DNA from: Escherichia coli | GTDB taxonomy: Bacteria > Pseudomonadota > Gammaproteobacteria > Enterobacterales > Enterobacteriaceae | NCBI RefSeq assembly: GCF_051903065.1 | Contig: NZ_CP178438.1 | Direction: 5' to 3' (one strand) | Length of the DNA: 64,000 nt | Shown: piece by piece, positions 1-64,000 of the stretch | Numbering within the stretch: the stretch's first letter is position 1 | How the letters are laid out: every line of letters starts with the position of its first letter | Translations under genes and position numbers: made by a program | Notes under the pieces: model-generated | Told to the model about the DNA's origin: nothing | The model's database searches: none | The model's input: only the letters and a program-made list of their open reading frames with translations

Positions 1-13789: not shown

Positions 13790-13862
13790 GCGTCGCATCA
13801 GGCATAGGTTACCGGATGCAGTGTAAACGCCTTATCCGTCCTACGGGGTGGTGCTGTTCGTA
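13790..13862. repeat. REP / palindromic unit (right half of interrupted BIME)
   Basis: gcgtcgcatcaggcat...ccggatgcagtgtaaacgccttatccgtcctac. Confidence 0.6.
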
Positions 13863-13871
13863 TGAGGCGTA

Positions 13872-14924
13872 TCAGGCAATAGTAATTTTGCTATCGAGAT
13901 AAACGTCCTGCACGGCGTTAATCAGTTTCACGCCGTCAGCCATCGATTTCTTGAACGCCTTACGTCCAAGAATCAGCCCCATTCCGCCAGCGCGTTTGTT
14001 GATAACCGCAGTACGCACTGCATCGCTGAGGTCAGTTTCACCGCCTGCAGCACCACCGGAGTTTATCAACCCGGCCCGGCCCATATAGCAGTTAGCTAAC
14101 TGATAACGCACCAGATCAATCGGGTTTTCGCTGGTTAACTTGCTGTACACGCGATCGTCGGTATAACCGTAATTAATCGCTTTATAGCCGCCGTTATTTT
14201 CCGCCATTTTTTGTTTGACGATATCTGCACCTATGGTTGCTGCCAGATGGTTCGCCTGACCAGTCAGGTCGGCGGAAACATGGTAATCAACGCCATCTTT
14301 CTTAAAGGCGGAGTTACGCAAATAGGCCCACAGCACTGTCACCATGCCCAGCTCGTGCGCACGTTCAAAAGCCGCAGAAATTTCTTCAATCTGGCGACGT
14401 GACTCTTCCGAGCCAAAATAGATAGTCGCACCAACCGCCACCGCGCCCATGTTGAAGGCCTGCTCCACGCTGGCATACAGCGTTTGATCGTAGGTATTCG
14501 GGTAACTTAGCGTCTCGTTGTGATTAAGTTTGACGAGAAATGGAATGCGATGCGCATAGCGCCGCGATACCGACGCCAGCACGCCGTAAGTTGATGCCAC
14601 ACAGTTACAGCCCGCTTCGATCGCCAGTTCAACAATGTTTTTCGGGTCAAAGTAGAGCGGGTTAGCGGCAAATGAAGCTCCGGCAGAGTGCTCAACGCCC
14701 TGGTCAACGGGCAGAATAGAAAGATATCCTGTGCCAGCCAGACGCCCGGTGTTGTACAACGTCTGCATATTACGTAACACCGCTGGCGGGCGATTATTGT
14801 CAATCATCACGCGGTCTACGTAGTCATGTCCGGGGAGATAAAGCTGGTCAGAAGGAATAGTCATACAACGGTGCTGTAAAAGGTTGTCGGCGTCTTTGCC
14901 AAGCAACTGCGCAATATCTGTCAT
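13872..14924 (-). CDS. fbaB: Fructose-bisphosphate aldolase class I
   Basis: 350 aa from [10 protein letters not shown]; upstream 24 codons of the 374-aa ORF judged extension. Confidence 0.9.
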
Positions 14925-15180
14925 TACTATGCTCCCGTAAATTCCGATTGGATATCGGCTATGGATTGTCCTGGCCCGCCATTTGCGGGCAATCATAATC
15001 CTGGTCGTTACGGGCGAGTTTTTCCATCTTTTGGATGTTTTTTCAGCGTTTTCTGTTGGCTCGATTCATCAGAAAAAATGTTAGCGCGGTCAAGTTTTCA
15101 CCGCAAAGGTATTTAAAAGGTATTATTAAGTGGTATTGTCATCGCGTACCTTACATTACCTGTCATGAAGGAATTAAAAG

Positions 15181-16458
15181 ATGAAAACAACAGCAAAGCT
15201 GTCGTTCATGATGTTTGTTGAATGGTTTATCTGGGGCGCGTGGTTTGTGCCATTGTGGTTGTGGTTAAGTAAAAGCGGTTTTAGTGCCGGAGAAATTGGC
15301 TGGTCGTATGCCTGCACAGCCATTGCGGCGATCCTGTCGCCAATTCTGGTTGGCTCCATCACTGACCGCTTTTTCTCGGCGCAAAAAGTGCTGGCGGTAT
15401 TGATGTTCGCTGGTGCGGTGCTGATGTATTTCGCCGCGCAACAGACCACTTTTGCCGGGTTCTTCCCGTTACTGCTGGCCTACTCGCTAACCTATATGCC
15501 GACCATTGCGCTGACTAACAGCATCGCTTTTGCCAACGTGCCGGATGTTGAGCGTGATTTCCCGCGCATTCGTGTGATGGGCACTATCGGCTGGATTGCC
15601 TCCGGTCTGGCATGTGGTTTCTTGCCGCAAATGCTGGGGTATGCCGATATCTCACCGACTAACATCCCGCTGCTGATTACCGCCGGAAGTTCTGCTCTGC
15701 TCGGTGTGTTTGCGTTTTTCCTGCCCGACACGCCACCAAAAAGCACCGGCAAAATGGACATTAAAGTCATGCTCGGCCTGGATGCGCTGATCCTGCTGCG
15801 CGATAAAAACTTCCTCGTCTTTTTCTTCTGTTCATTCCTGTTTGCGATGCCACTGGCGTTCTATTACATCTTTGCCAACGGTTATCTGACCGAAGTTGGC
15901 ATGAAAAACGCCACCGGCTGGATGACGCTCGGCCAGTTCTCTGAAATATTCTTTATGCTGGCATTGCCGTTTTTCACTAAACGCTTTGGTATCAAAAAGG
16001 TATTATTGCTTGGTCTGATCACCGCTGCGATCCGCTATGGCTTCTTTATTTACGGTAGTGCGGATGAATATTTCACCTACGCGTTACTGTTCCTCGGTAT
16101 TTTGCTTCACGGCGTAAGTTACGATTTTTACTACGTTACCGCTTACATCTATGTCGATAAAAAAGCCCCCGTGCATATGCGTACCGCCGCGCAGGGGCTG
16201 ATCACGCTCTGCTGCCAGGGCTTCGGCAGTTTGCTCGGCTATCGTCTTGGCGGTGTGATGATGGAAAAGATGTTCGCTTATCAGGAACCGGTAAACGGAC
16301 TGACTTTCAACTGGTCCGGGATGTGGACTTTCGGCGCGGTGATGATTGCCATTATCGCCGTGCTTTTCATGATTTTTTTCCGCGAATCCGACAACGAAAT
16401 TACGGCTATCAAGGTCGATGATCGCGATATTGCGTTGACACAAGGGGAAGTTAAATGA
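15181..16458 (+). CDS. yegT: MFS nucleoside:H+ symporter family transporter YegT
   Basis: 425 aa, 12 predicted TM segments. Confidence 0.88.
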   Translation: MKTTAKLSFMMFVEWFIWGAWFVPLWLWLSKSGFSAGEIGWSYACTAIAAILSPILVGSITDRFFSAQKVLAVLMFAGAVLMYFAAQQTTFAGFFPLLLAYSLTYMPTIALTNSIAFANVPDVERDFPRIRVMGTIGWIASGLACGFLPQMLGYADISPTNIPLLITAGSSALLGVFAFFLPDTPPKSTGKMDIKVMLGLDALILLRDKNFLVFFFCSFLFAMPLAFYYIFANGYLTEVGMKNATGWMTLGQFSEIFFMLALPFFTKRFGIKKVLLLGLITAAIRYGFFIYGSADEYFTYALLFLGILLHGVSYDFYYVTAYIYVDKKAPVHMRTAAQGLITLCCQGFGSLLGYRLGGVMMEKMFAYQEPVNGLTFNWSGMWTFGAVMIAIIAVLFMIFFRESDNEITAIKVDDRDIALTQGEVK

Positions 16459-17459
16459 AAACAGAACGTATTCTCGGTGCTCTTTATGGGCAGGCGTTAG
16501 GGGATGCGATGGGGATGCCCTCCGAGCTTTGGCCACGCAGCCGCGTTAAAGCACACTTTGGCTGGATTGACCGTTTTCTGCCTGGACCAAAGGAGAATAA
16601 CGCGGCCTGTTATTTTAACCGCGCCGAATTCACCGACGATACCTCGATGGCGCTGTGTCTGGCGGATGCGTTGCTGGAACGTAAAGGCAAGATCGATCCG
16701 GATCTGATTGGGCGTAATATTCTCGACTGGGCGCTGCGTTTCGACGCCTTTAATAAAAACGTACTAGGTCCGACCTCGAAGATTGCGCTTAACGCCATTC
16801 GCGACGGTAAACCCGTTGCTGAACTGGAAAACAATGGCGTGACAAACGGCGCAGCGATGCGCGTCTCGCCATTAGGTTGTTTGCTTCCGACGCACGATGT
16901 TGATTCCTTTATTGATGATGTGGCGCTGGCGTCCAGCCCGACCCATAAATCCGATCTGGCGGTTGCAGGCGCGGTAGTCATCGCATGGGCGATTTCTCGT
17001 GCCATTGACGGAGAAAGCTGGTCAGCGATTGTTGATTCACTGCCTTCAATTGCCCGACATGCCCAGCAAAAACGCATCACTACCTTCAGCGCCTCACTGG
17101 CGGCACGGCTGGAGATTGCGCTGAAAATTGTGCGCAATGCCGACGGCACCGAATCCGCCAGCGAACAGCTTTACCAGGTCGTTGGCGCAGGTACCAGCAC
17201 TATTGAGTCCGTTCCGTGCGCCATTGCGCTGGTTGAACTGGCACAAACCGACCCGAATCGCTGCGCCGTCCTGTGCGCTAACCTTGGCGGCGACACAGAC
17301 ACCATCGGCGCTATGGCAACGGCGATTTGCGGCGCGTTGCATGGCGTTAACGCTATCGATCCTGCATTAAAGGCGGAACTGGATGCGGTAAATCAGCTTG
17401 ATTTCAACCGCTATGCCACAGCGCTGGCGAAATATCGTCAACAACGGGAGGCGGTATGA
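16455..17459 (+). CDS. yegU: ADP-ribosylglycohydrolase family protein YegU
   Basis: 334 aa; start overlaps yegT stop (ATGA). Confidence 0.85.
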   Translation: MKTERILGALYGQALGDAMGMPSELWPRSRVKAHFGWIDRFLPGPKENNAACYFNRAEFTDDTSMALCLADALLERKGKIDPDLIGRNILDWALRFDAFNKNVLGPTSKIALNAIRDGKPVAELENNGVTNGAAMRVSPLGCLLPTHDVDSFIDDVALASSPTHKSDLAVAGAVVIAWAISRAIDGESWSAIVDSLPSIARHAQQKRITTFSASLAARLEIALKIVRNADGTESASEQLYQVVGAGTSTIESVPCAIALVELAQTDPNRCAVLCANLGGDTDTIGAMATAICGALHGVNAIDPALKAELDAVNQLDFNRYATALAKYRQQREAV

Positions 17460-18421
17460 GCGGCGCTCGATTACACACGCTGCTGCCTGAATTAACCTCG
17501 CGTCAGCCGGTGATGGTCGTCGGCGCGGCGGTCATTGATGTGATCGCCGACGCTTATGCCCTCCCCTGGCGTGGGTGCGATATCGAACTGAAACAGCAGA
17601 GCGTTAACGTTGGCGGCTGCGCACTGAATATTGCCGTGGCGTTAAAGCGCCTCGGCATCGAAGCGGGTAATGCCTTGCCGCTCGGTCAGGGCGTGTGGGC
17701 GGAGATTATTCGCAACCGGATGGCAAAAGAGGGCTTAATCAGCCTGATCGATAACGCCGAAGGTGATAACGGCTGGTGTCTGGCGCTGGTTGAGCCGGAT
17801 GGCGAACGCACTTTTATGTCATTCAGCGGTGTGGAAAATCAGTGGAATCGCCAGTGGCTGGCGCGATTAACCGTTGCGCCTGGCAGCCTGCTCTATTTTT
17901 CCGGTTATCAACTGGCCTCGCCCTGCGGCGAATTATTAGTGGAATGGCTGGAAAAGCTGCAAGACGTGACGCCGTTTATCGATTTTGGCCCACGTATTGG
18001 CGATATCCCGGATGCATTACTGGCGCGGATCATGGCCTGTCGACCTTTAGTGTCACTCAATCGTCAAGAGGCTGAGATTGCCGCCGAACGTTTTGCTTTA
18101 TCCGCAGAGATAACAACACTTGGCAAGCAATGGCAGGAGAAATTTGCCACGCCGTTGATCATTCGTCTCGATAAAGAGGGCGCATGGTATTTCAGCAACG
18201 ACGCTTCTGGCTGCATTCCGGCATTTCCCACGCAAGTTGTCGACACCATTGGGGCGGGCGACAGTCATGCAGGTGGCGTACTTGCCGGGCTGGCCTCTGG
18301 TCTGCCACTGGCGGATGCCGTATTACTGGGCAATGCAGTGGCGTCGTGGGTTGTCGGGCATCGCGGCGGTGATTGTGCGCCAACGCGCGAGGAACTACTC
18401 CTCGCACACAAAAACGTATAG
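17456..18421 (+). CDS. yegV: PfkB-family sugar/nucleoside kinase YegV
   Basis: 321 aa; C-terminal GAGD motif (DTIGAGDSHAGG); start overlaps yegU stop. Confidence 0.85.
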   Translation: MSGARLHTLLPELTSRQPVMVVGAAVIDVIADAYALPWRGCDIELKQQSVNVGGCALNIAVALKRLGIEAGNALPLGQGVWAEIIRNRMAKEGLISLIDNAEGDNGWCLALVEPDGERTFMSFSGVENQWNRQWLARLTVAPGSLLYFSGYQLASPCGELLVEWLEKLQDVTPFIDFGPRIGDIPDALLARIMACRPLVSLNRQEAEIAAERFALSAEITTLGKQWQEKFATPLIIRLDKEGAWYFSNDASGCIPAFPTQVVDTIGAGDSHAGGVLAGLASGLPLADAVLLGNAVASWVVGHRGGDCAPTREELLLAHKNV

Positions 18422-19141
18422 ATCGCTGCGACAGTGGCTGATGCTGTATTCAATAGGCCGTTGCTGTTGGTCAAGCGCCACTTGCTTGATCACCAGCACC
18501 GGTATTTTGCTATCTAACTGAATATGTGACTGAAACTCGGCATCTGGCATCCGGGCGCTAACGCGGGAACGTGTACGTTGTGGGTAAATGTGCTGGCTGC
18601 GGAAATAGTCATAAAGAGAAATTCCGATGGCATCAACATCATGAATTAAATGCGCCGGAACCCACGATTCCTCAATCGATACCGCTTCTTCATCGACATA
18701 GCGAATACGCTTAAGCAAAAAGACATCACTTCCCGCTTCGACCGCAAGCTGCTGCGCGACTTCTTCGGGACATTTCACGACACGCTTGTTAACCCATAGC
18801 GTATCGGGCTTTTTCCCGCGCAATACCACCTGCTGAGAAAAACCTCGCGCTTCTTTCAACGAGTATTCGAAGATGTTGTTGATCTGCGTGCCGTAACCAC
18901 GCGAACGCGTCACCACGCCCTCTTCTTCCAGCGCCTGCATCGCCTTGCGCACCGTAATGCGCGAAACGCCGGTTAACTGACTTAAATCACGCTCACCGGG
19001 CAAAATATTGCCATGCTCCAGCACCCCGCTGCGCACGGCATTTTTTACCGTTTCGGCAAACTTAATATAAAGCGGCGTGTTATCCGCCGCTAAAATACGC
19101 TCGTTCAGTTGGGCAATCAGCTGGGTATGCGCTTGTTCCAT
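18395..19141 (-). CDS. yegW: GntR/HutC-family transcriptional regulator YegW
   Basis: 248 aa; N-terminal wHTH, UTRA-like C-terminus; 3' end overlaps yegV convergently. Confidence 0.85.
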   Translation of the reverse strand: MEQAHTQLIAQLNERILAADNTPLYIKFAETVKNAVRSGVLEHGNILPGERDLSQLTGVSRITVRKAMQALEEEGVVTRSRGYGTQINNIFEYSLKEARGFSQQVVLRGKKPDTLWVNKRVVKCPEEVAQQLAVEAGSDVFLLKRIRYVDEEAVSIEESWVPAHLIHDVDAIGISLYDYFRSQHIYPQRTRSRVSARMPDAEFQSHIQLDSKIPVLVIKQVALDQQQRPIEYSISHCRSDLYVFVCEE

Positions 19142-19192
19142 TTGTCTTTTTCCTGCCAGGGAGTCTGGTGGGAGTATATCACTGCTTCTTAT

Positions 19193-20011
19193 TTAAGGCG
19201 TTTCTTTAATCCCATCAACGAATGCCTGCAACTCCTCCACCGTGCCATTAAATACATTAAAATCCACCGGACCATTGATGCCATCTACCTGTCCACGGTC
19301 GGAATGCTGCCAGAAACGCCAGGCCATGCCGTCATTGTCCGGACGACGTTGATAGTAGTGAGCCACCCACCACGGATATTCATTGAAATAGCCCGCCAGA
19401 TTGGTGTGATAAAAAACGGCTCCTGAGTAAATAATCGGCTTTTTTCCCGTACTTTTTTCGACCATTTTTAGCCACTGACTTACCCGCTTGCGTAATTCTT
19501 TTGCCGATAATTTTCCCCGTTCCTCTACGTCCAGCACGGCAGGGAAATCGCCTTGTGAGAAATCCACCGTTTGCAGAAATAATCGCGCCTGAACAAGCGC
19601 TGCTACCGACGGGGAGAAATAATGATACGCCCCGCGCAGCAGGCCATTTTCGCGGCTTAGTTGCCAGTTACGCGAAAAATAGGGGTCCACCAGCTTTTCG
19701 CCTTCCGTCGCCTTGATAAAGGCAAATTGTAAGCGGATACCGTTATCGCGCATTTTTGCCACCCGCTGCCAGTCGATCCGCTCCTGCCAGCGCGAAACAT
19801 CTATTCCGTGAATGGTGTAACTGGCAGGAATACGAATAGCGAAAGATTTAACCGGGCGATAACCGTAGAAGTGGATGTAGTCTGTAATCTGAACTGCTGT
19901 CGAATAGAAAAAATTCACCGTCTGACGCGGATAAATTGCAACGATGGAAATTAGCCCAAGAGCGCATAATAGAGCGGTGAGTTTTTTTCGACTGGTAATT
20001 CTTAGCTGCAT
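19193..20011 (-). CDS. yegX: Glycoside hydrolase family 25 (lysozyme-like) protein YegX
   Basis: ORF 19193..20020; GH25-like core; start codon choice (MKPMQ vs MQLRI) uncertain. Confidence 0.75.
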   Translation of the reverse strand: MQLRITSRKKLTALLCALGLISIVAIYPRQTVNFFYSTAVQITDYIHFYGYRPVKSFAIRIPASYTIHGIDVSRWQERIDWQRVAKMRDNGIRLQFAFIKATEGEKLVDPYFSRNWQLSRENGLLRGAYHYFSPSVAALVQARLFLQTVDFSQGDFPAVLDVEERGKLSAKELRKRVSQWLKMVEKSTGKKPIIYSGAVFYHTNLAGYFNEYPWWVAHYYQRRPDNDGMAWRFWQHSDRGQVDGINGPVDFNVFNGTVEELQAFVDGIKETP

Positions 20012-20075
20012 TGGTTTCATCCCTGAATGTCAGTGCCAAAGGCTGACAATAACCAAAGCAGCTATAGTACGGTGC

Positions 20076-20876
20076 TCACCACCAGGCGTGGAAGTGGTGA
20101 ACCGGACCAATACCGTGACCAACTTCCAGCGTGTCGGCCTGTGCTAACGCCGATGAAAGCCAGCTTTTTGCCTCCTGTACGGTGTCAGCCCAGTTTGTAT
20201 GGCGCGGGCGTAGTGCAGCCAACGCCGCAGAGAGCGTACAACCAGTGCCGTGGGTGTTTTTGGTCATAATGCGCGGTGCAGTAAATCGTTGTTCTCCCTC
20301 ACGAGTAAACAGCCAGTCCGGGCTTTGCTCATCATCCAGATGACCACCTTTCATTAGCACTGCGCCACAGCCCATCGCCAACAGCGATCGCCCTTGTTCC
20401 AGCATTTCCTGTTCGGTGCGCACGTGTGGCGCGTCGAGCAAGGCGGCTGCTTCGGGCAAGTTTGGCGTTATTAATGAAACCTGTGGCAATAATCGACTGC
20501 GTAGCGTGGCAACTGCCGAAGGTGAAAGCAGTGGGTCGCCGCTTTTTGCCAGCATAACGGTGTCGAGTACCACGTTTTGGATCTGATAACGTTGCAACCG
20601 TTCTGCCACCGCTTCAACAATATCGGTTTCCGCCAACATACCGATTTTAGTGGTATCGATTCGCACATCGCTGAACACCGAATCGAGCTGGGCGGCGACA
20701 AAATCAGGCTCAATGCGATACACCGACTGTACGCCACGGGTATTTTGCGCCACCAGTGCAGTAATAACTGAGCAACCATAAGCGCCAAGTGCCGAGAAGG
20801 TTTTAAGATCGGCCTGAATCCCCGCACCACCACTCGGATCAGTACCGGCAATCGTCAGAGCGTTAATTCGTTTCAT
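20076..20876 (-). CDS. thiD: Hydroxymethylpyrimidine / phosphomethylpyrimidine kinase
   Basis: 266 aa; PfkB-like fold, GTGCT motif; overlaps thiM stop. Confidence 0.92.
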
Positions 20877-21661
20877 GCCTGCACCTCCTGCGTCAATTGC
20901 CAGAGCGCATCAAGGAAATGTGGAACAAAACTGCCTGGCCCCTCGCTTCTGGCGACTGCGCGTTCTCCGGCTTGTTTCATCCAGTGACAGGCAGATGCGA
21001 CATTTTCCAGCATATCGCCTGGTAACGCACAGCAGGCAGCGATAACTGCCGATAATGCACAGCCAGTTCCTACCACTTTGGCCATTAACGGATCGCCGCC
21101 GTGAATGCCAACGGTGCGACGACCATCGGTAACATAATCCACCTCGCCAGTGACCACGACGATTGCGCCAGTTTCCCGTGCCAGTGTTTGTGCAGCGGGT
21201 ATCGCGTTAGCTGCGGCGTCAGTGGTATCCACTCCCCGTCCACAATTAGCAACGCCAGCTAATGCCATGATTTCCGAAGCATTACCACGTATCGCTGCCG
21301 GTTTAAAAGATAAAAGTTCATGACAAAAATGGCGGCGATAATCGAGCGCACCAATCGCTACTGGATCAAGCGTCCAGGGGGTTTGAGAGCTTTTTGCTTG
21401 CTCAACGGCGGCACGCATCGCCTGTGCGCGTGGCTGCGTCAGCGTGCCAACGTTAATCAACAAGGCACTGGCGATAGCCGCAAACTGACTGGCCTCTTCG
21501 GTTTCGATAACCATCGCTGGCGATGCACCGAGCGCCAGCAAGGTATTGGCAGTAAAGGTTTGCACCACATCGTTGGTCATGCAGTGTACAAGAGGGGAAT
21601 GTTGGTGAAAAAGGTGTAACGTGTGCGCAGATTGCGCGGAACTCAGCAGGTCGACTTGCAT
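20873..21661 (-). CDS. thiM: Hydroxyethylthiazole kinase
   Basis: 262 aa; preceded by thi-box riboswitch. Confidence 0.92.
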
Positions 21662-21800
21662 AGTTTGCTCCTGCCATAACGTGAAGAAGCAATGACCTGG
21701 TGGTCCGTGACTTCCCTACGCTGGCATTATCCAGATCAGGTGATACGGGTATTTCTCAGCCTTCACGCAGAAGGGCACCCCGAGTCGTTTGGTTGCGATG
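21662..21800 (-). promoter_or_regulatory. TPP riboswitch (thi-box) in thiM 5' leader
   Basis: Minus-strand reads ...cggggtgcccttctgcgtgaaggctgagaaatacccgtatcacctgatctggataatgccagcgtagggaa..., the canonical E. coli thiM aptamer, followed by the SD-sequestering segment ggcaggagcaaactATG. Confidence 0.88.
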
Positions 21801-21883
21801 ATAAATCGCAGAGGAAGATGGTAATGTCCAGCGCACGCGTTGTAAACGAGGAAAAACCGCAGTTTTACAATCGCGTTAATAAA

Positions 21884-22156
21884 TTATTTGATATAAGAAT
21901 CCAGCACCTTCAGAACGACATCCAGATCTTCTTCACGCTTTAGTTCATCGCCCTGGTGAACAATGTGTTCTGTCAGATGACCTTTAATCACTTCCCGCAT
22001 CAGGCCGTTTACCGCGCCACGGATAGCAGCAATCTGTTGTAAAACTGCAGCGCATTCGTGCGGCTCGTCGAGCATTTTCTTGAGCGCCACGACCTGGCCC
22101 TGAATCTTACTGGCACGCGCTTTCAGTTTCTGTTTATCACGGATTGTATGAGACAT
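21884..22156 (-). CDS. rcnR: Ni/Co-responsive repressor RcnR (CsoR/RcnR family)
   Basis: 90 aa ([41 protein letters not shown]...). Confidence 0.92.
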
Positions 22157-22204
22157 GGCAACACCTGGTTAACAAGAATATGAAAAATCATAGCACTATT
22201 AATC

Positions 22205-22239
22205 TACTGGGGGGTAGTATCAGGTACTGGGGGGGAGTA
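22205..22239. promoter_or_regulatory. Tandem RcnR operator sites (TACT-G6/7-N-AGTA)
   Basis: tactggggggtagta (22205-22219) and tactgggggggagta (22225-22239) in the divergent rcnR-rcnA intergenic region. Confidence 0.8.
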
Positions 22240-22276
22240 GAATAAGATTGCCGAATTAATACTAAGAATTATTATC

Positions 22277-23101
22277 ATGACCGAATTTACAACTCTTCTT
22301 CAGCAAGGAAACGCCTGGTTCTTCATCCCCAGCGCCATCTTACTTGGTGCGCTTCATGGCCTGGAACCAGGGCACTCAAAAACGATGATGGCGGCGTTTA
22401 TCATCGCCATCAAAGGCACCATTAAACAGGCGGTGATGCTCGGACTGGCAGCAACCATTTCACATACTGCGGTGGTCTGGTTGATTGCCTTTGGCGGGAT
22501 GGTGATCAGCAAGCGCTTTACTGCTCAATCAGCAGAACCGTGGCTCCAGCTGATTTCCGCAGTGATCATTATTAGCACCGCGTTCTGGATGTTCTGGCGT
22601 ACCTGGCGCGGCGAACGCAACTGGCTGGAGAATATGCACGAGCATGATCATGAGCATCATCACCACGATCACGAAGATCACCAAGACCATGGACATCATC
22701 ACCATCACGAACATGGCGAGTATCAGGATGCCCATGCACGAGCCCATGCCAATGACATTAAACGACGCTTTGATGGTAGAGAGGTCACCAACTGGCAAAT
22801 TTTGCTATTTGGCTTAACCGGTGGCCTTATCCCCTGCCCGGCAGCAATTACCGTGCTGTTGATTTGCATTCAGTTGAAAGCCCTGACACTGGGCGCAACA
22901 CTGGTCGTCAGTTTCAGCATTGGCCTGGCGTTAACGCTGGTCACCGTAGGCGTTGGCGCAGCAATCAGCGTTCAGCAGGTCGCAAAACGCTGGAGCGGAT
23001 TTAACACTCTCGCTAAACGCGCCCCCTATTTTTCCAGTCTGTTGATTGGCTTAGTCGGTGTGTATATGGGCGTACATGGATTCATGGGCATAATGCGATA
23101 A
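22277..23101 (+). CDS. rcnA: Ni/Co efflux permease RcnA
   Basis: 274 aa; His-rich cytoplasmic loop (HEHDHEHHHHDHEDHQDHGHHHHHEHG). Confidence 0.92.
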   Translation: MTEFTTLLQQGNAWFFIPSAILLGALHGLEPGHSKTMMAAFIIAIKGTIKQAVMLGLAATISHTAVVWLIAFGGMVISKRFTAQSAEPWLQLISAVIIISTAFWMFWRTWRGERNWLENMHEHDHEHHHHDHEDHQDHGHHHHHEHGEYQDAHARAHANDIKRRFDGREVTNWQILLFGLTGGLIPCPAAITVLLICIQLKALTLGATLVVSFSIGLALTLVTVGVGAAISVQQVAKRWSGFNTLAKRAPYFSSLLIGLVGVYMGVHGFMGIMR

Positions 23102-23319
23102 CTCAATCCTTTAGGCTTGCATGTTATCTTCAGCCCAGGATGATTCTTAAATCAGCTATTTCCGCTGACTCTCTGCTCGATAAGGATGCTTTTAGGGCAT
23201 CCTTTCATTTACACTTTTTACGAAATCATGGGATCACTAACAAAATATCGCTTGTCAGTTATATTGTATGGCATGAAAGATATGCGACTGATATTACAGA
23301 TCCCCAAAGTGGAGAATTT

Positions 23320-23658
23320 ATGACCATTAAATATAAGATGTTGCTGGGTGCGCTTTTGCTGGTTACCAGTGCCGCCTGGGCCGCACCAGCCACCGCGGGT
23401 TCGACCAATACCTCGGGAATTTCTAAGTATGAGTTAAGCAGTTTCATTGCTGACTTTAAGCATTTCAAACCAGGGGACACCGTACCAGAAATGTACCGTA
23501 CCGATGAGTACAACATTAAGCAGTGGCAGTTGCGTAACCTGCCCGCACCTGACGCCGGAACCCACTGGACCTATATGGGTGGCGCGTACGTGTTGATCAG
23601 CGACACCGACGGTAAAATCATTAAAGCCTACGACGGTGAGATTTTTTATCATCGCTAA
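23320..23658 (+). CDS. rcnB: Periplasmic Ni/Co homeostasis protein RcnB (YohN)
   Basis: 112 aa from MTIKYKMLLGALLLVTSAAWA (signal peptide); upstream part of ORF judged spurious. Confidence 0.85.
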   Translation: MTIKYKMLLGALLLVTSAAWAAPATAGSTNTSGISKYELSSFIADFKHFKPGDTVPEMYRTDEYNIKQWQLRNLPAPDAGTHWTYMGGAYVLISDTDGKIIKAYDGEIFYHR

Positions 23659-23690
23659 AAAAAGCCCCCTCATCATGAGGGGGAAATGCA
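23656..23690. terminator. Bidirectional rho-independent terminator between rcnB and yehA
   Basis: aaaaaaagccccctcatcatgagggggaaatg: GC hairpin flanked by A-run and T-rich stretch. Confidence 0.6.
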
Positions 23691-23739
23691 GACACCTTGT
23701 TATTTTTTATTATTAGCCACTTGCTCGTCTTGCTTGTTA

Positions 23740-24774
23740 TTAGTCGTATTTCACGTTGATTAGTGCGGTTGCCTCCAGTGCGCCAGATTTAACTTTGTTT
23801 GTATCGTAGACGTAGTAACTGGCTGTTATCGGAATTGAAACCGTTGTATCTGTAAGTTTTAACTTTGCCGCAATTTCTTTTAAATTTGTGTATCCTTTAC
23901 TGCTGTTAGTGATATTTAAAAGTGTGACTGGCGAACCATTACTTTCAAGAATAAATCCTACGCCATTATCTTCCGCACCTTTCAGTATTGTGTTGCTGTT
24001 GGTTAACAAGTCAGAACTTGATAAATACACCTGCATTTTCCGTGATGTTTGATTTTGTTGACCTAATAAATTTTTACAACGCAGAATAATATCCCCTTTT
24101 TTACTATTTACTGTTGCTTTGTTACCTGTGGCTGGTAATTGTGAAACGGGAATACTCTCTAAAGTAATTAATAAATCGTCCGGTTTGCAGGTTGTGGTTA
24201 TCGGGTTGTATGACAATGTCAGATTAAAGGAATAGACACCTGCATTTTGTGCCAATGCATTTCTGTAGCTATTTACACATGCATCCCATGACTTGCCACC
24301 TAATAAACACAGTAGAAATTGTACTGCGGCACTCCCGCGTGTCGATGATGAAGCACTGGATAATGTCGCAACACCATTAATCATCACTGAACCGCCGCCC
24401 CCCGCAGAAACATTCACTTTTGCATTACTGGCCGCAGGTGTCACCGTTACCGAATAACCACTGGTGAAACTGGTCTGATTATTTGACAACGTGATGTTAT
24501 TTTTATTGGTCCATTCAAAATGTAAATTTAATTTAATAGTATCGTTATAAAGTCCAACAATAATATCCGACGGGCTCATAGGGGTGATAGTATTTGTACT
24601 TACGCATGACGAATCATTAAAATTATGCTCATAGGTCGCCATTTGTGTTTGAGTAAGTGCAAAATCCCCCTGAACAACCAAATTGTGCTGAACAGATAAC
24701 TCACTATAACATGCTGCATAGCTCACTGGCATAACCATCATCATTAATATAAATAGCATTATGCGAATTTTCAT
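23740..24774 (-). CDS. yehA: Fimbrial adhesin-like protein YehA (chaperone-usher fimbriae)
   Basis: 344 aa, signal peptide, Ser/Thr/Asn-rich; last gene of yehDCBA. Confidence 0.8.
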   Translation of the reverse strand: MKIRIMLFILMMMVMPVSYAACYSELSVQHNLVVQGDFALTQTQMATYEHNFNDSSCVSTNTITPMSPSDIIVGLYNDTIKLNLHFEWTNKNNITLSNNQTSFTSGYSVTVTPAASNAKVNVSAGGGGSVMINGVATLSSASSSTRGSAAVQFLLCLLGGKSWDACVNSYRNALAQNAGVYSFNLTLSYNPITTTCKPDDLLITLESIPVSQLPATGNKATVNSKKGDIILRCKNLLGQQNQTSRKMQVYLSSSDLLTNSNTILKGAEDNGVGFILESNGSPVTLLNITNSSKGYTNLKEIAAKLKLTDTTVSIPITASYYVYDTNKVKSGALEATALINVKYD

Positions 24775-24789
24775 AGAACCACCTGACTA

Positions 24790-27285
24790 TTACTGGCAAA
24801 TATAATTTCTACTTTCATCAATCTCTTTACCGAAGGTGATTGTGCATGAAAGTCCTTGTTGCTTATTAATTGCCACATTAACCGATGGCGGTACTTCATT
24901 GGTGCGAATAAATAACTGACTTCCCTGGCCGACAACGCCAATATTATGACCGTGGATATCATTGACTTCATAACCAAACGTTAATGGTTGCCCATCCGCT
25001 CTTAACGCTTTTATAAACCAGGGCTTGCGCTGATCGGTATCAAAATTAACCAGTACAACCGCGCCGCGATAAGGGGCGGCAATTTTCCGGTTGCCACGTA
25101 ATTCTGCTTCGCTATCGCTTTGCGACACATCCAGCATCAGGTGATTTTCCCGATAAGGTGTCATTCCGTCGTATACCACCACTCCATTACGGTTTGTTGT
25201 GCGATATTTTTGCCCATTGACATAGGCATCTTTAATTCCTGGCGCATTCATCACAGCAAACGTTTCGGAAAGACGGTTCGCCAGATTAACGCCACCCGAC
25301 CAGGCGACAATGCCCCCTGAAACACTGGCTCCAGCCTGTCGATAAGTACTCGACTGACTATAACTGCCATTCACTGTTGCCACCGGCGCGTTCCAGGTTA
25401 AATTCGCTCCAGCTGTCGTTTCATTTCCCTGATGTTGATGACTCAGGTTGACACCATAATTGAACTGTTCCCGACTCCCTACTGTTCCTGATAATCCCGT
25501 ATTATTTGAGGCAAACCCCTGATCATCAAACGTCGTTGAGTTAGACATATATATTTGCCGACGAGGCGTCGAAACGTCATCACCCCAATCAAAGGGAATC
25601 GATATAAAAATATTAAAACGTTTCTCTTCATGATGATTCTCGTCATAAGCCTGGCTTGCCGCGAGGGTATAGCTTATCCGTCGCAGGTTGTTGGAATAAC
25701 TCAACTGATAATCCTTACTACTGCCGCTACGCCCCCAGTAATCTCGCCATAACGTACTTAATGACACAGAACCCCAACCTTCTGGCAATGACTGGCTCAT
25801 ATTGGCGGAAAAGCTATTTTTGCGACCAAAATCATTCTGGTAATAATCGGCAATGTCATAGACATCGTTTTCATTACGGCGATAATTATCTTTATTGTTT
25901 GCCCAAACGTGATCATTAAATGTCCGGTAATCACGCGACGAATAACGCCAGGCCGCCAGACCAAAACGCGTCGACGTTTGGCTCACAAATTTGTTGTAGG
26001 CAATTTGATAACTTTGCCCGTCAAACACATCGCCGTTGTCTTGTTTACTATGCGACTTCGTGGCATCGACGGAAATGGCACCAATGCGTGTATTCCAGCC
26101 AGTCCCCAAAGTGAACGCGTAATAATTATTCGCGACCATCGAGCCACCATACAGCGTCAATAAGTTATTAAAACCACACTGATAACCCGCCTGGACAAAA
26201 TCACTTTGTTTGCTCGCCCCTTCAATATGGCTACGACCCGCCGCAAAATCATATTTCGACACGCCGGGTTGCAGCATATTTGGCACGGCTGCATAAGGCA
26301 CCAGATAGGTGGTTACCGAACCGTCCGCCTCTTTCACGCTGACATCAAGATCTGCTCCACCACCGGCCAACTGCAAATCTGTAATCGCAAACGGGCCAGG
26401 AGGAACCTCTTTCTGATAAACCACAAAACCATTCTGTTCAATAGTTATCAGCGCGTTACTCTGAGCAATCCCCTGCACCCGTGGCGTAAAATTTTGTTTC
26501 GAGTTAGGCAACATCTGCATATCACGAAACAACCGCACACCTCTGAAGCGAACAGAATCAAAAATATCGCTTGATGTGTACATATCACCCACGCGAAGCG
26601 TGCCGAGAAGTTGGGCAAATCCACGTTCCAGATACAGGGTATTGCTTTTCCACACCCCTGGATTGTTATTTGTTTTACTGAAACTGGCATCAGAATGCAG
26701 TTGCCACCCCAGTAAATTTAACCCGCTGTTAAAACGTACATATGTACTCTTACTATTACCCGACGCTTTATAGTCACTGTAATACTGACTCACATAATAA
26801 GAGGTATAAAACGCATTAATACCCCGCTCCCAGTTTTCCGGTGGAACATAGCCACTTTCCAGTTCTTCCACCCAGGCCTGCGGGACACTGAAATCGAGAC
26901 GAAAGACCCCGATATCCCAGGTATAGCTCCCACCCTGAACAAGTTGCTCAAATGTTAAACATTGCTTTCCACTGGCGAAGTTATCGGTGTTAATGCCTAA
27001 CCGCTTGATAATTTCCCTTGATAAACAAGTTTCTTGCGGGTTGTCTTTAACAATGATCTCATATTTCCCGCGCCATTTCTTATTGACATAAATATCGATG
27101 TCATACTGCCCCGGTAAGGGTTGATTATCATCAAGACGAATATTTGCAACCTGCTGGTCTTTCATTCCACCTATCATAAAATGGGTATCAAAGGTTTCTT
27201 CAGCTGCATAAGCTTCAATGCCGAGCAATAACGCTACGATTGCTGATGCAAGTGGGGTCATTCTCAACATAGGCAGCTCCTGCAA
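24790..27285 (-). CDS. yehB: Fimbrial outer-membrane usher YehB
   Basis: ~830 aa usher-type protein; exact start codon not resolved. Confidence 0.85.
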   Translation of the reverse strand: MQELPMLRMTPLASAIVALLLGIEAYAAEETFDTHFMIGGMKDQQVANIRLDDNQPLPGQYDIDIYVNKKWRGKYEIIVKDNPQETCLSREIIKRLGINTDNFASGKQCLTFEQLVQGGSYTWDIGVFRLDFSVPQAWVEELESGYVPPENWERGINAFYTSYYVSQYYSDYKASGNSKSTYVRFNSGLNLLGWQLHSDASFSKTNNNPGVWKSNTLYLERGFAQLLGTLRVGDMYTSSDIFDSVRFRGVRLFRDMQMLPNSKQNFTPRVQGIAQSNALITIEQNGFVVYQKEVPPGPFAITDLQLAGGGADLDVSVKEADGSVTTYLVPYAAVPNMLQPGVSKYDFAAGRSHIEGASKQSDFVQAGYQCGFNNLLTLYGGSMVANNYYAFTLGTGWNTRIGAISVDATKSHSKQDNGDVFDGQSYQIAYNKFVSQTSTRFGLAAWRYSSRDYRTFNDHVWANNKDNYRRNENDVYDIADYYQNDFGRKNSFSANMSQSLPEGWGSVSLSTLWRDYWGRSGSSKDYQLSYSNNLRRISYTLAASQAYDENHHEEKRFNIFISIPFDWGDDVSTPRRQIYMSNSTTFDDQGFASNNTGLSGTVGSREQFNYGVNLSHQHQGNETTAGANLTWNAPVATVNGSYSQSSTYRQAGASVSGGIVAWSGGVNLANRLSETFAVMNAPGIKDAYVNGQKYRTTNRNGVVVYDGMTPYRENHLMLDVSQSDSEAELRGNRKIAAPYRGAVVLVNFDTDQRKPWFIKALRADGQPLTFGYEVNDIHGHNIGVVGQGSQLFIRTNEVPPSVNVAINKQQGLSCTITFGKEIDESRNYICQ

Positions 27286-27960
27286 TTAAATTTTGTCACT
27301 AATATAATTGCCGTGGTCATCGATAATGGTCAGATACCAGTTATTTGCATTATTACTTTTGACATTAACACTCTGACTTTCTAAGGGGGCAATCATAATA
27401 GTTTCATAATTGACTTTAACATTATTAGCTTTGACATCCGAAATCGTCACCCAATTAGCTGAGTCATTTTTTATCACCAATCCATTGCCACTGCGATTTA
27501 CCAGTAACTTTTTAAAGGTCGCTTTATTTACCGGAGCAATACCCGCCGGGCGGTAAAACAATTTGATTCTGTTTTGCATCGCAAACTTCAGTGCATTCTT
27601 ACCTTCTTGTTCTGGACTATTTGGTGGAATATCCAGAACATTCAGATAAAAAATGCTTTCTTTATTAGTGGGCAGTTTATTCGGCATAATTTTGATTTTT
27701 ACTTGCTGCCCGGAATTTGCCCCTATTTTTGCCACTGGTGGCGTTAACATGAAAGGAACCTGAATTTTTTCTGGTGGTAACGACGTATCGCCATCATCAA
27801 TCCACGCCTGCAGCAGCGAAGAACGGTTTCCCTGGTTCATCAACTGCACCATAACTTCTTTATTTTCTGCCGGGTAAATAATGCGCGTCCCGTAGATAAC
27901 AATTCCGGCATGTGCAGGAAGGACCATAGAAAAAATGAGTAAAGATAATAATCCTTTCAT
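27286..27960 (-). CDS. yehC: Periplasmic fimbrial chaperone YehC (PapD-like)
   Basis: 224 aa; signal peptide; adjacent to usher. Confidence 0.85.
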   Translation of the reverse strand: MKGLLSLLIFSMVLPAHAGIVIYGTRIIYPAENKEVMVQLMNQGNRSSLLQAWIDDGDTSLPPEKIQVPFMLTPPVAKIGANSGQQVKIKIMPNKLPTNKESIFYLNVLDIPPNSPEQEGKNALKFAMQNRIKLFYRPAGIAPVNKATFKKLLVNRSGNGLVIKNDSANWVTISDVKANNVKVNYETIMIAPLESQSVNVKSNNANNWYLTIIDDHGNYISDKI

Positions 27961-28040
27961 CTTAATGCCTCTTAAATTAAAAAGCCGCCATGGGGATAGC
28001 GGCCATGTTTATTACCTGGAGAAACTTGCAATTTTATTTA

Positions 28041-28583
28041 TTAATCCTGCGCCACACGCATAACCAGAGAAGATAACACATCACCTGATTGCACTGAGTT
28101 ATCTGTCAGTTTCAGGTATTTTGCTTTAAACGGAATAGCATATTGACCTTCCGCTGTTTTATAACTCTCAATATTAAAAGGTGCAGAAACATCCAGGACA
28201 TCGCTGTTATCACCTAAATAGAGATAGTAACCCACAGTATCGTTGCTACTGGCTATCGCCTTATCGTTACCAGTTATTTTATCGTTGGTAATCAACGAGA
28301 GTTTTACACCAGCAACTTCTTTCGGGCAGCTAATTTTTAACATGCTACTGGTTACACCGACTGCATCATCATAGGTAGAATATTTAGCTTTACCTTCAAA
28401 GACAGTGGTTGGTACAGTTGGCATATTAATACTTACTGAATCACCACCCGCTTCGAATTTACACGGAGATTCTGCAATATTTCCTTTAATGGTTAATGTT
28501 CCGGTATCAACGTCTGCAGCAAATACTCCAGCGCTCATAAAAAAAGAAGAAAAGACAGCGACAGCAATAATTGAACGTTTCAT
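28041..28583 (-). CDS. yehD: Major fimbrial subunit-like protein YehD
   Basis: 180 aa; signal peptide; AT-rich upstream region. Confidence 0.85.
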   Translation of the reverse strand: MKRSIIAVAVFSSFFMSAGVFAADVDTGTLTIKGNIAESPCKFEAGGDSVSINMPTVPTTVFEGKAKYSTYDDAVGVTSSMLKISCPKEVAGVKLSLITNDKITGNDKAIASSNDTVGYYLYLGDNSDVLDVSAPFNIESYKTAEGQYAIPFKAKYLKLTDNSVQSGDVLSSLVMRVAQD

Positions 28584-28875
28584 AATATGTTCCTTAATAA
28601 AATTTATTTTTGGTTGTTAAGAGTCTGTATCTCTTGGAAACAAATTTCTCACATCAAAAAAGTTGCCGCAATGTAAACATATTGTTTTATTGATTTAAAA
28701 CAAATTAACCATTGCAATATAAATACAACAAATACTTAAGAGTATTAAATATTTATCGTATCTATTAATTAATGTAGATTTATGTAAATGGTATTGTTGA
28801 TATCAATAAAAAAGCCGAAATCATTTATATAAATGATTTCGGCTTTCTAAATGCAATTAAAATCAGGTTGCCAAA

Positions 28876-29157
28876 TTAATCGTAGCGATTTAACACGATT
28901 CGACGTTTGCTATCACTACCTGCAACAACCACTTCTGTCGTTACACCTTTGACGGGCGAAGAAACCTGATGACGGGTATCGACATTATACGTTAACTGAC
29001 CACAATGCTGTTGAGGTTGACTATTAACCATAGCCATACTGCATGTTGGGGGACTGATCCTGCCATTAATCGTTAATGTGGCAGTCTCTGAAGAGAACGC
29101 GGGAGAAGCCAATCCATAGGCAAGAAAAATAATTCCTGACAGCCAATACTTATTCAT
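28876..29157 (-). CDS. yehE: Small secreted protein YehE
   Basis: 93 aa with signal peptide (MNKYWLSGIIFLAYGLASPAFS). Confidence 0.6.
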   Translation of the reverse strand: MNKYWLSGIIFLAYGLASPAFSSETATLTINGRISPPTCSMAMVNSQPQQHCGQLTYNVDTRHQVSSPVKGVTTEVVVAGSDSKRRIVLNRYD

Positions 29158-29345
29158 TGAACGTTATCCCTGTAGTAAAGGTTATGCCTGGATAGAATGA
29201 GTGCATAACAAACTATAGCTGTACATCCACTACACAGCACGAAGGATGATAATGAAGCATTGCCTGTACGATCAATCGACTTTGTAGAGTTTCGGACGAA
29301 GGTCCGCAGAATATTCGCAGTATTAAATAAGTGTTCATTAATGCG

Positions 29346-29388
29346 GCAAAAACAAATACACCGCATCAATGTAACATCTCTGCGGTGT
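29346..29388 (-). terminator. Rho-independent terminator downstream of mrp
   Basis: Minus-strand hairpin acaccgca-N15-tgcggtgt followed by atttgttttt. Confidence 0.5.
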
Positions 29389-29418
29389 ATGAAGAATAAC
29401 CAGAATGGTTAATAGGCG

Positions 29419-30528
29419 TTAGACCGCGCGGAAGGAAATCTCGCCTGGAATGACTTCACCCTGCCAGTAGAGCTGAGCTGCAACGCGGTCAGCCAGCTGG
29501 CGGTAGATAGCGGTAAATTCGCTCTCCGGACGGCTGATAACCGTTGGCGTGCCTTTATCGAGATCCTCACGTAAGGAAATATGTAACGGCATCTGCCCCA
29601 GCAGTTGTGTGTGGTATTTCTCTGCCAGTTTCTCTGCACCACCGGTACCAAAAATCGGTTCATGGTGACCACAGTTACTGCAAATATGCACACTCATGTT
29701 CTCGACAATACCGAGCACCGGAACCTCGACTTTCTCGAACATCACAATGCCTTTTTTCGCATCGATCAACGCGATGTCCTGCGGGGTGGTGACCACGACT
29801 GCACCAGTTACTGGAATGTTTTGCGCCAGCGTCAATTGAATGTCACCGGTGCCTGGCGGCATATCAAGCACCAGATAGTCGAGATCCGGCCACAAGGTTT
29901 CCTGCAACATCTGCATTAACGCCTTGCTCGCCATCGGTCCACGCCACACCATCGCATTGTCGTCAGTGACCAGATAACCAATTGAATTGGTTGCCAGGCC
30001 ATGAGACATAATCGGTGCCATATGGGTACCGTCCGGCGAAGTTGGACGCTGATTTTCTGCGCCCAGCATGGTGGGAATTGATGGGCCGTAGATATCGGCG
30101 TCCAGAATGCCGACTTTCGCCCCTTCCGCCGCCAGTGCCAGCGCCAGGTTTACCGCCGTGGAGGATTTACCCACGCCGCCTTTACCGGAACTGACCGCAA
30201 TGATGTTCTTCACGCCATTAATACCCGGCTGATTCTTCACGCGTTTTAAGGTGGCGATATTGTGCGACAGTTTCCAGTCGATAGCTTTCGCCCCGGTGAT
30301 ACGCAGCAGTTCGGCGCTACATTGCTCTTTTAACTCTTCAAACGCGCTATGCCAGACGAATGGCATAACCAGTTCCACATGCAACGTGTCGTCCATCCAG
30401 GCGACATGGTGCAACGCTTTCAGCGTGGTGAGGTTATGCTTCAGGGTTGGGTGCTGAAAATTGGCCAGTGTCCCGGCGACCATTGCGCGCAAGGCTTCTG
30501 GTGATTTGGCCTGGGATTGTTCGTTCAT
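29419..30528 (-). CDS. mrp: Fe-S cluster carrier ATPase Mrp/ApbC
   Basis: 369 aa from MNEQSQAKSPE; deviant Walker A (GKGGVGKSS) and CxxC (CSNCGH). Confidence 0.92.
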   Translation of the reverse strand: MNEQSQAKSPEALRAMVAGTLANFQHPTLKHNLTTLKALHHVAWMDDTLHVELVMPFVWHSAFEELKEQCSAELLRITGAKAIDWKLSHNIATLKRVKNQPGINGVKNIIAVSSGKGGVGKSSTAVNLALALAAEGAKVGILDADIYGPSIPTMLGAENQRPTSPDGTHMAPIMSHGLATNSIGYLVTDDNAMVWRGPMASKALMQMLQETLWPDLDYLVLDMPPGTGDIQLTLAQNIPVTGAVVVTTPQDIALIDAKKGIVMFEKVEVPVLGIVENMSVHICSNCGHHEPIFGTGGAEKLAEKYHTQLLGQMPLHISLREDLDKGTPTVISRPESEFTAIYRQLADRVAAQLYWQGEVIPGEISFRAV

Positions 30529-30659
30529 CCCGACTCCTTTTTTGTATAGATAAACCATCAGCTGATAGTTTACCTGAAGAATATAGAGAAGTACTTACTT
30601 AACATTTTCCCATTTGGTACTATCTAACCCCTTTTCACTATTAAGAAGTAATGCCTACT

Positions 30660-32693
30660 ATGACTCAAGTCGCGAAGAAAATTCTGGTGACGTGCGCACT
30701 GCCGTACGCTAACGGCTCAATCCACCTCGGCCATATGCTGGAGCACATCCAGGCTGATGTCTGGGTCCGTTACCAGCGAATGCGCGGCCACGAGGTCAAC
30801 TTCATCTGCGCCGACGATGCCCACGGTACACCGATCATGCTGAAAGCTCAGCAGCTTGGTATCACCCCGGAGCAGATGATTGGCGAAATGAGTCAGGAGC
30901 ATCAGACTGATTTCGCAGGCTTTAACATCAGCTATGACAACTATCACTCGACGCACAGCGAAGAGAACCGCCAGTTGTCTGAGCTTATCTATACTCGCCT
31001 GAAAGAAAACGGTTTTATTAAAAACCGCACCATCTCTCAGCTGTACGATCCGGAAAAAGGCATGTTCCTGCCGGACCGTTTTGTGAAAGGCACCTGCCCG
31101 AAATGTAAATCCCCGGATCAATACGGCGATAACTGCGAAGTCTGCGGCGCGACCTACAGCCCGACTGAACTGATCGAGCCGAAATCGGTGGTTTCTGGCG
31201 CTACCCCGGTAATGCGTGATTCTGAACACTTCTTCTTTGATCTGCCCTCTTTCAGCGAAATGTTGCAGGCATGGACCCGCAGCGGTGCGTTGCAGGAGCA
31301 GGTGGCAAATAAAATGCAGGAGTGGTTTGAATCCGGTCTGCAACAGTGGGATATCTCCCGCGACGCGCCGTACTTCGGTTTTGAAATTCCGAACGCGCCG
31401 GGTAAATATTTCTACGTCTGGCTGGATGCGCCGATTGGCTATATGGGTTCTTTCAAGAATCTGTGCGACAAGCGCGGCGACAGCGTAAGCTTCGATGAAT
31501 ACTGGAAGAAAGACTCCACCGCCGAGCTGTACCACTTCATCGGTAAAGATATTGTTTACTTCCACAGTCTGTTCTGGCCTGCAATGCTGGAAGGCAGCAA
31601 CTTCCGCAAGCCGACCAACTTGTTTGTTCACGGCTATGTGACAGTGAACGGTGCGAAGATGTCCAAGTCTCGCGGCACCTTTATTAAAGCCAGCACCTGG
31701 CTGAATCATTTTGACGCCGACAGCCTGCGTTACTACTACACTGCGAAACTCTCTTCGCGCATTGATGATATCGATCTCAACCTGGAAGATTTCGTTCAGC
31801 GCGTGAATGCCGATATCGTTAACAAAGTGGTTAACCTGGCCTCTCGTAATGCGGGCTTTATCAACAAGCGTTTTGACGGCGTGCTGGCAAGCGAACTGGC
31901 TGACCCGCAGTTGTACAAAACCTTCACTGATGCCGCTGAAGTGATTGGTGAAGCGTGGGAAAGCCGCGAATTTGGTAAAGCAGTGCGCGAAATCATGGCG
32001 CTGGCTGATCTGGCTAACCGCTATGTCGATGAACAGGCTCCGTGGGTGGTGGCGAAACAGGAAGGCCGCGATGCCGACCTGCAGGCAATTTGCTCAATGG
32101 GCATAAACCTGTTCCGCGTGCTGATGACTTACCTGAAGCCGGTACTGCCGAAACTGACCGAGCGCGCAGAAGCATTCCTTAATACGGAACTGACCTGGGA
32201 TGGTATCCAGCAACCGCTGCTGGGCCATAAAGTGAATCCGTTCAAGGCGCTGTATAACCGCATAGATATGAAGCAGGTTGAAGCACTGGTGGAAGCGTCT
32301 AAAGAAGAAGTGAAAGCAGCTGCCGCGCCGGTAACTGGCCCGCTGGCAGATGATCCGATTCAGGAAACCATCACCTTTGACGACTTCGCTAAAGTTGACC
32401 TGCGCGTGGCGCTGATTGAAAACGCAGAGTTTGTTGAAGGTTCTGACAAACTGCTGCGCCTGACGCTGGATCTCGGCGGTGAAAAACGCAATGTCTTCTC
32501 TGGCATTCGTTCTGCTTACCCGGATCCGCAGGTACTGATTGGTCGTCACACCATTATGGTGGCTAACCTGGCACCACGTAAAATGCGCTTCGGTATCTCT
32601 GAAGGCATGGTGATGGCTGCCGGTCCTGGCGGGAAAGATATTTTCCTGCTAAGCCCGGATGCCGGTGCTAAACCGGGTCATCAGGTGAAATAA
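30660..32693 (+). CDS. metG: Methionyl-tRNA synthetase
   Basis: 677 aa from [14 protein letters not shown] motif (GSIHLGH), KMSKS, zinc knuckle (CPKC...CEVC). Confidence 0.95.
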
Positions 32694-32702
32694 TCCCCCT
32701 TC

Positions 32703-32734
32703 AAGGCGCTGCATCGACAGCGCCTTTTCTTTAT
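32703..32734 (+). terminator. Rho-independent terminator of metG
   Basis: aaggcgctgcatcgacagcgcctt followed by ttctttat. Confidence 0.6.
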
Positions 32735-32833
32735 AAATTCCTAAAGTTGTTTTCTTGTTTGTTCAACGCTCTTAATTTTTTTCATTAACTGCTAGCATCC
32801 GCTTATAACTGGATATAAATACAGGGAACGCGG

Positions 32834-35800
32834 ATGAAGAGTTATATCTATCAGGACGAAAAATCACATAAATTCTGGGCGGTGGAGCAGCAGGGAAACG
32901 AGTTGCATATCAGCTGGGGAAAAGTTGGTACCCAAGGGCAAAGCCAGGTAAAAAATTTTGCTGATGTTGCAGCAGCGGAAAAAGCGAAACTGAAGCTTAT
33001 CGCGGAGAAAACGAAAAAAGGCTATGTGGAAAATGCTTCAGCAAACGTGCATATCCCCCCCATTACCAAAGCCACTCCTGAAGTTGAAACTTCCCCTGAG
33101 AGTAAAAACCAACGCCCCTGGCTGGCTGATGATGCGGTCATTCGGCTAACTGACGATATTAATCGATTTGCTTTTCCTCATCGCTCTCGCCCCAGAGAGA
33201 TCAATTATCTGCACAAAGATGGTCAAATATGGCAGCTCATCGCGAATAACACCAGAGCATATGATCCCGCCAACAATTACCGTTCTTATCCAGAAAACTG
33301 GCAGCAGGCTTTTGCTGAGTTACAAATGCGAGTTCAGGGTAATCAACAGACAGGGAGTGTGCAATCTGATGCAGCATTGCTCTGGAGTTTCTGGAACTCT
33401 TACTCTGCAGATGAACTGGTCGATGACTTAGTCATTCGCTGTGGTCTGGAAAGTGCCGTTGAAATTGCCCTTCTCGCTCTTCAACTTAGATATAAACCAG
33501 TAAAAGCCGACGTCACCACCATCATTCCCCCTGATCTCAAAGCAGAATCGCTACCGAACTGGCATCAACGTCTATGTCATCATCTTTCACTCGCTTCAGA
33601 AGATGAGTGGCAACGCTGTGTAGATAAGGTACTCGCGGCTATTCCCTCGCTATCCCCAGCACGGCAACCTTTTGCGGCGTTACTGATCCCTGAACGCCCG
33701 GATATCGCCAATGCTATGGCGCTACATTATGCAGATCAAAACGTTCCGGCGATGACCTGGTTAAGTATGATGGTAAGCGATGATGTTGCCCTGGCCATCC
33801 AGGAAAAATATGGTTTCCCACCGCTATATAATGATTTCCGCAAATATCTGGCTACGTTACTGGCAAATAATGGAATGCGTGGTGTAAGCCGGATTCTTCT
33901 CAAGCTACCTGTCGACTATCCCGTAAAATACACGGACCTTTTCACTCACATACACGCCAATGCTGAAAATCTTGTCAAATGGCTATGGAAAACGAATCAC
34001 CCGGATGCGATTCAAATTCTGATCCTCGGTGTAAATGGCAAGAAAAAGCACCTGGAATACTTAAGCAAAGCCTGCCAAAAACATCCCGCTGCGGCTATTG
34101 CCGCTTATGCTACTTTGCTGGCAATACATGAAAATAATGAGTGGCGTAAAGCGCTTGTCAAACTGATTACCGCCACGCCAGAGTTAGTATGCGAGGTCAT
34201 TCCCTGGGTTAATGCTAAGGCGGCAGGCATCTTATCTGAATGTCGTCCGCTGCCAATAGCTGAAGAATGTGAATATGCCACTGTGGATATGTTGCCGGAG
34301 CTGCTGGTCGCTCCACCGTGGGTAATAAATAAGAAAAAGAATGTCATACCCGTATTTGATTTACCGGTACTTCCCATTCCTGCCGTCACGGATATCACAC
34401 CAGGAATTACAGAGTTAATCAGTCATACTGACATATCCAGATTCAGTGAAATCGCGCAATATCAGGCATCACAGCAAACCTTATTTACCGACCTGCCACT
34501 AATTGAAAAAGAAAGCTGGGAGACATCTTTCATTCCTTTTACACCAGAACAACAAATTCTTTGGCAATTAGGTTTTAATGAATGGCTGCATTGCGAAAAT
34601 GACTTACATGAAAAAAAATATATACCGCAAAGCGCTGTTGATGCCTTGTTGCGCTTTGATTTTTCAGCACTAAAAGCTGAGTTTGCGAAATATCACAACA
34701 ATGCCAACAAAAGCTGGAATCTATCTGCGCTTTGTTACTTACCGGGACAACAGGCGATCTCATTTCTCAACCAAATAATCATTGAGGAGCGATATTCAGG
34801 TGAGAAAGAGATTCTGGCGGTTTTTGGTAGTACGGCCATTCCTGCGTTTATGACCTGCTTGCAACGAGATCATCAACGCCTGTGGATATTCACCCTTTTT
34901 ATTGGAGCCAGTGAACTAGCCTTACCAATGGCGCAGCGGTTACAGAAAAAAATAGCTTACAAGGATGCCGTTAATTGGCTGGCAAATAACCCGCGCCATG
35001 CCGCCGCCGGGCTACTGCCTTTGGCGCTGGGCAAACCGTGCCAAAATCGGGAATATGCCCGCCAGGCACTCCTCCTGCTAGTGAAATTAAACCAGCGAGA
35101 AACGATTGAGGAAATCGCCCAAGGATATAATCAACCTGATGTTTTAGCTGCGCTGGCAACATTATTTGATAGCGACCCACTGGAAGAATATCCTGCAAAA
35201 ATCGCCCCACTGCCCGGCTTTTATCAGTTCCCCTTATGGCGCAGACCTCGGCTTAAAAGTAACAACCTGCCTCTGCCAGATGACGCTATGCGCCACCTCG
35301 GCACAATGTTGAGCTTTCCACGCGACATTACCTCCTACGCTGGGCTGGCGATCATCAAAGAGACCTTCACCCGCGAATCACTGGCTGACTTTGGCTGGGA
35401 TCTCTACACGGCATGGACAGAAGCAGGCGCACCCGCAAAAGAGAACTGGGCATTTACCTCGCTGGGGATTCTAGGCAATGACGACACCGCGCGTAAACTA
35501 ACCCCGCTCATCCGCGCCTGGCCGGGTGAATCCCAGCATAAACGCGCGGTTTACGGGCTGGATGTGTTAGCCAGTATCGGTAGCGACATTGCGCTTATGT
35601 TGCTTAATGGCATTGCGCAAAAGATTAAATTCGTTGCATTACAGGAATATGCCAGCGACAGAATCAATATGGTCGCCGAAAATCGCGGACTGACAATGGC
35701 CGAACTGGAAGATCGCCTGGCACCGGATTTAGGGCTTGATAGCAGTGGCTCGCTAATATACTGGATTTCGGCCCCCGCAAATTCACCGTTGGTTTTGACG

Positions 35801-36636
35801 AAACCTTAAAACCTGTAGTGTGCGATGCAAACGGCAAAGTCCTGAAAGATTTACCTAAGACAAACCAGAGCGATGATAAAACACTGGCAACTGACGCAGT
35901 TAATCTCTTCAAACAGTTGAAAAAAGATGTTCGTGCTATCGCCAGCCAGCAAATTACCCGTCTGGAACAGGCTATGTGCCAGCGCAGACGCTGGACGGCA
36001 GAGCAGTTCCGCCTGTTTCTGGTGGAGCATCCGCTGGTACGTCACTTAACCCGACGGCTGTTATGGGGGGTTTATAACGATGAAAACGCCCTTATCATCT
36101 GTTTTCGCGTGGCAGAAGACAGCACTTACAGCGATGCGCAGGATGAGTTATTCACGCTGCCAGCAGGAAACATCGGTATACCGCATGTGCTGGAAATCCC
36201 CCCTGAATCCGCCGCTGCATTCAGGCAAATTTACGTTGATTACGAACTGCTTCCCCCTTTCCAACAGCTCGAACGTGGTAGTTACCACCTTGCTGATAAC
36301 GAACGTAATGTCCATGAATTGTCACGCTGGAACGGACGTCTCTGCCAGGCCGGACGCATTGTCGGGCTGGAACGCAGAGGCTGGCAACGTCTGGAAGAAA
36401 GCGGCAGCGTCTATGCGATGCGCAAATCTACCCCTTATGGTGCTCTCGAACTTGAAACAGAACCTTTTTCATTAATTTATGGCGAAACGGGGTATAGCGA
36501 CCTGCTGCCTGTCGAAAGCGTAAAAATCACCGCCCCTTATGATCGCTATGGTAAACAATCCTCACCCACTTTCTCCGTGCTCGACGACATCACCGCCAGC
36601 GAGCTGATTAACGACATTGAATCACTGTTTGATTAA
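32834..36636 (+). pseudogene. Giant WGR-domain / DUF4132-family protein (molR/yehH-like), disrupted by a frameshift near 35757
   Basis: ORFs 32834..35809 (991 aa) and 35818..36636 (272 aa) are in different frames; joined they are colinear with the intact 1249-aa paralog downstream; break is at ctaatatactggat. Confidence 0.75.
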
Positions 36637-36648
36637 AAGGATTTAACA

Positions 36649-39600
36649 ATGAAAACCTATATTTATCAGGACGAAAAATCACATAAATTCTGGGCGGTGG
36701 AGCAGCAGAGAAACGAGCTGCATATCAACTGGGGCAAAGTCGGCACTAACGGGCAAAGTCAGGTAAAAAGCTTTGCTGATGCTGCGGCGGCAGAAAAAGC
36801 GGAACTGAAGCTGATTGCGGAGAAGGTGAAGAAGGGGTATGTGGAAGAATTATCTTCACCATCCCAACCCGCAATCAAAATAGAAACGATCGAAGTAGAT
36901 ACAGCTGACGTGGCAGAAACCAAAGTCGTATTTGACCAAAGTATGGTTGTTGAACCTGCTGAGACACCATGCCCGTGGCTGACAGATGATTCCACTATCC
37001 ATCTATCGGAGAAAAAGTCTCAGGGGGCCTTACCTTCCCGACGTTTTCCTGGGGATGCTGTAAGCGAACCACAAGACAGCCTCCTTATGAATTTAGGTCA
37101 GGATATTCATAATCTATCAGGAAAATTAACAACATACGATTTCAGTGCATGTTCTGCTAACTGGCAGCAGAATATCAATGAAGCTCTCGCTAATGGTCCA
37201 CTTTCTCCTGCTGCGTTGGCTGTACAGGTTGTTCTGGTTTCACGTAAATTCTGGGGCGAATGCCCTGAACTCATGGATGAAATTGTCTATGTCTACGGAC
37301 TAGAATTTGCCGTGGATATGTTTATTGCCATGCAATATATCTCGTTCGATTGCACTTATCACAGAACAAGCATACACATAACTTTTCAGCCATTATTAAT
37401 CCACGCACATTGTGTTACCCCCTTTGACGTTCGACTGCGTAAACATTTGGCTCTAGCAGAAGAAACTTTGTGGCAACGCTGTGTAGATAAATTCATTACA
37501 GCTTTGCCTGATATTCCTCCCGTTCAACAACCGATGGTAGCGCTAATGCTACCGGAACGCCCGGAGATTGCAGAAGAAGTCGCACGACGGTTACTGGAGC
37601 AGAAAAATGGCCACACTGTTGAATGGCTGAAACTTGTTGTACAAGAATCTTCCTTGCTCAAAGCACTGGAATCTTATTGCGCGTACGACCTTTTTAATGA
37701 CTATTACCATGGTTGCATCTGGAATGTCACCGTTTTGCAGGAGCAAGGGATTGCCGGAATCGCTCGCTTCGCCCCCTATGCTTATGCTGATCTTTGCGGA
37801 AGTATTCTCGCAGAGATCAATCACCCACAAGCATTAATGCTACTTATACGTGTGTCTGGCAAAACTAAACGCTGCCATGAACGAATGACTACGGCTTGCG
37901 CTGCGTTCCCACACGCAGCACTGGCAGCACTGGCGGAACTTCTAGTGCAAAAAGAAGAGAATAGTTGGCGCATTATGCTAATGACGATGCTTATCTCGCA
38001 ACCGACACTAGCAGAACAGGTCATTCCCTGGCTTTCGACACCCGCAGTTGCAGTGCTGAAATCATGCCAGCAACAACTGACACAGCCCTCAAACCATGCC
38101 TGCGTCGATCTACTGCCTGCCGTATTAGTCTCACCGCCCTGGCTTTCGAAAAAGAAAAAATCTGTAATGCCGGTATTGGATTTAACGCCATTACCGTTGG
38201 AGTCATGCTGTACATTGACCGAGACGGCAGAAAAAGAGATTCATGCAAGGCATCGCTGGCACGCACATCAAATAGACATCGGCCAAAAAGAGGATATTCA
38301 GAACTACCTGGCACGTCTGGGTTTCAATCGCTGGAATAATGGCCAGTATATGAAAGCGCCTGATGCTGCTATAGAGCTCTGGCAAAGGGGAGATTATTCC
38401 GCGCTGATCAGCGAATTTAAAACCTTCTGGCACTCCTATCAACGGGAATGGCAGCTTTACATGTTAGCCGCCCTGCCTATCGAAAAGACAGCGCAGGCGT
38501 GGAATGTCCTCAGTAAAGAGCCACACGTCGGTGTCGAGTTTGTCATGACGCACCTGCAACTCACTGGGTTACAGGGTTTTATTCACTCCTTTTCACGCTA
38601 CCCGCAAGAAGCTCTGCCTGTAGCACAATATTTTGCGGCTATCGAATTAGCGCCACTGATCGCCCGTGCCTTCAACAAACTCAAAACCCTACGACAAGAC
38701 GCCCGTAGCTGGCTGCTAAAATACCCGGAACACGCCATAACCGGCCTGCTGCCTTCGGCGCTCGGCAAAGCCGGTGAAGCACAGGATAACGCTCGCGCTG
38801 CCTTACGTATGCTTACCGAAAACGGTCATCAGCCATTACTGCAAGAAATCGCCCGGCGTTATAACCAGCCGGAAGTAACCGACGCGGTGAACGCTCTGCT
38901 TGCGCTCGATCCCTTAGATAATCACCCGACAAAAATCCCCACTCTTCCGGCCTTTTATCAGCCATCGCTCTGGACGCGCCCGGTATTAAATACAAACGCC
39001 CAATCACTGCCAGATAGCGCACTCCAGCACCTCGGTGAAATGCTCCGCTTCCCTCAGGAAGAGGCCCTGTATCCGGGATTATTGCAGGTGAAAGATGCCT
39101 GTACCGCCGACTCACTGGCTGAATTTGCCTGGGATCTGTTTACCGCCTGGTTGACTGCGGGCGCACCGTCGAAAGAGAGTTGGGCGTTCACTGCGTTAGG
39201 CGTTCTTGGTAACGATGACACCGCCCGCAAACTGACGCCATTAATACGCGCCTGGCCTGGTGAATCCCAGCATAAACGCGCCACCGTTGGGTTGGATATT
39301 CTCGCCGCTATCGGTAGTGATATCGCCCTGATGCAGCTTAACGGTATTGCCCAGAAACTGAAATTCAAAGCATTACAGGAGCGGGCAAAAGAAAAAATTG
39401 CCGACATTGCCGAAAGCCGCGAACTCACGGTGGCAGAGCTTGAAGATCGGTTAGCACCGGATCTCGGTCTGGATGATAACGGTTCGTTGCTGCTGGATTT
39501 CGGCTCACGCCAGTTCACCGTCAGCTTTGATGAAACCTTAAAACCGTTTGTGCGTGATGTTTCTGGCAGCCGTCTGAAAGACCTGCCCAAACCAAACAAA

Positions 39601-40398
39601 AGCGATGATGAATCACAGGCGAACGATGCTGTTAACCGCTACAAATTGCTGAAAAAAGATGCGCGTACCGTCGCCGCCCAGCAGGTAGCAAGGCTGGAAT
39701 CCGCCATGTGCCTGCGCCGCCGCTGGTCGCCGGAAAACTTCCAGCTCTTCCTGGTTGAGCATCCGTTGGTTCGCCACTTAACCCGCCGTCTGATTTGGGG
39801 TGTTTATAGCGCCGAAAACCAGCTACTGGCTTGCTTTCGCGTAGCGGAAGATAACAGCTACAGTACCGCTGACGATGATCTTTTCACCCTGCCGGAAGGC
39901 GATATCTCTATCGGCATTCCTCACGTTCTGGAAATATCACCAACGGATGCTGCCGCCTTTGGTCAGCTTTTTGCCGACTACGAACTGCTACCACCGTTCC
40001 GTCAGCTTGACCGTAACAGTTACGCCCTGACAGAAGCCGAGCGCAACGCCAGCGAACTGACCCGCTGGGCAGGCAGAAAATGCCCGAGCGGTCGGGTCAT
40101 GGGGCTGGCGAATAAAGGCTGGATAAAGGGCACCCCGCAGGATGGAGGCTGGATCGGCTGGATGATCAAACCTCTCGGTCGCTGGTCGTTAATCATGGAA
40201 ATCGATGAAGGTTTTGCGGTAGGCATGTCGCCAGCCGAACTGAGTGCCGAGCAGCTCTTAAGCAAGCTGTGGCTATGGGAAGGCAAAGCAGAAAGCTATG
40301 GCTGGGGGAGTAATTCAACACAGGAAGCGCAGCTCTCCGTACTCGATGCCATCACCGCCAGCGAGCTGATTAACGATATTGAAGCTCTGTTTGAATAA
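36649..40398 (+). CDS. Giant WGR-domain / DUF4132-family protein (molR/yehI paralog), intact
   Basis: 1249 aa; N-terminal 66 aa near-identical to the upstream gene (MKTYIYQDEKSHKFWAVEQQ...WGKVG); 12-bp gap from upstream gene. Confidence 0.8.
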   Translation: MKTYIYQDEKSHKFWAVEQQRNELHINWGKVGTNGQSQVKSFADAAAAEKAELKLIAEKVKKGYVEELSSPSQPAIKIETIEVDTADVAETKVVFDQSMVVEPAETPCPWLTDDSTIHLSEKKSQGALPSRRFPGDAVSEPQDSLLMNLGQDIHNLSGKLTTYDFSACSANWQQNINEALANGPLSPAALAVQVVLVSRKFWGECPELMDEIVYVYGLEFAVDMFIAMQYISFDCTYHRTSIHITFQPLLIHAHCVTPFDVRLRKHLALAEETLWQRCVDKFITALPDIPPVQQPMVALMLPERPEIAEEVARRLLEQKNGHTVEWLKLVVQESSLLKALESYCAYDLFNDYYHGCIWNVTVLQEQGIAGIARFAPYAYADLCGSILAEINHPQALMLLIRVSGKTKRCHERMTTACAAFPHAALAALAELLVQKEENSWRIMLMTMLISQPTLAEQVIPWLSTPAVAVLKSCQQQLTQPSNHACVDLLPAVLVSPPWLSKKKKSVMPVLDLTPLPLESCCTLTETAEKEIHARHRWHAHQIDIGQKEDIQNYLARLGFNRWNNGQYMKAPDAAIELWQRGDYSALISEFKTFWHSYQREWQLYMLAALPIEKTAQAWNVLSKEPHVGVEFVMTHLQLTGLQGFIHSFSRYPQEALPVAQYFAAIELAPLIARAFNKLKTLRQDARSWLLKYPEHAITGLLPSALGKAGEAQDNARAALRMLTENGHQPLLQEIARRYNQPEVTDAVNALLALDPLDNHPTKIPTLPAFYQPSLWTRPVLNTNAQSLPDSALQHLGEMLRFPQEEALYPGLLQVKDACTADSLAEFAWDLFTAWLTAGAPSKESWAFTALGVLGNDDTARKLTPLIRAWPGESQHKRATVGLDILAAIGSDIALMQLNGIAQKLKFKALQERAKEKIADIAESRELTVAELEDRLAPDLGLDDNGSLLLDFGSRQFTVSFDETLKPFVRDVSGSRLKDLPKPNKSDDESQANDAVNRYKLLKKDARTVAAQQVARLESAMCLRRRWSPENFQLFLVEHPLVRHLTRRLIWGVYSAENQLLACFRVAEDNSYSTADDDLFTLPEGDISIGIPHVLEISPTDAAAFGQLFADYELLPPFRQLDRNSYALTEAERNASELTRWAGRKCPSGRVMGLANKGWIKGTPQDGGWIGWMIKPLGRWSLIMEIDEGFAVGMSPAELSAEQLLSKLWLWEGKAESYGWGSNSTQEAQLSVLDAITASELINDIEALFE

Positions 40399-40407
40399 GG
40401 AAAGAGC

Positions 40408-43400
40408 ATGGACAAGGAATTACCGTGGCTGGCGGATAACGCCCAAGTGGAACTGAAATATAAAAAAGGCAAAACACCACTCAGCCATCGCAATTGGCCG
40501 GGCGAACCGGTGCCTGTTATCACTGAAAGCCTCATCCAGACACTGGGTGATGAATTGCTACAAAAAGCAGAGAAGAAAAAAAACATTGTCTGGCGTTATG
40601 AAAATTTTTCACTGGAGTGGCAGTCCGCCATTACGCAGGCCATCAACTTGATCGGCGAACACAAACCCTCAGTCCCGGCCCGCACAATGGCGGCGCTAGC
40701 CTGTATCGCGCAAAATGACAGCCAACAGTTGCTCGACGAAATCGTCCAACAAGAGGGGCTGGAATATGCGACTGAGGTGGTGATTGCACGCCAGTTTATT
40801 GCACGGTGTTATGAAAGTGATCCTCTGGTAGTCACATTGCAGTATCAGAACGAGGACTATGGCTATGGTTATCGCTCAGAAACCTATAACGAATTCGATC
40901 TCCGACTGCGTAAACACCTCTCTCTGGCAGAGGAAAGCTGCTGGCAGCGTTGCGCCGACAAACTCATTGCCGCACTGCCAGGAATAACCAAAGTTCGCCG
41001 TCCTTTTATTGCGCTGATCCTCCCGGAAAAGCCTGAAATAGCCAATGAACTCGCCAGTCTTGAAAGCTCCCGGTCAAGTCTCCATTCAAAGGAGTGGTTA
41101 AAGGTCGTTGCTACTGATAATACGGCGGTAAAAAAACTCGAACGATACTGGGGCCTGGACGTATTTAGCGATCGCGAAGCCAGCTACATGTCACAAAAAA
41201 ACCACTTCGGCTACGCGGCCTGCGCCGCCCTTTTGCGCGAACAAGGACTGGCAGCCATTCCGCGCCTCGCGATGTATGCCCATAAAGAAGATTGCGGCAG
41301 TCTGTTGGTACAAATTAACCATCCGCAGGTCATCCACACCTTGCTACTGGTGGCTGATAAAAACAAACCCAGCCTGCAACGTGTGGCTAAATACAGTAAA
41401 AACTTCCCCCACGCGACGCTCGCGGCACTGGCAGAACTGCTGGCGTTAAAAGAACCACCAGCCCGCCCTGGTTATCCAATCATCGAAGACAAAAAGCTGC
41501 CTGCCCAGCAAAAAGCACGCGATGAATACTGGCGTACGCTGTTACAAACGCTGATGGCATCGCAGCCACAACTGGTAGAAGAGGTGATGCAGTGGTTAAG
41601 TACTCAAGCCCGGGCAGTACTGAATAGTTATTTATTGGCACCGCCCAAACCGGTTATTGATGGCACCGATAACAGCAATCTGCCTGAAATCCTCGTTTCA
41701 CCACCGTGGCGTAGTAAGAAAAAAATGACAGCTCCACGTCTTGATTTGGCACCGCTCGAATTAACCCCGCAAGTTTACTGGCAACCAGGCGAACAAGAGA
41801 GGCTTGCCTCCACTGAGTCTGCCCGTTATTTCAGCACGGAATCTCTTGCGGAACGCATGGAACAAAAAAGTGGGCGAGTTGTATTACAGGAACTGGGTTT
41901 TGGGGATGATGTATGGCTGTTTCTGAATTATATACTCCCCGGAAAACTGGATGCTGCACGCAATTCACTCATTGTTCAGTGGCATTACTACCAGGGGCGG
42001 GTTGAAGAGATCCTGAATGGCTGGAACTCCCCGGAAGCACAATTAGCAGAACAGGCGCTCCGCAGCGGTCACATAGAAGCGTTAATTAACATATGGGAAA
42101 ATGACAACTACTCACGTTATCGTCCGGAAAAGAGTGTCTGGAACCTGTATTTATTGGCACAGTTGCCGCGTGAGATGGCTTTGACCTTCTGGCTGCGTAT
42201 CAATGAGAAAAAACATCTGTTCGCGGGTGAGGACTATTTTCTCAGTATCCTCGGATTGGATGCGCTACCAGGTCTGCTGTTGGCTTTTTTACATCGTCCA
42301 AAAGAAACATTTCCGTTAATTTTAAATTTTGGCGCAACAGAACTGGCCCTGCCCGTTGCCCGCGTCTGGCACCGTTTTGCGGGCCAGCGTAATCTGGCTC
42401 GCCAGTGGATTTTACAATGGCCGGAACATACGGCTACTGCACTTATCCCTCTTGTCTTTATCAAACCCAGCGATAATAGCGAAGCCGCATTACTTGCCCT
42501 GCGTTTACTGTACGAACAGGGACATGGCGAGTTGCTGCAAACCGTGGCAAACCGCTGGCAACGCGCTGATGTATGGCCTGCCCTGGAGCAGTTGCTTAAA
42601 CAGGGTCCAATGGACATTTACCCGGCACGCATTCCAAAAGCCCCTGATTTCTGGCATCCGCAAATGTGGTCCAGGCCGCGCCTTATCACTAATAATCAAC
42701 CTGTTACCGATGACGCTCTGGAAATTATCGGCGAAATGCTGCGCTTTACCCAGGGGGGACGTTTTTATAGCGGTCTGGAACAACTGAAAACGTTTTGCCA
42801 GCCACAAACGCTGGCCGCTTTTGCCTGGGATCTCTTCACTGCGTGGCAACAAGCTGGTGCCCCCGCAAAAGACAACTGGGCATTTCTGGCGTTAAGTCTC
42901 TTTGGTGACGAAAGCACGGCTCGGGATCTGACGACACAGATCCTCGCCTGGCCACAAGAAGGCAAATCTGCCCGTGCTGTCAGCGGCCTGAACATCCTTA
43001 CCCTGATGAATAATGATATGGCGCTGATGCAGCTGCATCATATATCGCAACGGGCTAAATCCCGCCCCTTACGTGATAACGCGGCGGAATTTCTTCAGGT
43101 GGTCGCAGAAAATCGCGGGCTAAGCCAGGAAGAGCTAGCGGACAGATTAGTCCCAATCCTGGGCCTTGATGATCCGCAGGCGTTGAGTTTTGATTTTGAT
43201 CCCCGGCAGTTTACCGTTCGCTTCGATGAAAACCTCAACCCGGTTATCTTTGATCAGCAAAACGTTCGCCAGAAAAGTGTTCCCCGGTTGCGTGCCGATG
43301 ACGATCAACTGAAAGCGCCCGAGGCACTGGCCCGACTAAAAGGGCTAAAAAAAGATGCTACTCAGGTGAGCAAAAACCTGCTCCCGCGTCTTGAAGCTGC

Positions 43401-44040
43401 CCTACGTACCACCCGACGCTGGTCGCTGGCAGATTTTCATTCTCTGTTTGTTAATCATCCCTTTACCCGCCTGGTTACCCAGCGATTAATATGGGGGGGT
43501 TATCCGGCAAATGAACCGCGTCGTTTACTCAACGCCTTTCGTGTGGCCGCAGAGGGGGAGTTCTGCAATGCGCAGGATGAGCCCATTGACCTTCCTGCGG
43601 ATGCTCTGATTGGCATTGCCCACCCGTTAGAAATGACAGCAGAAATGCGCAGTGAATTTGCACAGCTTTTTGCCGATTACGAAATTATGCCGCCTTTTCG
43701 CCAGTTGTCGCGCCGCACGGTGCTGCTCACACCTGACGAGTCAACCAGTAACAGCCTGACTCGCTGGGAAGGTAAATCCGCTACCGTTGGGCAACTTATG
43801 GGAATGCGATACAAAGGCTGGGAATCAGGCTATGAGGACGCATTTGTCTATGACCTGGGTGAGTACCGGCTGGTCCTTAAGTTTTCACCCGGTTTTAACC
43901 ACTACAATGTTGATAGCAAAGCGCTAATGAGCTTCCGTTCTCTTCGAGTGTACCGTGACAATAAATCCGTCACTTTTGCCGAACTTGATGTGTTTGATTT
44001 GAGAGAGGCGTTAAGCGCACCTGACGTCATTTTCCATTAA
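40408..44040 (+). CDS. yehI: Giant DUF4132-family protein YehI (paralog lacking the N-terminal WGR module)
   Basis: 1210 aa; shares conserved C-terminal blocks with the two upstream genes (e.g. DDTARKLTPLIRAWPGESQHKRA-like, RRWS..F..FLVEHP..R); 9-bp gap from upstream gene. Confidence 0.8.
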   Translation: MDKELPWLADNAQVELKYKKGKTPLSHRNWPGEPVPVITESLIQTLGDELLQKAEKKKNIVWRYENFSLEWQSAITQAINLIGEHKPSVPARTMAALACIAQNDSQQLLDEIVQQEGLEYATEVVIARQFIARCYESDPLVVTLQYQNEDYGYGYRSETYNEFDLRLRKHLSLAEESCWQRCADKLIAALPGITKVRRPFIALILPEKPEIANELASLESSRSSLHSKEWLKVVATDNTAVKKLERYWGLDVFSDREASYMSQKNHFGYAACAALLREQGLAAIPRLAMYAHKEDCGSLLVQINHPQVIHTLLLVADKNKPSLQRVAKYSKNFPHATLAALAELLALKEPPARPGYPIIEDKKLPAQQKARDEYWRTLLQTLMASQPQLVEEVMQWLSTQARAVLNSYLLAPPKPVIDGTDNSNLPEILVSPPWRSKKKMTAPRLDLAPLELTPQVYWQPGEQERLASTESARYFSTESLAERMEQKSGRVVLQELGFGDDVWLFLNYILPGKLDAARNSLIVQWHYYQGRVEEILNGWNSPEAQLAEQALRSGHIEALINIWENDNYSRYRPEKSVWNLYLLAQLPREMALTFWLRINEKKHLFAGEDYFLSILGLDALPGLLLAFLHRPKETFPLILNFGATELALPVARVWHRFAGQRNLARQWILQWPEHTATALIPLVFIKPSDNSEAALLALRLLYEQGHGELLQTVANRWQRADVWPALEQLLKQGPMDIYPARIPKAPDFWHPQMWSRPRLITNNQPVTDDALEIIGEMLRFTQGGRFYSGLEQLKTFCQPQTLAAFAWDLFTAWQQAGAPAKDNWAFLALSLFGDESTARDLTTQILAWPQEGKSARAVSGLNILTLMNNDMALMQLHHISQRAKSRPLRDNAAEFLQVVAENRGLSQEELADRLVPILGLDDPQALSFDFDPRQFTVRFDENLNPVIFDQQNVRQKSVPRLRADDDQLKAPEALARLKGLKKDATQVSKNLLPRLEAALRTTRRWSLADFHSLFVNHPFTRLVTQRLIWGGYPANEPRRLLNAFRVAAEGEFCNAQDEPIDLPADALIGIAHPLEMTAEMRSEFAQLFADYEIMPPFRQLSRRTVLLTPDESTSNSLTRWEGKSATVGQLMGMRYKGWESGYEDAFVYDLGEYRLVLKFSPGFNHYNVDSKALMSFRSLRVYRDNKSVTFAELDVFDLREALSAPDVIFH

Positions 44041-44100
44041 AACACAGCGGGCAGTGATGCAACTGCCTGTTATTAACACGACTTACCAGCGGGGAAAGCG

Positions 44101-44418
44101 ATGATCGTGCAAAAAGAGCTGGTTGCTATTTACGATTATGAGGTCCCTGTACCTGAAGATCCGTTTTCCTTCAGACTTGAGATCCATAAATGCTCTGAAT
44201 TATTTACAGGTTCCGTCTATCGACGGGAGCGATTCCGGCTACATCCAACATTTCATCAACGTGATCGAGAAGATGCTGACCCGCTAATAAATGATGCGTT
44301 GATTTATATAAGAGATGAGTGTATTGATGAGCGGAAATTACGAGGTAAATCACCTGAAACTGTAATAGCAATTTTTAATCGTGAACTACAGAATATATTC
44401 AACCAAGAAATAGAATAA
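44101..44418 (+). CDS. yehK: Small hypothetical protein YehK
   Basis: 105-aa ORF, AT-rich, immediately downstream of yehI. Confidence 0.7.
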   Translation: MIVQKELVAIYDYEVPVPEDPFSFRLEIHKCSELFTGSVYRRERFRLHPTFHQRDREDADPLINDALIYIRDECIDERKLRGKSPETVIAIFNRELQNIFNQEIE

Positions 44419-44527
44419 TATACTCTAGATAATTCAAGTCGCAGCACATGCAACTTGAAGTATGACGAGTATAGCTTTATTAAAGGGGGAAGCGGTTTTC
44501 CCCCTTAGATGCGTTTCAATTTGCCCG

Positions 44528-44617
44528 TTACTTCAACAAATCAATCAACCGTAACAGAGCCACTAATAACTCCAGTACGGCAATGAGCACGATTAACTTT
44601 TGTGTCAGCGTGTCCAT
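44528..44617 (-). CDS. Type I toxin, ZorO/ZorP-like 29-aa hydrophobic peptide (copy 1)
   Basis: Minus-strand ORF MDTLTQKLIVLIAVLELLVALLRLIDLLK with strong SD (taaggagagcggATG); downstream terminator hairpin gggggaa-gcgg-ttttccccc. Confidence 0.85.
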   Translation of the reverse strand: MDTLTQKLIVLIAVLELLVALLRLIDLLK

Positions 44618-44802
44618 CCGCTCTCCTTATTAAGGAGCGCAACACCAGCACCTTACCCTTACACTGCCTGTCGATACTGGTTTACGTATGTTGGTACGAA
44701 ACGTTGCTCTCCGGATCAGGGCACCGCCTGCGGCACCACCCGTCCAGCAGCCAGGACTTAAAATTGGTCCGATCCGGCACAACCTCCCAACGGGCAGGAT
44801 TA

Positions 44803-44849
44803 TAAATCTCATTCACTGAATTGCAATGGAGTGTGGATATGGTTATAAT
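44803..44849. promoter_or_regulatory. Back-to-back sigma70 promoters sharing one palindromic -35 hexamer TTGCAA (copy 1)
   Basis: -35 ttgcaa 44821-44826; rightward -10 tataat 44844-44849 (17-bp spacer) for orz; leftward -10 (plus-strand attata 44803-44808, 16-bp spacer) for zor. Confidence 0.55.
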
Positions 44850-44856
44850 TTATTCG

Positions 44857-44936
44857 TTGGTACGAAATGTTGCACAATCAGCAAGTTAGCGTCACTGTAG
44901 TAAATAAAAGAACCTGCCTCACCAGCAGGTTTTTTT
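44857..44936 (+). ncRNA. Orz-type antitoxin sRNA (copy 1)
   Basis: Starts after the tataat box, ends at hairpin acctgcctcaccagcaggt + T7; 5' region guugguacgaaauguugc pairs over 18 nt (one G.U) with the zor 5' UTR (plus 44693-44710); ends approximate. Confidence 0.65.
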
Positions 44937-45135
44937 ATTTTCTGCGATCTACTTTCCAGATATTTTTTGCCAATAGCCCACCATAAATATTCACATCCCG
45001 GTCAAATGGTGCGTTGAATATAAAATCGATGAACTTATAAATAAACATGAGTTATATGATGAATTAATAAAAACAGTAATCATTTTATTAAAGGGGGAAG
45101 CGGTTTTCCCCCTTAGATGCGTTTCAATTTGCCCG

Positions 45136-45225
45136 TTACTTCAACAAATCAATCAACCGTAACAGAGCTACTAATAGCTCCAGTACGGCAATGAGCACGG
45201 TTAACTTTTGTGTCAGCGTGTCCAT
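45136..45225 (-). CDS. zorO: Type I toxin ZorO-like 29-aa peptide (copy 2)
   Basis: Minus-strand ORF MDTLTQKLTVLIAVLELLVALLRLIDLLK (differs from copy 1 at residue 9, T vs I); assignment of zorO vs zorP to the two copies is uncertain. Confidence 0.8.
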   Translation of the reverse strand: MDTLTQKLTVLIAVLELLVALLRLIDLLK

Positions 45226-45406
45226 CCGCTCTCCTTATTAAGGAGCGCAACACCAGCACCTTACCCTTACACTGCCTGTCGATACTGGTTTACGTATGTT
45301 GGACCACGATGTTGCACTCCGGATCAGGGCACCACCTGCAGCACCACCCGTCCGGTAGCCAGGACTTGAAATAGGTTCGATCCGGCGCAACGTCCCAACG
45401 GTCTGG

Positions 45407-45457
45407 ATTATAAATCTCATTATCTTAATTGCAACGGGGTCCAGCCGTGGTTATAAT
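45407..45457. promoter_or_regulatory. Back-to-back sigma70 promoters sharing palindromic -35 TTGCAA (copy 2)
   Basis: -35 ttgcaa 45429-45434; rightward tataat 45452-45457; leftward -10 as plus-strand attata 45407-45412. Confidence 0.55.
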
Positions 45458-45464
45458 TCGTTCG

Positions 45465-45547
45465 TTGGAACACGATGTTGCACAGGCTGTGGTGTTAGGC
45501 CTGAAAATAGTAAATAAAAGAACCTGCCTCACCAGCAGGTTTTTTTA
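45465..45547 (+). ncRNA. Orz-type antitoxin sRNA (copy 2)
   Basis: guuggaacacgauguugcac complementary (one mismatch) to the copy-2 zor 5' UTR; terminator acctgcctcaccagcaggt + T-run; ends approximate. Confidence 0.65.
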
Positions 45548-45658
45548 TTTACTATGATCTGCTTTCCAGATATTTTTTGCTCAAACAACTAATGCGCCAA
45601 ACATTTATTGCGCGTAAAATATCGTTTATTTCATTAATACATTTCAGGGATGAATATA

Positions 45659-46746
45659 TGTCACCGCAGAATAATCATCTGCAGCGTCCGCCTGCTGCTG
45701 TGTTATACGCCGATGAACTGGCAAAATTAAAACAAAATGATACCGCACCTTGCCCGCCCGGTTGGCAGTTAAGTTTGCCTGCGGCCCGTGCTTTTATCCT
45801 TGGCGATAGCGCGCAAAATATTAGCCGTAAAGTGGTGATTAGTCCCTCCGCTGTCGAACGTATGTTAGTCACTCTTGCCACCGGACGCGGTTTGATGTTG
45901 GTGGGGGAACCTGGCACCGCAAAATCTCTCCTGTCTGAATTACTGGCAACCGCTATTAGCGGCGATGCCGGGTTAACCATCCAGGGCGGTGCATCTACTA
46001 CCGAAGATCAAATCAAGTACGGCTGGAACTACGCCCTGCTTATCAATCATGGTCCATCAACGGAAGCGCTGGTCCCTGCCCCGCTTTACCAGGGAATGCG
46101 CGACGGCAAAATCGTCCGTTTTGAAGAGATAACGCGTACACCGCTGGAAGTGCAAGACTGTCTGTTAGGTATGCTTTCTGACAGGGTGATGACGGTGCCG
46201 GAACTCACTGGTGAAGCCAGTCAGCTCTATGCGCGAGAAGGCTTTAATATTATTGCCACTGCCAATACCCGCGATCGCGGCGTCAATGAAATGAGTGCTG
46301 CGCTAAAGCGTCGCTTCGATTTTGAAACTGTCTTTCCGATTATGGATTTCGCCCAGGAGCTGGAGCTTGTCGCCAGTGCTTCGGCGCGTTTGCTGGCCCA
46401 TAGCGGTATTCCGCATAAAGTGCCTGACGCGGTACTGGAGTTACTGGTCCGCACTTTCCGCGATCTGCGTGCCAACGGCGAAAAGAAAACGTCAATGGAT
46501 ACACTAACAGCGATTATGTCCACCGCTGAAGCCGTGAACGTGGCCCACGCTGTGGGCGTCCGCGCCTGGTTTTTGGCGAATCGCGCAGGTGAGCCAGCCG
46601 ATCTGGTGGACTGTATTGCCGGAACCATCGTTAAAGATAACGAAGAAGATCGCGCTCGTCTGCGCCGTTACTTCGAACAGCGTGTCGCCACACATAAAGA
46701 AGCTCACTGGCAGGCTTATTATCAAGCCCGCCACCGCCTGCCGTGA
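45659..46746 (+). CDS. yehL: MoxR-like AAA+ ATPase YehL
   Basis: 362 aa from MSPQNNHLQ (SD agggatgaatatATG); Walker A GEPGTAKS, Walker B-like IVRFEEI. Confidence 0.88.
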
Positions 46747-46756
46747 GGAAAGATGC

Positions 46757-49036
46757 ATGAGCGAGCCGTTAATTGTCGGCATCCGGCATCATAGTCCGGC
46801 CTGCGCCCGGCTGGTGAAATCGTTAATCGAAAGCCAGCGGCCACGATACGTGTTGATTGAAGGCCCGGCTGATTTTAATGACCGGGTAGACGAACTGTTT
46901 TTAGCCCACCAGCTTCCGGTAGCTATTTACAGTTATTGCCAGTATCAGGACGGTGCAGCCCCCGGGCGTGGTGCCTGGACGCCATTTGCTGAATTTTCGC
47001 CGGAGTGGCAGGCGCTACAAGCCGCTCGTCGTATTCAGGCACAAACTTACTTCATCGATTTGCCTTGCTGGGCACAGAGTGAAGAAGAGGACGATTCGCC
47101 TGATACGCAAGAGGAAAGCCAGACCTTGCTGCTGCGTGCCACCCGCATGGATAACAGCGATACCCTGTGGGATCACTTGTTCGAAGATGAAAGCCAGCAA
47201 ACTGCATTACCCTCTGCACTGGCGCACTATTTTGCCCAACTGCGGGGCGATTTCCCCGGCGATGCACTCAATCGTCAGCGCGAAGCCTTTATGGCTCGCT
47301 GGATTGGATGGGCGGTGCAGCAAAATAATGGCGACGTGTTAGTCGTCTGCGGTGGCTGGCACGCTCCGGCACTGGCAAAAATGTGGCGCGAATGCCCGCA
47401 GGACATTAACAAGCCAGAATTGCCCTCGCTGGCAGATGCCGTTACAGGTTGTTATCTCACACCCTACAGTGAAAAGCGCCTTGATGTGCTGGCAGGATAC
47501 CTTTCAGGAATGCCTGCCCCGGTCTGGCAAAGCTGGTGCTGGCAGTGGGGCTTACAGCAGGCGGGAGAACAACTGCTAAAAACGGTTCTTACCCGTTTGC
47601 GCCAACACCACTTGCCTGCTTCGACCGCGGATATGGCTGCCGCTCATCTGCATGCGATGGCGCTGGCACAGTTGCGCGGACATAAACTACCGTTACGCAC
47701 TGACTGGCTGGATGCCATAGCAGGCTCGCTGATTAAAGAAGCCCTGAACGCGCCGTTGCCGTGGAGCTATCGCGGAGTTATTCATCCCGACACCGATCCG
47801 ATTCTGCTAACGTTGATAGACACATTAGCGGGTGACGGATTCGGTAAACTTGCCCCTTCTACGCCACAACCGCCTCTGCCAAAAGATGTCACCTGCGAAC
47901 TGGAACGTACCGCAATCTCTCTTCCGGCGGAGCTTACCTTAAATCGCTTTAACCCCAATGGACTAGCGCAAAGTCAGGTGTTACATCGGCTGGCAATACT
48001 GGAGATCCCAGGGATTGTACGCCAGCAGGGAAGCACACTGACACTTGCAGGCAACGGTGAAGAACGCTGGAAATTAACCCGCCCGCTTAGCCAGCATGCG
48101 GCATTGATTGAGGCCGCCTGCTTTGGTGCCACACTCCAGGAAGCCGCACGCCATAAATTAGAAGCCGATATGCTGGACGCGGGTGGAATCGGCAGTATCA
48201 CCACATGTCTTAGCCAGGCGGCGTTAGCGGGTCTGGCGTCCTTCAGTCAACAATTACTGGAGCAACTCACATTATTAATCGCCCAGGAAAATCAATTTGC
48301 CGAAATGGGGCAGGCGCTGGAAGTCCTTTATGCCTTATGGCGGTTAGATGAAATCAGCGGTATGCAAGGCGCGCAGATATTGCAGACGACGTTATGTGCG
48401 GCTATCGATCGCACGCTCTGGCTGTGTGAATCCGACGGCAAACCGGATGAAAAGGAGTTTCACGCTCACCTGCATAGCTGGCAGGCGCTTTGCCATATCC
48501 TGCGCGATCTACATAGCGGCGTTAATTTACCCGGCGTTTCTCTTTCTGCGGCGGTGGCCTTACTGGAACGCCGCAGTCAGGCAATTCATGTCCCGGCGCT
48601 GGATCGCGGCGCGGCTCTTGGCGCACTGATGCGTCTGGAACATCCCAACGCCAGTGCCGAAGCGGCGCTGACAATGCTGGCGCAGTTATCCCCGGCACAA
48701 TCCGGCGAGGCGCTGCACGGTTTGCTGGCGCTCGCCCGTCATCAACTGGCCTGCCAGCCGGCATTTATCGCCGGTTTCAGCAGTCATTTAAATCAACTGA
48801 ATGACGACGATTTTATTAACGCCCTGCCCGATTTACGCGCGGCGATGGCCTGGCTACCACCACGAGAACGCGGGACGCTGGCGCATCAGGTGCTTGAGCA
48901 TTATCAACTGGCGCAACTTCCCGTTTCGGCGCTGCAAATGCCGTTGCATTGTCCACCACAAGCCATTGCACATCATCAACAACTCGAACAGCAGGCACTG
49001 GCATCGCTGCAAAACTGGGGAGTTTTCCATGTCTGA
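46757..49036 (+). CDS. yehM: Large uncharacterised protein YehM (partner of MoxR ATPase)
   Basis: 759 aa from MSEPLIVGIRHHSPACARL; 10 bp after yehL stop; stop overlaps yehP start by 8 nt. Confidence 0.85.
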   Translation: MSEPLIVGIRHHSPACARLVKSLIESQRPRYVLIEGPADFNDRVDELFLAHQLPVAIYSYCQYQDGAAPGRGAWTPFAEFSPEWQALQAARRIQAQTYFIDLPCWAQSEEEDDSPDTQEESQTLLLRATRMDNSDTLWDHLFEDESQQTALPSALAHYFAQLRGDFPGDALNRQREAFMARWIGWAVQQNNGDVLVVCGGWHAPALAKMWRECPQDINKPELPSLADAVTGCYLTPYSEKRLDVLAGYLSGMPAPVWQSWCWQWGLQQAGEQLLKTVLTRLRQHHLPASTADMAAAHLHAMALAQLRGHKLPLRTDWLDAIAGSLIKEALNAPLPWSYRGVIHPDTDPILLTLIDTLAGDGFGKLAPSTPQPPLPKDVTCELERTAISLPAELTLNRFNPNGLAQSQVLHRLAILEIPGIVRQQGSTLTLAGNGEERWKLTRPLSQHAALIEAACFGATLQEAARHKLEADMLDAGGIGSITTCLSQAALAGLASFSQQLLEQLTLLIAQENQFAEMGQALEVLYALWRLDEISGMQGAQILQTTLCAAIDRTLWLCESDGKPDEKEFHAHLHSWQALCHILRDLHSGVNLPGVSLSAAVALLERRSQAIHVPALDRGAALGALMRLEHPNASAEAALTMLAQLSPAQSGEALHGLLALARHQLACQPAFIAGFSSHLNQLNDDDFINALPDLRAAMAWLPPRERGTLAHQVLEHYQLAQLPVSALQMPLHCPPQAIAHHQQLEQQALASLQNWGVFHV

Positions 49037-50165
49037 ACTGAACGATCTTCTGACCAACCGTGAGCTACAACGCTGGCGATTAATTCTTGGCGAAGCGGCA
49101 GAAACGACGCTTTGTGGGCTGGATGACAACGCCCGGCAGATAGACCACGCGCTGGAGTGGCTGTATGGGCGCGATCCTGAACGGCTCCAGCGTGGTGAAC
49201 GTTCCGGTGGATTAGGTAGCTCAAATCTCACCACCCCTGAGTGGATCAACAGTATTCACACGCTGTTTCCGCAACAGGTGATTGAGCGGCTGGAAAGCGA
49301 TGCCGTACTGCGCTACGGCATTGAAGATGTGGTGACGAATCTCGACGTGCTGGAACGTATGCAGCCTTCTGAAAGCCTGCTACGCGCCGTTTTGCACACC
49401 AAACATCTGATGAACCCCGAAGTACTGGCTGCCGCCCGCCGGATAGTGCGCCAGGTTGTTGAAGAAATTATGGCTCGACTGGCAAAGGAAGTTCGTCAGG
49501 CTTTTTCTGGTGTCCGCGATCGCCGTCGCCGCTCATCTATTCCACTGGCGCGAAACTTTGATTTCAAAAGTACTCTTCGCGCCAATCTGCAACACTGGCA
49601 CCCGCAACACGGCAAGTTGTATATCGAATCCCCCCGCTTTAACAGCCGCATTAAACGCCACAGTGAACAATGGCAACTGGTCTTACTGGTTGATCAAAGC
49701 GGATCGATGGTGGACTCGGTGATCCACTCTGCGGTGATGGCGGCCTGTTTGTGGCAGTTACCCGGCATTCGTACCCATCTGGTGGCGTTTGACACCAGCG
49801 TGGTTGATCTCACGGCAGACGTTGCCGATCCGGTAGAGTTATTAATGAAAGTGCAATTAGGCGGCGGAACCAATATCGCCAGTGCCGTGGAATATAGTCG
49901 GCAACTTATTGAACAACCAGCGAAAAGCGTCATTATCCTCGTGAGCGATTTTTACGAAGGGGGTTCATCATCATTACTGACGCATCAGGTGAAAAAGTGT
50001 GTCCAGAGCGGCATCAAAGTGCTGGGATTGGCAGCGCTCGATAGCACAGCTACGCCTTGCTATGACCGCGATACGACCCAGGCGCTGGTTAATGTCGGCG
50101 CACAAATAGCCGCCATGACGCCGGGCGAGCTGGCATCATGGCTTGCGGAGAATCTTCAGTCATGA
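49029..50165 (+). CDS. yehP: von Willebrand factor A (VWA) domain protein YehP
   Basis: 378 aa from MSELNDLLT; MIDAS motif DxSxS (LLVDQSGSM); upstream part of the 454-aa ORF overlaps yehM and is judged spurious. Confidence 0.85.
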   Translation: MSELNDLLTNRELQRWRLILGEAAETTLCGLDDNARQIDHALEWLYGRDPERLQRGERSGGLGSSNLTTPEWINSIHTLFPQQVIERLESDAVLRYGIEDVVTNLDVLERMQPSESLLRAVLHTKHLMNPEVLAAARRIVRQVVEEIMARLAKEVRQAFSGVRDRRRRSSIPLARNFDFKSTLRANLQHWHPQHGKLYIESPRFNSRIKRHSEQWQLVLLVDQSGSMVDSVIHSAVMAACLWQLPGIRTHLVAFDTSVVDLTADVADPVELLMKVQLGGGTNIASAVEYSRQLIEQPAKSVIILVSDFYEGGSSSLLTHQVKKCVQSGIKVLGLAALDSTATPCYDRDTTQALVNVGAQIAAMTPGELASWLAENLQS

Positions 50166-52165
50166 ATTCACTACGTCCGGAATTATTAGAACTGACACCG
50201 CAGGCACTGACGGCGTTAAGCAATGCCGGTTTTGTTAAGCGCAGCCTTAAGGAACTGGAAAATGGCAACGTCCCGGAAATCAGCCATGAGAACGGCGCTT
50301 TAATCGCCACCTTCAGTGACGGTGTCCGTACCCAGCTGGCGAACGGTCAGGCACTGAAAGAGGCTCAGTGCACCTGCGGGGCTAGCGGCATGTGCCGTCA
50401 TCGCGTGATGCTGGTGTTAAGTTATCAGCGACTTTGTGCCACCACCCGGCCCACGGAAAAAGAAGAAGAGTGGCAGCCTGCAATCTGGCTGGAAGAACTG
50501 GCTACCCTGCCCGATGCCACCCGCAAACGTGCACAGGTGCTGGTCGCTAAAGGCATCACCATTGAGTTGTTCTGTGCGCCTGGCGAAATTCCCTCAGCCC
50601 GCTTACCGATGAGCGATGTGCGTTTTTATTCCCGCAGCAGTATTCGTTTCGCCCGCTGTGATTGTATTGAAGGCACACTTTGCGAACATGTCGTACTGGC
50701 TGTGCAGGCCTTCGTCGAGGCCAAAACTCAGCAAGCGGAATTTACTCATTTAATCTGGCAGATGCGCAGCGAACACGTCACATCATCTGACGACCCGTTT
50801 GCCAGCGAAGAAGGCAACGCGTGTCGTCAATATGTTCAGCAATTAAGCCAGGCATTATGGCTTGGCGGCATCAGCCAGCCGCTTATTCACTACGAGGCCG
50901 CTTTCAGCCGCGCGCAGCAAGCGGCGGAACGCTGCAACTGGCGCTGGGTGAGTGAATCGCTACGGCAACTGCGCGCCAGCGTTGATGCCTTCCACGCCCG
51001 CGCCAGCCACTATCATGCAGGAGAATGCTTACGTCAGCTTGCGGCATTAAACAGTCGATTAAATTGCGCACAAGAGATGGCCCGGCGCGACAGTGTTGGT
51101 GAAGTTCCTCCTGTGCCGTGGCGCACGGTCGTTGGCTCTGGCATTGCCGGAGAAGCAAAGCTTGATCATCTGCGGCTGGTGTCTTTAGGTATGCGTTGCT
51201 GGCAGGATATTGAGCATTATGGTTTACGCATCTGGTTTACCGATCCCGACACCGGCAGTATTTTGCACCTTTCGCGCAGTTGGCCGCGAAGTGAACAGGA
51301 AAACTCACCGGCAGCTACGCGTCGGCTGTTTAGTTTTCAGGCTGGCGCACTGGCGGGTGGGCAAATTGTTTCACAAGCAGCAAAACGCAGTGCCGATGGC
51401 GAGCTGCTGTTAGCTACCCGCAACCGCTTAAGCAGCGTTGTGCCGCTGTCGCCTGATGCCTGGCGAATGTTGAGCGCGCCGTTACGCCAGCCGGGCATTG
51501 TGGCTTTGCGGGAATATTTACGCCAGCGTCCCCCCTCCTGCATACGGCCTCTTAATCAGGTCGATAACTTATTTATTCTGCCGGTCGCTGAGTGTATTTC
51601 GCTCGGTTGGGATAGCAGCCGCCAGACGCTGGATGCGCAGGTAATCAGCGGCGAAGGTGAAGATAATCTGCTGACGTTATCACTGCCAGCCTCAGCCAGC
51701 GCGCCTTATGCCGTTGAACGCATGGCGGCGCTTTTGCAACAAACAGACGACCCCGTGTGTCTGGTTTCTGGCTTTGTCAGTTTTGTTGATGGGCAATTGA
51801 CACTGGAACCACAGGTAATGATGACAAAGACTCGTGCCTGGGCGCTGGACGCAGAAACTGCGCCTGTGGTGGCATCACTACCTTCTGCCAGCGTTCTGCC
51901 TGTGCCGTCTACTGCTCATCAGTTGCTGATGCGCTGCCAGGCATTACTTATTCAACTGCTCCATAACGGCTGGCGCTATCAGGAACAGAGTGCTATTGGT
52001 CAGGCAGAGTTGCTGGCGAATGACCTCACCGCGGTGGGTTTTTATCGGCTGGCACATGTATTGGGACAATTTCGTAATACAGAAAGCGAGGCACGGGTAG
52101 AAGCAATGAATAACGGTGTTTTGCTGTGCGAACAATTATTCCCCATGCTTCAGCAACAAGGATGA
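50162..52165 (+). CDS. yehQ: SWIM zinc-finger protein YehQ
   Basis: Start ATG overlaps yehP stop (ATGA); two CxCx(n)CxH SWIM-type motifs (CTCGASGMCRH, CDCIEGTLCEH). Confidence 0.82.
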   Translation: MNSLRPELLELTPQALTALSNAGFVKRSLKELENGNVPEISHENGALIATFSDGVRTQLANGQALKEAQCTCGASGMCRHRVMLVLSYQRLCATTRPTEKEEEWQPAIWLEELATLPDATRKRAQVLVAKGITIELFCAPGEIPSARLPMSDVRFYSRSSIRFARCDCIEGTLCEHVVLAVQAFVEAKTQQAEFTHLIWQMRSEHVTSSDDPFASEEGNACRQYVQQLSQALWLGGISQPLIHYEAAFSRAQQAAERCNWRWVSESLRQLRASVDAFHARASHYHAGECLRQLAALNSRLNCAQEMARRDSVGEVPPVPWRTVVGSGIAGEAKLDHLRLVSLGMRCWQDIEHYGLRIWFTDPDTGSILHLSRSWPRSEQENSPAATRRLFSFQAGALAGGQIVSQAAKRSADGELLLATRNRLSSVVPLSPDAWRMLSAPLRQPGIVALREYLRQRPPSCIRPLNQVDNLFILPVAECISLGWDSSRQTLDAQVISGEGEDNLLTLSLPASASAPYAVERMAALLQQTDDPVCLVSGFVSFVDGQLTLEPQVMMTKTRAWALDAETAPVVASLPSASVLPVPSTAHQLLMRCQALLIQLLHNGWRYQEQSAIGQAELLANDLTAVGFYRLAHVLGQFRNTESEARVEAMNNGVLLCEQLFPMLQQQG

Positions 52166-52289
52166 AATAGTGCTTTTTACTAAGAGTTCTACTCCAGTTC
52201 CGGACTGCTCACGCCACGGTATTAGGCATATCCTATATAGCCCCTGGTGAGAGTCACCAGTTCCTTGATTAAATAAAATGGAGTTTTAC

Positions 52290-52751
52290 ATGAAGGCTTT
52301 CAATAAGCTGTTTTCCCTTGTTGTTGCATCTGTTCTGGTTTTCTCTCTTGCTGGCTGCGGTGACAAAGAAGAATCGAAGAAATTCAGCGCCAATCTGAAC
52401 GGCACTGAAATTGCCATTACCTATGTCTACAAAGGTGACAAGGTGCTTAAGCAATCTTCTGAAACCAAAATTCAATTTGCCTCCATTGGTGCTACCACCA
52501 AAGAAGATGCTGCCAAGACACTTGAGCCGTTAAGCGCCAAATACAAAAACATCGCGGGTGTTGAAGAAAAATTAACCTATACCGATACCTACGCGCAGGA
52601 AAACGTGACTATCGATATGGAAAAAGTGGATTTTAAAGCCCTGCAGGGTATTTCAGGAATCAACGTTTCTGCTGAAGATGCCAAAAAAGGTATCACTATG
52701 GCGCAAATGGAACTGGTGATGAAAGCCGCTGGTTTTAAAGAAGTGAAATAA
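52290..52751 (+). CDS. yehR: Lipoprotein YehR (DUF1307)
   Basis: 153 aa; lipobox LAGC (MKAFNKLFSLVVASVLVFSLAGC). Confidence 0.8.
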   Translation: MKAFNKLFSLVVASVLVFSLAGCGDKEESKKFSANLNGTEIAITYVYKGDKVLKQSSETKIQFASIGATTKEDAAKTLEPLSAKYKNIAGVEEKLTYTDTYAQENVTIDMEKVDFKALQGISGINVSAEDAKKGITMAQMELVMKAAGFKEVK

Positions 52752-52792
52752 TCTGTCGGCGGCCATGTTTGCGCATGGCCGCCATACCCGTC

Positions 52793-53263
52793 TTAGCTTT
52801 TCTTCACATGCTGGCGCGCTGCCAGTCCACGCAGAAAATAACGTAAAAATTGATCGCCGCATTCGCGGAAGTTTTTATGATCCGGTGCGCGCATCATCGC
52901 TGTAATTTCCGGCATCGAAACGCGGAACTGCTGTTCGGTGAGGATCGCCAGAATGTCATCGGTTTTCAGCGAAAACGCGATGCGTAATTTTTTCAGCACG
53001 ATGTTGTTATTAATGCGACGTTCCGGCTCCAGTGCCGGAGCAGACTCATCCTTGCCGCGTTTTTCATAAATCAGGCCATTGAGGAATGACGACAAAACAA
53101 TGTCCGGACAACGCTGAAAACCCTCTTCGTCTTCTTTACGTAGCCAGACGGCGATCTGTTCCGCGGTGGCTTCGACATTACCCAGCGCCAGAATACGCAC
53201 CAGGTCATTATTATTGGCTTTCAAAATGTAGCGCACGCTGCGCAGAATATCGTTACTTAGCAT
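52793..53263 (-). CDS. yehS: DUF1456 protein YehS
   Basis: 156 aa from MLSNDILRSVRYILK; internally duplicated ~70 aa module. Confidence 0.8.
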   Translation of the reverse strand: MLSNDILRSVRYILKANNNDLVRILALGNVEATAEQIAVWLRKEDEEGFQRCPDIVLSSFLNGLIYEKRGKDESAPALEPERRINNNIVLKKLRIAFSLKTDDILAILTEQQFRVSMPEITAMMRAPDHKNFRECGDQFLRYFLRGLAARQHVKKS

Positions 53264-53309
53264 GAGGCCTTCAGGTGTTGATGAGGCAAAAAGCCATTTT
53301 AGCAGTCTT

Positions 53310-54029
53310 TTACAGACCAATCGCCTCTTTTAAGCTTTTCAGATAACGGCGGCTGACCGGCACGGTTAAGCCATTACGCAAAATCAACTCGGCCTGGCCG
53401 TTATCTTCCAGACGAATCTCCTGTAAATGCGCGAGGTTAACCAGATACTGACGATGGCAGCGCAGTAGTGGTGTACGACTTTCCAGGGTACGTAATGTCA
53501 ATTCGGTAAAGCCCTCTTTCCCTTCGTGGCTGGTAACGTAGACACCGCTCATCCGACTGCTGACAAATGCCACATCTTTCATTTGCAGCAAATAAATCCG
53601 ACTATGCCCCGTACAAGGGATAAATTTCAGCGCCTGTTGATTTTCCGGTAACAGCGAAACATCCTGCTTGCTGCGTTCCTGACGCAAACGCGTCAGCGTT
53701 TTCTCCAGTCGCGCTTCATCAATTGGCTTCAGCAGATAGTCAAAGGCATGTTCTTCAAAGGCTTTAATAGCGTATTCGTCAAACGCGGTGAGAAAAACAA
53801 TATACGGACGATGTTCCGGGTCGAGCATCCCCACCATTTCCAGACCACTGATGCGCGGCATCTGGATATCGAGAAACAGCACATCCGGGCGCAGTTTATG
53901 CACCGCGCCGATCCCTTCCACGGCGTTTGAACACTCACCAACGATTTCAATATCGCTCTGCTCCTGCAAAAATACGCGCAGGTTCTCCCGTGCTAACGGT
54001 TCATCATCGACAATTAAGACTTTAATCAT
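53310..54029 (-). CDS. btsR: LytTR-family response regulator BtsR (YehT)
   Basis: 239 aa from [16 protein letters not shown]; receiver + LytTR DNA-binding domain. Confidence 0.9.
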
Positions 54030-55711
54030 GCCTCGTCCCTCCATGGTAGTCGTAACGTTATTCGGGTGTAACTATCAGGCTCACAGGCGACGCTTATCCC
54101 ATAGTCATCGCCAAACCGTTCACGTAAACGCTTATCCACCAGATTCATCCCCAGCCCACTGGCATTGGTTACCGGTTGATACAAACCGGCATTGTCTTCG
54201 ATCTCCAGCATCAAATGTTGCCCCTCACGTCGGGCGCTGATTGCCACTCGCCCTGTATCCAGCAGTTGTGATGTCCCATGTTTAATGGCGTTTTCCACTA
54301 TCGGTTGCAGGGTAAACGCGGGCAATTGCTGCTGGGATAATTCTTGCGGAATAGCAATGTTGACCTGCAACCGCGACTGGAAGCGCGCCTTTTCAATTTG
54401 CAGATAAGCGTTCACATGTTCAATTTCGTCGGCGAGAGTAACAAACTCCGAAGGCCGCTTTAAGTTTTTGCGGAAAAAAGTGGAAAGATACTGCACCAGC
54501 TGGCTGGCCTGTTCGCTGTCGCGGCGGATCACCGCTTTAATGGTGTTAAGCGCATTAAACAAAAAATGGGGATTCACCTGGGCGTGAAGCAGTTTGATCT
54601 CTGACTGGGTGAGCATCGCTTTTTGCCGCTCATATTGCCCGGCAAGGATCTGCGCCGAAAGCAATTGCGCAATCCCCTCACCCAACGTGCGGTTGATTGA
54701 ACTGAACAAACGGTTTTTGGCTTCATACAATTTGATGGTGCCCATCACCCGCTGATTTTCACCACGCAACGGAATTACCAGCGTCGACCCCAGTTTGCAT
54801 TGCGGATGCAAAGAGCAACGGTAAGGTACTTCGTTGCCATCAGCGTAGACCACTTCACCGGTTTCAATCGCTTTTAAAGTATAAGTTGAAGAAATCGGTT
54901 TGCCGGGTAAATGGTGGTCGTCACCAATTCCGGTAAAGGCCAGCAATTTCTCTCGATCGGTAATCGCGACTGCACCAATATCCAGCTCCTGATACAGCAC
55001 CTGAGCCACTTTCATGCTGTTCACTTCGTTAAACCCCTGTCGCAAAATGCCTTCCGTCGAGGCTGCCACTTTCAGCGCAGTGGCAGAAAAAGCCGAAGTG
55101 TATTTTTCAAACATCGCGCGTTTATCGAGCAATATACGCATAAACAGCGCCGCGCCGACGGTATTGGTGACCATCATTGGCGCAGCAATATTACTCACCA
55201 GACGCACCGCATCTTCATAAGGTCGGGCGATCGCCAGGATGATCAACATTTGCACCATTTCAGCGACGAACGTGACGGCACCGGCGGTAATGGGGTTAAA
55301 GACTTTATCAGTGCGCCCGCGGCGGATCAGGATGCTGTGTACCAGGCCACCGAGCAATCCTTCAACGATGGTCGAGATCATGCAACTTAGCGCGGTCATG
55401 CCCCCCATCGAATATCGATGTAACCCGCCGGTCAGGCCAACCAGCCCACCGACGACCGGACCGCCGAGTAAGCCGCCCATTACCGCGCCTATCGCACGGG
55501 TATTGGCAATAGAATCGTCAATGTGCAACCCAAACCAGGTGCCCATGATGCAGAAGATGGAAAAGACGATGTAGCAGAGAAATTTATGCGGCAGACGAAC
55601 CGTGACCTGCATTAACGGTATGAATAATGGCGTTTTACTCATTAACCATGCAATGACTAAAAAAACGCACATCTGCTGAAGCAGCAGCAACACCAGATTA
55701 AAATCGTACAT
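54026..55711 (-). CDS. btsS: LytS-type sensor histidine kinase BtsS (YehU), pyruvate sensing
   Basis: 561 aa from [12 protein letters not shown]; 5TM-LytS membrane domain, GAF, HisKA_3/HATPase. Confidence 0.9.
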
Positions 55712-55932
55712 ACCCGCAAACCACACTTCCCTTTAAAACGCGTAACATACATTGCCTGCGTTTAACTTTCTTTGAACTCTTGCAGAAAAATGAGAATTCG
55801 TGAGTACGATCACTCAAAATCGCCAGGCAAAAATAAAATCACCCTATAGATGCACAAAAAACGGGTAAAACTACCTGGTTCGCAAAACTGCGTCTAAAGT
55901 TAAACCGGGACCTCGCGAGCAAGGGTGAGACG

Positions 55933-56664
55933 ATGGCGCTTTACACAATTGGTGAAGTGGCGTTGCTTTGTGATATTAACCCTGTCACGTTACGCGCGTG
56001 GCAGAGGCGTTACGGATTGCTGAAACCGCAACGGACAGACGGCGGTCATCGGCTGTTCAACGATGCCGATATTGACCGGATCCGCGAGATCAAACGCTGG
56101 ATCGACAACGGCGTGCAGGTCAGCAAAGTTAAAATGCTGCTCAGTAATGAAAATGTTGATGTGCAGAACGGCTGGCGCGATCAGCAAGAAACATTACTGA
56201 CTTACTTGCAAAGCGGCAATCTGCATAGCCTGCGAACGTGGATCAAAGAGCGCGGTCAGGATTACCCCGCCCAGACGCTCACCACGCATCTGTTTATTCC
56301 TCTGCGCCGACGGCTTCAGTGCCAACAACCAACTCTCCAGGCGCTGCTGGCGATCCTCGACGGCGTACTGATCAACTACATCGCCATCTGTCTGGCTTCG
56401 GCACGTAAAAAACAGGGTAAAGATGCGCTGGTGGTTGGCTGGAATATTCACGATACCACCCGTCTGTGGCTGGAGGGCTGGATTGCCAGTCAACAAGGAT
56501 GGCGCATTGATGTCCTCGCCCACTCGCTCAATCAACTACGCCCTGAACTGTTCGAAGGCCGTACATTGCTGGTGTGGTGCGGTGAAAATCGAACCTCCGC
56601 CCAACAACAGCAACTCACCAGTTGGCAAGAACAAGGCTATGATATTTTCCCACTCGGCATTTAA
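55933..56664 (+). CDS. mlrA: MerR-family regulator MlrA (csgD activator)
   Basis: 243 aa; N-terminal MerR HTH (MALYTIGEVALLCDINPVTLRAWQRRYGLLKPQRT). Confidence 0.9.
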   Translation: MALYTIGEVALLCDINPVTLRAWQRRYGLLKPQRTDGGHRLFNDADIDRIREIKRWIDNGVQVSKVKMLLSNENVDVQNGWRDQQETLLTYLQSGNLHSLRTWIKERGQDYPAQTLTTHLFIPLRRRLQCQQPTLQALLAILDGVLINYIAICLASARKKQGKDALVVGWNIHDTTRLWLEGWIASQQGWRIDVLAHSLNQLRPELFEGRTLLVWCGENRTSAQQQQLTSWQEQGYDIFPLGI

Positions 56665-56723
56665 TGATTCGTTAACAAATGCGCTTTACTGTACAATCCT
56701 TTCGTTAACATAAGGAGTGCATT

Positions 56724-56831
56724 ATGCGCATAGCTAAAATTGGGGTCATCGCCCTGTTCCTGTTTATGGCGTTAGGCGGAATTGGTGGCGTCATGCTCGC
56801 AGGTTATACCTTTATTTTGCGTGCTGGCTAA
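56724..56831 (+). CDS. yohO: Small membrane protein YohO (35 aa)
   Basis: [35 protein letters not shown] with SD taaggagtgcattATG; not in the supplied ORF track (below length cutoff). Confidence 0.7.
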
Positions 56832-57543
56832 GCGCCTGCACCAGCCTTTCAAACAGGCGGTCTGCGATGATCGCCGCCAGTGCCACCAGTAACGCCCCCT
56901 GGATCACATACGCGGTATTAAATCCGCTAAGCCCGATGATGATGGGCGTACCCAGCGTGCTGGCCCCTACCGTTGAGGCGATCGTCGCCGTACCAATGTT
57001 GATAATCACCGAAGTTCGCACGCCCGCCAGAATCACCGGAGCCGCCAGCGGTAGCTCGACCTTACGCAGTCGCTGACCACGACTCATTCCCATACCTTTC
57101 GCAACTTCTGTCACACTGGCATCAATCGCTCCCAGCCCGGCAAGTGTCGCCTGCAGGACGGGCAGCACACCGTAAAGGATCAAGGCGATAATCGCTGGTT
57201 GCAGACCAAAGCCTATCACCGGAACGGCGATCGCCAGCACCGCGACGGGCGGAAAAGTCTGTCCAACGGCGGCAATAGTTTCCACCAGTGGGCGAAATTC
57301 CGCGCCCCACGGGCGAGTGACAGCAATTCCGGCACCAGTACCAATGATCACCGCAAACAAACTCGAAATTCCCACCAGCCAGAAATGAGCCAGCGCCAGG
57401 GCCGCAAAACTTTCTTGCTGATAAACGGGTCTCGGCAGTTGTGGGAACAAGGCAGCAAACAGCGGCTGGCTGTAAGGCAGCCAGAAAATCAGCGCCACAA
57501 AAAGAGCAATGAGCCAGAACAGCGGATCGCGCAACATCTTCAT
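56812..57543 (-). CDS. yehW: Osmoprotectant ABC transporter permease YehW
   Basis: 243 aa, TM-rich, ABC permease signature region. Confidence 0.88.
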
Positions 57544-57547
57544 ACGC

Positions 57548-58474
57548 TTACGCCTCCACCAGCAGATCCTGAAAATGCAGCGTGCCGCTAGGCTGGCCCT
57601 GCGTGTTCACCACCGGCAGCACCTCGCATCCCCGCGCGACAAACAGAGAGAGCGCATCGCGTAGCGTCATCTCTTCTGCCAGTGCCTCACCTTCTGCTCG
57701 TTCTTCGCGACGCACGTAATCCGCCACACTACGTAACGAAAGCAGGCGCACACCCAGTTCACTACGTCCAAAAAACTGGCGGACAAAATCATTCGCCGGA
57801 CGAGTCAGCATCGTCAGCGGATTCCCCTGCTGCACCACTTCACCGTGATCCATCAATACCAGATGTTCTGCCAGCCGTAGCGCCTCATCAATATCATGAG
57901 TGACCAGCACAATGGTACGCCCCAGCAAACGGTGAATGCGCGTCATCTCTTGTTGCAACGCGCCGCGCGTTACCGGGTCCAGTGCGCCAAAAGGTTCATC
58001 CATCAGTAAGACTTGCGGATCGGCAGCCAGTGCGCGCGCTACTCCCACACGTTGCTGCTGACCACCGGAAAGCTGATGCGGATAACGCTCACGTAAATTT
58101 GACTCCAGCCCCAGTAGCGCCATTAATTCGTCGATACGATCGTCAATCCTCGCCCGCGACCATTTTTGTAATTGCGGCACGGTGGCAATGTTTTGTGCCA
58201 CGCTCCAGTGGGGAAACAGGCCAATAGATTGAATGGCATAGCCCATCCGGCGGCGCAACTCCAGTACTGGCAGCGAGCGAATTTCTTCTCCGGCAAAGCG
58301 GATCTCTCCGCTGTCATGCTCCACCAGGCGGTTAATCATTTTCAGGGTGGTGGATTTACCGGAGCCAGATGTGCCAATCAGCACCGAAAAACTCCCTTTC
58401 TGAAAATTGAGATTGAGATCGTTAACGGCTTTTTGTGCGCCGAACAGTTTGCTGACATGGCTAAATTCAATCAT
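57548..58474 (-). CDS. yehX: Osmoprotectant ABC transporter ATP-binding protein YehX
   Basis: 308 aa; Walker [10 protein letters not shown], signature LSGGQQQR, Walker B LLMDEP. Confidence 0.9.
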
Positions 58475-59624
58475 TACGTTTCACCTTCAGCAGTGCGATA
58501 AGCAAATCGAACAGCGCGTCGGTAAGCACCGCCAGAACAATTACCGGGATCACCCCCAGCAACACTAAATCAATGGCGCTGCTTAGCAGCCCCTGGAAAA
58601 CCAGCGCACCAAAACCGCCTGCGCCGATTAACGCCGCAATCACCGCCATGCCTACAGTTTGCACCATCACCACCCGCAGGCTGCGCAGAAATACCGGTAA
58701 CGCCAGCGGTAACTGAACATGCAGGAATCGCTGCGCCCCGCTCATCCCCATCGCTCTGGCGCTCTCCAGCACATCGCGCGGGATCTGGTTCAAGCCTACT
58801 ACCACGCCGCGCACCAGCGGCAGCAAGGCATAGAGCACCAGCGCAATCAGTGCGGGTGTCATTCCGGTTCCTGCTATGCCGAACTTCCCCAGCCACGGAA
58901 AGGCCGTAACCAGTCCGGCAAGCGGCGCAATCAGCAGGCCAAAGAGCGCCACCGAAGGCACGGTCTGAATGACATTGAGCAGAGAAAAAATTGCCCCCTG
59001 CCGCGCAGTGGAAAAGTAGCACCAGATGCCCAACGGCACACCAATCACTAACGCAGGCAGCACCGCACCAAACAGCAACGTCAGATGTTGTGCCAGCGCG
59101 TCGTCAAACACATCCTGACGGTTGGCGTATTCTTTCATTAGTGAGAGATCGTTAAGCGTGCCGGAGTACAGCAACCACAGCGGAATAATGGCAATCTGCA
59201 TATGCAACAACCAGCGCCACAGCGGATGCGTGGAGATTCGGCGGATGGCATCGCTACAGGCCAGCAATGCCAGCGCCGCAGCCAGCCAGAAACCACTGCC
59301 GAGGCTGGTACGCGCCAGCGCACTGCCATTTTGCGCCAGTTGGGTCGCCGCCTTTCCTGCTCCCCACACCAGCAATACGAAGACGAATTGCGCCAGAATG
59401 AGTGCAAAAATGCTGCCTTTTTTAGCGGGAATAAAACAGGCTGTCAGCCAGGCGCAACCAACGCCCACCAGCATCCAAATCGTTTGCGGCCACAGCTGCC
59501 AGAGATGTCGCCCTTCACCCGAGACTAAACGATTAGGCGCGTAGCTGATAAACGGCAGCGCCGCTGCGATTGCCGTCAGCAACAGCAGCAGCGCCAGAAC
59601 AGGATTGATACGTAGATAAGTCAC
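58467..59624 (-). CDS. yehY: Osmoprotectant ABC transporter permease YehY
   Basis: 385 aa, TM-rich. Confidence 0.88.
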
Positions 59625-59630
59625 GGGAAA

Positions 59631-60548
59631 TTACTTCGTCCACCCTTTTTGTTTCAGGTAGTCGGCAGCCACTTTTTTGGCATCCAGTCCTTCAACTGCA
59701 ATGCTGGCATTCAGTTGCTGCAATGTTTTTTCATCGAGGCTGGCGAAGACTGGCTGTAGCCACTGTGCCATTTGCGGATACTCCTTCAACACCGATTCAC
59801 GCACCACTGGTGCAGGCGCGTAGATAGGTTGCACGCCTTGCGGATCGCTTAAGGTTTGCAGCCCCAGCGCCGCGACCGGACCGTCAGTGCCGTAAGCCAT
59901 TGCGGCATTAACGCCAGAAGTTTGTTGGGCAGCGGCTTTAATCGTTACCGCCGTGTCGCCGCCAGCCAGTGACAGTAACTGATCCTGATCGAGTTTAAAG
60001 TCGTAGGCTTTTTCAAACGCGGGTAACGCATCGGCGCGTTCGATAAACTCTGCCGAGGCTGCCAGTTTGAAGGTGCCACCCTCTTGCAGATAACGACTCA
60101 GGTCAGCAAGCGAAGTGAGTTTGTTTTTCTCTGCCACATCCTGACGCACGGCGATGGTCCAGGTGTTATTTGCAGGTGCGGGCGTCAGCCAGATTAACTT
60201 GTTTTGCTCTGCATCGAGTTTTTTGACTTTCTCGTAACCTTGCTGCGCGTTTTTCCACGCTGCATCGTTTTCATCTTTAAAGAAAAACGCGCCATTGCCG
60301 GTATATTCCGGATAGATATCCAGTTCACCGGAAGTAATCGCCCCGCGCACCACAGGAGTCGTTCCGAGTTGCACTTTATTGACCGTCGGTACGCCGTGGC
60401 TTTCCAGTACCTGCAAAATGATATTGCCGAGCAGCGCGCCTTCAGTATCGATTTTTGAACCGACTTTAACGGGAGAAGCTGCCTGTAGCGGCAGGCTCAC
60501 GGCTGCCAACATAACCAGTGAACCTGCCCAGACCTTTGAGAGTGGCAT
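59631..60548 (-). CDS. osmF: Osmoprotectant (glycine betaine) binding periplasmic protein OsmF (YehZ)
   Basis: 305 aa with signal peptide; first gene of osmF-yehYXW. Confidence 0.9.
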   Translation of the reverse strand: MPLSKVWAGSLVMLAAVSLPLQAASPVKVGSKIDTEGALLGNIILQVLESHGVPTVNKVQLGTTPVVRGAITSGELDIYPEYTGNGAFFFKDENDAAWKNAQQGYEKVKKLDAEQNKLIWLTPAPANNTWTIAVRQDVAEKNKLTSLADLSRYLQEGGTFKLAASAEFIERADALPAFEKAYDFKLDQDQLLSLAGGDTAVTIKAAAQQTSGVNAAMAYGTDGPVAALGLQTLSDPQGVQPIYAPAPVVRESVLKEYPQMAQWLQPVFASLDEKTLQQLNASIAVEGLDAKKVAADYLKQKGWTK

Positions 60549-60659
60549 GATGCTTTCCTCATTCTTTTACTGTTGTTTTCAGCGAATTAAGAGAAAAGCA
60601 TAGTTGATAATGACAGGGTTAGCCTGAGCGGACGGATTCAGTTGCAGAATCAGATAAAT

Positions 60660-60730
60660 ACTTAAGAGGCATATTTGGTCCGGCGTTTCCTGCCGGATGC
60701 GGCGCGAGCGCCTTATCCGGCCTACAAAGG
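60660..60730. repeat. REP / palindromic unit
   Basis: tgccggatgcggcgcgagcgccttatccggcctac between osmF and bglX. Confidence 0.6.
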
Positions 60731-60799
60731 GCGAAAATTCAGCAAGTTAAGATATGAACATCAGGCAAAGGGCGCAAACATCGCGCCCTTGCTAAAGCA

Positions 60800-63097
60800 T
60801 TACAGCAACTCAAACTCGCCTTTCTTAACGCGTGCGGAATCAGTGCCGATAAAGACATTGAACTTGCCAGGCTCGGCGTCATATTTCATCTGTTGATTCC
60901 AGAACTTCAGCGCCTCGATATCAATCGGGAAGCTGACGGTCTGAGTTTCGCCCGGCTTCAGGGTGATTTTCTCAAAGCCTTTCAGCTGCTTCACTGGACG
61001 GCTCATGGAAGCCGTCACATCCTGCAAGTACATCTGCACTACCGTGGCTCCTTCGCGTTTACCGGTGTTCGTCACCTGCACGCTGGCCGTCACTTTGCCG
61101 TCACGCTTCATGGTAGGCGCAGAAAGTTTCACATCAGAGACGGTGAAAGTGGTATAGCTCAGACCATAGCCGAACGGATACAGCGCCCCGTTAGCTTCAT
61201 CAAAATAACGCGAAGTGTATTTGTTCGGCTTGTCGGCATTATACGGACGACCGGTGTTCAGATGGCTGTAGTACACCGGGATCTGCCCGACAGAACGCGG
61301 GAAGGACATCGGCAGCTTGCCGGACGGGTTGTAATCGCCAAACAATACATCGGCAATTGCATTACCTCCTTCAGTCCCCGCAAACCAGGTTTCCAGAATC
61401 GCATCAGCCTGCTGATCTTCTTTCACCAGCGCCAGCGGACGCCCGTTCATCAGCACCAGCACCAGCGGTTTACCGGTCGCTTTCAGCGCCGCAATCAAGT
61501 CACGTTGGCTTTGCGGAATAGTAATATCGGTACGGCTGGAGGCCTCGTGCGCCATCCCCTGTGCTTCACCGACCACAGCCACCACCACATCAGATTGTTT
61601 CGCAGTCTGCACCGCTTCATCAATCATCTCTTGCGGCGAGCGCGGATCGACTTTGACCGCTTCTTCATACTGATTCAGGAAATCGATAATGCCTTTGTCA
61701 CTGGTAACGTTCGCCCCTTTGGCATACAGCACTTTACCGTTTTCACCGACGGCATTTTTAATCCCGGTCAGCACGGTCACGGATTGATCTGCAACACCTG
61801 CCGCCGACCAGCTTCCCATCACGTCACGCTTGCTGTCTGCCAGCGGGCCAACCACCGCAATGGTTGCGGATTTTTTCAGCGGTAACGTTTCGAGACGGTT
61901 TTTCAGCAACACCAGGCTTTCACGCGCCACTTCACGCGCTTCTTTGCGGTGCAAGCGGCTTTCGGCATTGGTATCCACCGGGTCAGACTCTTTCGGACCG
62001 AGATGGCTGTATGGGTCGTTAAACAACCCCATATCATATTTAACGTTCAGTACATGGCGGGCAGCATCGTCCAGCTCTGCCATCGTCACTTTACCGGATT
62101 TAATCAACCCAGGCAGATACTTCGAGTAGTACTCGTCGCTCATGCTCATGTTGATTCCGGATTTCAACGCCACGCGCACCGCATCTTCCGGATCTGCCGC
62201 CGTGCCATGTTTAATCAGCTCTTTGATTGCACCGTGATCGGAAACGGTGATGCCTTTAAAACCCCACTGGTCGCGCAGAACATCTTTCAGCAGCCAGGAA
62301 TCGGAGGTGGCTGGCGTGCCGTTCAGCGAGTTCAGCGCCACCATCACCGCGCCGCTGCCTGCGTCCAGCCCCGCTTTGTACGGCGGCATATAATCATTAA
62401 ACAGGCGCTGCGGACTCATATCGACGGTGTTGTACTCTTTACCGCCTTCTACCGCACCGTATGCGGCAAAGTGTTTGACGCTGGTCATCACTGAGTAGCG
62501 ATCTGCCGGGCTTTTACCCTGCATCGCTTCCACCATGGTTTTACCCATTATTGAGGTGAGATACGTATCTTCGCCAAAACCTTCGGAAGCACGTCCCCAG
62601 CGCGGATCGCGCGAGACATCGACCATCGGTGCCCAGGTCATATTCAGGCCATCATCTGCCGCTTCATAAGCAGAGACACGTCCGACCGTTTTTACTGCAT
62701 CGAGGTTAAAAGACGAGGCCAGACCGAGGCTAATCGGGAACACCGTGCGCTGACCGTGCAGCACGTCGTAAGCAAAGAAAAGAGGAATTTTCAGGCGGCT
62801 TAATTCCATCACCTGATCCTGCATGGCGCGGATATCCTGACGGGTTACGGTGTTGAAAATCGCCCCAACCTGACCGTCTTTGATCATCTCGCGGATCGCC
62901 TCTTTCGGGTTATCCGGGCCGACGCTGATTAAGCGCAGCTGACCAATTTTCTCATCAACTGTCATTTTCTTAAGCAGTTCGGTGACGAACGCATCCCGCG
63001 CTTCAGGCGTTAATGGATGGTTACCGAATAAATCATCCGCCAGTGCTGGCTGCAGGGCCAGACTCACCGCGATTCCTACTGAACATAGCCATTTCAT
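60800..63097 (-). CDS. bglX: Periplasmic beta-glucosidase BglX (GH3)
   Basis: 765 aa from MKWLCSVGIAVSLALQPALA (signal peptide); upstream 24 codons of the ORF judged extension. Confidence 0.92.
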   Translation of the reverse strand: MKWLCSVGIAVSLALQPALADDLFGNHPLTPEARDAFVTELLKKMTVDEKIGQLRLISVGPDNPKEAIREMIKDGQVGAIFNTVTRQDIRAMQDQVMELSRLKIPLFFAYDVLHGQRTVFPISLGLASSFNLDAVKTVGRVSAYEAADDGLNMTWAPMVDVSRDPRWGRASEGFGEDTYLTSIMGKTMVEAMQGKSPADRYSVMTSVKHFAAYGAVEGGKEYNTVDMSPQRLFNDYMPPYKAGLDAGSGAVMVALNSLNGTPATSDSWLLKDVLRDQWGFKGITVSDHGAIKELIKHGTAADPEDAVRVALKSGINMSMSDEYYSKYLPGLIKSGKVTMAELDDAARHVLNVKYDMGLFNDPYSHLGPKESDPVDTNAESRLHRKEAREVARESLVLLKNRLETLPLKKSATIAVVGPLADSKRDVMGSWSAAGVADQSVTVLTGIKNAVGENGKVLYAKGANVTSDKGIIDFLNQYEEAVKVDPRSPQEMIDEAVQTAKQSDVVVAVVGEAQGMAHEASSRTDITIPQSQRDLIAALKATGKPLVLVLMNGRPLALVKEDQQADAILETWFAGTEGGNAIADVLFGDYNPSGKLPMSFPRSVGQIPVYYSHLNTGRPYNADKPNKYTSRYFDEANGALYPFGYGLSYTTFTVSDVKLSAPTMKRDGKVTASVQVTNTGKREGATVVQMYLQDVTASMSRPVKQLKGFEKITLKPGETQTVSFPIDIEALKFWNQQMKYDAEPGKFNVFIGTDSARVKKGEFELL

Positions 63098-63292
63098 ATG
63101 GATTTTTCTTCCTTTGTTGCCCGACGTGGCAGCGAAAATGGTGCAAAAACCGTAGTTTGCCATAAGCATGATGGAGAGAGAAAAAGAATGCTCAGTTTAT
63201 TGTCTGAATTTTCAAAATATTCACTCGCTGAATTGTCATACAAGGCGCTATTCTAGTTTGTGATATTTTTTCGCCACCACAAGGAGTGGAAA

Positions 63293-64000
63293 ATGTCTTC
63301 CATGACAACAACTGATAATAAAGCCTTTTTGAATGAACTTGCCCGTCTGGTCGGTCATTCACACCTGCTCACCGATCCCGCAAAAACGGCCCGCTATCGC
63401 AAGGGCTTCCGTTCTGGTCAGGGCGACGCGCTGGCTGTCGTTTTCCCTGGCTCACTACTGGAATTGTGGCGGGTGCTGAAAGCCTGCGTCACCGCCGACA
63501 AAATTATTCTGATGCAGGCTGCCAATACAGGCCTGACCGAAGGATCGACGCCAAACGGTAACGATTATGATCGCGATATCGTGATCATCAGCACCCTGCG
63601 TCTCGACAAGCTGCACGTTCTCGGCAAGGGCGAACAGGTGCTGGCCTATCCGGGCACCACGCTTTATTCGCTGGAAAAAGCCCTCAAACCGCTGGGACGC
63701 GAACCGCACTCGGTGATTGGTTCATCGTGCATTGGCGCATCGGTCATCGGCGGTATTTGTAACAACTCAGGCGGCTCGCTGGTGCAACGTGGCCCGGCGT
63801 ATACCGAAATGTCGTTATTCGCACGCATAGATGAAAACGGCAAGCTGACGTTGGTTAACCACCTGGGGATTGATCTGGGCGAAACGCCGGAGCAGATCCT
63901 TAGCAAGCTGGATGACGATCGCATCAAAGATGACGATGTGCGTCACGATGGTCGTCACGCCCACGATTATGACTATGTCCACCGCGTTCGTGATATTGAA
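63293..64000 (+). CDS. dld: FAD-dependent D-lactate dehydrogenase Dld, N-terminal part (3' end outside window)
   Basis: MSSMTTTDNKAFLNELARLVGHSHLL...; SD aaggagtggaaaATG; runs to window end. Confidence 0.92.
   Translation, partial: MSSMTTTDNKAFLNELARLVGHSHLLTDPAKTARYRKGFRSGQGDALAVVFPGSLLELWRVLKACVTADKIILMQAANTGLTEGSTPNGNDYDRDIVIISTLRLDKLHVLGKGEQVLAYPGTTLYSLEKALKPLGREPHSVIGSSCIGASVIGGICNNSGGSLVQRGPAYTEMSLFARIDENGKLTLVNHLGIDLGETPEQILSKLDDDRIKDDDVRHDGRHAHDYDYVHRVRDIE

Follow-up and report, generated by a model that had tools for sequence, protein, structure and literature searches.

The thiM TPP riboswitch in the rcnR-thiM gap of an Escherichia coli genome

On the minus strand of the window (the whole stretch of 64,000 nucleotides that was analysed), a gap of 222 bp separates rcnR from thiM, a gene of thiamine salvage. 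What does this gap contain, and how could it control the genes that follow? When only open reading frames are read, the gap stays unexplained, though a promoter and an RNA switch sit there. The initial annotation had recorded the RNA because such a reading would miss it. From a reading of the sequence, it placed an intact TPP riboswitch on the minus strand at 21662-21800, immediately upstream of thiM, with an expression platform that sequesters the Shine-Dalgarno (SD) sequence.

Identification of the element and its operon

The check proposed for this reading was a covariance-model scan with Rfam, and we ran it. When positions 19000-25000 were searched with all 4227 Rfam families, the single significant match was RF00059 (TPP riboswitch, THI element) on the minus strand. 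Its score of 71.2 bits is well over the curated gathering score (54.3), and the identification is borne out. The match is full-length (model positions 1-105 of 105) with an E value of 4.8e-13 in this 6-kb search, and it was recovered at an E value of 5.1e-12 when all 64 kb were scanned. No second RF00059 element was found in the whole 64-kb window.

The Rfam consensus pairs were mapped onto the sequence. Standard pairs were found at 21 of the 23 positions, so P1-P5 are able to form. The remaining two are C-A combinations: 21787/21708 is the outermost position of P1, and 21773/21762 is a register effect in P3 around a bulged C. In the cmscan alignment, every upper-case (highly conserved) consensus position of RF00059 is matched. 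The ligand-sensing motifs are also kept, namely CUGAGA in J3/2 of the pyrimidine sensor arm and ACCUGAUC..GG.UAAU.CC.GCG.AGGGAA in the pyrophosphate sensor arm. The aptamer lies on the same strand as thiM and in the 5′ leader of this thiamine salvage gene, with its end 35 nt upstream of the AUG. Thus, the element is a member of the family, and all defining features of RF00059 that can be tested are present. Selective binding of TPP would be expected from the identity of the element to the characterised K-12 RNA.

Public records agree with this assignment. A RefSeq/PGAP feature named TPP riboswitch is present at homologous coordinates in every uninterrupted genome that we inspected. For example, the 501-nt rcnR-thiM stretch of ECNB21-M121 is identical to that of the window, and its RefSeq TPP riboswitch is at the same position. 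The element is almost certainly the E. coli thiM TPP riboswitch, a cis-acting RNA of the 5′ leader that switches off thiMD, a salvage operon, at high levels of TPP. This riboswitch is already known and entirely ordinary, and public records already carry its annotation.

The coordinates of the locus are collected in Table 1. On the minus strand, the order is rcnR, the 222-bp gap, thiM, thiD and then yegX; rcnA is transcribed divergently from the plus strand. The start codon of thiM is at 21661-21659, and its stop codon overlaps the start of thiD. The placement immediately upstream of thiM is correct, given that the first downstream ORF matches the NCBIfam equivalog for hydroxyethylthiazole kinase over its cutoff and is followed by thiD.

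The transcription start was located from published mutations. Bastet 2017 (PMC5499598) describes an RBS mutation, G142C, and an AUG mutation, U152A, both numbered from the transcription start site. We set +1 at 21811 because only this origin makes +142 a G of GGAG and +152 the U of the AUG. The leader is then 150 nt long, and the -10 element of the sigma-70-like promoter ends 7 nt upstream of the inferred +1. With this numbering, the interval 21662-21800 needs a partial correction. It takes in the aptamer and the platform as far as the last base before the AUG. However, it cuts the 5′ hairpin (21810-21794) because the leader begins at 21811, not at 21800. Moreover, the published regulatory system runs further downstream into thiM, where the rut tract and the Rho sites lie (about 21621-21550).

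Table 1 Features of the thiM riboswitch locus (positions in the window; + numbers are counted from the inferred transcription start)
Feature	Positions	Strand	Basis or remark
rcnR	21884-22156	-	NCBIfam match over curated cutoff
Promoter of thiMD, sigma-70-like	21818-21846	-	-35 TTTACA 21846-21841, 17-nt spacer, -10 TACCAT 21823-21818; consensus scan 9/12
Leader +1 (inferred)	21811	-	Numbering of Bastet 2017 (PMC5499598)
5′ leader hairpin UGCGAU-UUAUC-AUCGCA, +2 to +18	21794-21810	-	Predicted in all folds, both free and constrained
TPP aptamer, +20 to +116	21696-21792	-	RF00059; identical to K-12
P1 closure, G+26..C+103	21786..21709	-	Within aptamer
GGGAAG (anti-anti-SD), +96 to +101	21711-21716	-	3′ strands of P4/P1 with TPP; partner of anti-SD tract without TPP
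Linker hairpin GACC-ACCA-GGUC, +107 to +118	21694-21705	-	Free-state folds
Anti-SD tract CUUCUUC, +123 to +129	21683-21689	-	Partner of GGAG if aptamer is enforced, otherwise of GGGAAG
OFF-state SD-sequestering hairpin, +120-130 with +136-147	21665-21692	-	Aptamer-enforced MFE
Shine-Dalgarno GGAG, +141 to +144	21668-21671	-	6 nt before AUG
thiM, hydroxyethylthiazole kinase (262 aa), regulated gene	20873-21661	-	NCBIfam TIGR00694 338.8 bits (cutoff 256.4) and NF006830 328.7 bits, both over cutoff
rut-like tract in early thiM, C-rich and G-poor, +191 to +225	21587-21621	-	36% C, 4% G in 25-nt windows
thiD, HMP/HMP-P kinase (266 aa), second gene of operon	20076-20876	-	NCBIfam TIGR00097 363.5 bits (cutoff 204.95)

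Several other candidates in the region were rejected. An ORF of 83 aa on the plus strand (21692-21943), which runs opposite the riboswitch and the 3′ end of rcnR, is a mechanical call that we presume to be spurious; it is unannotated in ECNB21-M121. The Hrs1 hit at 23657-23702 (23.6 bits; gathering score, 56.4) is a chance match. The mir-598 hit at 22643-22712 on the minus strand (21.7 bits; gathering score, 69) is not an RNA gene but a composition artefact of the His-rich CAT/CAC repeat in rcnA.

Elsewhere in the window, other RNAs scored over their thresholds. Two tandem matches to the OrzO-P antitoxin sRNA (RF02083) are present on the plus strand at 44863-44936 and 45471-45546, with 88.8 and 99.9 bits, respectively (gathering score, 60). 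These matches point to a zor-orz type I toxin-antitoxin pair, a locus described in O157:H7 and not known from K-12. In addition, the CyaR/RyeE sRNA (RF00112) is present at 3923-4008 on the plus strand (100.7 bits; gathering score, 47).

For the window, the value of the riboswitch lies in correct annotation only, and no open question is made testable by it. Its practical use is as a positive control: a structured RNA was recognised from raw sequence with essentially correct coordinates.

Predicted switching between two folds

We folded the leader as +1..+165, +1..+175 and +1..+200, either freely or with the Rfam aptamer pairs enforced as a mimic of the ligand-bound state. In the free minimum free energy (MFE) fold, positions +86..+104, the 3′ half of the aptamer, form a helix with +121..+140 of the platform, and this pairing includes GGGAAG (+96-101) with CUUCUU (+123-128). 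The SD sequence GGAG is unpaired in this fold. In contrast, in the aptamer-enforced MFE fold, +120-130 pairs with +136-147, so that CUUC (+123-126) pairs with GGAG (+141-144). The probability that the SD is unpaired changes from 0.22-0.65 in the free ensembles, where it varies with transcript length, to 0.002 when the aptamer is enforced. Thus, two alternative pairings of the leader were obtained in silico.

These pairings can be compared with chemical probing. In Rentmeister 2007 (PMC1920254), kethoxal/DMS probing of the TPP-free RNA showed nucleotides 83-86 paired with the anti-SD 108-111 within a helix of 71-86 with 108-125, and the SD (126-129) was reactive. After a numbering offset of 15 nt, our predicted pairings are exactly those of this model. 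The sequestration of the SD by the platform, as proposed at the outset, is supported by the constrained folding.

The enforced ensemble lies 4.8-8.2 kcal/mol above the free one, and this gap would have to be made up by the ligand together with tertiary contacts. Several results limit what equilibrium folding can show here. In the free state, equilibrium folding predicts only moderate accessibility of the SD. The fold of the whole leader has no significant stability advantage over shuffled sequences (z = -1.27). The pairing of the AUG stated in Bastet 2017 is absent from the enforced fold, in which the AUG is unpaired with a probability of 0.97-0.99. These shortfalls are no argument against the identification, and nothing contradicts it.

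The proposed mechanism is as follows. When TPP is absent, the 3′ half of the aptamer, including GGGAAG, would pair with the platform at +121..+140, including CUUCUU; GGAG would be left free and thiM would be translated. When TPP is bound, P1-P5 of the aptamer would close and reclaim GGGAAG. The released CUUC would then pair with GGAG in the hairpin of +120-130 with +136-147, and ribosome loading would be blocked. As published, early thiM RNA that is left untranslated would expose a rut site at about +200, and Rho would terminate transcription from +231 to +262, lowering the amount of thiMD mRNA. TPP binding, switching in vivo and the Rho step are expected here from the literature on the identical sequence.

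As described in PMC5499598, repression of translation exposes the rut near +200. Rho loads at about +200 and protects +201-210 (21611-21602 in the window), and termination occurs at +231, +237 and +262 (21581, 21575 and 21550, respectively). For coupling of the thiM type, a C-rich, G-poor rut tract is expected in roughly the first 34 codons. The window carries this tract, and its section +196..+224 is identical to that of K-12. Between +169 and +261 of thiM, there are six substitutions relative to K-12, including G to A at +225. This last change breaks a G-C pair of a weak hairpin predicted in K-12 at about +221-235, the folds of which are not significant. The +225 position is the wobble base of Val25; E. 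albertii, Kluyvera and others have A or T there, with no compensating change. A stem-loop next to the termination sites is the target of mutants M4/M5 in PMC5499598, and damage to a Rho-associated stem-loop by this freely varying position is unsupported.

The presence of the rut tract at +191..+225 raises the question of whether Rho termination is itself the primary output. The state of the aptamer would then expose or hide the rut directly, as proposed for ribB and mgtA, and occlusion of the SD would be incidental. In favour of this reading, thiM has a reported ChIP-based Rho termination score of 2.8, and its RNA rises about 8-fold with bicyclomycin (PMC5499598). However, the rut tract lies 40-75 nt within the ORF, outside all predicted helices of the riboswitch. 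Furthermore, mutation of the RBS or the AUG alone lowers the mRNA whatever the TPP state, and in fusions that keep no more than six codons, the mRNA is no longer regulated (PMC5499598). Because the RBS and AUG mutants and the six-codon fusions behave in this way, we place Rho downstream of translational control, and we regard a direct action of the aptamer on Rho as very unlikely.

A second possibility is that the main mode is attenuation of transcription by an intrinsic terminator and antiterminator in the leader, instead of hiding of the ribosome binding site. Bacillus-type TPP riboswitches, and many others from Gram-positive bacteria, possess such a terminator/antiterminator platform. The drop of thiM mRNA on addition of TPP (PMC5499598) also fits this mode. 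However, no intrinsic terminator (stem plus U-tract) is present on the minus strand of 21500-22300, and the platform is without a U-run. The sole strong alternative helices involve the SD. In addition, the published drop in mRNA has been ascribed to Rho acting within the coding region after the translation block (PMC5499598). We therefore class the platform as translational, since the minus strand of 21500-22300 has no terminator-like site; attenuation by the leader is extremely improbable.

Variation of the leader among Enterobacterales and E. coli strains

To compare the translational switch with those of other species, we used a degenerate pattern on the invariant aptamer core and collected 120 loci from a species-representative genome collection. 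In 79 of the 120 loci, a thiM homologue (56-89% protein identity) starts 47-56 nt past the core; 78 thiM leaders were non-redundant and usable. The same aptamer-to-thiM architecture is thus found in 78 other enterobacterial species. Leaders from Citrobacter, Enterobacter, Kosakonia, Pantoea, Erwinia, Serratia, Pectobacterium and other genera share the short-P3a core, the CUUC(UU) tract and the GGAG SD. A GGAG-type SD is present in all leaders, and a CUUC tract is located upstream of it in 77/79.

The pairings of both predicted states are preserved in these leaders. The ON pairing GGGAAG:CUUCUU is standard in 74-77 of the 77 enterobacterial thiM leaders; for the OFF core CUUC:GGAG, the corresponding figure is 76-79 of 79. 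Constraint on both the SD and GGGAAG leaves the OFF core no room to vary. In the outward extension of the OFF helix, we found one compensatory switch, UUG..CAA (8 leaders of the Escherichia type) versus UCG..CGA (11 of the Enterobacter type). The aptamer pairs were invariant in this sample, partly because the retrieval pattern had fixed most of the paired bases, and are thus uninformative for covariation here; the proper covariation test for the aptamer is the Rfam model.

Other parts of the platform differ from those of E. coli. The linker hairpin and the sequestering helix are different in other Enterobacterales, and only about 20 of 77 leaders extend CUUC:GGAG as E. coli does. Equivalents of the linker hairpin are found in other genera with different stems, for example GAUGCC...GGCAUC and GACAC...GUGUC. 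In two-state folding of the 79 species, the closed aptamer clearly hides the SD in 24. Over all 79 species, hiding of the SD by the closed aptamer was no better than with shuffled platforms (Wilcoxon p = 0.31). These two results suggest that many genera use another sequestering helix or rely on kinetics. We claim cross-species thermodynamic support only for the Escherichia/Kluyvera/Enterobacter-type subset.

In many non-Escherichia leaders (Kosakonia, Cedecea, Enterobacter, Siccibacter and others), the linker that follows P1, for example CCUGCCCGGC, is perfectly complementary to a segment adjoining the SD, GCCGGGCAGG. Equilibrium folding predicts the GC-rich helix that this linker makes with the 5′ side of the SD whether the aptamer is closed or not. 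The same linker also folds into the local hairpin GAUGCC...GGCAUC, which stacks on GGGAAG:CUUCUU. This arrangement suggests that these leaders may work as a three-way switch distinct from the E. coli platform, which equilibrium folding does not resolve.

Within E. coli, a 501-nt query around the element matched 5424 of 5426 complete genomes, which marks the window as E. coli chromosome. At 99% identity or more, the 139-nt element was retained in 4367 of the 5424, versus 370 of the 5424 for the 501-nt region with its rcnR and thiM flanks. Judged by these counts, the element is more strongly constrained than the neighbouring protein-coding sequence.

In some E. coli strains, the leader is interrupted; 87 genomes have no uninterrupted copy of the element. 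In NRZ105822, an element of about 15 kb separates rcnR from thiM. It has genes for a tyrosine integrase, a primase, an SSB, a major capsid protein, a prohead protease, a portal protein, a connector, an HNH protein, and the small and large terminase subunits; no tail genes are present in this 15-kb element. Its gene content is satellite- or cf-PICI-like. A 14-nt direct repeat, AGAAATACCCGTAT, flanks the element and corresponds to +56..+69 of the leader (21756-21743 on the minus strand of the window). The aptamer of NRZ105822 is thereby split; the thiM-proximal copy scores 35.1 bits, below the threshold, and bears no PGAP riboswitch annotation.

A second type of insertion was observed in an ExPEC strain from a mussel, in which a partial integrase and then IS3 follow directly after +96 (junction +96/+97, window 21716/21715). 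This integrase is unrelated to that of NRZ105822 (BLASTP E = 0.41). Since two unrelated integrases are found at different junctions, at least two integrases appear to target different points of one aptamer. A 41-nt att core (+56..+96), which had been joined from the two strains, is wrong: the repeat within one genome is the 14 nt of +56..+69, and the +96 junction belongs to the unrelated integrase.

A third type was found in O157:H7 Z887 and in a canine strain, where about 2.3 kb replaces -74..+16 (window 21885-21796; junction +16/+17, 21796/21795). The replacement carries an outer-membrane protein gene, an HTH-like gene and hypothetical genes. It removes the native thiM promoter, the transcription start site and half of the 5′ hairpin, and the aptamer is intact. 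Because the native promoter is lost, thiMD must be transcribed from elsewhere in these strains.

The aptamer may therefore have a second role. Whether it doubles as a chromosomal attachment site, which would be unoccupied in the window (21756-21743), seems to us evenly balanced. A search for the att core among 50,697 phage records gave no match, and no paper naming both thiM and PICI/satellite integration was among the top literature matches. If the idea is true, insertion cuts thiMD off from its promoter and abolishes TPP sensing, and mobile elements would recurrently rewire the regulation of thiamine salvage. The mobile elements at the aptamer are of possible interest for work on phage satellites and riboswitch evolution; they are not a property of the window.

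Broken copies such as that of NRZ105822 are the one point in favour of reading the window's element as a decayed relic, an aptamer-like sequence with its regulation lost, and the window itself lends this reading no support: its probability is practically negligible, given the full-length match over the gathering score, the uninterrupted arrangement from promoter to thiM and the conservation above that of the flanks across 5424 genomes, and it is refuted because the leader, with 0 differences from the functional K-12 leader, is identical to a functional allele.

Comparison with known riboswitches of E. coli

The closest known system is the thiM riboswitch of K-12 MG1655. The window is identical to it at each base from -4 to +167 (21815-21645), which comprises the 150-nt leader, the AUG and the first five codons. 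The native promoter region is uninterrupted, unlike that of some other E. coli genomes, and the description of the element as intact is thus correct. The context in K-12 is also the same (rcnA / rcnR / thiM-thiD-yegX). The window differs from K-12 at 21816 (T in place of C; -5, between the -10 element and +1) and at 21858 (G in place of C; -47). No other position of the rcnR-thiM intergenic region differs between the two, and ECNB21-M121 shares both changes with the window. The polymorphisms, all outside the switch, look neutral. The K-12 thiM RNA has been reported to bind TPP, and the complex of the aptamer with TPP has been crystallised (PMC1920254).

The riboswitches of E. coli thiC (thiCEFSGH) and thiB/tbpA, neither of which is in the window, belong to the same aptamer family but are at other loci and have other expression platforms. 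Both of them have also been reported to be coupled to Rho, with Rho scores of 12 and 3.0, respectively (PMC5499598).

Follow-up and report, generated by a model that had tools for sequence, protein, structure and literature searches.

Tandem RcnR operators with G6 and G7 tracts in the rcnR–rcnA intergenic region of Escherichia coli

Two guanine tracts, one of six and one of seven bases, lie close together between the divergent genes rcnR and rcnA in a 64,000-nucleotide stretch of an Escherichia coli genome (contig NZ_CP178438.1 of assembly GCF_051903065.1), which was analysed as a whole and is hereafter called the window. A sequence-only reading had assigned the tracts to two tandem operators of the repressor RcnR, had considered the seventh G of the second site a deviation from a six-G motif, and had proposed that tract length might tune repressor affinity or be prone to slippage. 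The question raised by the locus is whether the longer tract is a peculiarity of this strain, an error in its assembly or the regular form of the operator, and what variation of its length, where it occurs, would imply.

The operator pair and its gene context

Direct reading of the window placed site 1 (TACTGGGGGGTAGTA, TACT-GGGGGG-T-AGTA) at 22205-22219 and site 2 (TACTGGGGGGGAGTA, TACT-GGGGGGG-AGTA) at 22225-22239, the G runs occupying 22209-22214 (6 G) and 22229-22235 (7 G), respectively. The RcnR operator motif, TACT-G6-N-AGTA, is present twice, with N=T in site 1 and N=G in site 2, and both copies lie in tandem in the intergenic region from which rcnR (minus strand) and rcnA (plus strand) diverge, separated by 5 bp as had been claimed. 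The elements of the locus are as follows.

22205..22219, no strand assigned: RcnR operator site 1, rcnR-proximal, TACT-G6-T-AGTA (exact motif match and K-12 identity)
22220..22224, no strand assigned: spacer TCAGG, 5 bp, between the sites, resulting in a 20-bp site-to-site register (direct reading and repeat finder)
22225..22239, no strand assigned: RcnR operator site 2, rcnA-proximal, TACT-G7-AGTA, that is, G6 with N=G (exact motif match and K-12 identity)
22209..22214, plus strand: G6 tract of site 1, at the inferred -35 position of the rcnR promoter (sequence)
22229..22235, plus strand: G7 tract of site 2, within the main rcnA promoter spacer of 17 bp (sequence and promoter geometry)
21884..22156, minus strand: rcnR, Ni(II)/Co(II)-responsive repressor (NCBIfam RcnR equivalog NF011613, Pfam PF02583)
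22277..23101, plus strand: rcnA, Ni/Co efflux pump and regulated target (NCBIfam NF007454, 558 bits; Pfam NicO)
23320..23658, plus strand: rcnB, periplasmic accessory protein (Pfam RcnB, PF11776; start taken from the K-12 annotation offset)

When the 64-kb window was searched with the pattern TACTGGGGGGNAGTA, allowing for up to two mismatches, only sites 1 and 2 were retrieved, each with 0 mismatches; by chance, 0.16 matches are expected, and two or more were reached in 1 of 100 shuffles. A repeat finder, which operates independently of the pattern search, returned two 15-nt copies with a start-to-start distance of 20 nt. With runs of 6-7 G located within 27 nt of the same strand, the pair could also be taken for chance G-rich palindromes, or for an element whose action depends on a non-B structure (a G-quadruplex, for instance) and not on protein binding. 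Two exact matches against the 0.16 expected speak against the former, and a three-tetrad quadruplex is impossible because only two G runs are present. As, furthermore, position, arms, register and tract are conserved together with rcnR in ∼80 species (see below), and the literature assigns the sites to RcnR (PMC7055735, PMC3902906), this alternative retains practically no probability.

In the alignment of the window with K-12 MG1655, which shares the divergent gene arrangement with its two TACT-G6-N-AGTA sites, the operator pair (35 bp), the spacer and the distances to both start codons were identical. Since K-12 MG1655 is the strain behind the work that defined the motif, and is identical including G7, the apparent seventh G is just the N of the motif, which is G in site 2; the notion that site 2 deviates by having seven Gs rather than six was, therefore, mistaken. 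The operator pair is already known, and G7 is the normal, conserved state of site 2. The 120-bp intergenic region contains a single difference, which is outside the operators: position 22244 is A in the window, whereas K-12 and the 13 other E. coli strains sampled all have C. Strain A30 matched the window at 100% over a 241-nt query covering this position.

Regarding K-12, those passages of PMC7055735, PMC3902906 and PMC7105576 that cite Iwig & Chivers 2009 and Blaha et al. 2011 describe two TACT-G6-N-AGTA sites in the rcnR–rcnA intergenic region, one RcnR tetramer binding to each, and recognition of the A-form-like G tracts; the content of Iwig & Chivers 2009 (PubMed 19703465) is reproduced here as conveyed by the citing papers. 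Binding of apo-RcnR and its release by Ni(II)/Co(II) are described, in corresponding passages of the same three papers, for the K-12 sequence identical to that of the window, and Blaha et al. 2011 announce by their title that a shared operator represses both rcnA and rcnR. Binding to the Salmonella rcnA promoter was fitted with two tetramers per DNA (PMC5709419); a text search of Salmonella papers for tract mutants and for probe sequences yielded nothing of use. Tandem type 1 sites of the CsoR/RcnR family are defined by an unbroken G tract and 4-bp AT-rich inverted arms 7 bp apart (PMC3902906), from which the sites in the window do not differ; RcnR of E. coli is the cited tandem example of this class (PMC3902906). 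Type 2 CsoR operators (such as those of Streptomyces lividans or B. subtilis CsoR) likewise are G-tract pseudopalindromes with GTA/TAC dyads and A-form-like conformational recognition, but their G/C sequence is divided into two short tracts with 2-4 bases in between, their arms are ∼11 bp apart and each site binds two tetramers, whereas the tract of either site in the window is continuous and, according to the literature, bound by one tetramer (PMC3902906).

The genes flanking the operator pair are consistent with this assignment. The rcnR product matched NF011613 with 197 bits (cut-off 138; E=4e-59), is identical to RcnR of K-12, and contains, in translation, His3, Cys35, His60 and His64, the positions of the H-C-H-H metal-ligand motif of RcnR (PMC11672702). 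RcnA comprises 274 amino acids, as in K-12. The program-made ORF for rcnB extends from 23140 to 23658; the literature reports co-regulation of this gene with rcnA. Taken together, the two exact motif matches and the flanking rcnR and rcnA bear out that these are tandem RcnR operators in a divergent promoter region, and the 35-bp segment is almost certainly the canonical tandem operator of this member of the CsoR/RcnR family in its normal form, which would act by the promoter occlusion proposed in the next section. No contrary evidence was found for this explanation, for which binding itself is taken from the literature.

Further features were noted in the neighbourhood, some of which differ between strains. 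Upstream of rcnR lie thiM and thiD, and an ordinary, known TPP riboswitch (Rfam RF00059, 71 bits; 21696-21792, minus strand) is located upstream of thiM, between this gene and the 3′ end of rcnR. In O157:H7 TW14359, the thiM riboswitch and rcnR are separated by ∼2 kb (24943-26904 of the TW14359 locus) encoding an HTH-like, a hypothetical and an outer membrane protein in small ORFs, three in number, an insertion absent from both the window and K-12. The His-rich cytoplasmic loop of RcnA (window 22630-22730) differs from that of K-12 at several residues (NMHEHDHEHHHHDHEDHQDH... versus NMHGHDYEHHHHDHEHHHDH...) and is 11 amino acids longer, with HD repeats, in TW14359; judged from these sequences, the loop appears to be polymorphic in length and sequence among strains. 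The rcnA gene of E. coli strain B2 (swine) is annotated as frameshifted.

Promoter geometry and the proposed mode of repression

Transcription start sites (TSSs) were available for K-12 from Kim et al. 2012 (PMC3415461, Table S1): two for rcnA (2183912 with 25 reads and 2183891 with 12 reads; rcnA start 2183939) and one for rcnR (2183841 with 11 reads; rcnR start 2183818). As the intergenic region is of equal length in both genomes, these coordinates could be converted directly, using the ATG codons of rcnA (22277) and rcnR (22156) as references. The promoter elements resulting from the conversion are as follows.

22250, plus strand: main rcnA TSS, 27-nt 5′-UTR (converted from Kim et al. 2012)
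22229, plus strand: minor rcnA TSS, 48-nt 5′-UTR (converted from Kim et al. 2012)
22179, minus strand: rcnR TSS, 23-nt 5′-UTR (converted from Kim et al. 2012)
22238..22243, plus strand: putative -10 hexamer of the main rcnA promoter, TAGAAT, 6 nt upstream of the TSS (inferred from the TSS; conserved across species)
22187..22195, minus strand: putative extended -10 of rcnR, TGcTATGAT on the minus strand (inferred from the TSS)

In the published table, the K-12 sequence upstream of the main rcnA TSS ends with ...GAGTAGAATCAGATTG, and that at the rcnR TSS with ...GTGCTATGATTTTTCATA (Kim et al. 2012, PMC3415461, Table S1); in orthologous loci, sequence resembling TGCTATAAT is found at the place of the rcnR extended -10. 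Promoters obtained from a consensus scan were discarded in favour of the mapped TSSs, as the one on the plus strand would start after the rcnA ATG and the one on the minus strand inside rcnR.

Relative to the main rcnA TSS of K-12, site 2 extends from -25 to -11, with the -10 sequence TAGAAT overlapping its AGTA arm, and site 1 from -45 to -31; relative to the rcnR TSS, site 1 extends from -26 to -40. Both operators thus overlap promoters that they regulate. Combining the published TSSs with the sequence also places the G7 tract within the rcnA promoter spacer of 17 bp. Site 1 would cover the -35 position of rcnA as well as that of rcnR, where spacing from the TSSs yields weak matches to a -35 hexamer (TAGTAT and ACCCCC).

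This geometry suggests how repression could operate. As described in the literature, each TACT-(G/C tract)-AGTA site would be occupied by one RcnR tetramer as long as Ni(II) or Co(II) is absent, the protein contacting the AT-rich inverted arms and recognizing the A-form-like shape that the unbroken G tract imparts on the DNA. Occupancy of site 2 would cover the -10 element and the spacer of the main rcnA promoter, and that of site 1 the -35 positions of the rcnA and rcnR promoters. Because of this placement, bound RcnR would keep RNA polymerase off both divergent promoters, which would result in repression of rcnAB and autoregulation of rcnR; binding of metal to RcnR, according to the literature, would lead to its release and turn efflux on. 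In this model, we infer the exact -10 and -35 hexamers and the occlusion step from the mapped TSSs; binding, stoichiometry and metal response are contributed by the literature, and identity with K-12, conservation and TSS geometry by the present comparison.

An imperfect 16-nt inverted repeat (22193-22208 and 22236-22251, 81% complementary) flanks the whole operator pair. One of its arms includes some of the extended -10 of rcnR, and the other the -10 of rcnA; the A at 22244 provides one more complementary position than in K-12. This base is located one position 3′ of the rcnA -10 hexamer, in the discriminator region. A T-to-C SNP at 22179, typical of O157:H7 and some other strains, affects exactly the mapped TSS base of rcnR.

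Conservation of the operator pair in E. coli and other species

The 64-nt core of the region (22180-22243) was found, without any change, in ∼4,805-4,814 of the 5,345 complete E. coli genomes carrying it (∼90%). The common E. coli SNPs of the region, at 22173, 22179, 22197 and 22221 (the latter a C-to-T change within the 5-bp spacer), are all located outside the arms and the tracts; strain KE55 has one G-to-A change within the tract of site 1.

Beyond E. coli, rcnR loci were surveyed with one genome per species (80 loci, from Escherichia to Vibrio), the region upstream of rcnR being read without assumed tract lengths. Site 2 was TACT-G7-AGTA in 73 of the 78 complete loci; the remaining five had G8 (Enterobacter sp. 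R1 and one Morganella morganii), G6 (Citrobacter sp. R56) or, twice, TACT-A-G6-AGTA. Site 1 corresponded exactly to TACT-G6-T-AGTA in 59 of the 68 loci with two sites, its variants being substitutions within the tract, and the start-to-start register was 20 nt in 66 of these 68, irrespective of the sequence of the 5-bp spacer, which varies freely. When conservation was profiled column by column, the intergenic region showed a single near-invariant block, formed by the 35 bp together with the adjoining TAGAAT. The published N is, thus, nearly fixed across ∼80 species, as T in site 1 and as G in site 2, and the latter site is better written as TACT-G7-AGTA. Eight loci had a single operator (five Morganella, Edwardsiella anguillarum, Erwinia psidii and one Enterobacter), which was always the G7-type site; this site is the core site, kept where only one operator is present.

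Individual genomes illustrate how the region can be altered or moved. E. coli 97_3250 carries an exact 20-bp deletion of one repeat unit (window 22209-22228), probably brought about by recombination or slippage between the direct repeats, and is a natural single-operator E. coli with one TACT-G7-AGTA site. In Escherichia whittamii, the rcnR start codon adjoins sequence from inside rcnA (...NAWFFIPSA...), and this genome appears to have lost the 5′ end of rcnA together with the entire operator/promoter region. Vibrio europaeus encodes an RcnR 76% identical to that of E. coli and has the same operator pair (G6-T and G7, 20-nt register), a combination suggesting that the whole regulatory module was transferred horizontally.

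The survey also bears on the accuracy of the window itself. Homopolymers are prone to sequencing errors, variants of site 2 longer or shorter by one base occur in ∼4% of assemblies, and the O157:H7 strains EC4115 (G6) and TW14359 (G7), which we take to be isolates of one outbreak, disagree; it could be argued, on these grounds, that the true sequence of the window is G6 in both sites. G7, in turn, is found in K-12 MG1655, in ∼90% of the 5,345 complete E. coli genomes and in 73 of the 78 species, and a true G6 would reduce the spacing between the arms to 6 bp, an unusual state. An erroneous G7 is so improbable that it can be disregarded, and resequencing, which had been named as the check, would be very unlikely to yield G6 in both sites, given that strains and species have G7 as the common state.

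Tract-length variation at site 2 and what it may mean

A comparison of tract lengths across strains, as had been proposed, gave G7 as the dominant state of site 2 in E. coli, G8 and G6 each accounting for ∼2% of assemblies. Exact variant queries returned the +1 variant (G8) of site 2 from ∼96-105 and the -1 variant (G6) from ∼117-126 of 5,345 genomes; for site 1, the +1 variant (G7) was present in 25-29 genomes and the -1 variant (G5) in 19 (∼0.4-0.5% each way). Counts are given as ranges, as the “≥99%” band of short BLAST queries includes up to 9 partial alignments (19 full-length versus 28 counted for G5 of site 1). Variants differing by one base were, accordingly, 4-5 times more common at the longer tract of site 2 than at site 1, an excess that is expected from slippage and, equally, from homopolymer assembly errors. 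Two other homopolymers of the window were of little help in setting an error baseline: a G7 run within yehI (43493-43499) represents a minority allele, with exact matches in 53 genomes only, and exact ±1 variants of it were found in none of the E. coli genomes; a C7 run (33055-33061) belongs to a segment of a DUF4132 gene present in 728 of 5,426 E. coli genomes (85 exact), too patchy for the purpose. The annotation of O157 TW14359 gives the genes corresponding to these two runs as frameshifted or interrupted; the cluster of the DUF4132 gene is highly variable among strains.

At least one of the variants is real. A 3,065-nt query with the haplotype of O121 strain RM8352, in which G8 was read directly, matched eight genomes at 100% and a ninth with one mismatch; each of the nine spans the G8 length, and no genome of this haplotype spans that of G7. 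Eight named genomes of this haplotype, originating from several laboratories and years, are also among the exact G8 matches. The presence of G8 in all nine demonstrates that this variant is stably inherited, and it is clearly a heritable allele of O121:H19. G6 in site 2 was found in O111:H- 11128 and other O111 genomes. Within O157:H7, EC4115 and SS17 have G6, whereas TW14359, for which G6 would have been expected, has G7. This mismatch points to an assembly error or a very recent change; it weakens the case for all variants being real, and those other than G8 of O121:H19 may be assembly errors. The suggestion that the G tract is prone to slippage is, therefore, upheld in part: the ±1 variants of site 2 in ∼4% of E. 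coli assemblies and the inherited G8 speak for it, albeit in strains other than that of the window, and some fraction of the variants may have arisen during assembly.

Could the tract act as a slip-strand tuning element, with G6 and G8 lineages differing in basal or induced Ni/Co efflux? A gain or loss of one G would change the spacing of the arms from 7 bp to 8 or 6 bp and, at the same time, the -35/-10 spacer of rcnA from 17 bp to 18 or 16 bp. The location of the tract within this promoter spacer, the 4-5-fold excess of variants over the shorter tract of site 1, and the occurrence of G8 in the O121 haplotype and of G6 in O111 genomes all agree with such a role. Conversely, ±1 lengths are no more frequent among species (3 of 78) than within E. 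coli, and seven bases are short for classical phase variation; moreover, EC4115 and TW14359 disagreeing suggests that some variants are assembly errors. The retention of G7 in 73 of 78 species and the rarity of ±1 lengths among species argue for purifying selection combined with rare slippage or error rather than for an adaptive switch, and we regard tuning by slippage as unlikely.

Promoter switches operating through the length of a homopolymer in the spacer are known from phase variation in Neisseria and Haemophilus. In these phase-variable promoters, as in the one considered here, a homopolymer is located between -35 and -10, and length variants occur in the population. Unlike them, the tract of the window comprises 7 bp only, and its variants are rare, mostly fixed within lineages rather than switching, and connected to no known ON/OFF phenotype. 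The length of a phase-variable tract would be expected not to be conserved between species, whereas that of site 2 is the same in 73 of 78 species genomes; being conserved across genera, the tract does not resemble a classical phase-variable homopolymer.

Also unlikely, in our estimate, is the proposition that the site 2 tract may be a low-rate slippage hotspot, with ±1 alleles that would be genuine regulatory variants passed on by inheritance, G8 having become fixed in O121:H19 and G6 occurring in O111 and in certain other lineages. The preferred reading, that of a canonical operator in its normal form, leaves nothing to explain, as the window contains the textbook RcnR operator in its reference form. 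What is added is descriptive: the N fixed as T or G, the G7 site as the core site, the tract within the promoter spacer, and the existence of natural G6 and G8 alleles. If the tract were indeed a slippage hotspot, a single base could alter the affinity of RcnR and the strength of the promoter together, as the tract lies both between the arms and in the rcnA spacer, and pathogen lineages might differ in their set-points for nickel and cobalt efflux. The natural G6 and G8 alleles are, in any case, ready material for addressing the effects of tract length on a repressor of the CsoR/RcnR family, and they are relevant to those who employ the RcnR operator in cobalt and nickel biosensors.

Follow-up and report, generated by a model that had tools for sequence, protein, structure and literature searches.

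The yeh locus raises the question of why a fimbrial cluster lying among ordinary chromosomal genes of Escherichia coli is so rich in A+T. An initial annotation of the 64,000-nucleotide stretch analysed here (the window) had taken positions 23740-29157 for a chaperone-usher operon, yehDCBA with yehE, whose AT-richness is typical of horizontally acquired, H-NS-silenced loci and whose expression is probably conditional. In our view the locus is very probably best explained as a whole by an ancient, vertically inherited, H-NS-silenced and AT-rich Yeh pilus cluster, with yehE as a separate unit. The Yeh cluster, its AT-rich, H-NS-bound control region and its silencing are already known from published work.

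Gene content and transcript ends of the Yeh cluster

All five genes, yehA to yehE, lie on the minus strand and have intact reading frames, the coordinates 23740 and 29157 coinciding exactly with the last letter of the yehA stop codon and the first letter of the yehE start codon. They are colinear with K-12 b2108-b2112 (yehDCBA, b2111-b2108; yehE, b2112) at 97-98% nucleotide identity, with identical genes, order, strand and neighbours and with allelic differences only, and they are 100% identical to E. coli 23CRST027. Together with Pfam and NCBIfam domains that fit pilin, chaperone, usher and adhesin, this bears out the gene assignments of the initial annotation. The locus is the Yeh (Salmonella Stc) gamma-4 chaperone-usher pilus cluster at its normal site between rcnB and apbC/metG. 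In K-12 yehC is annotated 15 codons longer because the yehD-yehC spacer differs by a 1-nt indel, and in UTI89 the operon is named yehABCD, with YehD as the adhesin.

The functions of the Yeh genes rest on homology found here and on published experiments. In YehA (NCBIfam NF011788, 684 bits) a signal peptide precedes a receptor-binding domain, about residues 21-193, and a pilin domain, residues 184-344 (Pfam Fimbrial), and its residues 21-193 match PDB 9N4G/H/I, the receptor-binding domain of the UTI89 'YehD protein' (E = 3e-109), for which pectin binding has been published (PMC12778044). YehB matches Pfam PapC_N, Usher and PapC_C as well as NCBIfam NF011763 (1747 bits; cut-off 933), with FimD as its closest solved structure (E = 6e-110) and PapC as a further solved relative. 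The best NCBIfam match of YehC is the StcB chaperone model, and its solved relatives are CupB2, YadV, PapD and FimC. The signal peptide of YehD is conserved, while its mature part is highly variable (32-98% identity across genera). The window carries an intact yehB, but the gene is disrupted in the nearest relatives of the present strain, by IS903B plus IS1A in two otherwise identical genomes including strain 23CRST027, and O55:H7 strains have an internal stop in it. Since yehB is inactivated in such close relatives, the operon is dispensable in some lineages.

The genes yehD, yehC, yehB and yehA form one operon, whose transcription starts in the AT-rich spacer in front of yehD (Table 1). A hairpin common to rcnB and yehDCBA, located in the 81-bp convergent yehA/rcnB spacer that is 100% identical to K-12, ends the transcript. 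The stem-loop in the yehD-yehC gap is G+C-rich in 14 of 14 orthologous loci, although its sequence varies and the U run is often weak. It likely functions as a 3' stabiliser or partial terminator that keeps the amount of pilin above that of the assembly proteins, so that pilin mRNA would probably be in excess over the assembly genes. In pap and fim, an intercistronic hairpin also follows the major pilin gene.

Table 1. Positions of genes, predicted signals and spacers of the Yeh locus in the window
Feature	Position	Strand	GC	Remarks
yehDCBA terminator	23665..23683			G+C-rich hairpin with T run; scan and fold
yehA	23740..24774	-	38.3%	Two-domain tip adhesin, 344 aa; YehD in UTI89 naming
yehB	24790..27270	-	45.4%	Outer-membrane usher, 826 aa; no internal stop
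yehC	27286..27960	-	38.8%	PapD-like periplasmic chaperone, 224 aa; Pfam PapD_N and PapD_C
yehD-yehC stem-loop	27983..28004	-		G+C-rich, short U run; terminator scan and fold
yehD	28041..28583	-	39.2%	Major pilin, 180 aa; Pfam Fimbrial; YehA in UTI89 naming
yehE-yehD spacer	28584..28875		23.6%	292 bp; published H-NS-bound promoter island
Conserved proximal control region and 5' leader of yehD	28584..28733	-		14-locus alignment
Small conserved leader hairpin	28619..28635	-		AAGAG-N7-CTCTT; the yehD ATG follows after about 35 nt
Candidate sigma-70 promoter of yehD	28670..28699	-		-35 TTTAAA (28699-28694), 18-nt spacer, -10 TACATT (28675-28670)
22-nt block	28682..28703			8+8 inverted repeat TTGTTTTA-N6-TAAAACAA; alignment of 14 loci
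Intrinsic terminator of yehE	28809..28848	-		18-bp stem, 4-nt loop, U6 run
yehE	28876..29157	-	43.6%	Small secreted DUF2574 protein, 93 aa (mature about 70 aa); Pfam DUF2574, 174 bits
apbC-yehE spacer	29158..29418	-	40%	Candidate promoter TTGATC-N18-TATCAT (29275-29246)

Base composition and age of the cluster

The cluster is the most AT-rich 5.4-kb stretch of the window (41.3% GC vs 50.1%). Only 0.4% of 5418-bp windows are as low in GC, every one of them overlapping the cluster, and the lowest one without overlap has 46.9%. The neighbours rcnA, rcnB, apbC and metG have 50-54% GC, and composition steps occur at the borders of the cluster (rcnB/yehA and yehE/apbC). GC3 of the yeh genes is 0.30-0.44 compared to 0.57-0.62 in these four neighbours (Mann-Whitney p = 0.0013 against all non-yeh genes in the window), and pooled synonymous codon use differs between yeh and other genes (chi-square 190, 41 d.f., p = 4e-21). 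The marked AT-richness claimed for coding and upstream sequence is thus confirmed, and the cluster is clearly distinguishable from its flanks in composition and codon usage.

The origin by horizontal acquisition, in contrast, does not hold for a recent event. The order metG, apbC-yehE-yehDCBA, rcnB is common to 13 loci from three genera, including Escherichia spp., Citrobacter spp. and S. enterica arizonae, and a place covering at least 80% of a 7.6-kb query was found in 5233 of 5426 complete E. coli genomes. In agreement with this, the cluster has been described as core-associated and ancestral, with Salmonella stcABCD and the Citrobacter orthologues at the same site, in the same gene order and with a yehE-like gene upstream (PMC3559732). 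The divergence of the cluster from K-12 equals that of rcnA, apbC and metG, and dN/dS of its genes within Escherichia is 0.02-0.23. The Yeh cluster therefore already existed before Escherichia, Citrobacter and Salmonella separated, and it was inherited vertically under purifying selection. The subunits are nevertheless very divergent in Salmonella and Citrobacter: YehD is 32-39% identical in most loci and 64% in one (L015), and YehA is less than 30% identical or undetectable, compared to 65-82% for YehB and 58-76% for YehC.

The low GC content is a feature of all these loci. In the 13 loci the operon has 41.5-44.6% GC and the spacer 24-31%, compared to 53-56% for apbC and metG, and in the loci checked GC3 of yehD is 0.26-0.34 vs 0.585-0.66 for apbC; the usher GC3 is partly raised in Salmonella and Citrobacter (0.48-0.55). 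Since dS of apbC between the genera is 1.0-1.35, synonymous sites are saturated. A recently imported island, whose AT-richness would stem from a low-GC donor and would not yet have been ameliorated, could account for the low GC and GC3, for the sharp borders, and for the very divergent YehD and YehA alleles, which cross genus borders and are partly common to several genera; moreover, the predictors IslandViewer, GIST, Nakamura and Lawrence call the region foreign (tabulated in PMC3661553). Conserved site and order, near-universal presence in E. coli, core-like divergence and a GC3 that is low everywhere though synonymous sites are saturated largely refute this origin, which we consider very improbable.

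Even less credit can be given to two further readings, which are about equally improbable. According to one, the cluster is a decaying, functionless remnant in which relaxed selection and the universal GC-to-AT mutation bias produced the AT-richness and silence is irrelevant. The disrupted yehB copies and the truncated YehE variants in databases would fit decay, as would the better growth of MG1655 on deletion of each of 12 fimbrial operons, Yeh included (PMC8174762). The five intact reading frames in the window, the low dN/dS and the strong conservation of the regulatory region upstream of yehD argue against a remnant, and so do the published findings that Yeh pili assemble when expressed (PMC7098969), that the adhesin binds pectin and that deletion of yeh lowers gut colonisation in a fim-negative background (PMC12778044). 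The other reading attributes the low GC to the amino-acid composition of fimbrial proteins, which are rich in Asn, Tyr, Lys, Ile and Thr, and gives it no regulatory meaning. GC1 and GC2 are indeed somewhat low in yehA, yehC and yehD, and AAT and TAT codons are 2.4- to 3.2-fold commoner than in the other genes of the window, but the largest deficit is at third positions and the most AT-rich part is the non-coding spacer. Furthermore, a relocated homologous operon (L004) encodes YehD, YehC and YehB that are 60-73% identical at a GC3 of 0.50-0.65, so Yeh proteins do not force low GC. The GC3 deficit and L004 largely refute the amino-acid explanation.

The spacer upstream of yehD and the separation of yehE

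The yehE-yehD spacer is the lowest-GC 292-bp stretch in the window, within the lowest 0.06% of 292-bp windows. The description of it as nearly all A/T was an overstatement, since 76% A+T was measured. K-12 has the same 292-bp spacer with 6 mismatches (98% identity), and in 13 of 13 syntenic loci the length is 274-293 bp and the GC content 24-31% (274-280 bp and 25-31% in Salmonella and Citrobacter). Promoter-like sites occur at 17 per kb vs 3.8 per kb for the window (4.5 times). The spacer has been listed as promoter island 2190229_357, one of 78 such islands, and as bound by H-NS (Panyukov and Ozoline 2013; PMC3661553). While that paper ties promoter islands to foreign genes, the Yeh genes are ancient and vertically inherited.

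Between-genus identity of the proximal half, 28584-28733, is 75-78%, compared to 53-62% for the distal spacer and 54-56% for yehD; the 150 bp upstream of yehD are thus more conserved between genera than yehD itself. Invariant blocks in the 14-locus alignment are TATATTGC, TTGTTTTAAATCAATAAAACAA, TTTACATTGCG and TTATTAAGGAA, the last being the Shine-Dalgarno sequence; these promoter-proximal blocks are shared with Salmonella and Citrobacter, and the cores TTAAATCAATAAA and TTCACATTG extend to L004 and L007, two loci that are more distant. That half of the island is conserved in sequence across genera speaks against its being no more than an accumulation of degenerate promoter-like sites. The 22-nt block is invariant except for one T/C position and one variable spacer base and is a candidate operator for a regulator. 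Its inverted repeat, taken alone, is not significant (14% of shuffles contain one), and the weight of the candidate comes from its near-invariance across three genera. A sigma-70 scan over 23000-30700 found sites no more numerous than in shuffles and no good yehD promoter. In the weakly predicted yehD promoter (score 8 of 12, start near 28663), neither the two hexamers nor the spacer length varies across the 14 aligned loci. For the leader hairpin, a variant in one locus (L014, AGGG/CCCT) appears to be compensated when the alignment is read by eye.

Although the initial annotation grouped yehE with yehDCBA, the sequence signals place it in its own transcription unit outside the yehDCBA transcript, because a conserved, covarying intrinsic terminator directly follows it. 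The terminator folds with about -23 kcal/mol (z = -5.05; none of 200 shuffles equally stable) and is the same in Salmonella and Citrobacter. In the 14 loci 91.7% of cells are paired, with compensatory changes in 5 pairs (27 cells), a covariation matched by none of 500 shuffles; slid controls were 39-53% paired. The yehE promoter is presumably inside the apbC-yehE spacer. Stable hairpins lie 3' of apbC (z = -3.4), among which the apbC terminator is ambiguous. A five-gene yehEDCBA operon with yehE as first gene would explain why yehE adjoins yehD on the same strand in all syntenic loci and why ECs2914-2918 of O157, including yehE, gave pili when cloned as one unit (PMC7098969), and terminators are able to leak. 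We regard this arrangement as unlikely, since the perfect 18-bp stem with U6 shows compensatory changes across three genera, the 292-bp spacer in front of yehD carries conserved promoter-proximal blocks of its own, the yehE homologue of L004 is oriented divergently from the operon, and published work treats the operon as yehDCBA (PMC5797941).

Within Escherichia dN/dS of yehE is 0.13-0.23. Its DUF2574 family has two conserved Cys and an invariant Tyr92, the latter within a C-terminal motif that is strongly conserved and reads IVLNRYD in E. coli, and the N-terminal 43 residues of YehE are homologous to the signal peptide and donor-strand region of YehD (hhalign probability 96.5%). Many truncated YehE variants are found in databases.

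H-NS silencing and the proposed maintenance of low GC

Silencing by H-NS and conditional expression, both proposed in the initial annotation, agree with the literature. For K-12 and O157 H-NS silencing has been published, and yehDCBA is a cryptic gamma-4 operon of the H-NS regulon that is induced by SlyA, with a 3.6-fold increase on SlyA over-production (PMC5797941). Over-expression of bolA induces yehD and yehC (PMC4337573), and at 28 °C expression increases (Low et al. 2006, as cited in PMC7098969). According to the same citation, static cultures in plain LB show yeh promoter activity, which makes 'cryptic' a relative term. The H-NS high-affinity motif TCGATAAATT was not enriched in the window (81 matches with at most 2 mismatches vs 67 ± 8 expected); three matches with 2 mismatches fall within the spacer or at its border. 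H-NS binding and derepression published for K-12 probably carry over to the present strain, given the near-identical spacer. The spacer and the AT-rich coding DNA would then form a binding platform for H-NS, which would keep the operon nearly silent in laboratory culture, and expression would need counter-silencing or particular conditions, such as SlyA, BolA, lower temperature, static growth or the gut.

Yeh shares with type 1 (fim) and P (pap) pili the PapD/FimC-like chaperone, the FimD/PapC-like usher, donor-strand pilins and a two-domain tip adhesin. In contrast to them, it is a minimal four-gene operon without adaptor or minor pilins, invertible switch or dedicated regulator genes, is a member of the gamma-4 clade and forms thin, flexible fibres (PMC7098969), and has an adhesin with an alpha-helical flap that binds pectin instead of mannose or Gal-Gal (PMC12778044).

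Since the cluster is an ancient core locus, its AT-richness is an ordinary finding. A local mutational bias, or repeated replacement of the very divergent yehD and yehA alleles, may have a share in its persistence. We infer that the low GC content is maintained and is not a leftover awaiting amelioration, because the cluster is AT-rich in every lineage despite saturated synonymous sites; the simplest reason would be that it preserves H-NS control.

Gene content and base composition of the yeh cluster

All five yeh open reading frames start with ATG and contain no internal stops, and their order and names agree with the RefSeq annotation of the megablast matches, in which rcnR, rcnA and rcnB lie on one side and apbC (mrp) and metG on the other. 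Together with the Pfam and NCBIfam matches, this confirms the location and gene naming of the initial annotation. Judged by their domains, the encoded proteins are those expected of a minimal chaperone-usher pilus. YehC is a PapD-like chaperone with both PapD_N (PF00345, E = 4e-41) and PapD_C (PF02753, E = 2e-8), its closest solved relatives being CupB2, YadV, PapD and FimC. The usher YehB combines PapC_N, Usher and PapC_C (PF13954; PF00577, 651 bits; PF13953) in an intact frame and scores 1747 bits against NCBIfam NF011763 (cut-off 933). Its nearest solved structure is FimD (E = 6e-110), and PapC is also among its solved relatives. YehD matches PF00419 (Fimbrial) and is the pilin. In YehA the same domain, at residues 184-344, follows a separate N-terminal domain, and residues 21-193 match PDB 9N4G/H/I (E = 3e-109), which are entries of the Yeh adhesin receptor-binding domain; UTI89 nomenclature runs in reverse, and the adhesin is named YehD there. 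YehD and YehA thus supply the pilin and the two-domain tip adhesin of a chaperone-usher fimbrial operon. The YehB/StcC-type usher and the site between rcnB and yehE-apbC-metG are those of the Yeh/Stc pilus, which is assigned to the gamma-4 clade (PMC7098969; PMC12778044).

The window genes were mapped from the annotation of E. coli 23CRST027, to which they are 100% identical, as is a 7.6-kb query around yeh. K-12 MG1655 is colinear with the region. Its yeh genes are 97.2-98.4% identical to those of the window, the same range as for the flanking genes rcnA (98.2%), apbC (96.9%) and metG (98.1%). At yeh, 100% identity to the window is confined to strains 23CRST027 and 23CRST031 (human faeces, Ecuador), and yehB of both holds IS903B and IS1A. 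In O55:H7 strains yehB has an internal stop; the window copy is intact. The usher gene seems to be a repeated target of inactivation. In K-12, yehC is annotated with 239 aa from an ATG within the yehD-yehC hairpin. This frame is closed in the window by a 1-nt indel, and it is the PGAP start, giving 224 aa, that the other loci share.

Markedly AT-rich coding and upstream DNA had been claimed and was borne out. At 41.3% GC, versus 50.1% for the window, 23740-29157 has a lower GC content than any other 5.4 kb of it, the lowest stretch not overlapping yeh having 46.9%, and the composition steps fall on the cluster borders. The spacer between yehE and yehD is the lowest 292-bp stretch of the window (23.6% GC), although "nearly all A/T" overstates its 76% A+T. 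GC3 is 0.30-0.44 in the yeh genes versus 0.57-0.62 in rcnA, rcnB, apbC and metG (yeh versus all non-yeh window genes, Mann-Whitney p = 0.0013), and synonymous codons are chosen differently than in the other window genes (chi-square 190, 41 d.f.). GC, GC3 and codon use therefore all set the cluster apart from its flanks, and its A+T content lies well above that of the neighbourhood, as in H-NS-silenced loci. Classical rare codons showed no special enrichment in the yeh genes, the leave-one-out codon score was marginally lower (p = 0.03), and yehB is the least deviant gene (45.4% GC).

Elsewhere in the window, yegR and yehK are other small AT-rich genes and probably further H-NS-type targets; promoter-like sites are densest in the whole window at ~4361, inside yegR. 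An IS1397 copy lies between gatY and fbaB. The gatZ gene is frameshifted in the annotation of a sequence-identical relative and keeps only a 334-aa ORF in the window; galactitol use may be impaired in the strain. Of three DUF4132 genes in tandem, the first has a frameshift in the annotation of a near-identical relative and an internal stop in that of O55:H7.

Features of the window and of loci from other genomes (positions refer to the window unless a locus is named)
Feature	Position	Strand	Remarks
yehA	23740-24774	-	344 aa
yehB	24790-27270	-	826 aa
yehC	27286-27960	-	224 aa
yehD-yehC hairpin region	27961-28040		K-12 (L003): 6602-6680
yehD	28041-28583	-	180 aa
yehE-yehD spacer	28584-28875		292 bp
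Candidate yehD -10	28675-28670		TTTAAA-N18-TACATT
22-nt block	28703-28682		TTGTTTTAAATCAATAAAACAA; perfect 8+8 inverted repeat; varies only at one T/C position and one spacer base
Invariant block			TATATTGC; conserved part of spacer
Invariant block			TTTACATTGCG; conserved part of spacer
Invariant block			small AAGAG-N7-CTCTT hairpin
Invariant block			Shine-Dalgarno block upstream of yehD
yehE intrinsic terminator	28848-28809	-	18-bp perfect hairpin and U6, z = -5.05
yehE	28876-29157	-	93 aa
CyaR sRNA	3923-4008	+	Rfam, above gathering score
yegR	4170-4487		GC 38.7%, GC3 0.29
gatZ remnant	9985-11248		ORF 10244-11248
IS1397	12405-13753		IS3 family
TPP riboswitch	21696-21792	-	upstream of thiMD; Rfam, above gathering score
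DUF4132 genes (molR/yehF-yehH)	~32834-36636		three in tandem
yehK	44101-44418		GC 38.4%, GC3 0.28
Two OrzO-P antitoxin RNAs	44863-44936, 45471-45546	+	Rfam, above gathering score; between yehK and yehL, in type I toxin-antitoxin loci (zor-orz)
Interrupted yehB, 23CRST strains	L002 21791-26112		IS903B and IS1A inside
yehB, O55:H7 strains	L001 4791-7271		internal stop
YehA, Escherichia sp. MOD1-EC7003	L008 8854-9453		pilin domain aligns
YehA, Escherichia sp. E1V33	L011 14817-15416		pilin domain aligns
YehD, Citrobacter sp. Res13	L015 10563-11102		64% identity to window YehD
YehD, relocated operon	L004 6975-7517		60% identity to window YehD
Orphan DUF2574 gene	L023/L024 8001-8276		41% identity to YehE (tblastn)

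Inheritance of the cluster and maintained AT-richness

The deviating composition had been taken as a mark of horizontal acquisition, and IslandViewer, GIST, Nakamura and Lawrence likewise flag the locus as foreign in the promoter-island table (PMC3661553). As a recent event this does not hold, since the cluster is old and has been passed on vertically. Megablast located a match spanning 80% or more of 23000-30600 in 5233 of the 5426 complete E. coli genomes. A YehE-alignment scan with one genome per species turned up loci in Escherichia spp., Citrobacter spp. and S. enterica subsp. arizonae, 13 altogether; its pattern demanded R[RQK]IVLNRYD and probably overlooked S. enterica subsp. enterica as well as genera further away. 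Wherever the fetched stretch extends far enough, the 13 loci have the order metG/apbC-yehE-yehD-yehC-yehB-(yehA)/rcnB. The cluster is thus neither sporadic nor missing at this site in sister taxa, it is as divergent from K-12 as the flanks are, and no mobility genes were found inside it. In agreement with this, Yeh was classed among the core-associated fimbriae, with 92% of a strain panel having it intact, and judged ancestral because it is conserved in Salmonella (Stc) and Citrobacter at the corresponding locus (PMC3559732). In our reading any acquisition of the cluster preceded the split of Escherichia, Citrobacter and Salmonella.

The AT-richness of the cluster is maintained over these lineages. 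In all 13 the operon has 41.5-44.6% GC and the spacer 24-31%, versus 53-56% in the adjoining apbC and metG, and yehD GC3 is 0.26-0.34 versus 0.585-0.66 in apbC (six loci). Synonymous sites have turned over between genera, since the dS of apbC amounts to 1.0-1.35 and is therefore saturated. The yeh proteins themselves do not force a low GC content, because their homologues in a relocated operon in another chromosomal context (L004), with YehD, YehC and YehB 60-73% identical, have a GC3 of 0.50-0.65. Since the cluster has occupied the same site from before the genera diverged, AT-richness is not a timestamp of acquisition but a maintained property, and keeping H-NS control would most simply account for it. 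The "cryptic" genes are in use, as yehD, yehC, yehB and yehE are all under purifying selection (dN/dS within Escherichia 0.07-0.11, 0.02-0.07, 0.05-0.06 and 0.13-0.23, respectively).

Protein identity to the window across loci is 93-100% for ApbC and MetG, 65-96% for YehB, 58-96% for YehC, 46-97% for YehE, 32-98% for YehD and from below 30% to 93% for YehA. In Escherichia sp. MOD1-EC7003 and E1V33 the alignment of YehA is limited to the pilin domain (residues 148-344, 45-47% identity) and the receptor-binding domain is a different one, which suggests that the same locus holds alternative adhesin specificities. An E. coli-type YehD occurs in Citrobacter sp. Res13 and in the relocated operon, and YehD of other Citrobacter and Salmonella is 32-39% identical to that of the window. 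These alleles crossing genus borders reflect either ancient allele classes or pilin-gene exchange.

Silencing, transcript ends and the region upstream of yehD

The proposal that the pilus is H-NS-silenced and conditionally expressed is already in print for K-12, spacer included (PMC5797941; PMC3661553), and the spacer studied here is 98% identical to that of K-12. In K-12, yehDCBA counts among the cryptic chaperone-usher operons, and its expression increases 3.6-fold upon SlyA over-production (PMC5797941). According to the studies cited there (Korea et al. 2010; Kahramanoglou; Oshima), two genome-wide data sets place the operon in the H-NS regulon, and H-NS represses it. The yehD/yehE spacer is named among 78 H-NS-bound "promoter islands" of MG1655 (PMC3661553). 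yeh promoter activity is higher at 28 C and in static culture, as cited from Low et al. (2006) in PMC7098969, which also describes thin, flexible Yeh fibres, and yehD and yehC are induced by bolA over-expression (PMC4337573). The high-affinity H-NS motif TCGATAAATT had 81 matches with up to 2 mismatches in the window versus 67 +/- 8 expected, and the spacer, its edge included, has three 2-mismatch matches and none better. The motif shows no enrichment over shuffles and is not counted as evidence.

The initial annotation had counted yehE to the operon. A stable hairpin with a U run follows yehE, and its structure is conserved: in a 14-locus alignment 91.7% of cells pair and five pairs (27 cells) change on both sides, a covariation reached by 0 of 500 shuffles, and slid controls fall to 39-53% paired. 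yehE is therefore a transcription unit of its own, in agreement with the published name yehDCBA. The inner stem ATCATT...AATGAT is sequence-invariant over three genera, and the middle of the stem covaries. The generic promoter/terminator scan, with counts at or below shuffle expectation, overlooked this terminator because its stem is A/U-rich, and the region was folded separately. A G+C-rich hairpin lies between yehD and yehC in 14 of 14 loci; its sequence varies, and in many loci the U run is weak. As in other pilus operons, its probable role is to stabilise the pilin mRNA or to terminate it in part. A hairpin with a T run in the 81-bp yehA/rcnB spacer marks the end of the operon. At apbC two alternative hairpins compete, and no terminator was called.

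Following the yehE terminator, the spacer comprises ~70 bp of AT-rich, non-conserved DNA and then ~150 bp that are 75-78% identical between genera. This exceeds yehD (54-56%), yehE (59-65%) and yehC (64-72%) and is on par with yehB (67-76%). The cores TTAAATCAATAAA and TTCACATTG of the invariant blocks are kept in the more distant loci L004 and L007. The 8+8 inverted repeat of the 22-nt block is, as a repeat, not beyond chance (14% of shuffles hold one), so that its weight rests on its near-invariance. When the invariant blocks were compared by eye with FNR, PhoP, OmpR and IHF sites, none proved a good consensus match. The candidate yehD promoter is conserved but scores only 8 of 12, and the generic scan returned no convincing promoter upstream of yehD. 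The spacer has five promoter-like sites, a density 4.5 times that of the window (17 versus 3.8 per kb), which by a simple hexamer score is within the top 3.3% of windows, the promoter-island definition being based on the PlatProm score. Such dense promoter-like signals over ~300 bp are in keeping with a promoter island, as which the same spacer is listed in K-12 (PMC3661553). The conserved 150 bp may represent a candidate operator, given the near-invariant 22-nt block and a conservation above that of the pilin gene in three genera.

YehE and the significance of the locus

YehE is a real, selected and apparently pilin-related small secreted protein. It matches PF10836 (DUF2574) over its full length (residues 1-93 of 93; 174.5 bits, cut-off 27.5), a tiny family with 32 proteins at E <= 0.001 in a profile search of 1.84 billion representative proteins. 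All members begin with a signal peptide and keep two cysteines. Their C-terminal motif (E. coli: IVLNRYD) is strongly conserved, its penultimate Tyr being invariant, and resembles the YehA C-terminus LINVKYD. Against the YehD family, hhalign gave 96.5% probability over residues 1-43 only, i.e., the signal peptide and a donor-strand-like TLTINGxI..C. The relation is seen only profile-profile, YehE versus YehD by BLASTP being not significant (E = 2.3), and Pfam Fimbrial has no match in YehE. The AlphaFold models are weak (pLDDT 49 and 69), and E. coli has many truncated YehE variants.

We considered whether DUF2574 obligately accompanies yeh-type operons. In the relocated operon L004 a YehE homologue adjoins the yeh-like genes in divergent orientation; L007 is no independent context because it is syntenic, with apbC upstream. 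The proposal is weakened by a 6.2-Mb genome (L023/L024) in which an orphan YehE-like gene immediately follows an rRNA operon, with no chaperone-usher genes within 8 kb. The pilin-type signal peptide, donor-strand-like N-terminus, Cys pair and pilin-like C-terminal strand with penultimate Tyr indicate that YehE may be pilin-derived. It could have a role in Yeh biogenesis, e.g., as chaperone-binding terminator, anchor or assembly regulator, any part in Yeh assembly being hypothetical. In the literature searched, neither YehE as a pilin-derived protein nor a dedicated yehD regulator is addressed. These readings, of YehE as a mini pilin-derived periplasmic protein and of the 150 bp before yehD as operator of a dedicated counter-silencing regulator, we consider rather unlikely.

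The intact Yeh copy is worth recording because close relatives of the strain lost the usher. Beyond correct annotation the significance is little: Yeh is a core-associated adhesin recently tied to pectin and gut colonisation, its adhesin having an alpha-helical flap and binding pectin, and gut colonisation by fim-negative UTI89 falling on yeh deletion (PMC12778044). What is added here, namely the maintained AT-richness, the covarying yehE terminator, the conserved promoter-proximal region and the pilin-like N-terminus of YehE, is of interest to specialists only. The locus calls for caution with composition-based calls, since GC, GC3 and island predictors all mark it as foreign although it was already at this site before the three genera split. 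The conserved promoter-proximal blocks and YehE are small leads on how cryptic pili are switched on.

Follow-up and report, generated by a model that had tools for sequence, protein, structure and literature searches.

The third component of the MoxR-vWA ternary conflict systems is VMAP, in which a variable N-terminal domain and a highly variable all-alpha middle are followed by a conserved alpha/beta C-terminus. The VMAP C-terminal domain has conserved polar residues without obvious enzymatic activity (PMC7159879; Kaur, Burroughs, Iyer and Aravind 2020, eLife). YehL is one of seven MoxR subfamilies, and the characterized MoxR proteins are chaperone-like maturation factors (PMC3893208). The locus analyzed here resembles the ternary systems in encoding a MoxR AAA+ ATPase, a vWA protein, and a large third protein. 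It also resembles the classical MoxR/VWA pairs (RavA-ViaA, CoxD-CoxE, NorQ-NorD, CbbQ-CbbO), in which the gene of an AAA_5 MoxR ATPase accompanies that of a VWA protein with a MIDAS motif.

The WGR-DUF4132 array

The window is the whole stretch of DNA that was analyzed, 64,000 nucleotides from Escherichia coli (NZ_CP178438.1). Beside metG, it contains three same-strand genes of the WGR/DUF4132 family, G1, G2 (molR), and G3 (yehI). E. coli 23CRST027 is 100% identical to the window, and RefSeq has the same three genes there, G1 being labeled 'DUF4132 domain-containing protein, frameshifted' (pseudogene). All three genes are thus already in the RefSeq annotation. The features of the array are as follows.

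32703..32726, plus strand: terminator-like hairpin of metG, 9-bp stem (6 G-C pairs), then a T run
32834..36636, plus strand: G1, WGR-solenoid-DUF4132 paralog, pseudogene here, 1266 codons when the frameshift is removed
32834..33031, plus strand: G1 WGR module, amino acids 1-66; NCBIfam and PDB WGR-type matches over amino acids 1-77
35759..35760, plus strand: inserted 'TA' (2 bp), cause of the G1 frameshift, about 25 codons 5' of the G1 DUF4132
35833..36384, plus strand: G1 DUF4132, complete, in the second reading frame; Pfam PF13569, E 1.9e-50
36649..40398, plus strand: G2, intact WGR-solenoid-DUF4132 protein of 1249 amino acids, ortholog of K-12 molR
36667..36849, plus strand: G2 WGR domain, amino acids 7-67; Pfam PF05406, E 1.7e-17; PDB 2ra8_A WGR, E 2e-17
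39565..40122, plus strand: G2 DUF4132, amino acids 973-1158; Pfam PF13569, E 1.1e-51
40408..44040, plus strand: G3 (yehI), paralog without WGR, 1210 amino acids
43267..43821, plus strand: yehI DUF4132; Pfam PF13569, E 1.9e-46
44101..44418, plus strand: yehK, small gene 3' of the array, with a homolog also in E. whittamii

The hairpin lies 5' of the array, and G1 starts 108 bp downstream of it. The spacers are 12 bp between G1 and G2 and 9 bp between G2 and G3, in agreement with the initial annotation, which had placed three paralogous genes 9 to 12 bp apart on one strand. The paralogy was also borne out: amino acid identity is 48% between G1 and G2, 40% between G2 and G3, and 34% between G1 and G3, and the homology spans the full length of the proteins rather than being limited to the N-terminus. 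The near-identical WGR-like start of about 66 residues that had been noticed in G1 and G2 is 88% identical over the first 66 amino acids (36 of 210 nucleotides differ in the DNA), and neither the Pfam scan nor the paralog alignment found a WGR in yehI, in keeping with the different start noted for that gene. On G2 and yehI, Pfam-A (E <= 10) gave only WGR and DUF4132, plus an insignificant NiFeSe_Hases match on yehI (E 0.12), and no PARP catalytic (ADP-ribosyltransferase) domain was found in these scans. Matches in the PDB sequence search were confined to the WGR region. Family-profile searches with yehK, including PADLOC, gave no match.

The structure model (pLDDT 88, pTM 0.78) consists of an alpha-solenoid and an alpha/beta domain. 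G2 is modeled as helical up to about amino acid 935, and the C-terminal third models with pLDDT 88-90. The best Foldseek matches were karyopherins, PP2A-A, and SF3B1, all of them weak (E >= 3e-3, TM 0.1-0.19). No enzyme fold was recognized in the model, and HEAT-repeat matches were weak only. The WGR-DUF4132 proteins are large and, as far as the model can tell, probably non-catalytic scaffolds.

Decay of G1 and age of the trio

G1 is split between a first frame at 32834-35809 and a second at 35818-36636, the latter being open from 35743. When the 'TA' at 35759-35760 was deleted in silico, a single frame of 1266 codons resulted, and the same 2 bp are missing from the aligned intact G1 orthologs of three other strains (L003, L004, and L005). 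The frameshift recognized in the initial annotation is thus a 2-bp insertion. The 71-bp stretch with this insertion was found in 3 of 5,426 complete E. coli genomes, and by sequence comparison the decay of G1 is a very recent lesion confined to one lineage. Decay in one copy, as first described, therefore holds for G1 here, but the lesion is lineage-restricted, and G1, molR, or yehI has been hit independently in other strains. Of 18 sampled genomes, 12 have only intact copies, with ORFs of about 1,200 codons, which together with dN/dS of 0.08-0.46 argues for functionality.

At least 80% of G1 is covered in 1,629 of the 5,426 genomes (about 30%), and G1 is missing from about 70%. Since K-12 has just a molR pseudogene and yehI, and G1 is absent, the present strain carries one more gene. 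It had been described as more complete than K-12, and this is correct as to one extra gene; however, the extra gene is G1 and not a fuller molR, the ortholog of which is G2. Klebsiella oxytoca and E. whittamii have an ortholog of each of the three paralogs. Therefore, the three genes are ancestral and K-12 has lost G1, and the expansion suggested earlier is not a recent one.

Mosaic alleles of G2

Variation between G2 alleles is concentrated in two modules, which are followed by a conserved C-terminal third.

36796..37998, plus strand: hypervariable module A, amino acids about 50-450, N-terminal part of the alpha-solenoid
38146..38748, plus strand: hypervariable module B, amino acids about 500-700, 34-54% identity between classes
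38749..40395, plus strand: conserved C-terminal third, solenoid end and alpha/beta domain, putative docking region

Between E. coli allele classes, module A has 22-58% amino acid identity (48-64% over amino acids 100-450), with pS about 0.7. The C-terminal 550 amino acids are 90-100% identical among all E. coli alleles, and the C-terminal third is the most conserved region across the 6,034 clusters of the family. Module A of the present allele is 57-60% identical to Klebsiella G2 versus 49-50% to other E. coli alleles, and the allele classes appear to be older than the Escherichia-Klebsiella split. Modules A and B reassort independently: P0033 shares A and not B, and P0040 shares B and not A. 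Judged from these alignments, the G2 alleles in E. coli are mosaics. The present allele is matched over at least 80% of its length in just 154 of the 5,426 genomes. Thus, the early suggestion of a diversifying locus is supported more strongly than one sequence could reveal, by mosaic, hypervariable allele classes.

Pairwise dN/dS never exceeded 1. The dN/dS check proposed in the initial annotation gave 0.1-0.5 with saturated dS, and recent positive selection was not indicated. Low dN/dS together with saturated dS points to ancient, maintained, and recombined alleles.

Linkage to yehLMPQ

Downstream of the array and yehK lie four genes.

45658..46746, plus strand: yehL, MoxR-type AAA+ ATPase (AAA_5), as in RefSeq
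46757..49036, plus strand: yehM, DUF5682 protein; Pfam PF18934, E 6.5e-99
49029..50165, plus strand: yehP, VWA protein of 378 amino acids, MIDAS motif DQSGS at amino acid 222
50162..52165, plus strand: yehQ, SWIM zinc-finger protein; Pfam SWIM, E 1.3e-3

YehL itself has weak GvpN/MadB AAA matches, and its homologs have Pfam AAA_5 and bpMoxR matches; homologs of YehP match Pfam VWA_CoxE and VWA_2. With the P-loop GEPGTAKS of YehL, the MIDAS motif of YehP, and two CxCx(5-6)CxH SWIM motifs in YehQ, all read from the sequence, the YehLMPQ machine looks active. The four genes are colinear, with 95-97% identity, in 5,202 of the 5,426 E. coli genomes.

When each species was represented by a single genome, DUF4132 genes adjoined yehL/M/P/Q homologs in 55 of the 74 loci scanned; among the other 19 are short contigs and inner segments of long Massilia arrays. 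Linkage was seen in Gamma- and Betaproteobacteria, Myxococcota, Actinobacteria, and an acidobacterial MAG, among others. Most of these taxa have the DUF4132 genes directly upstream of the yehLMPQ homologs, an order shared by two metagenome contigs (L008 and L010), where the genes overlap; the order in Burkholderia is L-M-P-Q-DUF. Most taxa have one DUF4132 copy, Klebsiella, Escherichia, and Duganella have 2-3 in tandem, and Massilia has at least 6-7. The 6,034 family clusters (at 50% identity) keep invariant residues and synteny across phyla. The mosaicism, this cross-phylum linkage, and the solenoid plus alpha/beta model go beyond the initial annotation.

Proposed role of the array

Since the same four-gene, ATP-driven yehLMPQ neighbor is found across bacteria, the DUF4132 genes look like interchangeable sensor/adaptor subunits. 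We consider the chances about even that the trio encodes alternative sensor/adaptor (specificity) subunits of the downstream YehLMPQ machine, with a role in biological conflict. Each protein has three parts, namely an N-terminal WGR (except in yehI), a long, putatively HEAT/ARM-like alpha-solenoid, and a conserved C-terminal alpha/beta region with DUF4132. The third component of the MoxR-vWA ternary conflict systems is a precedent for such a protein. The conserved C-terminal third might dock on the invariant YehLMPQ machine, and the hypervariable N-terminal two-thirds of the solenoid, aided by the WGR, might recognize variable ligands. The locus would then evolve as a recognition repertoire, in which recombination reshuffles allele classes of great age that have been retained, paralogs number 1 to 6 or more depending on the taxon, and single copies are repeatedly lost or inactivated, like G1 here. 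Its most likely purpose would be biological conflict, either anti-phage or anti-mobile-element.

The analysis shows the homology, the domain content, the mosaic hypervariability, the conserved linkage, and the predicted fold, whereas docking, ligand sensing, and a defence or other conflict role are inferred. Several searches bear on the proposal. In PADLOC-DB v2, there was no significant match for G1, G2, yehI, or YehK/L/M/P/Q; the lone match, of G1 to WGR_XIII (E 0.005), was marginal, and no stretch passed. No effector domain such as a nuclease, protease, NADase, or pore-former could be recognized in these eight proteins. The family did not occur in 50,697 phage records, and on plasmids it is rare, with 31 of 72,556 records containing it, several of which are chromosome-sized. 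These results count against the proposal, as do the pairwise dN/dS values, none of which exceeds 1, and the nature of the E. coli locus, which is a fixed core-genome site and not a mobile island. In addition, a 1.2-kb zorO/orzO insert lies between the array and yehL in E. coli, so that co-expression of the array and yehL is not assured, which also speaks against the sensor/adaptor reading. Our literature search found nothing on the function of these genes, no interaction, expression, or phenotype data for the locus, and neither a defence phenotype nor an effector for the system.

A broader proposal, which we put forward tentatively and hold to be improbable as a whole, is that yehLMPQ and the WGR-DUF4132 array might form an unrecognized, widespread immune-like system. 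One invariant MoxR AAA+/VWA/SWIM/DUF5682 engine would serve a set of interchangeable solenoid sensors, from 1 to more than 6 in number. Balancing selection would maintain the recognition modules of these sensors as trans-species allele classes, and recombination between alleles and paralogs would reshuffle them. If so, E. coli would have a germline-encoded recognition repertoire within its core genome.

Alternative explanations

YehLMPQ might instead be a housekeeping MoxR-VWA maturation or remodeling machine like CoxD/E, NorQ/D, CbbQ/O, and RavA/ViaA. The WGR-DUF4132 proteins would then be its scaffolds or clients, for example in metal-cofactor or nucleoprotein assembly, and the variability would come from weak constraint on the solenoid surface plus recombination rather than from conflict. 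The chaperone-like character of MoxR proteins (PMC3893208), the VWA_CoxE match of YehP homologs, and the dN/dS below 1 are consistent with such a machine, and so are the chromosomal, core, and vertically inherited locus without phage copies and with few plasmid copies and the lack of any effector domain or PADLOC match. However, a client would not be expected to have allele classes that exceed the divergence of the genus split in one part and are 96-100% identical in the rest, to occur in anything between 1 and 6 or more tandem copies depending on the taxon, or to be pseudogenized independently in many strains including K-12. We therefore regard a housekeeping role as possible but rather doubtful.

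It is less probable still that the array is a non-functional, decaying remnant whose diversity comes from relaxed selection before loss, although G1, frameshifted here, is missing in about 70% of E. coli genomes, K-12 and other strains have molR as a pseudogene, and the region contains IS1 in some strains and TnMB1860 in ST131 (PMC9334617). The intact ORFs of about 1,200 codons in 12 of 18 genomes, dN/dS values of 0.08-0.46, and the 6,034 clusters with invariant residues and cross-phylum synteny all argue against a relic.

The historical name of MolR, a transcriptional regulator of molybdate metabolism, persists in some entries ('molybdate metabolism regulator MolR', 'MolR family transcriptional regulator'), and this legacy is all that favors such a function. 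The protein is a 1,250-amino acid solenoid without a DNA-binding regulator domain (Pfam gives WGR and DUF4132 alone), its conserved neighbors are an AAA+/VWA/SWIM set (yehK/L/M/P/Q in the window) and not molybdenum genes, and it is a pseudogene in K-12, which makes the function very improbable. Finally, a recent, strain-specific tandem duplication or assembly artefact, the latter raised in the initial annotation and favored by nothing except the tandem layout, was rejected as extremely improbable, since the copies are only 34-48% identical, which rules out an assembly duplication, and the same trio is found in hundreds of independent complete genomes (927 with at least 80% of the region covered) and in E. 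whittamii and K. oxytoca.

Comparison with known systems

WGR is a nucleic-acid-binding fold in PARPs. The N-terminal 70 or so amino acids match the Pfam WGR (E 1.7e-17) and B. fragilis 2ra8_A (E 2e-17), whereas PARP3 WGR gives no significant match (E 0.8). Instead of WGR, the motif reads WGK, and nucleic-acid binding is putative; unlike PARPs, the DUF4132 proteins have no PARP catalytic or helical regulatory domain.

Bacterial Avs/NLR-like STAND proteins are pattern-recognition repertoires that pair a conserved signaling part with a variable repeat sensor. The array may work in a similar way, its solenoid being variable and the partner-facing part conserved, and it likewise shows varying copy number, diverse alleles, and frequent pseudogenes. 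However, the DUF4132 proteins lack a STAND NTPase, and the ATPase is a separate MoxR protein; the resemblance is an analogy and not membership. The classical MoxR/VWA pairs serve one defined client complex, whereas the pair here is adjoined by DUF5682 and SWIM proteins and by hypervariable solenoid proteins that number 1 to 6 or more.

In the VMAP ternary systems, the layout of the third component matches WGR/solenoid/DUF4132, and paralogous diversification occurs in both. PMC7159879 does not mention YehL, SWIM, or WGR, and VMAP-C was not reported on G2 or yehI in the Pfam-A sequence-profile scan, for which the presence of VMAP models in the scanned set is unconfirmed. YehP is a short VWA protein without fused effector domains, and what diversifies here is the third component, through tandem copies and alleles, not vWA-fused effectors. 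Moreover, the present locus is a fixed core locus of unicellular enterobacteria and has two more conserved components, DUF5682 and SWIM.

Gene organization and the frameshift in G1

The gene order in this part of the window is apbC (minus strand), metG, three long genes on the same strand, yehK, a 1.2-kb spacer, and yehL-yehM-yehP-yehQ. The three long genes are WGR/DUF4132 paralogues:

32834-36636, same strand as G2 and G3: G1, in two reading frames
36649-40398, same strand as G1 and G3: G2, starting 12 bp after G1
40408-44040, same strand as G1 and G2: G3 (yehI), starting 9 bp after G2

The sequence from 32600 to 44500 is 100% identical to that of E. coli strain 23CRST027. A 1266-codon frame of G1 is regained once 'TA' at 35759-35760 is deleted, and exactly these two bases are missing from the intact G1 orthologues of three other strains. 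The insertion lies about 25 codons 5' of a complete DUF4132 domain, which is read in the second frame. The 71-bp stretch with the insertion was found in only 3 of 5,426 complete genomes, and therefore the lesion is recent and lineage-restricted. The genes are annotated in every E. coli genome, and the array as such is not new. Since the frameshift was also annotated already, the finding as first stated is ordinary.

The spacer between yehK and yehL contains the following features:

44528-45546: zorO/orzO type I toxin-antitoxin module, in two tandem copies
44528-44617 and 45136-45225, minus strand: two 29-aa ORFs, MDTLTQKL[I/T]VLIAVLELLVALLRLIDLLK
44863-44936 (88.8 bits) and 45471-45546 (99.9 bits), plus strand: two Rfam OrzO-P antitoxin RNAs

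These copies match the z3289/z3290 locus, which is located between yehI and yehL and is missing from K-12 (Fozo et al. 2010, PMC2887945). Elsewhere in the window, at about 22949-27270, the fimbrial usher gene yehB is fragmented in the identical strain by a frameshifted IS903B-like element and IS1A (L001 2350-6671), and a stray PTS-IIB fragment is annotated within the yehB region of that strain.

Homology and age of the three paralogues

The initial annotation described a tandem array of three paralogues, the first frameshifted and only the first two with a WGR domain, and this was borne out in every particular. Alignment of the three translations demonstrated homology from end to end and not only at the N-terminus, with amino acid identities of 48% (G1-G2), 40% (G2-G3), and 34% (G1-G3). 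An assembly duplication artefact, the alternative raised at that stage, was excluded because the copies share only 34-48% identity and the array is present in other genomes. G2 matches WGR at aa 7-67 (E 1.7e-17) and DUF4132 at aa 973-1158 (E 1.1e-51). YehI matches DUF4132 only, and it begins at a 'PWLADD' motif, where G1 and G2 run on past WGR and a linker. For profile searches, proteins longer than 1,200 aa were queried as shortened sequences. Against NCBIfam, only the WGR region matched, to the unrelated 'LIC_11051' model and far under its cutoff. PDB sequence searches with G2 and the DUF4132 profile returned WGR matches or noise alone, and those with YehM and YehQ returned no match.

The first 66 aa of G1 and G2, the WGR region, are 88% identical. 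Recent gene conversion between the two modules was rejected, since their DNA differs at 36 of 210 positions and the WGR sequences do not group by strain. With a dN/dS of about 0.1, the likeness is better explained by purifying selection on WGR.

In line with the initial annotation, K-12 has a single WGR-DUF4132 gene, the frameshifted pseudogene molR, plus yehI. By megablast, G1 was matched with at least 80% coverage in 1,629 of 5,426 genomes, and the rest, K-12 included, matched in the WGR segment only. The 3' half of G2 was matched in nearly all genomes, K-12 molR among them. It follows that molR is orthologous to G2 and that the additional gene is G1. Three tandem genes are also present in E. 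whittamii and K. oxytoca, and in its conserved parts each of them is the counterpart of one of G1, G2, and G3 (for instance, the second K. oxytoca gene is 81% identical to G2, 62% to G1, and 45% to G3), and thus the trio predates the Escherichia-Klebsiella split. K. grimontii has the G2 and G3 types only, and Erwinia has a single G2-like gene. By these comparisons the two-gene state is a loss. The proposed expansion in this strain did not hold; the trio is old and was partly lost in K-12. A phage origin of the family was ruled out by the lack of any match in phage records, and a plasmid origin by matches in only 31 of 72,556 records.

Recurrent loss

We inspected 18 annotated genomes, which were picked down the similarity ranking and are not a random sample, and at least one paralogue was disrupted in six of them, by different lesions. 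Disruptions affect G1 in 2 of its 9 carriers, molR/G2 in 4 of the 18 genomes, and yehI in 1 of 18. One further genome has a shortened G2, and in the remaining inspected genomes all copies are intact ORFs of about 1,200 codons. IS1 elements were found within the array of some genomes (rows H14 and H24 of the genome match list), and in ST131 a transposon, TnMB1860, has inserted in this region (PMC9334617). Among the neighboring genes, yehL is frameshifted in NR329 (L004 13938-14861), where the three DUF4132 genes are intact, and yehK is frameshifted in Esc14 and in the ST131 strain JJ1887 (L086 and L097).

Mosaic alleles of G2

The comparison of G2 alleles is the most striking result of the analysis. 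Between E. coli alleles, identity is at least 82% in the WGR domain and 90-100% over the last ~550 aa. Between allele classes, it is only 22-58% in module A (aa ~50-450) and 34-54% in module B (aa ~500-700). In DNA sequence, strains share about 50-57% identity over the variable part, vs 95-98% over the neighboring metG. Database matches fall into length classes of 1249, 1264, 1253, 1252, and 1262 aa, with identities from 97% to 73%, and all are from Escherichia. The two modules reassort independently: of the database alleles, P0033 shares module A but not B, and P0040 module B but not A. The allele P0039 differs from G2 of this strain in aa 50-300 only. This E. coli protein of 1233 aa is a clean chimera, with its first ~290 aa 84-100% identical to G1 and the rest 88-100% identical to G2 of this strain, and therefore recombination between G1 and G2 does occur.

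In module A, the G2 of this strain shares more with Klebsiella G2 (57-60% identity) than with the other G2 alleles of E. coli (49-50%). For the C-terminal part, identity is 96-100% among E. coli alleles and about 80% against Klebsiella. Therefore, the allele classes either predate the split of the genera or were imported, and the C-terminus has been homogenised within the species by recombination. In the variable modules synonymous differences are saturated (pS 0.68-0.75) and dN/dS is about 0.2-0.3. Going by these values, the alleles appear to be old and under purifying selection, not recent positive selection. Pairwise dN/dS never exceeded 1, with dS saturated in the variable modules, and positive selection was rejected on this measure. 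The suggestion of a diversifying locus thus stands for the mosaic allele classes but not for positive selection.

G1 and yehI have a milder form of the same pattern, with patches of 68-86% nucleotide identity and a dN/dS of 0.37-0.45 in N-terminal or middle segments vs 0.11-0.24 elsewhere. By contrast, yehLMPQ is colinear and 95-97% identical in 5,202 of 5,426 genomes.

At their 5' ends, K-12-type molR genes (MRHFI...) resemble the way G1-type genes begin in strains with three genes. Compared with K-12-type strains, this strain has a dS of 0.16-0.26 in conserved parts of the DUF4132 genes (38749-40395) vs 0.079 in metG (30651-32693), and metG itself is only 95-98% identical among the sampled strains. 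The whole neighborhood may have an unusually deep genealogy.

Predicted structure

The AlphaFold model of G2 aa 50-1249, made with a 55-sequence alignment, was confident (pLDDT 88.3, pTM 0.78). Up to about aa 935 the model is a long alpha-helical solenoid, and an alpha/beta region comes after it. Modules A and B sit on the N-terminal two-thirds of the solenoid, and the invariant residues are concentrated in the last third of the solenoid and the alpha/beta domain. Foldseek against the PDB gave weak HEAT/ARM-repeat matches alone (karyopherins, PP2A-A, SF3B1; all E >= 3e-3). No catalytic fold or family was recognisable in the array proteins by Pfam, NCBIfam, PADLOC, or PDB sequence searches.

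Linkage to yehLMPQ across taxa

A search of 1.84 billion cluster representatives returned 6,034 related clusters, 2,674 of them at E <= 1e-30, and the part conserved across clusters is G2 aa ~630-1249. On metagenome contigs with distant members, the WGR/DUF4132 gene adjoins genes for AAA_5, DUF5682, VWA_CoxE, and a ~675-aa protein, and the genes overlap. We collected 74 loci, one genome per species, from Gamma- and Betaproteobacteria, Myxococcota, Actinobacteria, Trichlorobacter, and an acidobacterial MAG. In 55 of the 74, yehL/M/P/Q homologues (phmmer, E. coli Yeh queries) are beside the DUF4132 gene or genes, mostly directly downstream, and the 19 loci without such neighbors include short contigs and internal stretches of long arrays.

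Most taxa have one copy. There are two to three tandem copies in Klebsiella, Escherichia, Duganella, and a Rhodanobacteraceae MAG, at least three in Ramlibacter and Rhodoferax, and at least 6-7 per 23 kb in several Massilia spp. The last copy of enterobacterial arrays has no WGR, as in E. coli. Very long DUF4132 arrays, most genes with WGR, were seen in Massilia spp. (L037/L066/L058, L043/L064, L051/L070, L055/L065), where overlapping loci suggest at least 10 genes per array; at least two of these arrays (L037, L055) end in yehLMPQ homologues. On metagenome contig ERZ25070695 (L009 6883-12213), a 1,776-aa member carries a fused histidine-kinase module (HATPase_c, faint HisKA); its gene directly follows one for a response regulator and precedes one for an AAA_5 protein. 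This arrangement is a hint that two-component signalling involves some members of the family.

Of the proteins encoded in the window, YehL carries the P-loop GEPGTAKS, YehP the MIDAS motif DQSGS, and YehQ two SWIM motifs of the form CxCx(5-6)CxH, and YehM matches DUF5682 (E 6.5e-99). Judged by these motifs, the YehLMPQ machine looks intact.

Possible function and comparison with known systems

The best-supported reading is that G1, G2, and yehI encode subunits of the YehLMPQ MoxR-AAA+/VWA/SWIM machine that serve as alternatives to one another, as adaptors or sensors. In it, the conserved tail would make the contact with the machine, and variable ligands would be bound by the variable solenoid, which WGR precedes. 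The analysis shows the linkage, the architecture, and the evolutionary pattern; the docking, the recognition of ligands, and the purpose are inferences. Ancient allele classes shuffled by recombination, one to at least six copies, repeated inactivation, and an invariant partner together look like the signature of conflict recognition repertoires. Against a defence role, no effector domain was found in the eight proteins and PADLOC gave no significant match for any of them, there are no phage copies and few plasmid copies (31 of 72,556 records), the locus has a fixed core-genome site, and dN/dS is below 1. All of these fit the main rival, a housekeeping MoxR-VWA chaperone with the array products as scaffold or client proteins, for which there is precedent (PMC3893208) and to which the VWA_CoxE matches also point, but a chaperone accounts poorly for the allele structure and the copy-number variation. 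The legacy label 'molybdate regulator' has no support in the sequence.

In the literature searched, we found no functional paper on DUF4132 or molR/yehI, no paper at all on DUF5682 or the yehLMPQ operon, only a subfamily listing for YehL, and no functional study of WGR with MoxR/SWIM or of WGR with phage. Three things appear to be unreported there: the mosaic hypervariability, how old the allele classes are, and the near-constant association of yehLMPQ with WGR-DUF4132 genes in varying number. With the analysis, a set of 'DUF' genes gains a testable model, which proposes a conserved machine driven by ATP and served by hypervariable adaptors that can be exchanged; the analysis also maps which protein parts are variable and which conserved. 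If the conflict reading holds, a function would be assigned to a system that is very common in bacteria (its family has at least 6,000 clusters at 50% identity, in many phyla) and of which K-12 has one paralogue as a pseudogene, and trans-species allele maintenance in a bacterial core genome would gain an added case. If it does not, the locus keeps its use as a marker for deep recombination and for the repeated loss of genes in E. coli.

Among described systems, the nearest in kind are the MoxR-vWA 'ternary' conflict systems, in which the third component combines a variable, all-alpha middle with a C-terminal alpha/beta domain that is conserved and apparently non-enzymatic (PMC7159879). YehL, SWIM, and WGR are unmentioned in that paper, Pfam finds no VMAP domain in G2 or yehI, and no effector is fused to YehP. 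Therefore, we treat YehLMPQ with its WGR-DUF4132 proteins as similar to the ternary systems in design and not as a member of them.

Follow-up and report, generated by a model that had tools for sequence, protein, structure and literature searches.

Background

The closest described counterpart of the locus considered here is molR of Escherichia coli K-12, a pseudogene that is now annotated as yehF (b2115) plus yehH (b4499) and was formerly known as molR_1/2/3. In K-12, the region downstream of metG carries the molR promoter, which is activated by BglJ-RcsB, and the gene itself is listed as 'disrupted in K12' (PMC3950696). Elsewhere in the species, TnMB1860 has been found inserted in the 'DUF4132 region' of ST131 sublineage L1a (PMC9334617). 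These two papers were the only relevant ones in a search of the literature on DUF4132, on yehF/yehH/yehI/molR, on yehL-Q and on the combination of WGR, MoxR, SWIM and vWA.

Here we present an analysis of a 64,000-nucleotide stretch of E. coli DNA, hereafter the window, which represents the apbC-metG-yeh locus, i.e. the metG/yeh region. Its first gene after metG, designated gene A, resembles K-12 molR in being a giant WGR-DUF4132 gene located directly 3' of metG, where it takes the same place in the operon after the same intergenic region of 140-141 nt, and also in being disrupted into an N-terminal ORF with the WGR domain and a remainder bearing DUF4132. The locus differs in the number of family genes, which is two in K-12 (the yehF/yehH pseudogene and yehI) and three in the window. 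The evidence assembled below makes it very probable that gene A is a recent loss-of-function frameshift pseudogene, inherited vertically in one lineage, with gene B and yehI still intact. That gene A carries a frameshift is already known, as RefSeq annotates the identical sequence in this way, and the lesion is neither novel nor surprising. Our interest lies in its exact form, its distribution and the readings that compete to explain it.

Organization of the metG-proximal array

Downstream of metG, three large tandem WGR-DUF4132 ("molR-like") genes, designated A, B and C, follow one another with gaps of only 12 and 9 nt. The relevant features are:

30651-32693, plus strand: metG
32703-32726, plus strand: terminator-like hairpin 3' of metG
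32834-36636, plus strand: gene A, frameshifted WGR-DUF4132 pseudogene, 3803 bp, first gene after metG
32834-35809, plus strand: upstream ORF of gene A, 991 aa, consisting of 975 native residues and 16 out-of-frame residues (YWISAPANSPLVLTKP), then a stop
32855-33040, plus strand: WGR domain, residues 8-69 (Pfam PF05406, E = 1.9e-18), kept in the truncated product
35743-35809, plus strand: stretch in which both frames are open, bounded by an upstream TAG at 35740; the only place for a compensating -1/+2 shift
35755-35760, plus strand: the lesion, net +2 bases, from the alignment of six alleles and a site survey in 5,426 genomes
35807-35809, plus strand: premature TAA stop made by the frameshift
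35818-36636, plus strand: downstream ORF of gene A, 272 aa, starting at an internal GTG that is a Val codon in the intact protein
35833-36384, plus strand: DUF4132, residues 1000-1183 of the repaired protein (Pfam PF13569, E = 1.3e-49)
36649-40398, plus strand: gene B, intact 1249-aa WGR-DUF4132 paralog, 44% aa identity to A
40408-44040, plus strand: gene C, which is yehI, intact 1210-aa DUF4132 paralog, 29% aa identity to A

Terminator-like matches on the plus strand inside the array have stems of just 5-7 bp; given these weak stems and the short gaps, genes A, B and C probably constitute one operon, with its promoter in the metG-A intergenic region. The yehLMPQ operon, encoding a MoxR ATPase, a DUF5682 protein, a VWA protein and a zinc-finger protein, adjoins the WGR-DUF4132 paralogs.

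As it stands, gene A reads as two ORFs, of 991 and 272 aa. The first-pass annotation of the window had attributed this to a frameshift, and the strings that it quoted for the end of the first ORF, the neighbouring frame and the paralog were all reproduced. The ORF at 32834-35809 ends in GSLIYWISAPANSPLVLTKP followed by the stop; in the neighbouring frame, ILDFGPRKFTVGFDETLKPVV leads on into the 272-aa ORF at 35818-36636; and the corresponding sequence of paralog B is GSLLLDFGSRQFTVSFDETLKP. When two bases are deleted from CTAATATACTGG (35753-35764), the frames rejoin as had been proposed, yielding a single 1266-aa ORF with no internal stop, and the colinearity of the two ORFs with the paralog was confirmed, the repaired protein being 44% identical to B. 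The repaired protein is moreover 97.6% identical, over its full length, to the intact RefSeq protein WP_021556966.1, which, together with the complete DUF4132 domain in the downstream ORF, excludes a chance arrangement.

The two-base lesion

To place the lesion, gene A of the window was aligned with the alleles of strains 2824, CB7286, ST131 JJ1887, O157:H7 Z1830 and PapRG-06-5, which are either intact or otherwise broken and share ~87-98% DNA identity. The two-base insertion is the sole window-specific indel in this alignment, all other gaps being common to at least one other allele, and intact alleles are exactly 2 bp shorter at the orthologous site, a comparison that the first-pass annotation had suggested. 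At that site intact alleles all read CTG-A[TC]A-CT[GT], the string being CTGATACTG (L-I-L) in intact alleles and CTAATATACTG in the window. In codons, intact alleles have GGC TCG CTG ATA CTG GAT (or ACA and/or CTT), as against GGC TCG CTA ATA TAC TGG AT in the window. The difference thus comprises an A at 35755, where all intact alleles sampled have G, followed by ATATA in place of ATA or ACA. In other words, G has changed to A at 35755, and 35756-35760 contain an additional AT/TA, with codons 974-976 affected.

These details bear on how the lesion arose. A frameshift at an (AT)n micro-repeat had been suggested; the frameshift stands, and the micro-repeat does not, as only ATA (1.5 units) was present before the event, and the adjacent G>A change has to be accommodated as well. 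The window tract measures 2.5 units. ATATA is the product of the mutation, and there is no true (AT)n microsatellite at the site. Judged from the aligned alleles, the lesion is most simply described as the tandem duplication of a dinucleotide next to a point change, for which simple slippage is a plausible mechanism. Gene conversion from paralog B or C was considered as a source of the extra bases and rejected, the DNA of the paralogs at this site being unrelated (TTGCTGCTGGAT, TTGAGTTTTGAT). The exact repaired amino acid sequence, which would represent the intact ancestor, was not found in a collection of 15 billion proteins; the G>A change may have arisen together with the insertion or in a separate step before or after it.

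Intact alleles of gene A are 3798-3810 bp long and encode 1265-1266 aa, the closest being the 3801-bp allele of strain 2824. The intact orthologs WP_021556966.1 (2824), WP_163425540.1 (PapRG-06-5) and WP_001215662.1 (ST131 JJ1887) occupy the same position, are ~87-98% identical at the DNA level, combine WGR and DUF4132 in one polypeptide and, lacking the two extra bases, have L-I-L or L-T-L at codons 974-976. At 3803 bp against 3801 bp, and with no compensating change, gene A is a frameshifted pseudogene in the NCBI PGAP sense. A 1240-aa cluster member (P0021) represents a mosaic allele with 88% identity, in which the site is intact.

The broken allele shows little sign of age. Comparisons of broken with intact alleles gave dN/dS values of 0.27-0.41, against 0.32 between intact alleles, and when dN/dS was taken separately before and after the break, the changes after it were too few to weigh (3-4 nonsynonymous and 0-1 synonymous). 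The family evolves fairly fast, as gauged from these alleles. As dN/dS of the broken allele is no higher than that of intact ones, the mark of long neutral decay is missing, which fits a recent break but does not establish loss of function.

Domains retained and lost

A Pfam scan was run on the two fragments, and the window coordinates of DUF4132 were converted from residues. The DUF4132 match is complete (model positions 1-179 of 179) and lies wholly downstream of the frameshift. The 991-aa product accordingly keeps the WGR domain and a long central region and is without DUF4132 and the C-terminus; it has also lost LDFGPRxFTVxFDExLxP, a segment conserved across the three paralogs. By the domain pair that defines the WGR-DUF4132 family (PF05406 and PF13569), gene A has the N-terminal WGR domain, and its C-terminal DUF4132 lies in another frame, outside the same polypeptide, until two bases are removed. 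Gene A is a member of the family by descent; its product is not.

Other searches added little on function. PDB entry 2ra8, a WGR domain, matches residues 2-80 of paralog B and is the sole sequence match in the PDB. Among NCBIfam models, the WGR end matches a Leptospira family at 59 bits, far below the cutoff of 1000. Against the anti-phage models of PADLOC-DB 2.0, no matches were obtained for B, C or the 272-aa ORF, and the 991-aa ORF gave a marginal match to WGR_XIII only, which is not significant (E = 0.005, 13 bits). An AlphaFold2 model of the C-terminal 345 residues, built from a 6-sequence paralog alignment, had a mean pLDDT of 45.9, too poor to use.

Distribution of the lesion

Three RefSeq complete genomes, originating from two studies, have an identical 3803-bp gene A: 23CRST027 and 23CRST031, from human faeces in Ecuador, and ECNB21-M121, from meat in China. 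PGAP annotates the identical sequence in all three as 'DUF4132 domain-containing protein, frameshifted'. Over its full 64 kb, the window differs from 23CRST031 only by 2 SNPs and by lacking the insertions of IS1 and IS903B that 23CRST031 has in its yehB usher gene; the window is a further (fourth) strain of the carrier lineage.

There are records of the exact 991-aa product on 15 contigs, and GGCTCGCTAATATACTGGATTTC was found in all eight of these that were read (three isolate and five ENA metagenome assemblies), whose contig names (k119_/k141_, NODE_..cov, scaffold) suggest that several assemblers had been used. Records of the 272-aa ORF come from 34 contigs, and five minor variants of it carry 1-2 substitutions.

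Gene A is present over at least 80% of its length in about 1629 of 5,426 complete E. coli genomes. When these 5,426 genomes were surveyed with a 101-base query centred on the lesion, 1079 matched; among the matches listed, three were 100% identical to the query (23CRST027, 23CRST031 and ECNB21-M121), and 22 other records all span 99 bases at the site. A repaired 99-base query had no exact match among the complete genomes, its best matches being one base off, which is consistent with the G>A change. The +2 lesion is private to one small E. coli lineage.

Alternative explanations

The first-pass annotation had left a choice between a genuine slip and a sequencing error. Were the real gene intact and the two extra bases artefactual, one might well see what gene A shows, a clean gene but for a single 2-base indel, and the expected form of the site under error or heterogeneity would be CTAATACTG or CTGATACTG, not CTAATATACTG. 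However, the same two bases recur in three complete genomes, which come from two studies and two countries, in eight more contigs of isolates or metagenomes with names suggestive of different assemblers, and in the window, a distinct strain; the site, moreover, is no homopolymer and has neither a Dam (GATC) nor a Dcm (CCWGG) motif. The probability of a sequencing or assembly error is vanishingly small, and the recurrence argues for a genuine, inherited mutation, with an artefact effectively excluded. A genuine shift could in principle be corrected by ribosomal or transcriptional slippage, or the AT tract could act as an on/off switch of the gene. Over 35743-35809 the two frames are both open, and a -1 shift there would give a near-native protein, and the lesion does fall within a short AT/TA run; yet a scan by eye of the 0 frame of this stretch revealed no X XXY YYZ slippery heptamer, and the orthologous alleles are single-frame and need no shift, so that the two-frame layout is not conserved. 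Gene A hence has neither mark of programmed -1 frameshifting. Nor does the site have the long variable repeat tract of a phase-variable contingency locus, the tract amounting to just 2.5 dinucleotide units (1.5 in intact alleles). Its two length states are divided by lineage, with 101 bases in the 3 carriers and 99 in the 22 others listed, and tract length is uniform across the three carrier genomes and the eight carrier contigs that were read. We regard programmed recoding or phase variation as extremely improbable.

Somewhat different evidence bears on the idea that the locus is a functional split gene, in which a 991-aa module (WGR plus central region) and a 272-aa DUF4132 module are made separately and work together. 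The break falls 25 residues before the Pfam boundary of DUF4132, so each ORF keeps a whole Pfam domain; both ORFs are predicted by gene callers; the 3' ORF has acquired no further stops in a lineage that has persisted and spread (Ecuador, China, several metagenomes); and the distance from stop to GTG is only 8 nt, which could allow termination-reinitiation. Translation of the second module would nevertheless have to begin without the usual signal, as the 21 nt upstream of GTG 35818 contain no Shine-Dalgarno pairing and the anti-SD duplex there has an energy of +0.1 kcal/mol, against -5.1, -5.4 and -6.2 kcal/mol at the starts of A, B and C. Furthermore, the split destroys the LDFGPRxFTVxFDExLxP segment, the architecture occurs in no other allele of the six-allele alignment, and other strains break family genes at unrelated places, which fits decay. 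A functional split gene is, on balance, very unlikely, and the frameshift pseudogene remains the preferred reading of gene A.

Consequences for the array

The course of events that we propose is as follows. In one lineage, CTGATACTG became CTAATATACTG at codons 974-976 of gene A, a net gain of two bases; the frame then shifts, so that translation adds 16 aberrant residues before terminating at the TAA at 35807-35809. Loss of gene A function is suggested by the lesion and the domains lost, and this loss would be tolerated because paralogs B and yehI stay intact. With no ribosome-binding site before GTG 35818, the 3' part of 272 codons is probably not translated to a useful level. The resulting ~840 nt of ribosome-free mRNA may expose gene B and yehI to Rho-dependent polarity.

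The practical implications are limited. Since the split is real biology and did not arise in assembly, pipelines that annotate a pseudogene at this place are correct. In addition, the +2 lesion cleanly marks one E. coli lineage, which has been encountered in Ecuador and China as well as in several metagenome assemblies. Finally, gene A is one more case of the metG-proximal WGR-DUF4132 array losing members, which may be of interest for future work on function.

Comparison with other disrupted arrays

The metG-proximal WGR-DUF4132 array is a recurrent site of gene loss in E. coli. In O157:H7 Z1830, gene A has an internal stop at codon 243 and gene B a frameshift; in strain 2824, gene B is interrupted and gene A is intact; and other records have IS4 and IS1 elements inside the matched stretch. 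The positions and mechanisms of these disruptions differ, and none has the +2 lesion of gene A. One could read the repeated, independent knock-outs of paralogs as the outcome of selection on a fast-evolving conflict or sensing system, in which losing single paralogs is adaptive in some lineages, as opposed to neutral decay, on the strength of their recurrence together with allele divergence (~87-98% DNA identity), mosaicism and dN/dS near 0.3; we consider this reading unlikely.

K-12 molR, the most similar case in position and outcome, is a different gene. Gene A had been termed 'molR-like', which holds as regards membership of the WGR-DUF4132 family and fails as regards orthology. K-12 yehH (molR) DNA is 93.5% identical to the 3' half of gene B over 1841 bp, whereas the identity of K-12 molR DNA to gene A is 69.6% over 975 bp plus a shared 5' 186 bp; with 93.5% to B against ~70% to A, gene A was rejected as the ortholog of K-12 molR and is instead a paralog of yehF/yehH. 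The breaks differ as well, K-12 molR being split after 274 codons and gene A after 975.

Diversity and decay of the WGR/DUF4132 array

The tandem WGR/DUF4132 paralogs (32834-44040; compared with loci L004-L009 from other E. coli records) are unusually diverse within the species. DNA identity among alleles of gene A, the first gene of the array, ranges from ~87% to 98%, whereas the protein encoded by the neighbouring apbC is identical in most of the sampled strains. The alleles are mosaic, as in the cluster member P0021, where blocks of 100% identity are interleaved with divergent blocks. Copy number also varies, with three genes in the window versus two in K-12, and disruptions of the array are frequent; in strain PapRG-06-5, gene B, the second paralog, has a length of 1010 aa. 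Directly downstream lies yehLMPQ, which encodes a MoxR-type ATPase, a DUF5682 protein, a VWA protein and a zinc-finger protein.

The small gene immediately following yehI, yehK, is annotated as frameshifted in ST131 JJ1887 (L007, 19767-20083), and this is a further instance of small-scale decay near the array.

Other lesions and insertions in the lineage

Besides gene A, gatZ, encoding a tagatose-bisphosphate aldolase subunit (~9985-11248, - strand), is broken in the window, where its sole ORF is of 334 aa (10244-11248). The matching 1264-bp stretch of the Ecuadorian genome 23CRST031 is annotated as "frameshifted". gatZ is a second pseudogene of the lineage carrying the gene A lesion, and lies within the galactitol operon. 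An insertion element is also found between fbaB and gatY, with coordinates carried over from the 23CRST031 annotation:

~12405-13753, IS1397 (IS3 family)

The fimbrial usher gene yehB is interrupted by IS1A in the close relatives 23CRST027 and 23CRST031 (L001/L011), and an additional insertion, IS903B, is present in the latter. The window has neither element there (~25173-26007), and the IS1 target site is seen as a 9-bp overlap at 25999-26007. The absence of both elements therefore makes the window a different member of the same lineage.

Direct repeats between yehK and yehL

Between yehK and yehL, the segment 44476-45584 (+ strand) contains two direct repeats of ~500 bp with 89-94% identity, each with one full-length Rfam match to the OrzO-P antitoxin sRNA:

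44863-44936, OrzO-P match in the first repeat (88.8 bits)
45471-45546, OrzO-P match in the second repeat (99.9 bits)

These repeats resemble the duplicated type I toxin-antitoxin pair zorO-orzO / zorP-orzP. In K-12 the yehK-yehL intergenic region is much shorter than that of the window.

Follow-up and report, generated by a model that had tools for sequence, protein, structure and literature searches.

The DNA segment at positions 44101–45658 of the 64,000-nt Escherichia coli window analysed here is probably an old, Escherichia-specific composite insertion, made up of the gene yehK and zor-orz toxin–antitoxin units, in an otherwise widely conserved five-gene cassette. As we reconstruct it, this cassette comprises a WGR-DUF4132 gene, a MoxR AAA+ ATPase gene, and DUF5682, VWA and SWIM genes. 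A single zor-orz unit was likely the ancestral state of the genus. Later, the unit would have been duplicated in tandem to give the O and P units seen in the window, an ERIC repeat would have inserted just after yehK and partly decayed, and roughly a third of E. coli would have lost the toxin through a microhomology-mediated deletion that spared only orzP. The synteny supplies an evolutionary context in which yehK and zor-orz were inserted, together or successively, at the base of Escherichia. An insertion of that age would make zor-orz older and more widespread than the "E. coli and Shigella only" of the 2014 paper.

The left flank of the segment is yehI (40408–44040, plus strand; ORF of 1,210 aa; Pfam DUF4132, E = 1.9e-46), which comes last in a series of three giant DUF4132 paralogues. 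The right flank is yehL (45658–46746, plus strand), which encodes a MoxR-type AAA+ ATPase (Pfam AAA_5, E = 1.6e-34) and is the first gene of yehLMPQ; its downstream neighbours are identified by Pfam as DUF5682, VWA_CoxE and SWIM genes. The original prediction placed an AT-rich island at 44101–45658 and the coordinates are accurate; since yehL starts at 45658, the last position of the island is the first base of yehL. The 60-bp spacer between yehI and yehK contains a hairpin (44046–44071, plus strand) with no T-run after it. Positions 44036–44105 fold at −20.5 kcal/mol (z = −3.2), and in our scan the site is terminator-like on the minus strand only. The segment is identical (100%) to an E. coli chromosome, and the window matches O157:H7 genomes with 98.5% identity over the whole query; yehI, yehK and yehL are annotated in both cases.

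The presence of duplicated toxin–antitoxin units is confirmed. Direct repeats of 300 nt (94% identity) and 73 nt (95% identity), located 608–610 bp apart, delimit two 608-bp tandem zor-orz type I units, separated by a unique spacer outside the repeat families (44971–45083, G+C 0.292). In the first unit, the zorO toxin ORF lies on the minus strand at 44528–44617 (29 aa, MDTLTQKLIVLIAVLELLVALLRLIDLLK; taken from the ORF list). It is followed by a minus-strand terminator hairpin at 44483–44506, formed by the palindrome AAGGGGGAAGCGGTTTTCCCCCTT (centroid fold −14.6 kcal/mol) and then UUUAAUAAA. The zorO −10 element at 44804–44799 predicts a transcription start near 44792, and hence a 5' UTR of ~175 nt (44618–44792, minus strand), in line with the published zor UTR of 174 nt (PMC5397157). 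The divergent zorO and orzO promoters (44799–44849) have a common palindromic −35 hexamer, TTGCAA, at 44821–44826, and both are 10-of-12 matches. The orzO antitoxin sRNA (44863–44936, plus strand; Rfam RF02083, 88.8 bits) ends in an intrinsic terminator facing yehL. The predicted OrzO pairing site in the zorO 5' UTR, 44690–44707, is repeated at 44856–44873 with 94% identity (17/18 positions), which implies antisense complementarity between the zorO and OrzO RNAs. The second unit has the same organization: the zorP ORF at 45136–45225 (minus strand, 29 aa, MDTLTQKLTVLIAVLELLVALLRLIDLLK) with its terminator hairpin at 45091–45114, the zorP 5' UTR at 45226–45400 (minus strand) with its promoter at 45434–45407, the divergent promoters at 45407–45457 with the common −35 hexamer TTGCAA at 45429–45434, and the orzP sRNA with its terminator at 45471–45546 (plus strand; RF02083, 99.9 bits). 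The putative OrzP pairing site at 45293–45317 is repeated at 45459–45483 with 88% identity. The two toxins differ at residue 9, which is Ile in unit 1 and Thr in unit 2.

Each unit thus contains an sRNA that exceeds the gathering score of 60 of the OrzO-P model (RF02083), a divergent ORF for a hydrophobic 29-aa toxin of the described Zor family (PMC2887945, PMC3919570), and the pairing region, for which the published requirement is complementarity of 15–19 nt between the 5' end of Orz and the zor 5' UTR (PMC3919570). If each unit acts as published, the zor mRNA, encoding a 29-aa membrane toxin behind a 5' UTR of ~175 nt, would be repressed by the divergent Orz sRNA of ~80 nt through pairing with 18–19 nt of that UTR. 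Toxicity of the Zor peptides and rescue by the sRNA were shown experimentally for the EDL933 alleles (PMC2887945, PMC3919570). The original prediction also assigned the island its own promoters and terminators, and these are found as divergent promoter pairs and terminator hairpins inside the units. All four σ70-like sites detected in 43800–45900 are 10-of-12 matches arranged in these divergent pairs. Their total does not exceed that in shuffled sequences (4.4 ± 2.3). The same hexamers are reported to be more than 99% conserved (PMC11264685, Table 3). Five terminator-like sites were detected in the same region compared with 1.4 expected, and the terminator hairpins of orzO (−25.7 kcal/mol, z = −5.3) and orzP (−34.2 kcal/mol, z = −6.0) are stable. 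Weak Rfam matches to STnc370, the Thr and Trp leaders, CrcZ and isrH were rejected as sub-threshold look-alikes of terminators or of the ERIC repeat; the isrH match is the ERIC repeat itself.

The segment is AT-rich relative to its flanks, as originally proposed, with G+C of 0.422 compared to 0.509 in yehI, 0.540 in yehL and 0.501 in the whole window. Across the whole window, just 4.9% of all 1,558-nt windows do not exceed this G+C, and apart from those at the segment itself almost all of them lie in the yehABCD fimbrial region at ~23–28.5 kb. Composition varies among the parts of the segment: 0.384 in yehK, 0.386 in the short ERIC repeat, 0.455 in unit 1, 0.467 in unit 2 and 0.295 in the yehL leader; in both units the core formed by the 5' UTR and the promoters is at ~0.50. 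As a sign of foreign origin, low G+C holds for yehK, which ranks second lowest among the 47 genes of the window. It fails for the non-coding part (44419–45657), which at 0.432 has an ordinary intergenic composition (0.441 in the other intergenic DNA of the window). The unusual composition is therefore confined to yehK.

Evidence of an insertion comes from the cassettes of other genera. The gene order DUF4132, AAA_5, DUF5682, VWA_CoxE, SWIM is found in 23 of the 25 loci of the YehL scan, three of them from Escherichia. In 20 of 22 non-Escherichia loci, which come from Gamma-, Beta- and Deltaproteobacteria and Acidobacteria, the WGR-DUF4132 gene lies directly upstream of the yehL homologue, so that the segment interrupts a gene set that is contiguous elsewhere. 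The gap between the two genes ranges from −4 to 286 bp in these loci (median ~56 bp, subject to heuristic choice of start codons), compared with 1,617 bp in the window. No homologue of yehK or zor-orz was found in the 22 non-Escherichia loci; among cassette loci the YehK profile matched in Escherichia only (0/22 elsewhere), its further matches being in separately fetched metagenome contigs. Klebsiella has the three-paralogue array in common with E. coli, with 77–230 bp before yehL. The intergenic DNA of Klebsiella, Thorsellia, Trichlorobacter and Intestinirhabdus contains neither similarity to the island nor a remnant marking the insertion borders. The gaps of 230–286 bp in Klebsiella spallanzanii, K. 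oxytoca, Thorsellia and Trichlorobacter could hold signals of their own. The cassette has a patchy distribution and was probably itself horizontally transferred; its donor could conceivably have carried yehK beforehand.

Within Escherichia the picture is reversed, and the insertion is neither recent nor strain-specific: every lineage examined has yehK and at least one zor-orz unit, and the two always occur together. One unit accompanies yehK in E. albertii, E. marmotae, a genome labelled E. fergusonii and two further Escherichia species, and two units are present at the site in E. whittamii. With the segment in all Escherichia examined and in none of the 22 outgroup loci, an old, genus-wide insertion is indicated.

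The ERIC repeat is a younger feature. ERIC (IRU) elements are imperfect palindromes of ~127 bp with a conserved core, present in many copies in intergenic transcribed regions. The short copy at 44419–44473, which also matches other places in E. coli genomes, has both element ends without the core. At the same position, two other loci (L003 and L009) carry a full ERIC with core GTGAATCCCCAGGAGCTTAC and AAGTAAGTGAC[A/T]GGGGTGAACG, recognised by what we take to be the ERIC1R and ERIC2 primer sequences. Among the loci compared, no ERIC was found at the site in E. albertii, E. marmotae and strain RIVM, so that the element after yehK is present, absent or truncated depending on the genome. The island is not one element, since the ERIC insertion, the unit duplication and the loss of the toxin each happened separately at a later stage.

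The extent of toxin loss is apparent from a census of 5,426 complete E. coli genomes. The toxin part was found in 3,397, the two-unit junction (query 44860–45200, at least 80% covered) in 1,816, orz in 5,220 and the yehL 5' end in a nearly equal 5,218. Judged from the counts of these separate searches rather than from per-genome intersections, ~1,820 of the 5,426 genomes (about one third) have lost the toxin and kept yehK, orzP and yehL, and ~206 lack both orz and yehL. The accessory cluster is missing from ~4% of E. coli. These figures agree with published ones: earlier work (Fozo 2010; Wen 2014; Shore 2024) already described zor-orz, the variation in its copy number, and the K-12 and B strains that carry orz without the toxin. 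The original prediction proposed comparing the junction with that of genomes lacking zor-orz. Among E. coli such genomes are not empty sites: K-12 and B are deletion derivatives, retaining orzP, its promoter and ~30 nt of the zor 5' UTR (PMC11264685). REL606 matches window positions 45366–45998 at 96.4%, with an OrzO-P score of 96.5 bits. The deletion junction in K-12 and B lies at AAATTG, common to the left arm of ERIC and the zor 5' UTR.

The gene yehK (44101–44418, plus strand, 105 aa) is a real protein-coding gene of an uncurated and uncharacterised small-protein family. Its dN/dS between Escherichia species is 0.15–0.27, similar to that of yehI. Searches of Pfam and of PDB sequences gave no significant match to the family. 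A profile search recovered 54 relatives, including proteins of ~100–120 aa at only 25–46% identity on metagenome-derived contigs. The distant relatives lie mostly on contigs of 1–2.5 kb, next to DUF4265, DUF4288, an integrase or a primase, and contigs so short are too thin a basis for assigning a function from neighbours. An AlphaFold2 model of YehK, made up of four strands and a helix at the C terminus, reached pLDDT 90.8, compared with an unusable 43.7 from Escherichia sequences only, and we flag YehK as a member of an uncurated small-protein family whose fold can now be predicted with confidence. PADLOC models gave no match to YehH, YehI, YehK, YehL, YehM, YehP or YehQ, and the proteins consequently show no link to known defence systems.

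The segment lacks the usual marks of a genomic island. No integrase, transposase or recombinase ORF and no tRNA gene was found in 44041–45657, and no direct repeats or target duplication flank the segment. No clean empty site was found in close relatives, as every Escherichia locus read has yehK and orz; empty sites are confined to other genera. The only flanking repeat, a 27-nt inverted match between the 3' end of yehK and the start of yehL (21/27 positions, a score reached in 0 of 60 region shuffles), was rejected as a pair of terminal repeats: the left arm is part of the yehK coding sequence, and the score falls to 17/27 in E. albertii and 14/27 in E. marmotae. The lack of mobility genes and target repeats would also be expected if there had been no insertion at all, only ordinary intergenic DNA with a small gene, the Escherichia spacer having grown longer and its genes having arisen in place. 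The non-coding G+C close to that of other intergenic DNA, and the restriction of known zor-orz homologues to Escherichia (PMC3919570), fit this explanation as well. We nevertheless consider it unlikely. Relatives of YehK at 25–46% identity occur in other gene contexts, which means that yehK did not arise de novo in the spacer; the gene has the second-lowest G+C of the 47; and 20 of the 22 outgroup gaps measure at most 286 bp and bear no similarity to the island. PMC11264685 hints that the zor 5' UTR derives from a dinQ-like locus on a plasmid.

Plasmid type I modules such as hok-sok stabilise their replicons by addiction, and the original prediction suggested that the units had been captured as stabilising elements. 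Such a role, in which zor-orz would be kept against loss of the flanking yeh genes, would suit their central position in a cluster of accessory genes that ~4% of E. coli lack. It is, however, very improbable: the one third of genomes that have lost the toxin still keep yehK, orzP and yehL, the ~206 genomes without orz and yehL have lost both, and yehF and yehH have decayed in K-12. Moreover, post-segregational killing, where the antitoxin gene is lost and the toxin mRNA persists, was not demonstrated for zor-orz (PMC3919570).

If the segment is an insertion, it may have consequences for transcription of yehLMPQ. Transcription arriving from yehHI-yehK would pass antisense through zor and then meet one or two strong orz terminators before yehL, and from this geometry we infer that an ancestral operon was transcriptionally split; that operon is itself deduced from short gaps. 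The orz terminators face yehL, an arrangement that fits a read-through barrier and, with two strong terminators in that orientation, the original suggestion that the units may modulate read-through into yehLMPQ. The yehL leader (45547–45657, plus strand) is conserved in Escherichia in an alignment of 12 sequences. The standard scan found no promoter in it, and a lenient scan found a −10-like TAAAAT at 45615–45620 without a good −35. The yehLMPQ genes would then have to be transcribed either from a weak local promoter or by read-through that starts at the orzP promoter.

These observations lead us to speculate that orzP could be a transcriptional gateway of yehLMPQ, with one segment doubling as antitoxin gene and promoter-attenuator of the MoxR-VWA operon. 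The insertion would have cut yehLMPQ from the yehHI promoter and left it reliant on orzP read-through across the terminator. We regard this scenario as rather unlikely. If true, it would explain why roughly a third of E. coli conserve an antitoxin locus without the toxin. Slightly less doubtful, if still improbable, is the related explanation that orz is kept mainly as a cis-acting transcription unit, in which the strong orzP promoter and its terminator set the level of yehLMPQ by partial read-through; this role would explain the conservation of orzP after toxin loss. It is consistent with orzP lying ~110 bp ahead of yehL in the same orientation, with the lack of a good σ70 promoter between them, with the genus-wide conservation of the leader, and with the close agreement of the orz and yehL counts. 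Shore et al., in addition, confirmed that orphan orzP is expressed and found both its promoter and its transcribed region to be highly conserved, for which they offer no explanation; their text does not mention yehL (PMC11264685). Against it, the orzP terminator, whose long stem contains G+C and is followed by a U7–8 tail, appears efficient, and the conserved −10-like element (TAAAAT/TAGAAT at 45615–45620) could serve a separate yehL promoter. The orz-only state may also derive from very few deletion events, in which case the co-occurrence of orz and yehL carries little weight. Either way, the published puzzle of an antitoxin sRNA gene conserved without its toxin is recast as a question of orzP control over the operon downstream.

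Compared with known systems, the units differ in nothing essential from zorO-orzO and zorP-orzP of O157:H7 EDL933 (Fozo 2010; Wen 2014, 2017; Shore 2024), which have the same yehI/yehK–yehL site, tandem layout and 29-aa toxin ORFs, and likewise divergent TTGCAA/TATAAT promoters, a toxin 5' UTR of ~175 nt and RF02083 sRNAs. Toxicity, sRNA detection, transcription-start mapping, the base-pairing requirement and a copy-number census have been published (PMC2887945, PMC3919570, PMC5397157, PMC11264685). As the toxin–antitoxin module is so well described, the locus adds nothing new on mechanism. The tisB-istR1 and shoB-ohsC systems similarly combine a small hydrophobic toxin, a long structured 5' UTR and a divergent pairing sRNA (PMC2887945), but they are unrelated in sequence, single-copy and located elsewhere on the chromosome, not inside a conserved operon. 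The orz-only OrzPmg locus of K-12 and B shares orzP, its promoter and the yehL leader with the segment. Missing from it is 44438–45365, a stretch that runs from within ERIC, whose right part is lost, through the entire O unit and the zorP ORF into the zorP UTR, most of which is gone as well; the segment analysed here shows the undeleted state. The ERIC copy shares both ends with the enterobacterial ERIC/IRU element and differs from the full form as a 55-bp internally deleted version. Finally, the flanks are orthologous to the YehL-type MoxR cassettes of Klebsiella, Erwinia, Serratia, Stenotrophomonas, Acidovorax, Trichlorobacter and Acidobacteria, whereas the 1.1–1.6 kb yehK and zor-orz segment occurs only in Escherichia.

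The window is chromosomal E. coli DNA: its 43700-46000 stretch matches strain 23CRST027 at 100% identity and O157:H7 genomes at 98.5% over the whole query, with yehI, yehK and yehL annotated there. On the plus strand, a split WGR/DUF4132 paralogue (32834-35809 and 35818-36636) is followed by yehH (36649-40398; WGR plus DUF4132), yehI (40408-44040; DUF4132), yehK (44101-44418; no Pfam match), a non-coding block of 1,239 bases, yehL (45658-46746; AAA_5/MoxR) and then yehM, yehP and yehQ (DUF5682, VWA_CoxE and SWIM, respectively). The split paralogue, first of three, comprises a WGR piece of 991 aa and a DUF4132 piece of 272 aa that lie 8 nt apart and is probably a disrupted gene; the corresponding region of K-12 has decayed further, leaving a fragment of yehF and a pseudogene of yehH.

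The non-coding block contains a 55-bp ERIC remnant (44419-44473) and, by repeat search, two tandem units with 608-bp spacing and 94–95% identity. Each unit has a minus-strand toxin ORF of 29 codons (44528-44617 and 45136-45225 in the ORF list), a zor 5' UTR of ~175 nt, a divergent pair of sigma-70 promoters (each a 10-of-12 match) with a common palindromic TTGCAA −35 hexamer, and an orz sRNA on the plus strand that matches the Rfam OrzO-P model at 88.8 and 99.9 bits, respectively (threshold 60). At its 5' end, each sRNA duplicates part of its cognate UTR (44690-44707 at 44856-44873; 45293-45317 at 45459-45483), and because the two RNAs are transcribed from opposite strands, these direct repeats represent the published 18–19-nt antisense pairing. 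On this anatomy the units are zorO-orzO and zorP-orzP. In earlier published work, Zor is a membrane-active toxin whose processed UTR is bound by Orz, which blocks translation. The palindrome (44821-44826 and 45429-45434) forms the −35 element of both the zor and the orz promoter in each unit, and simultaneous occupancy of the two by RNA polymerases is probably not possible.

The original prediction described 44101-45658 as an AT-rich, insertion-like island with its own promoters and terminators. This feature is confirmed and correctly placed; the promoters and terminators accord with published transcription-start mapping (PMC2887945), and the sliding-window calculation bears out the composition, with a G+C content of 0.422 against 0.509 in yehI, 0.540 in yehL and 0.501 in the whole window. 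Across the 64 kb, 4.9% of equally long windows have a G+C content no higher than that of the segment, nearly all others lying in the yehABCD fimbrial region. The low G+C has two separate sources. yehK, at 0.384, is second-lowest among the 47 genes of the window; the non-coding block, at 0.432, is indistinguishable from the window's other intergenic DNA (0.441) and alternates between unit cores of ~0.50 and spacers of ~0.29. By composition alone, only yehK stands out. Within the window, AT content is highest in the fimbrial region itself (~23000-28600; gene G+C 0.38–0.39), where the lowest 1,558-nt window (0.361, below the segment's own value) starts at 27323.

A scan for YehL with one genome per species yielded 25 loci, three of them from Escherichia; in the other 22, genes were placed by ORF tracing and by tblastn searches that used the proteins of the window as queries. 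In 20 of these 22 loci a WGR-DUF4132 gene immediately precedes the yehL homologue and has the same orientation, with a gap of −4 to 286 bp (median ~56 bp) compared to 1,079–1,617 bp in Escherichia, and the DUF5682, VWA and SWIM genes come after yehL. These contiguous loci belong to three Klebsiella oxytoca-group species, Intestinirhabdus, two genomes of Erwinia persicina, Edaphovirga, Serratia silvae and Thorsellia, to Iodobacter, Acidovorax, Paracidovorax, one unclassified Proteobacteria MAG and Stenotrophomonas (three loci), and to Trichlorobacter, a deltaproteobacterium and two Acidobacteria MAGs. In the two exceptions the DUF4132 gene lies 8.5 kb upstream or follows the SWIM gene. Klebsiella also has a three-paralogue array, but just 77–230 bp before yehL, and this DNA has no similarity to the island; the YehK profile detected no relatives at the 22 loci. 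This comparison supports the proposal that the segment splits a conserved gene set. The simplest reading of the comparison is that the cassette was once contiguous and that yehK and zor-orz entered it in the Escherichia ancestor; the very short gaps suggest that the ancestral cassette was probably co-transcribed. The 230-bp spacer of K. spallanzanii and K. oxytoca (loci L014 and L034, 9770-10000) contains a hairpin and, after it, a T-run (GAGTCGAATATTGGCTTTTT), so that a terminator-like signal may also be present at this junction in genomes other than Escherichia. A 27-nt inverted match (21/27) between the yehK 3' end (44393-44419) and the start of yehL with its ribosome-binding site (45633-45659) flanks the non-coding block exactly, and none of 60 dinucleotide-shuffled versions of the region reached its score; it is probably due to chance, because it decays to 17/27 in E. 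albertii and 14/27 in E. marmotae.

The insertion is not recent. yehK, one zor-orz unit and yehL occur in this order in E. albertii (L006 6375-6464), E. marmotae (L008), a genome labelled E. fergusonii and two further Escherichia species, and E. whittamii (L018 8806-9891) has two units; at every one of these loci the 29-aa Zor ORF is intact and the OrzO-P model matches at 85–100 bits. This distribution indicates that the segment predates the divergence of the genus, likely with one unit as the ancestral state. The E. albertii and E. marmotae loci have no ERIC copy, and ERIC is a later arrival. The segment is no recent island; it is old, composite and present across the genus.

yehK is a real gene: dN/dS between Escherichia species is 0.15–0.27, compared to 0.15–0.28 for yehI and 0.02–0.07 for yehL, a constraint like that on yehI and looser than that on yehL. 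A word-indexed search found yehK in Escherichia only; an exhaustive profile search recovered 54 relatives, including proteins of ~100–120 aa at 25–46% identity that have in common with YehK the pattern FRLE...G.VYR.E.YRLQPTFPQ...DD.L..V.D. The family has no covering Pfam model and no PDB sequence. The few contigs with distant relatives carry further small genes (DUF4265, DUF4288) as well as integrases and a primase, and no MoxR cassette; these contexts, a thin sample, fit an acquired accessory gene.

The genomes lacking zor-orz, proposed for comparison, do not have an empty junction. The yehK-yehL spacer of REL606 and MG1655 is 306 bp. REL606 aligns to the window up to 44437 and again from 45366, retaining both divergent promoters, orzP (OrzO-P score 96.5 bits) and the yehL leader; at its junction, TATACTCTAAATAATTCAAATTG followed directly by GTCCGATC, the ERIC left arm and the zor 5' UTR are fused at a common AAATTG. 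This state is a deletion derivative rather than an empty site, the conclusion also of Shore 2024 (PMC11264685). Other E. coli genomes have a single unit, and their ERIC is absent, present or lengthened by an extra insert. In strain FDAARGOS_1259 (L003 1044-1187) the ERIC copy after yehK exceeds the 127-bp form of another locus (L009) by ~80 bp because of an internal insert.

Both orz terminators have the same orientation as yehL and are strong, with folding energies of −25.7 and −34.2 kcal/mol and z values below −5. Transcription from yehHI and yehK would cross zorO antisense and end at orzO or orzP, which would uncouple yehLMPQ from the upstream genes. The ~110 nt from the last terminator to yehL, conserved across the genus, contain a −10-like TAAAAT (TAGAAT in E. 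albertii), and promoter scans found no acceptable −35 there; yehLMPQ may therefore be driven by a weak or activator-dependent promoter, or by read-through from the strong orzP promoter. Among 5,426 complete genomes, orz is present in 5,220 and the yehL 5' end in 5,218, almost the same number, while the toxin is lost in ~1,820. The co-occurrence fits a cis role of orzP towards yehL, and equally well a few ancestral deletions. The most interesting lead remaining is that yehLMPQ expression may depend on the promoter and terminator of orzP, a possibility that we regard as unlikely. The suggestion that the units act as stabilising elements is not supported, given the loss of the toxin without loss of neighbouring genes; the ~206 genomes in which the orz region and the 5' end of yehL are both missing also count against it.

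The main components of the segment and their polymorphism are already known. Fozo 2010 (PMC2887945) located the repeat "between yehI and yehL", demonstrated toxicity, detected the sRNAs and pointed out that the region spans 0.3 kb in MG1655 and 1.2 kb in EDL933; OrzO repression and the role of the 174-nt UTR were worked out by Wen 2014 and 2017 (PMC3919570, PMC5397157). Shore 2024 (PMC11264685) reported no copy in 3% of 2,212 genomes, orz only in ~30%, one unit in 25% and two in 42%, and expression of the orphan sRNA OrzPmg in MG1655. In our census of the 5,426 genomes, 3,397 contain the toxin-side sequence, 1,816 the two-unit junction and 5,220 the orz terminator region; the classes derived from these totals of separate searches rather than from per-genome intersection (at least two units ~33%, one ~29%, orz only ~34%, none ~4%) accord with the published figures. 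Our searches also found a few matches on plasmids (four places) and up to six toxin-side copies in some genomes, consistent with the rare plasmid and multi-copy cases of Shore 2024. The range given in 2014, E. coli and Shigella (PMC3919570), is too narrow: E. fergusonii was already listed by Fozo 2010 (PMC2887945), and the units are also found in E. albertii, E. marmotae and E. whittamii.
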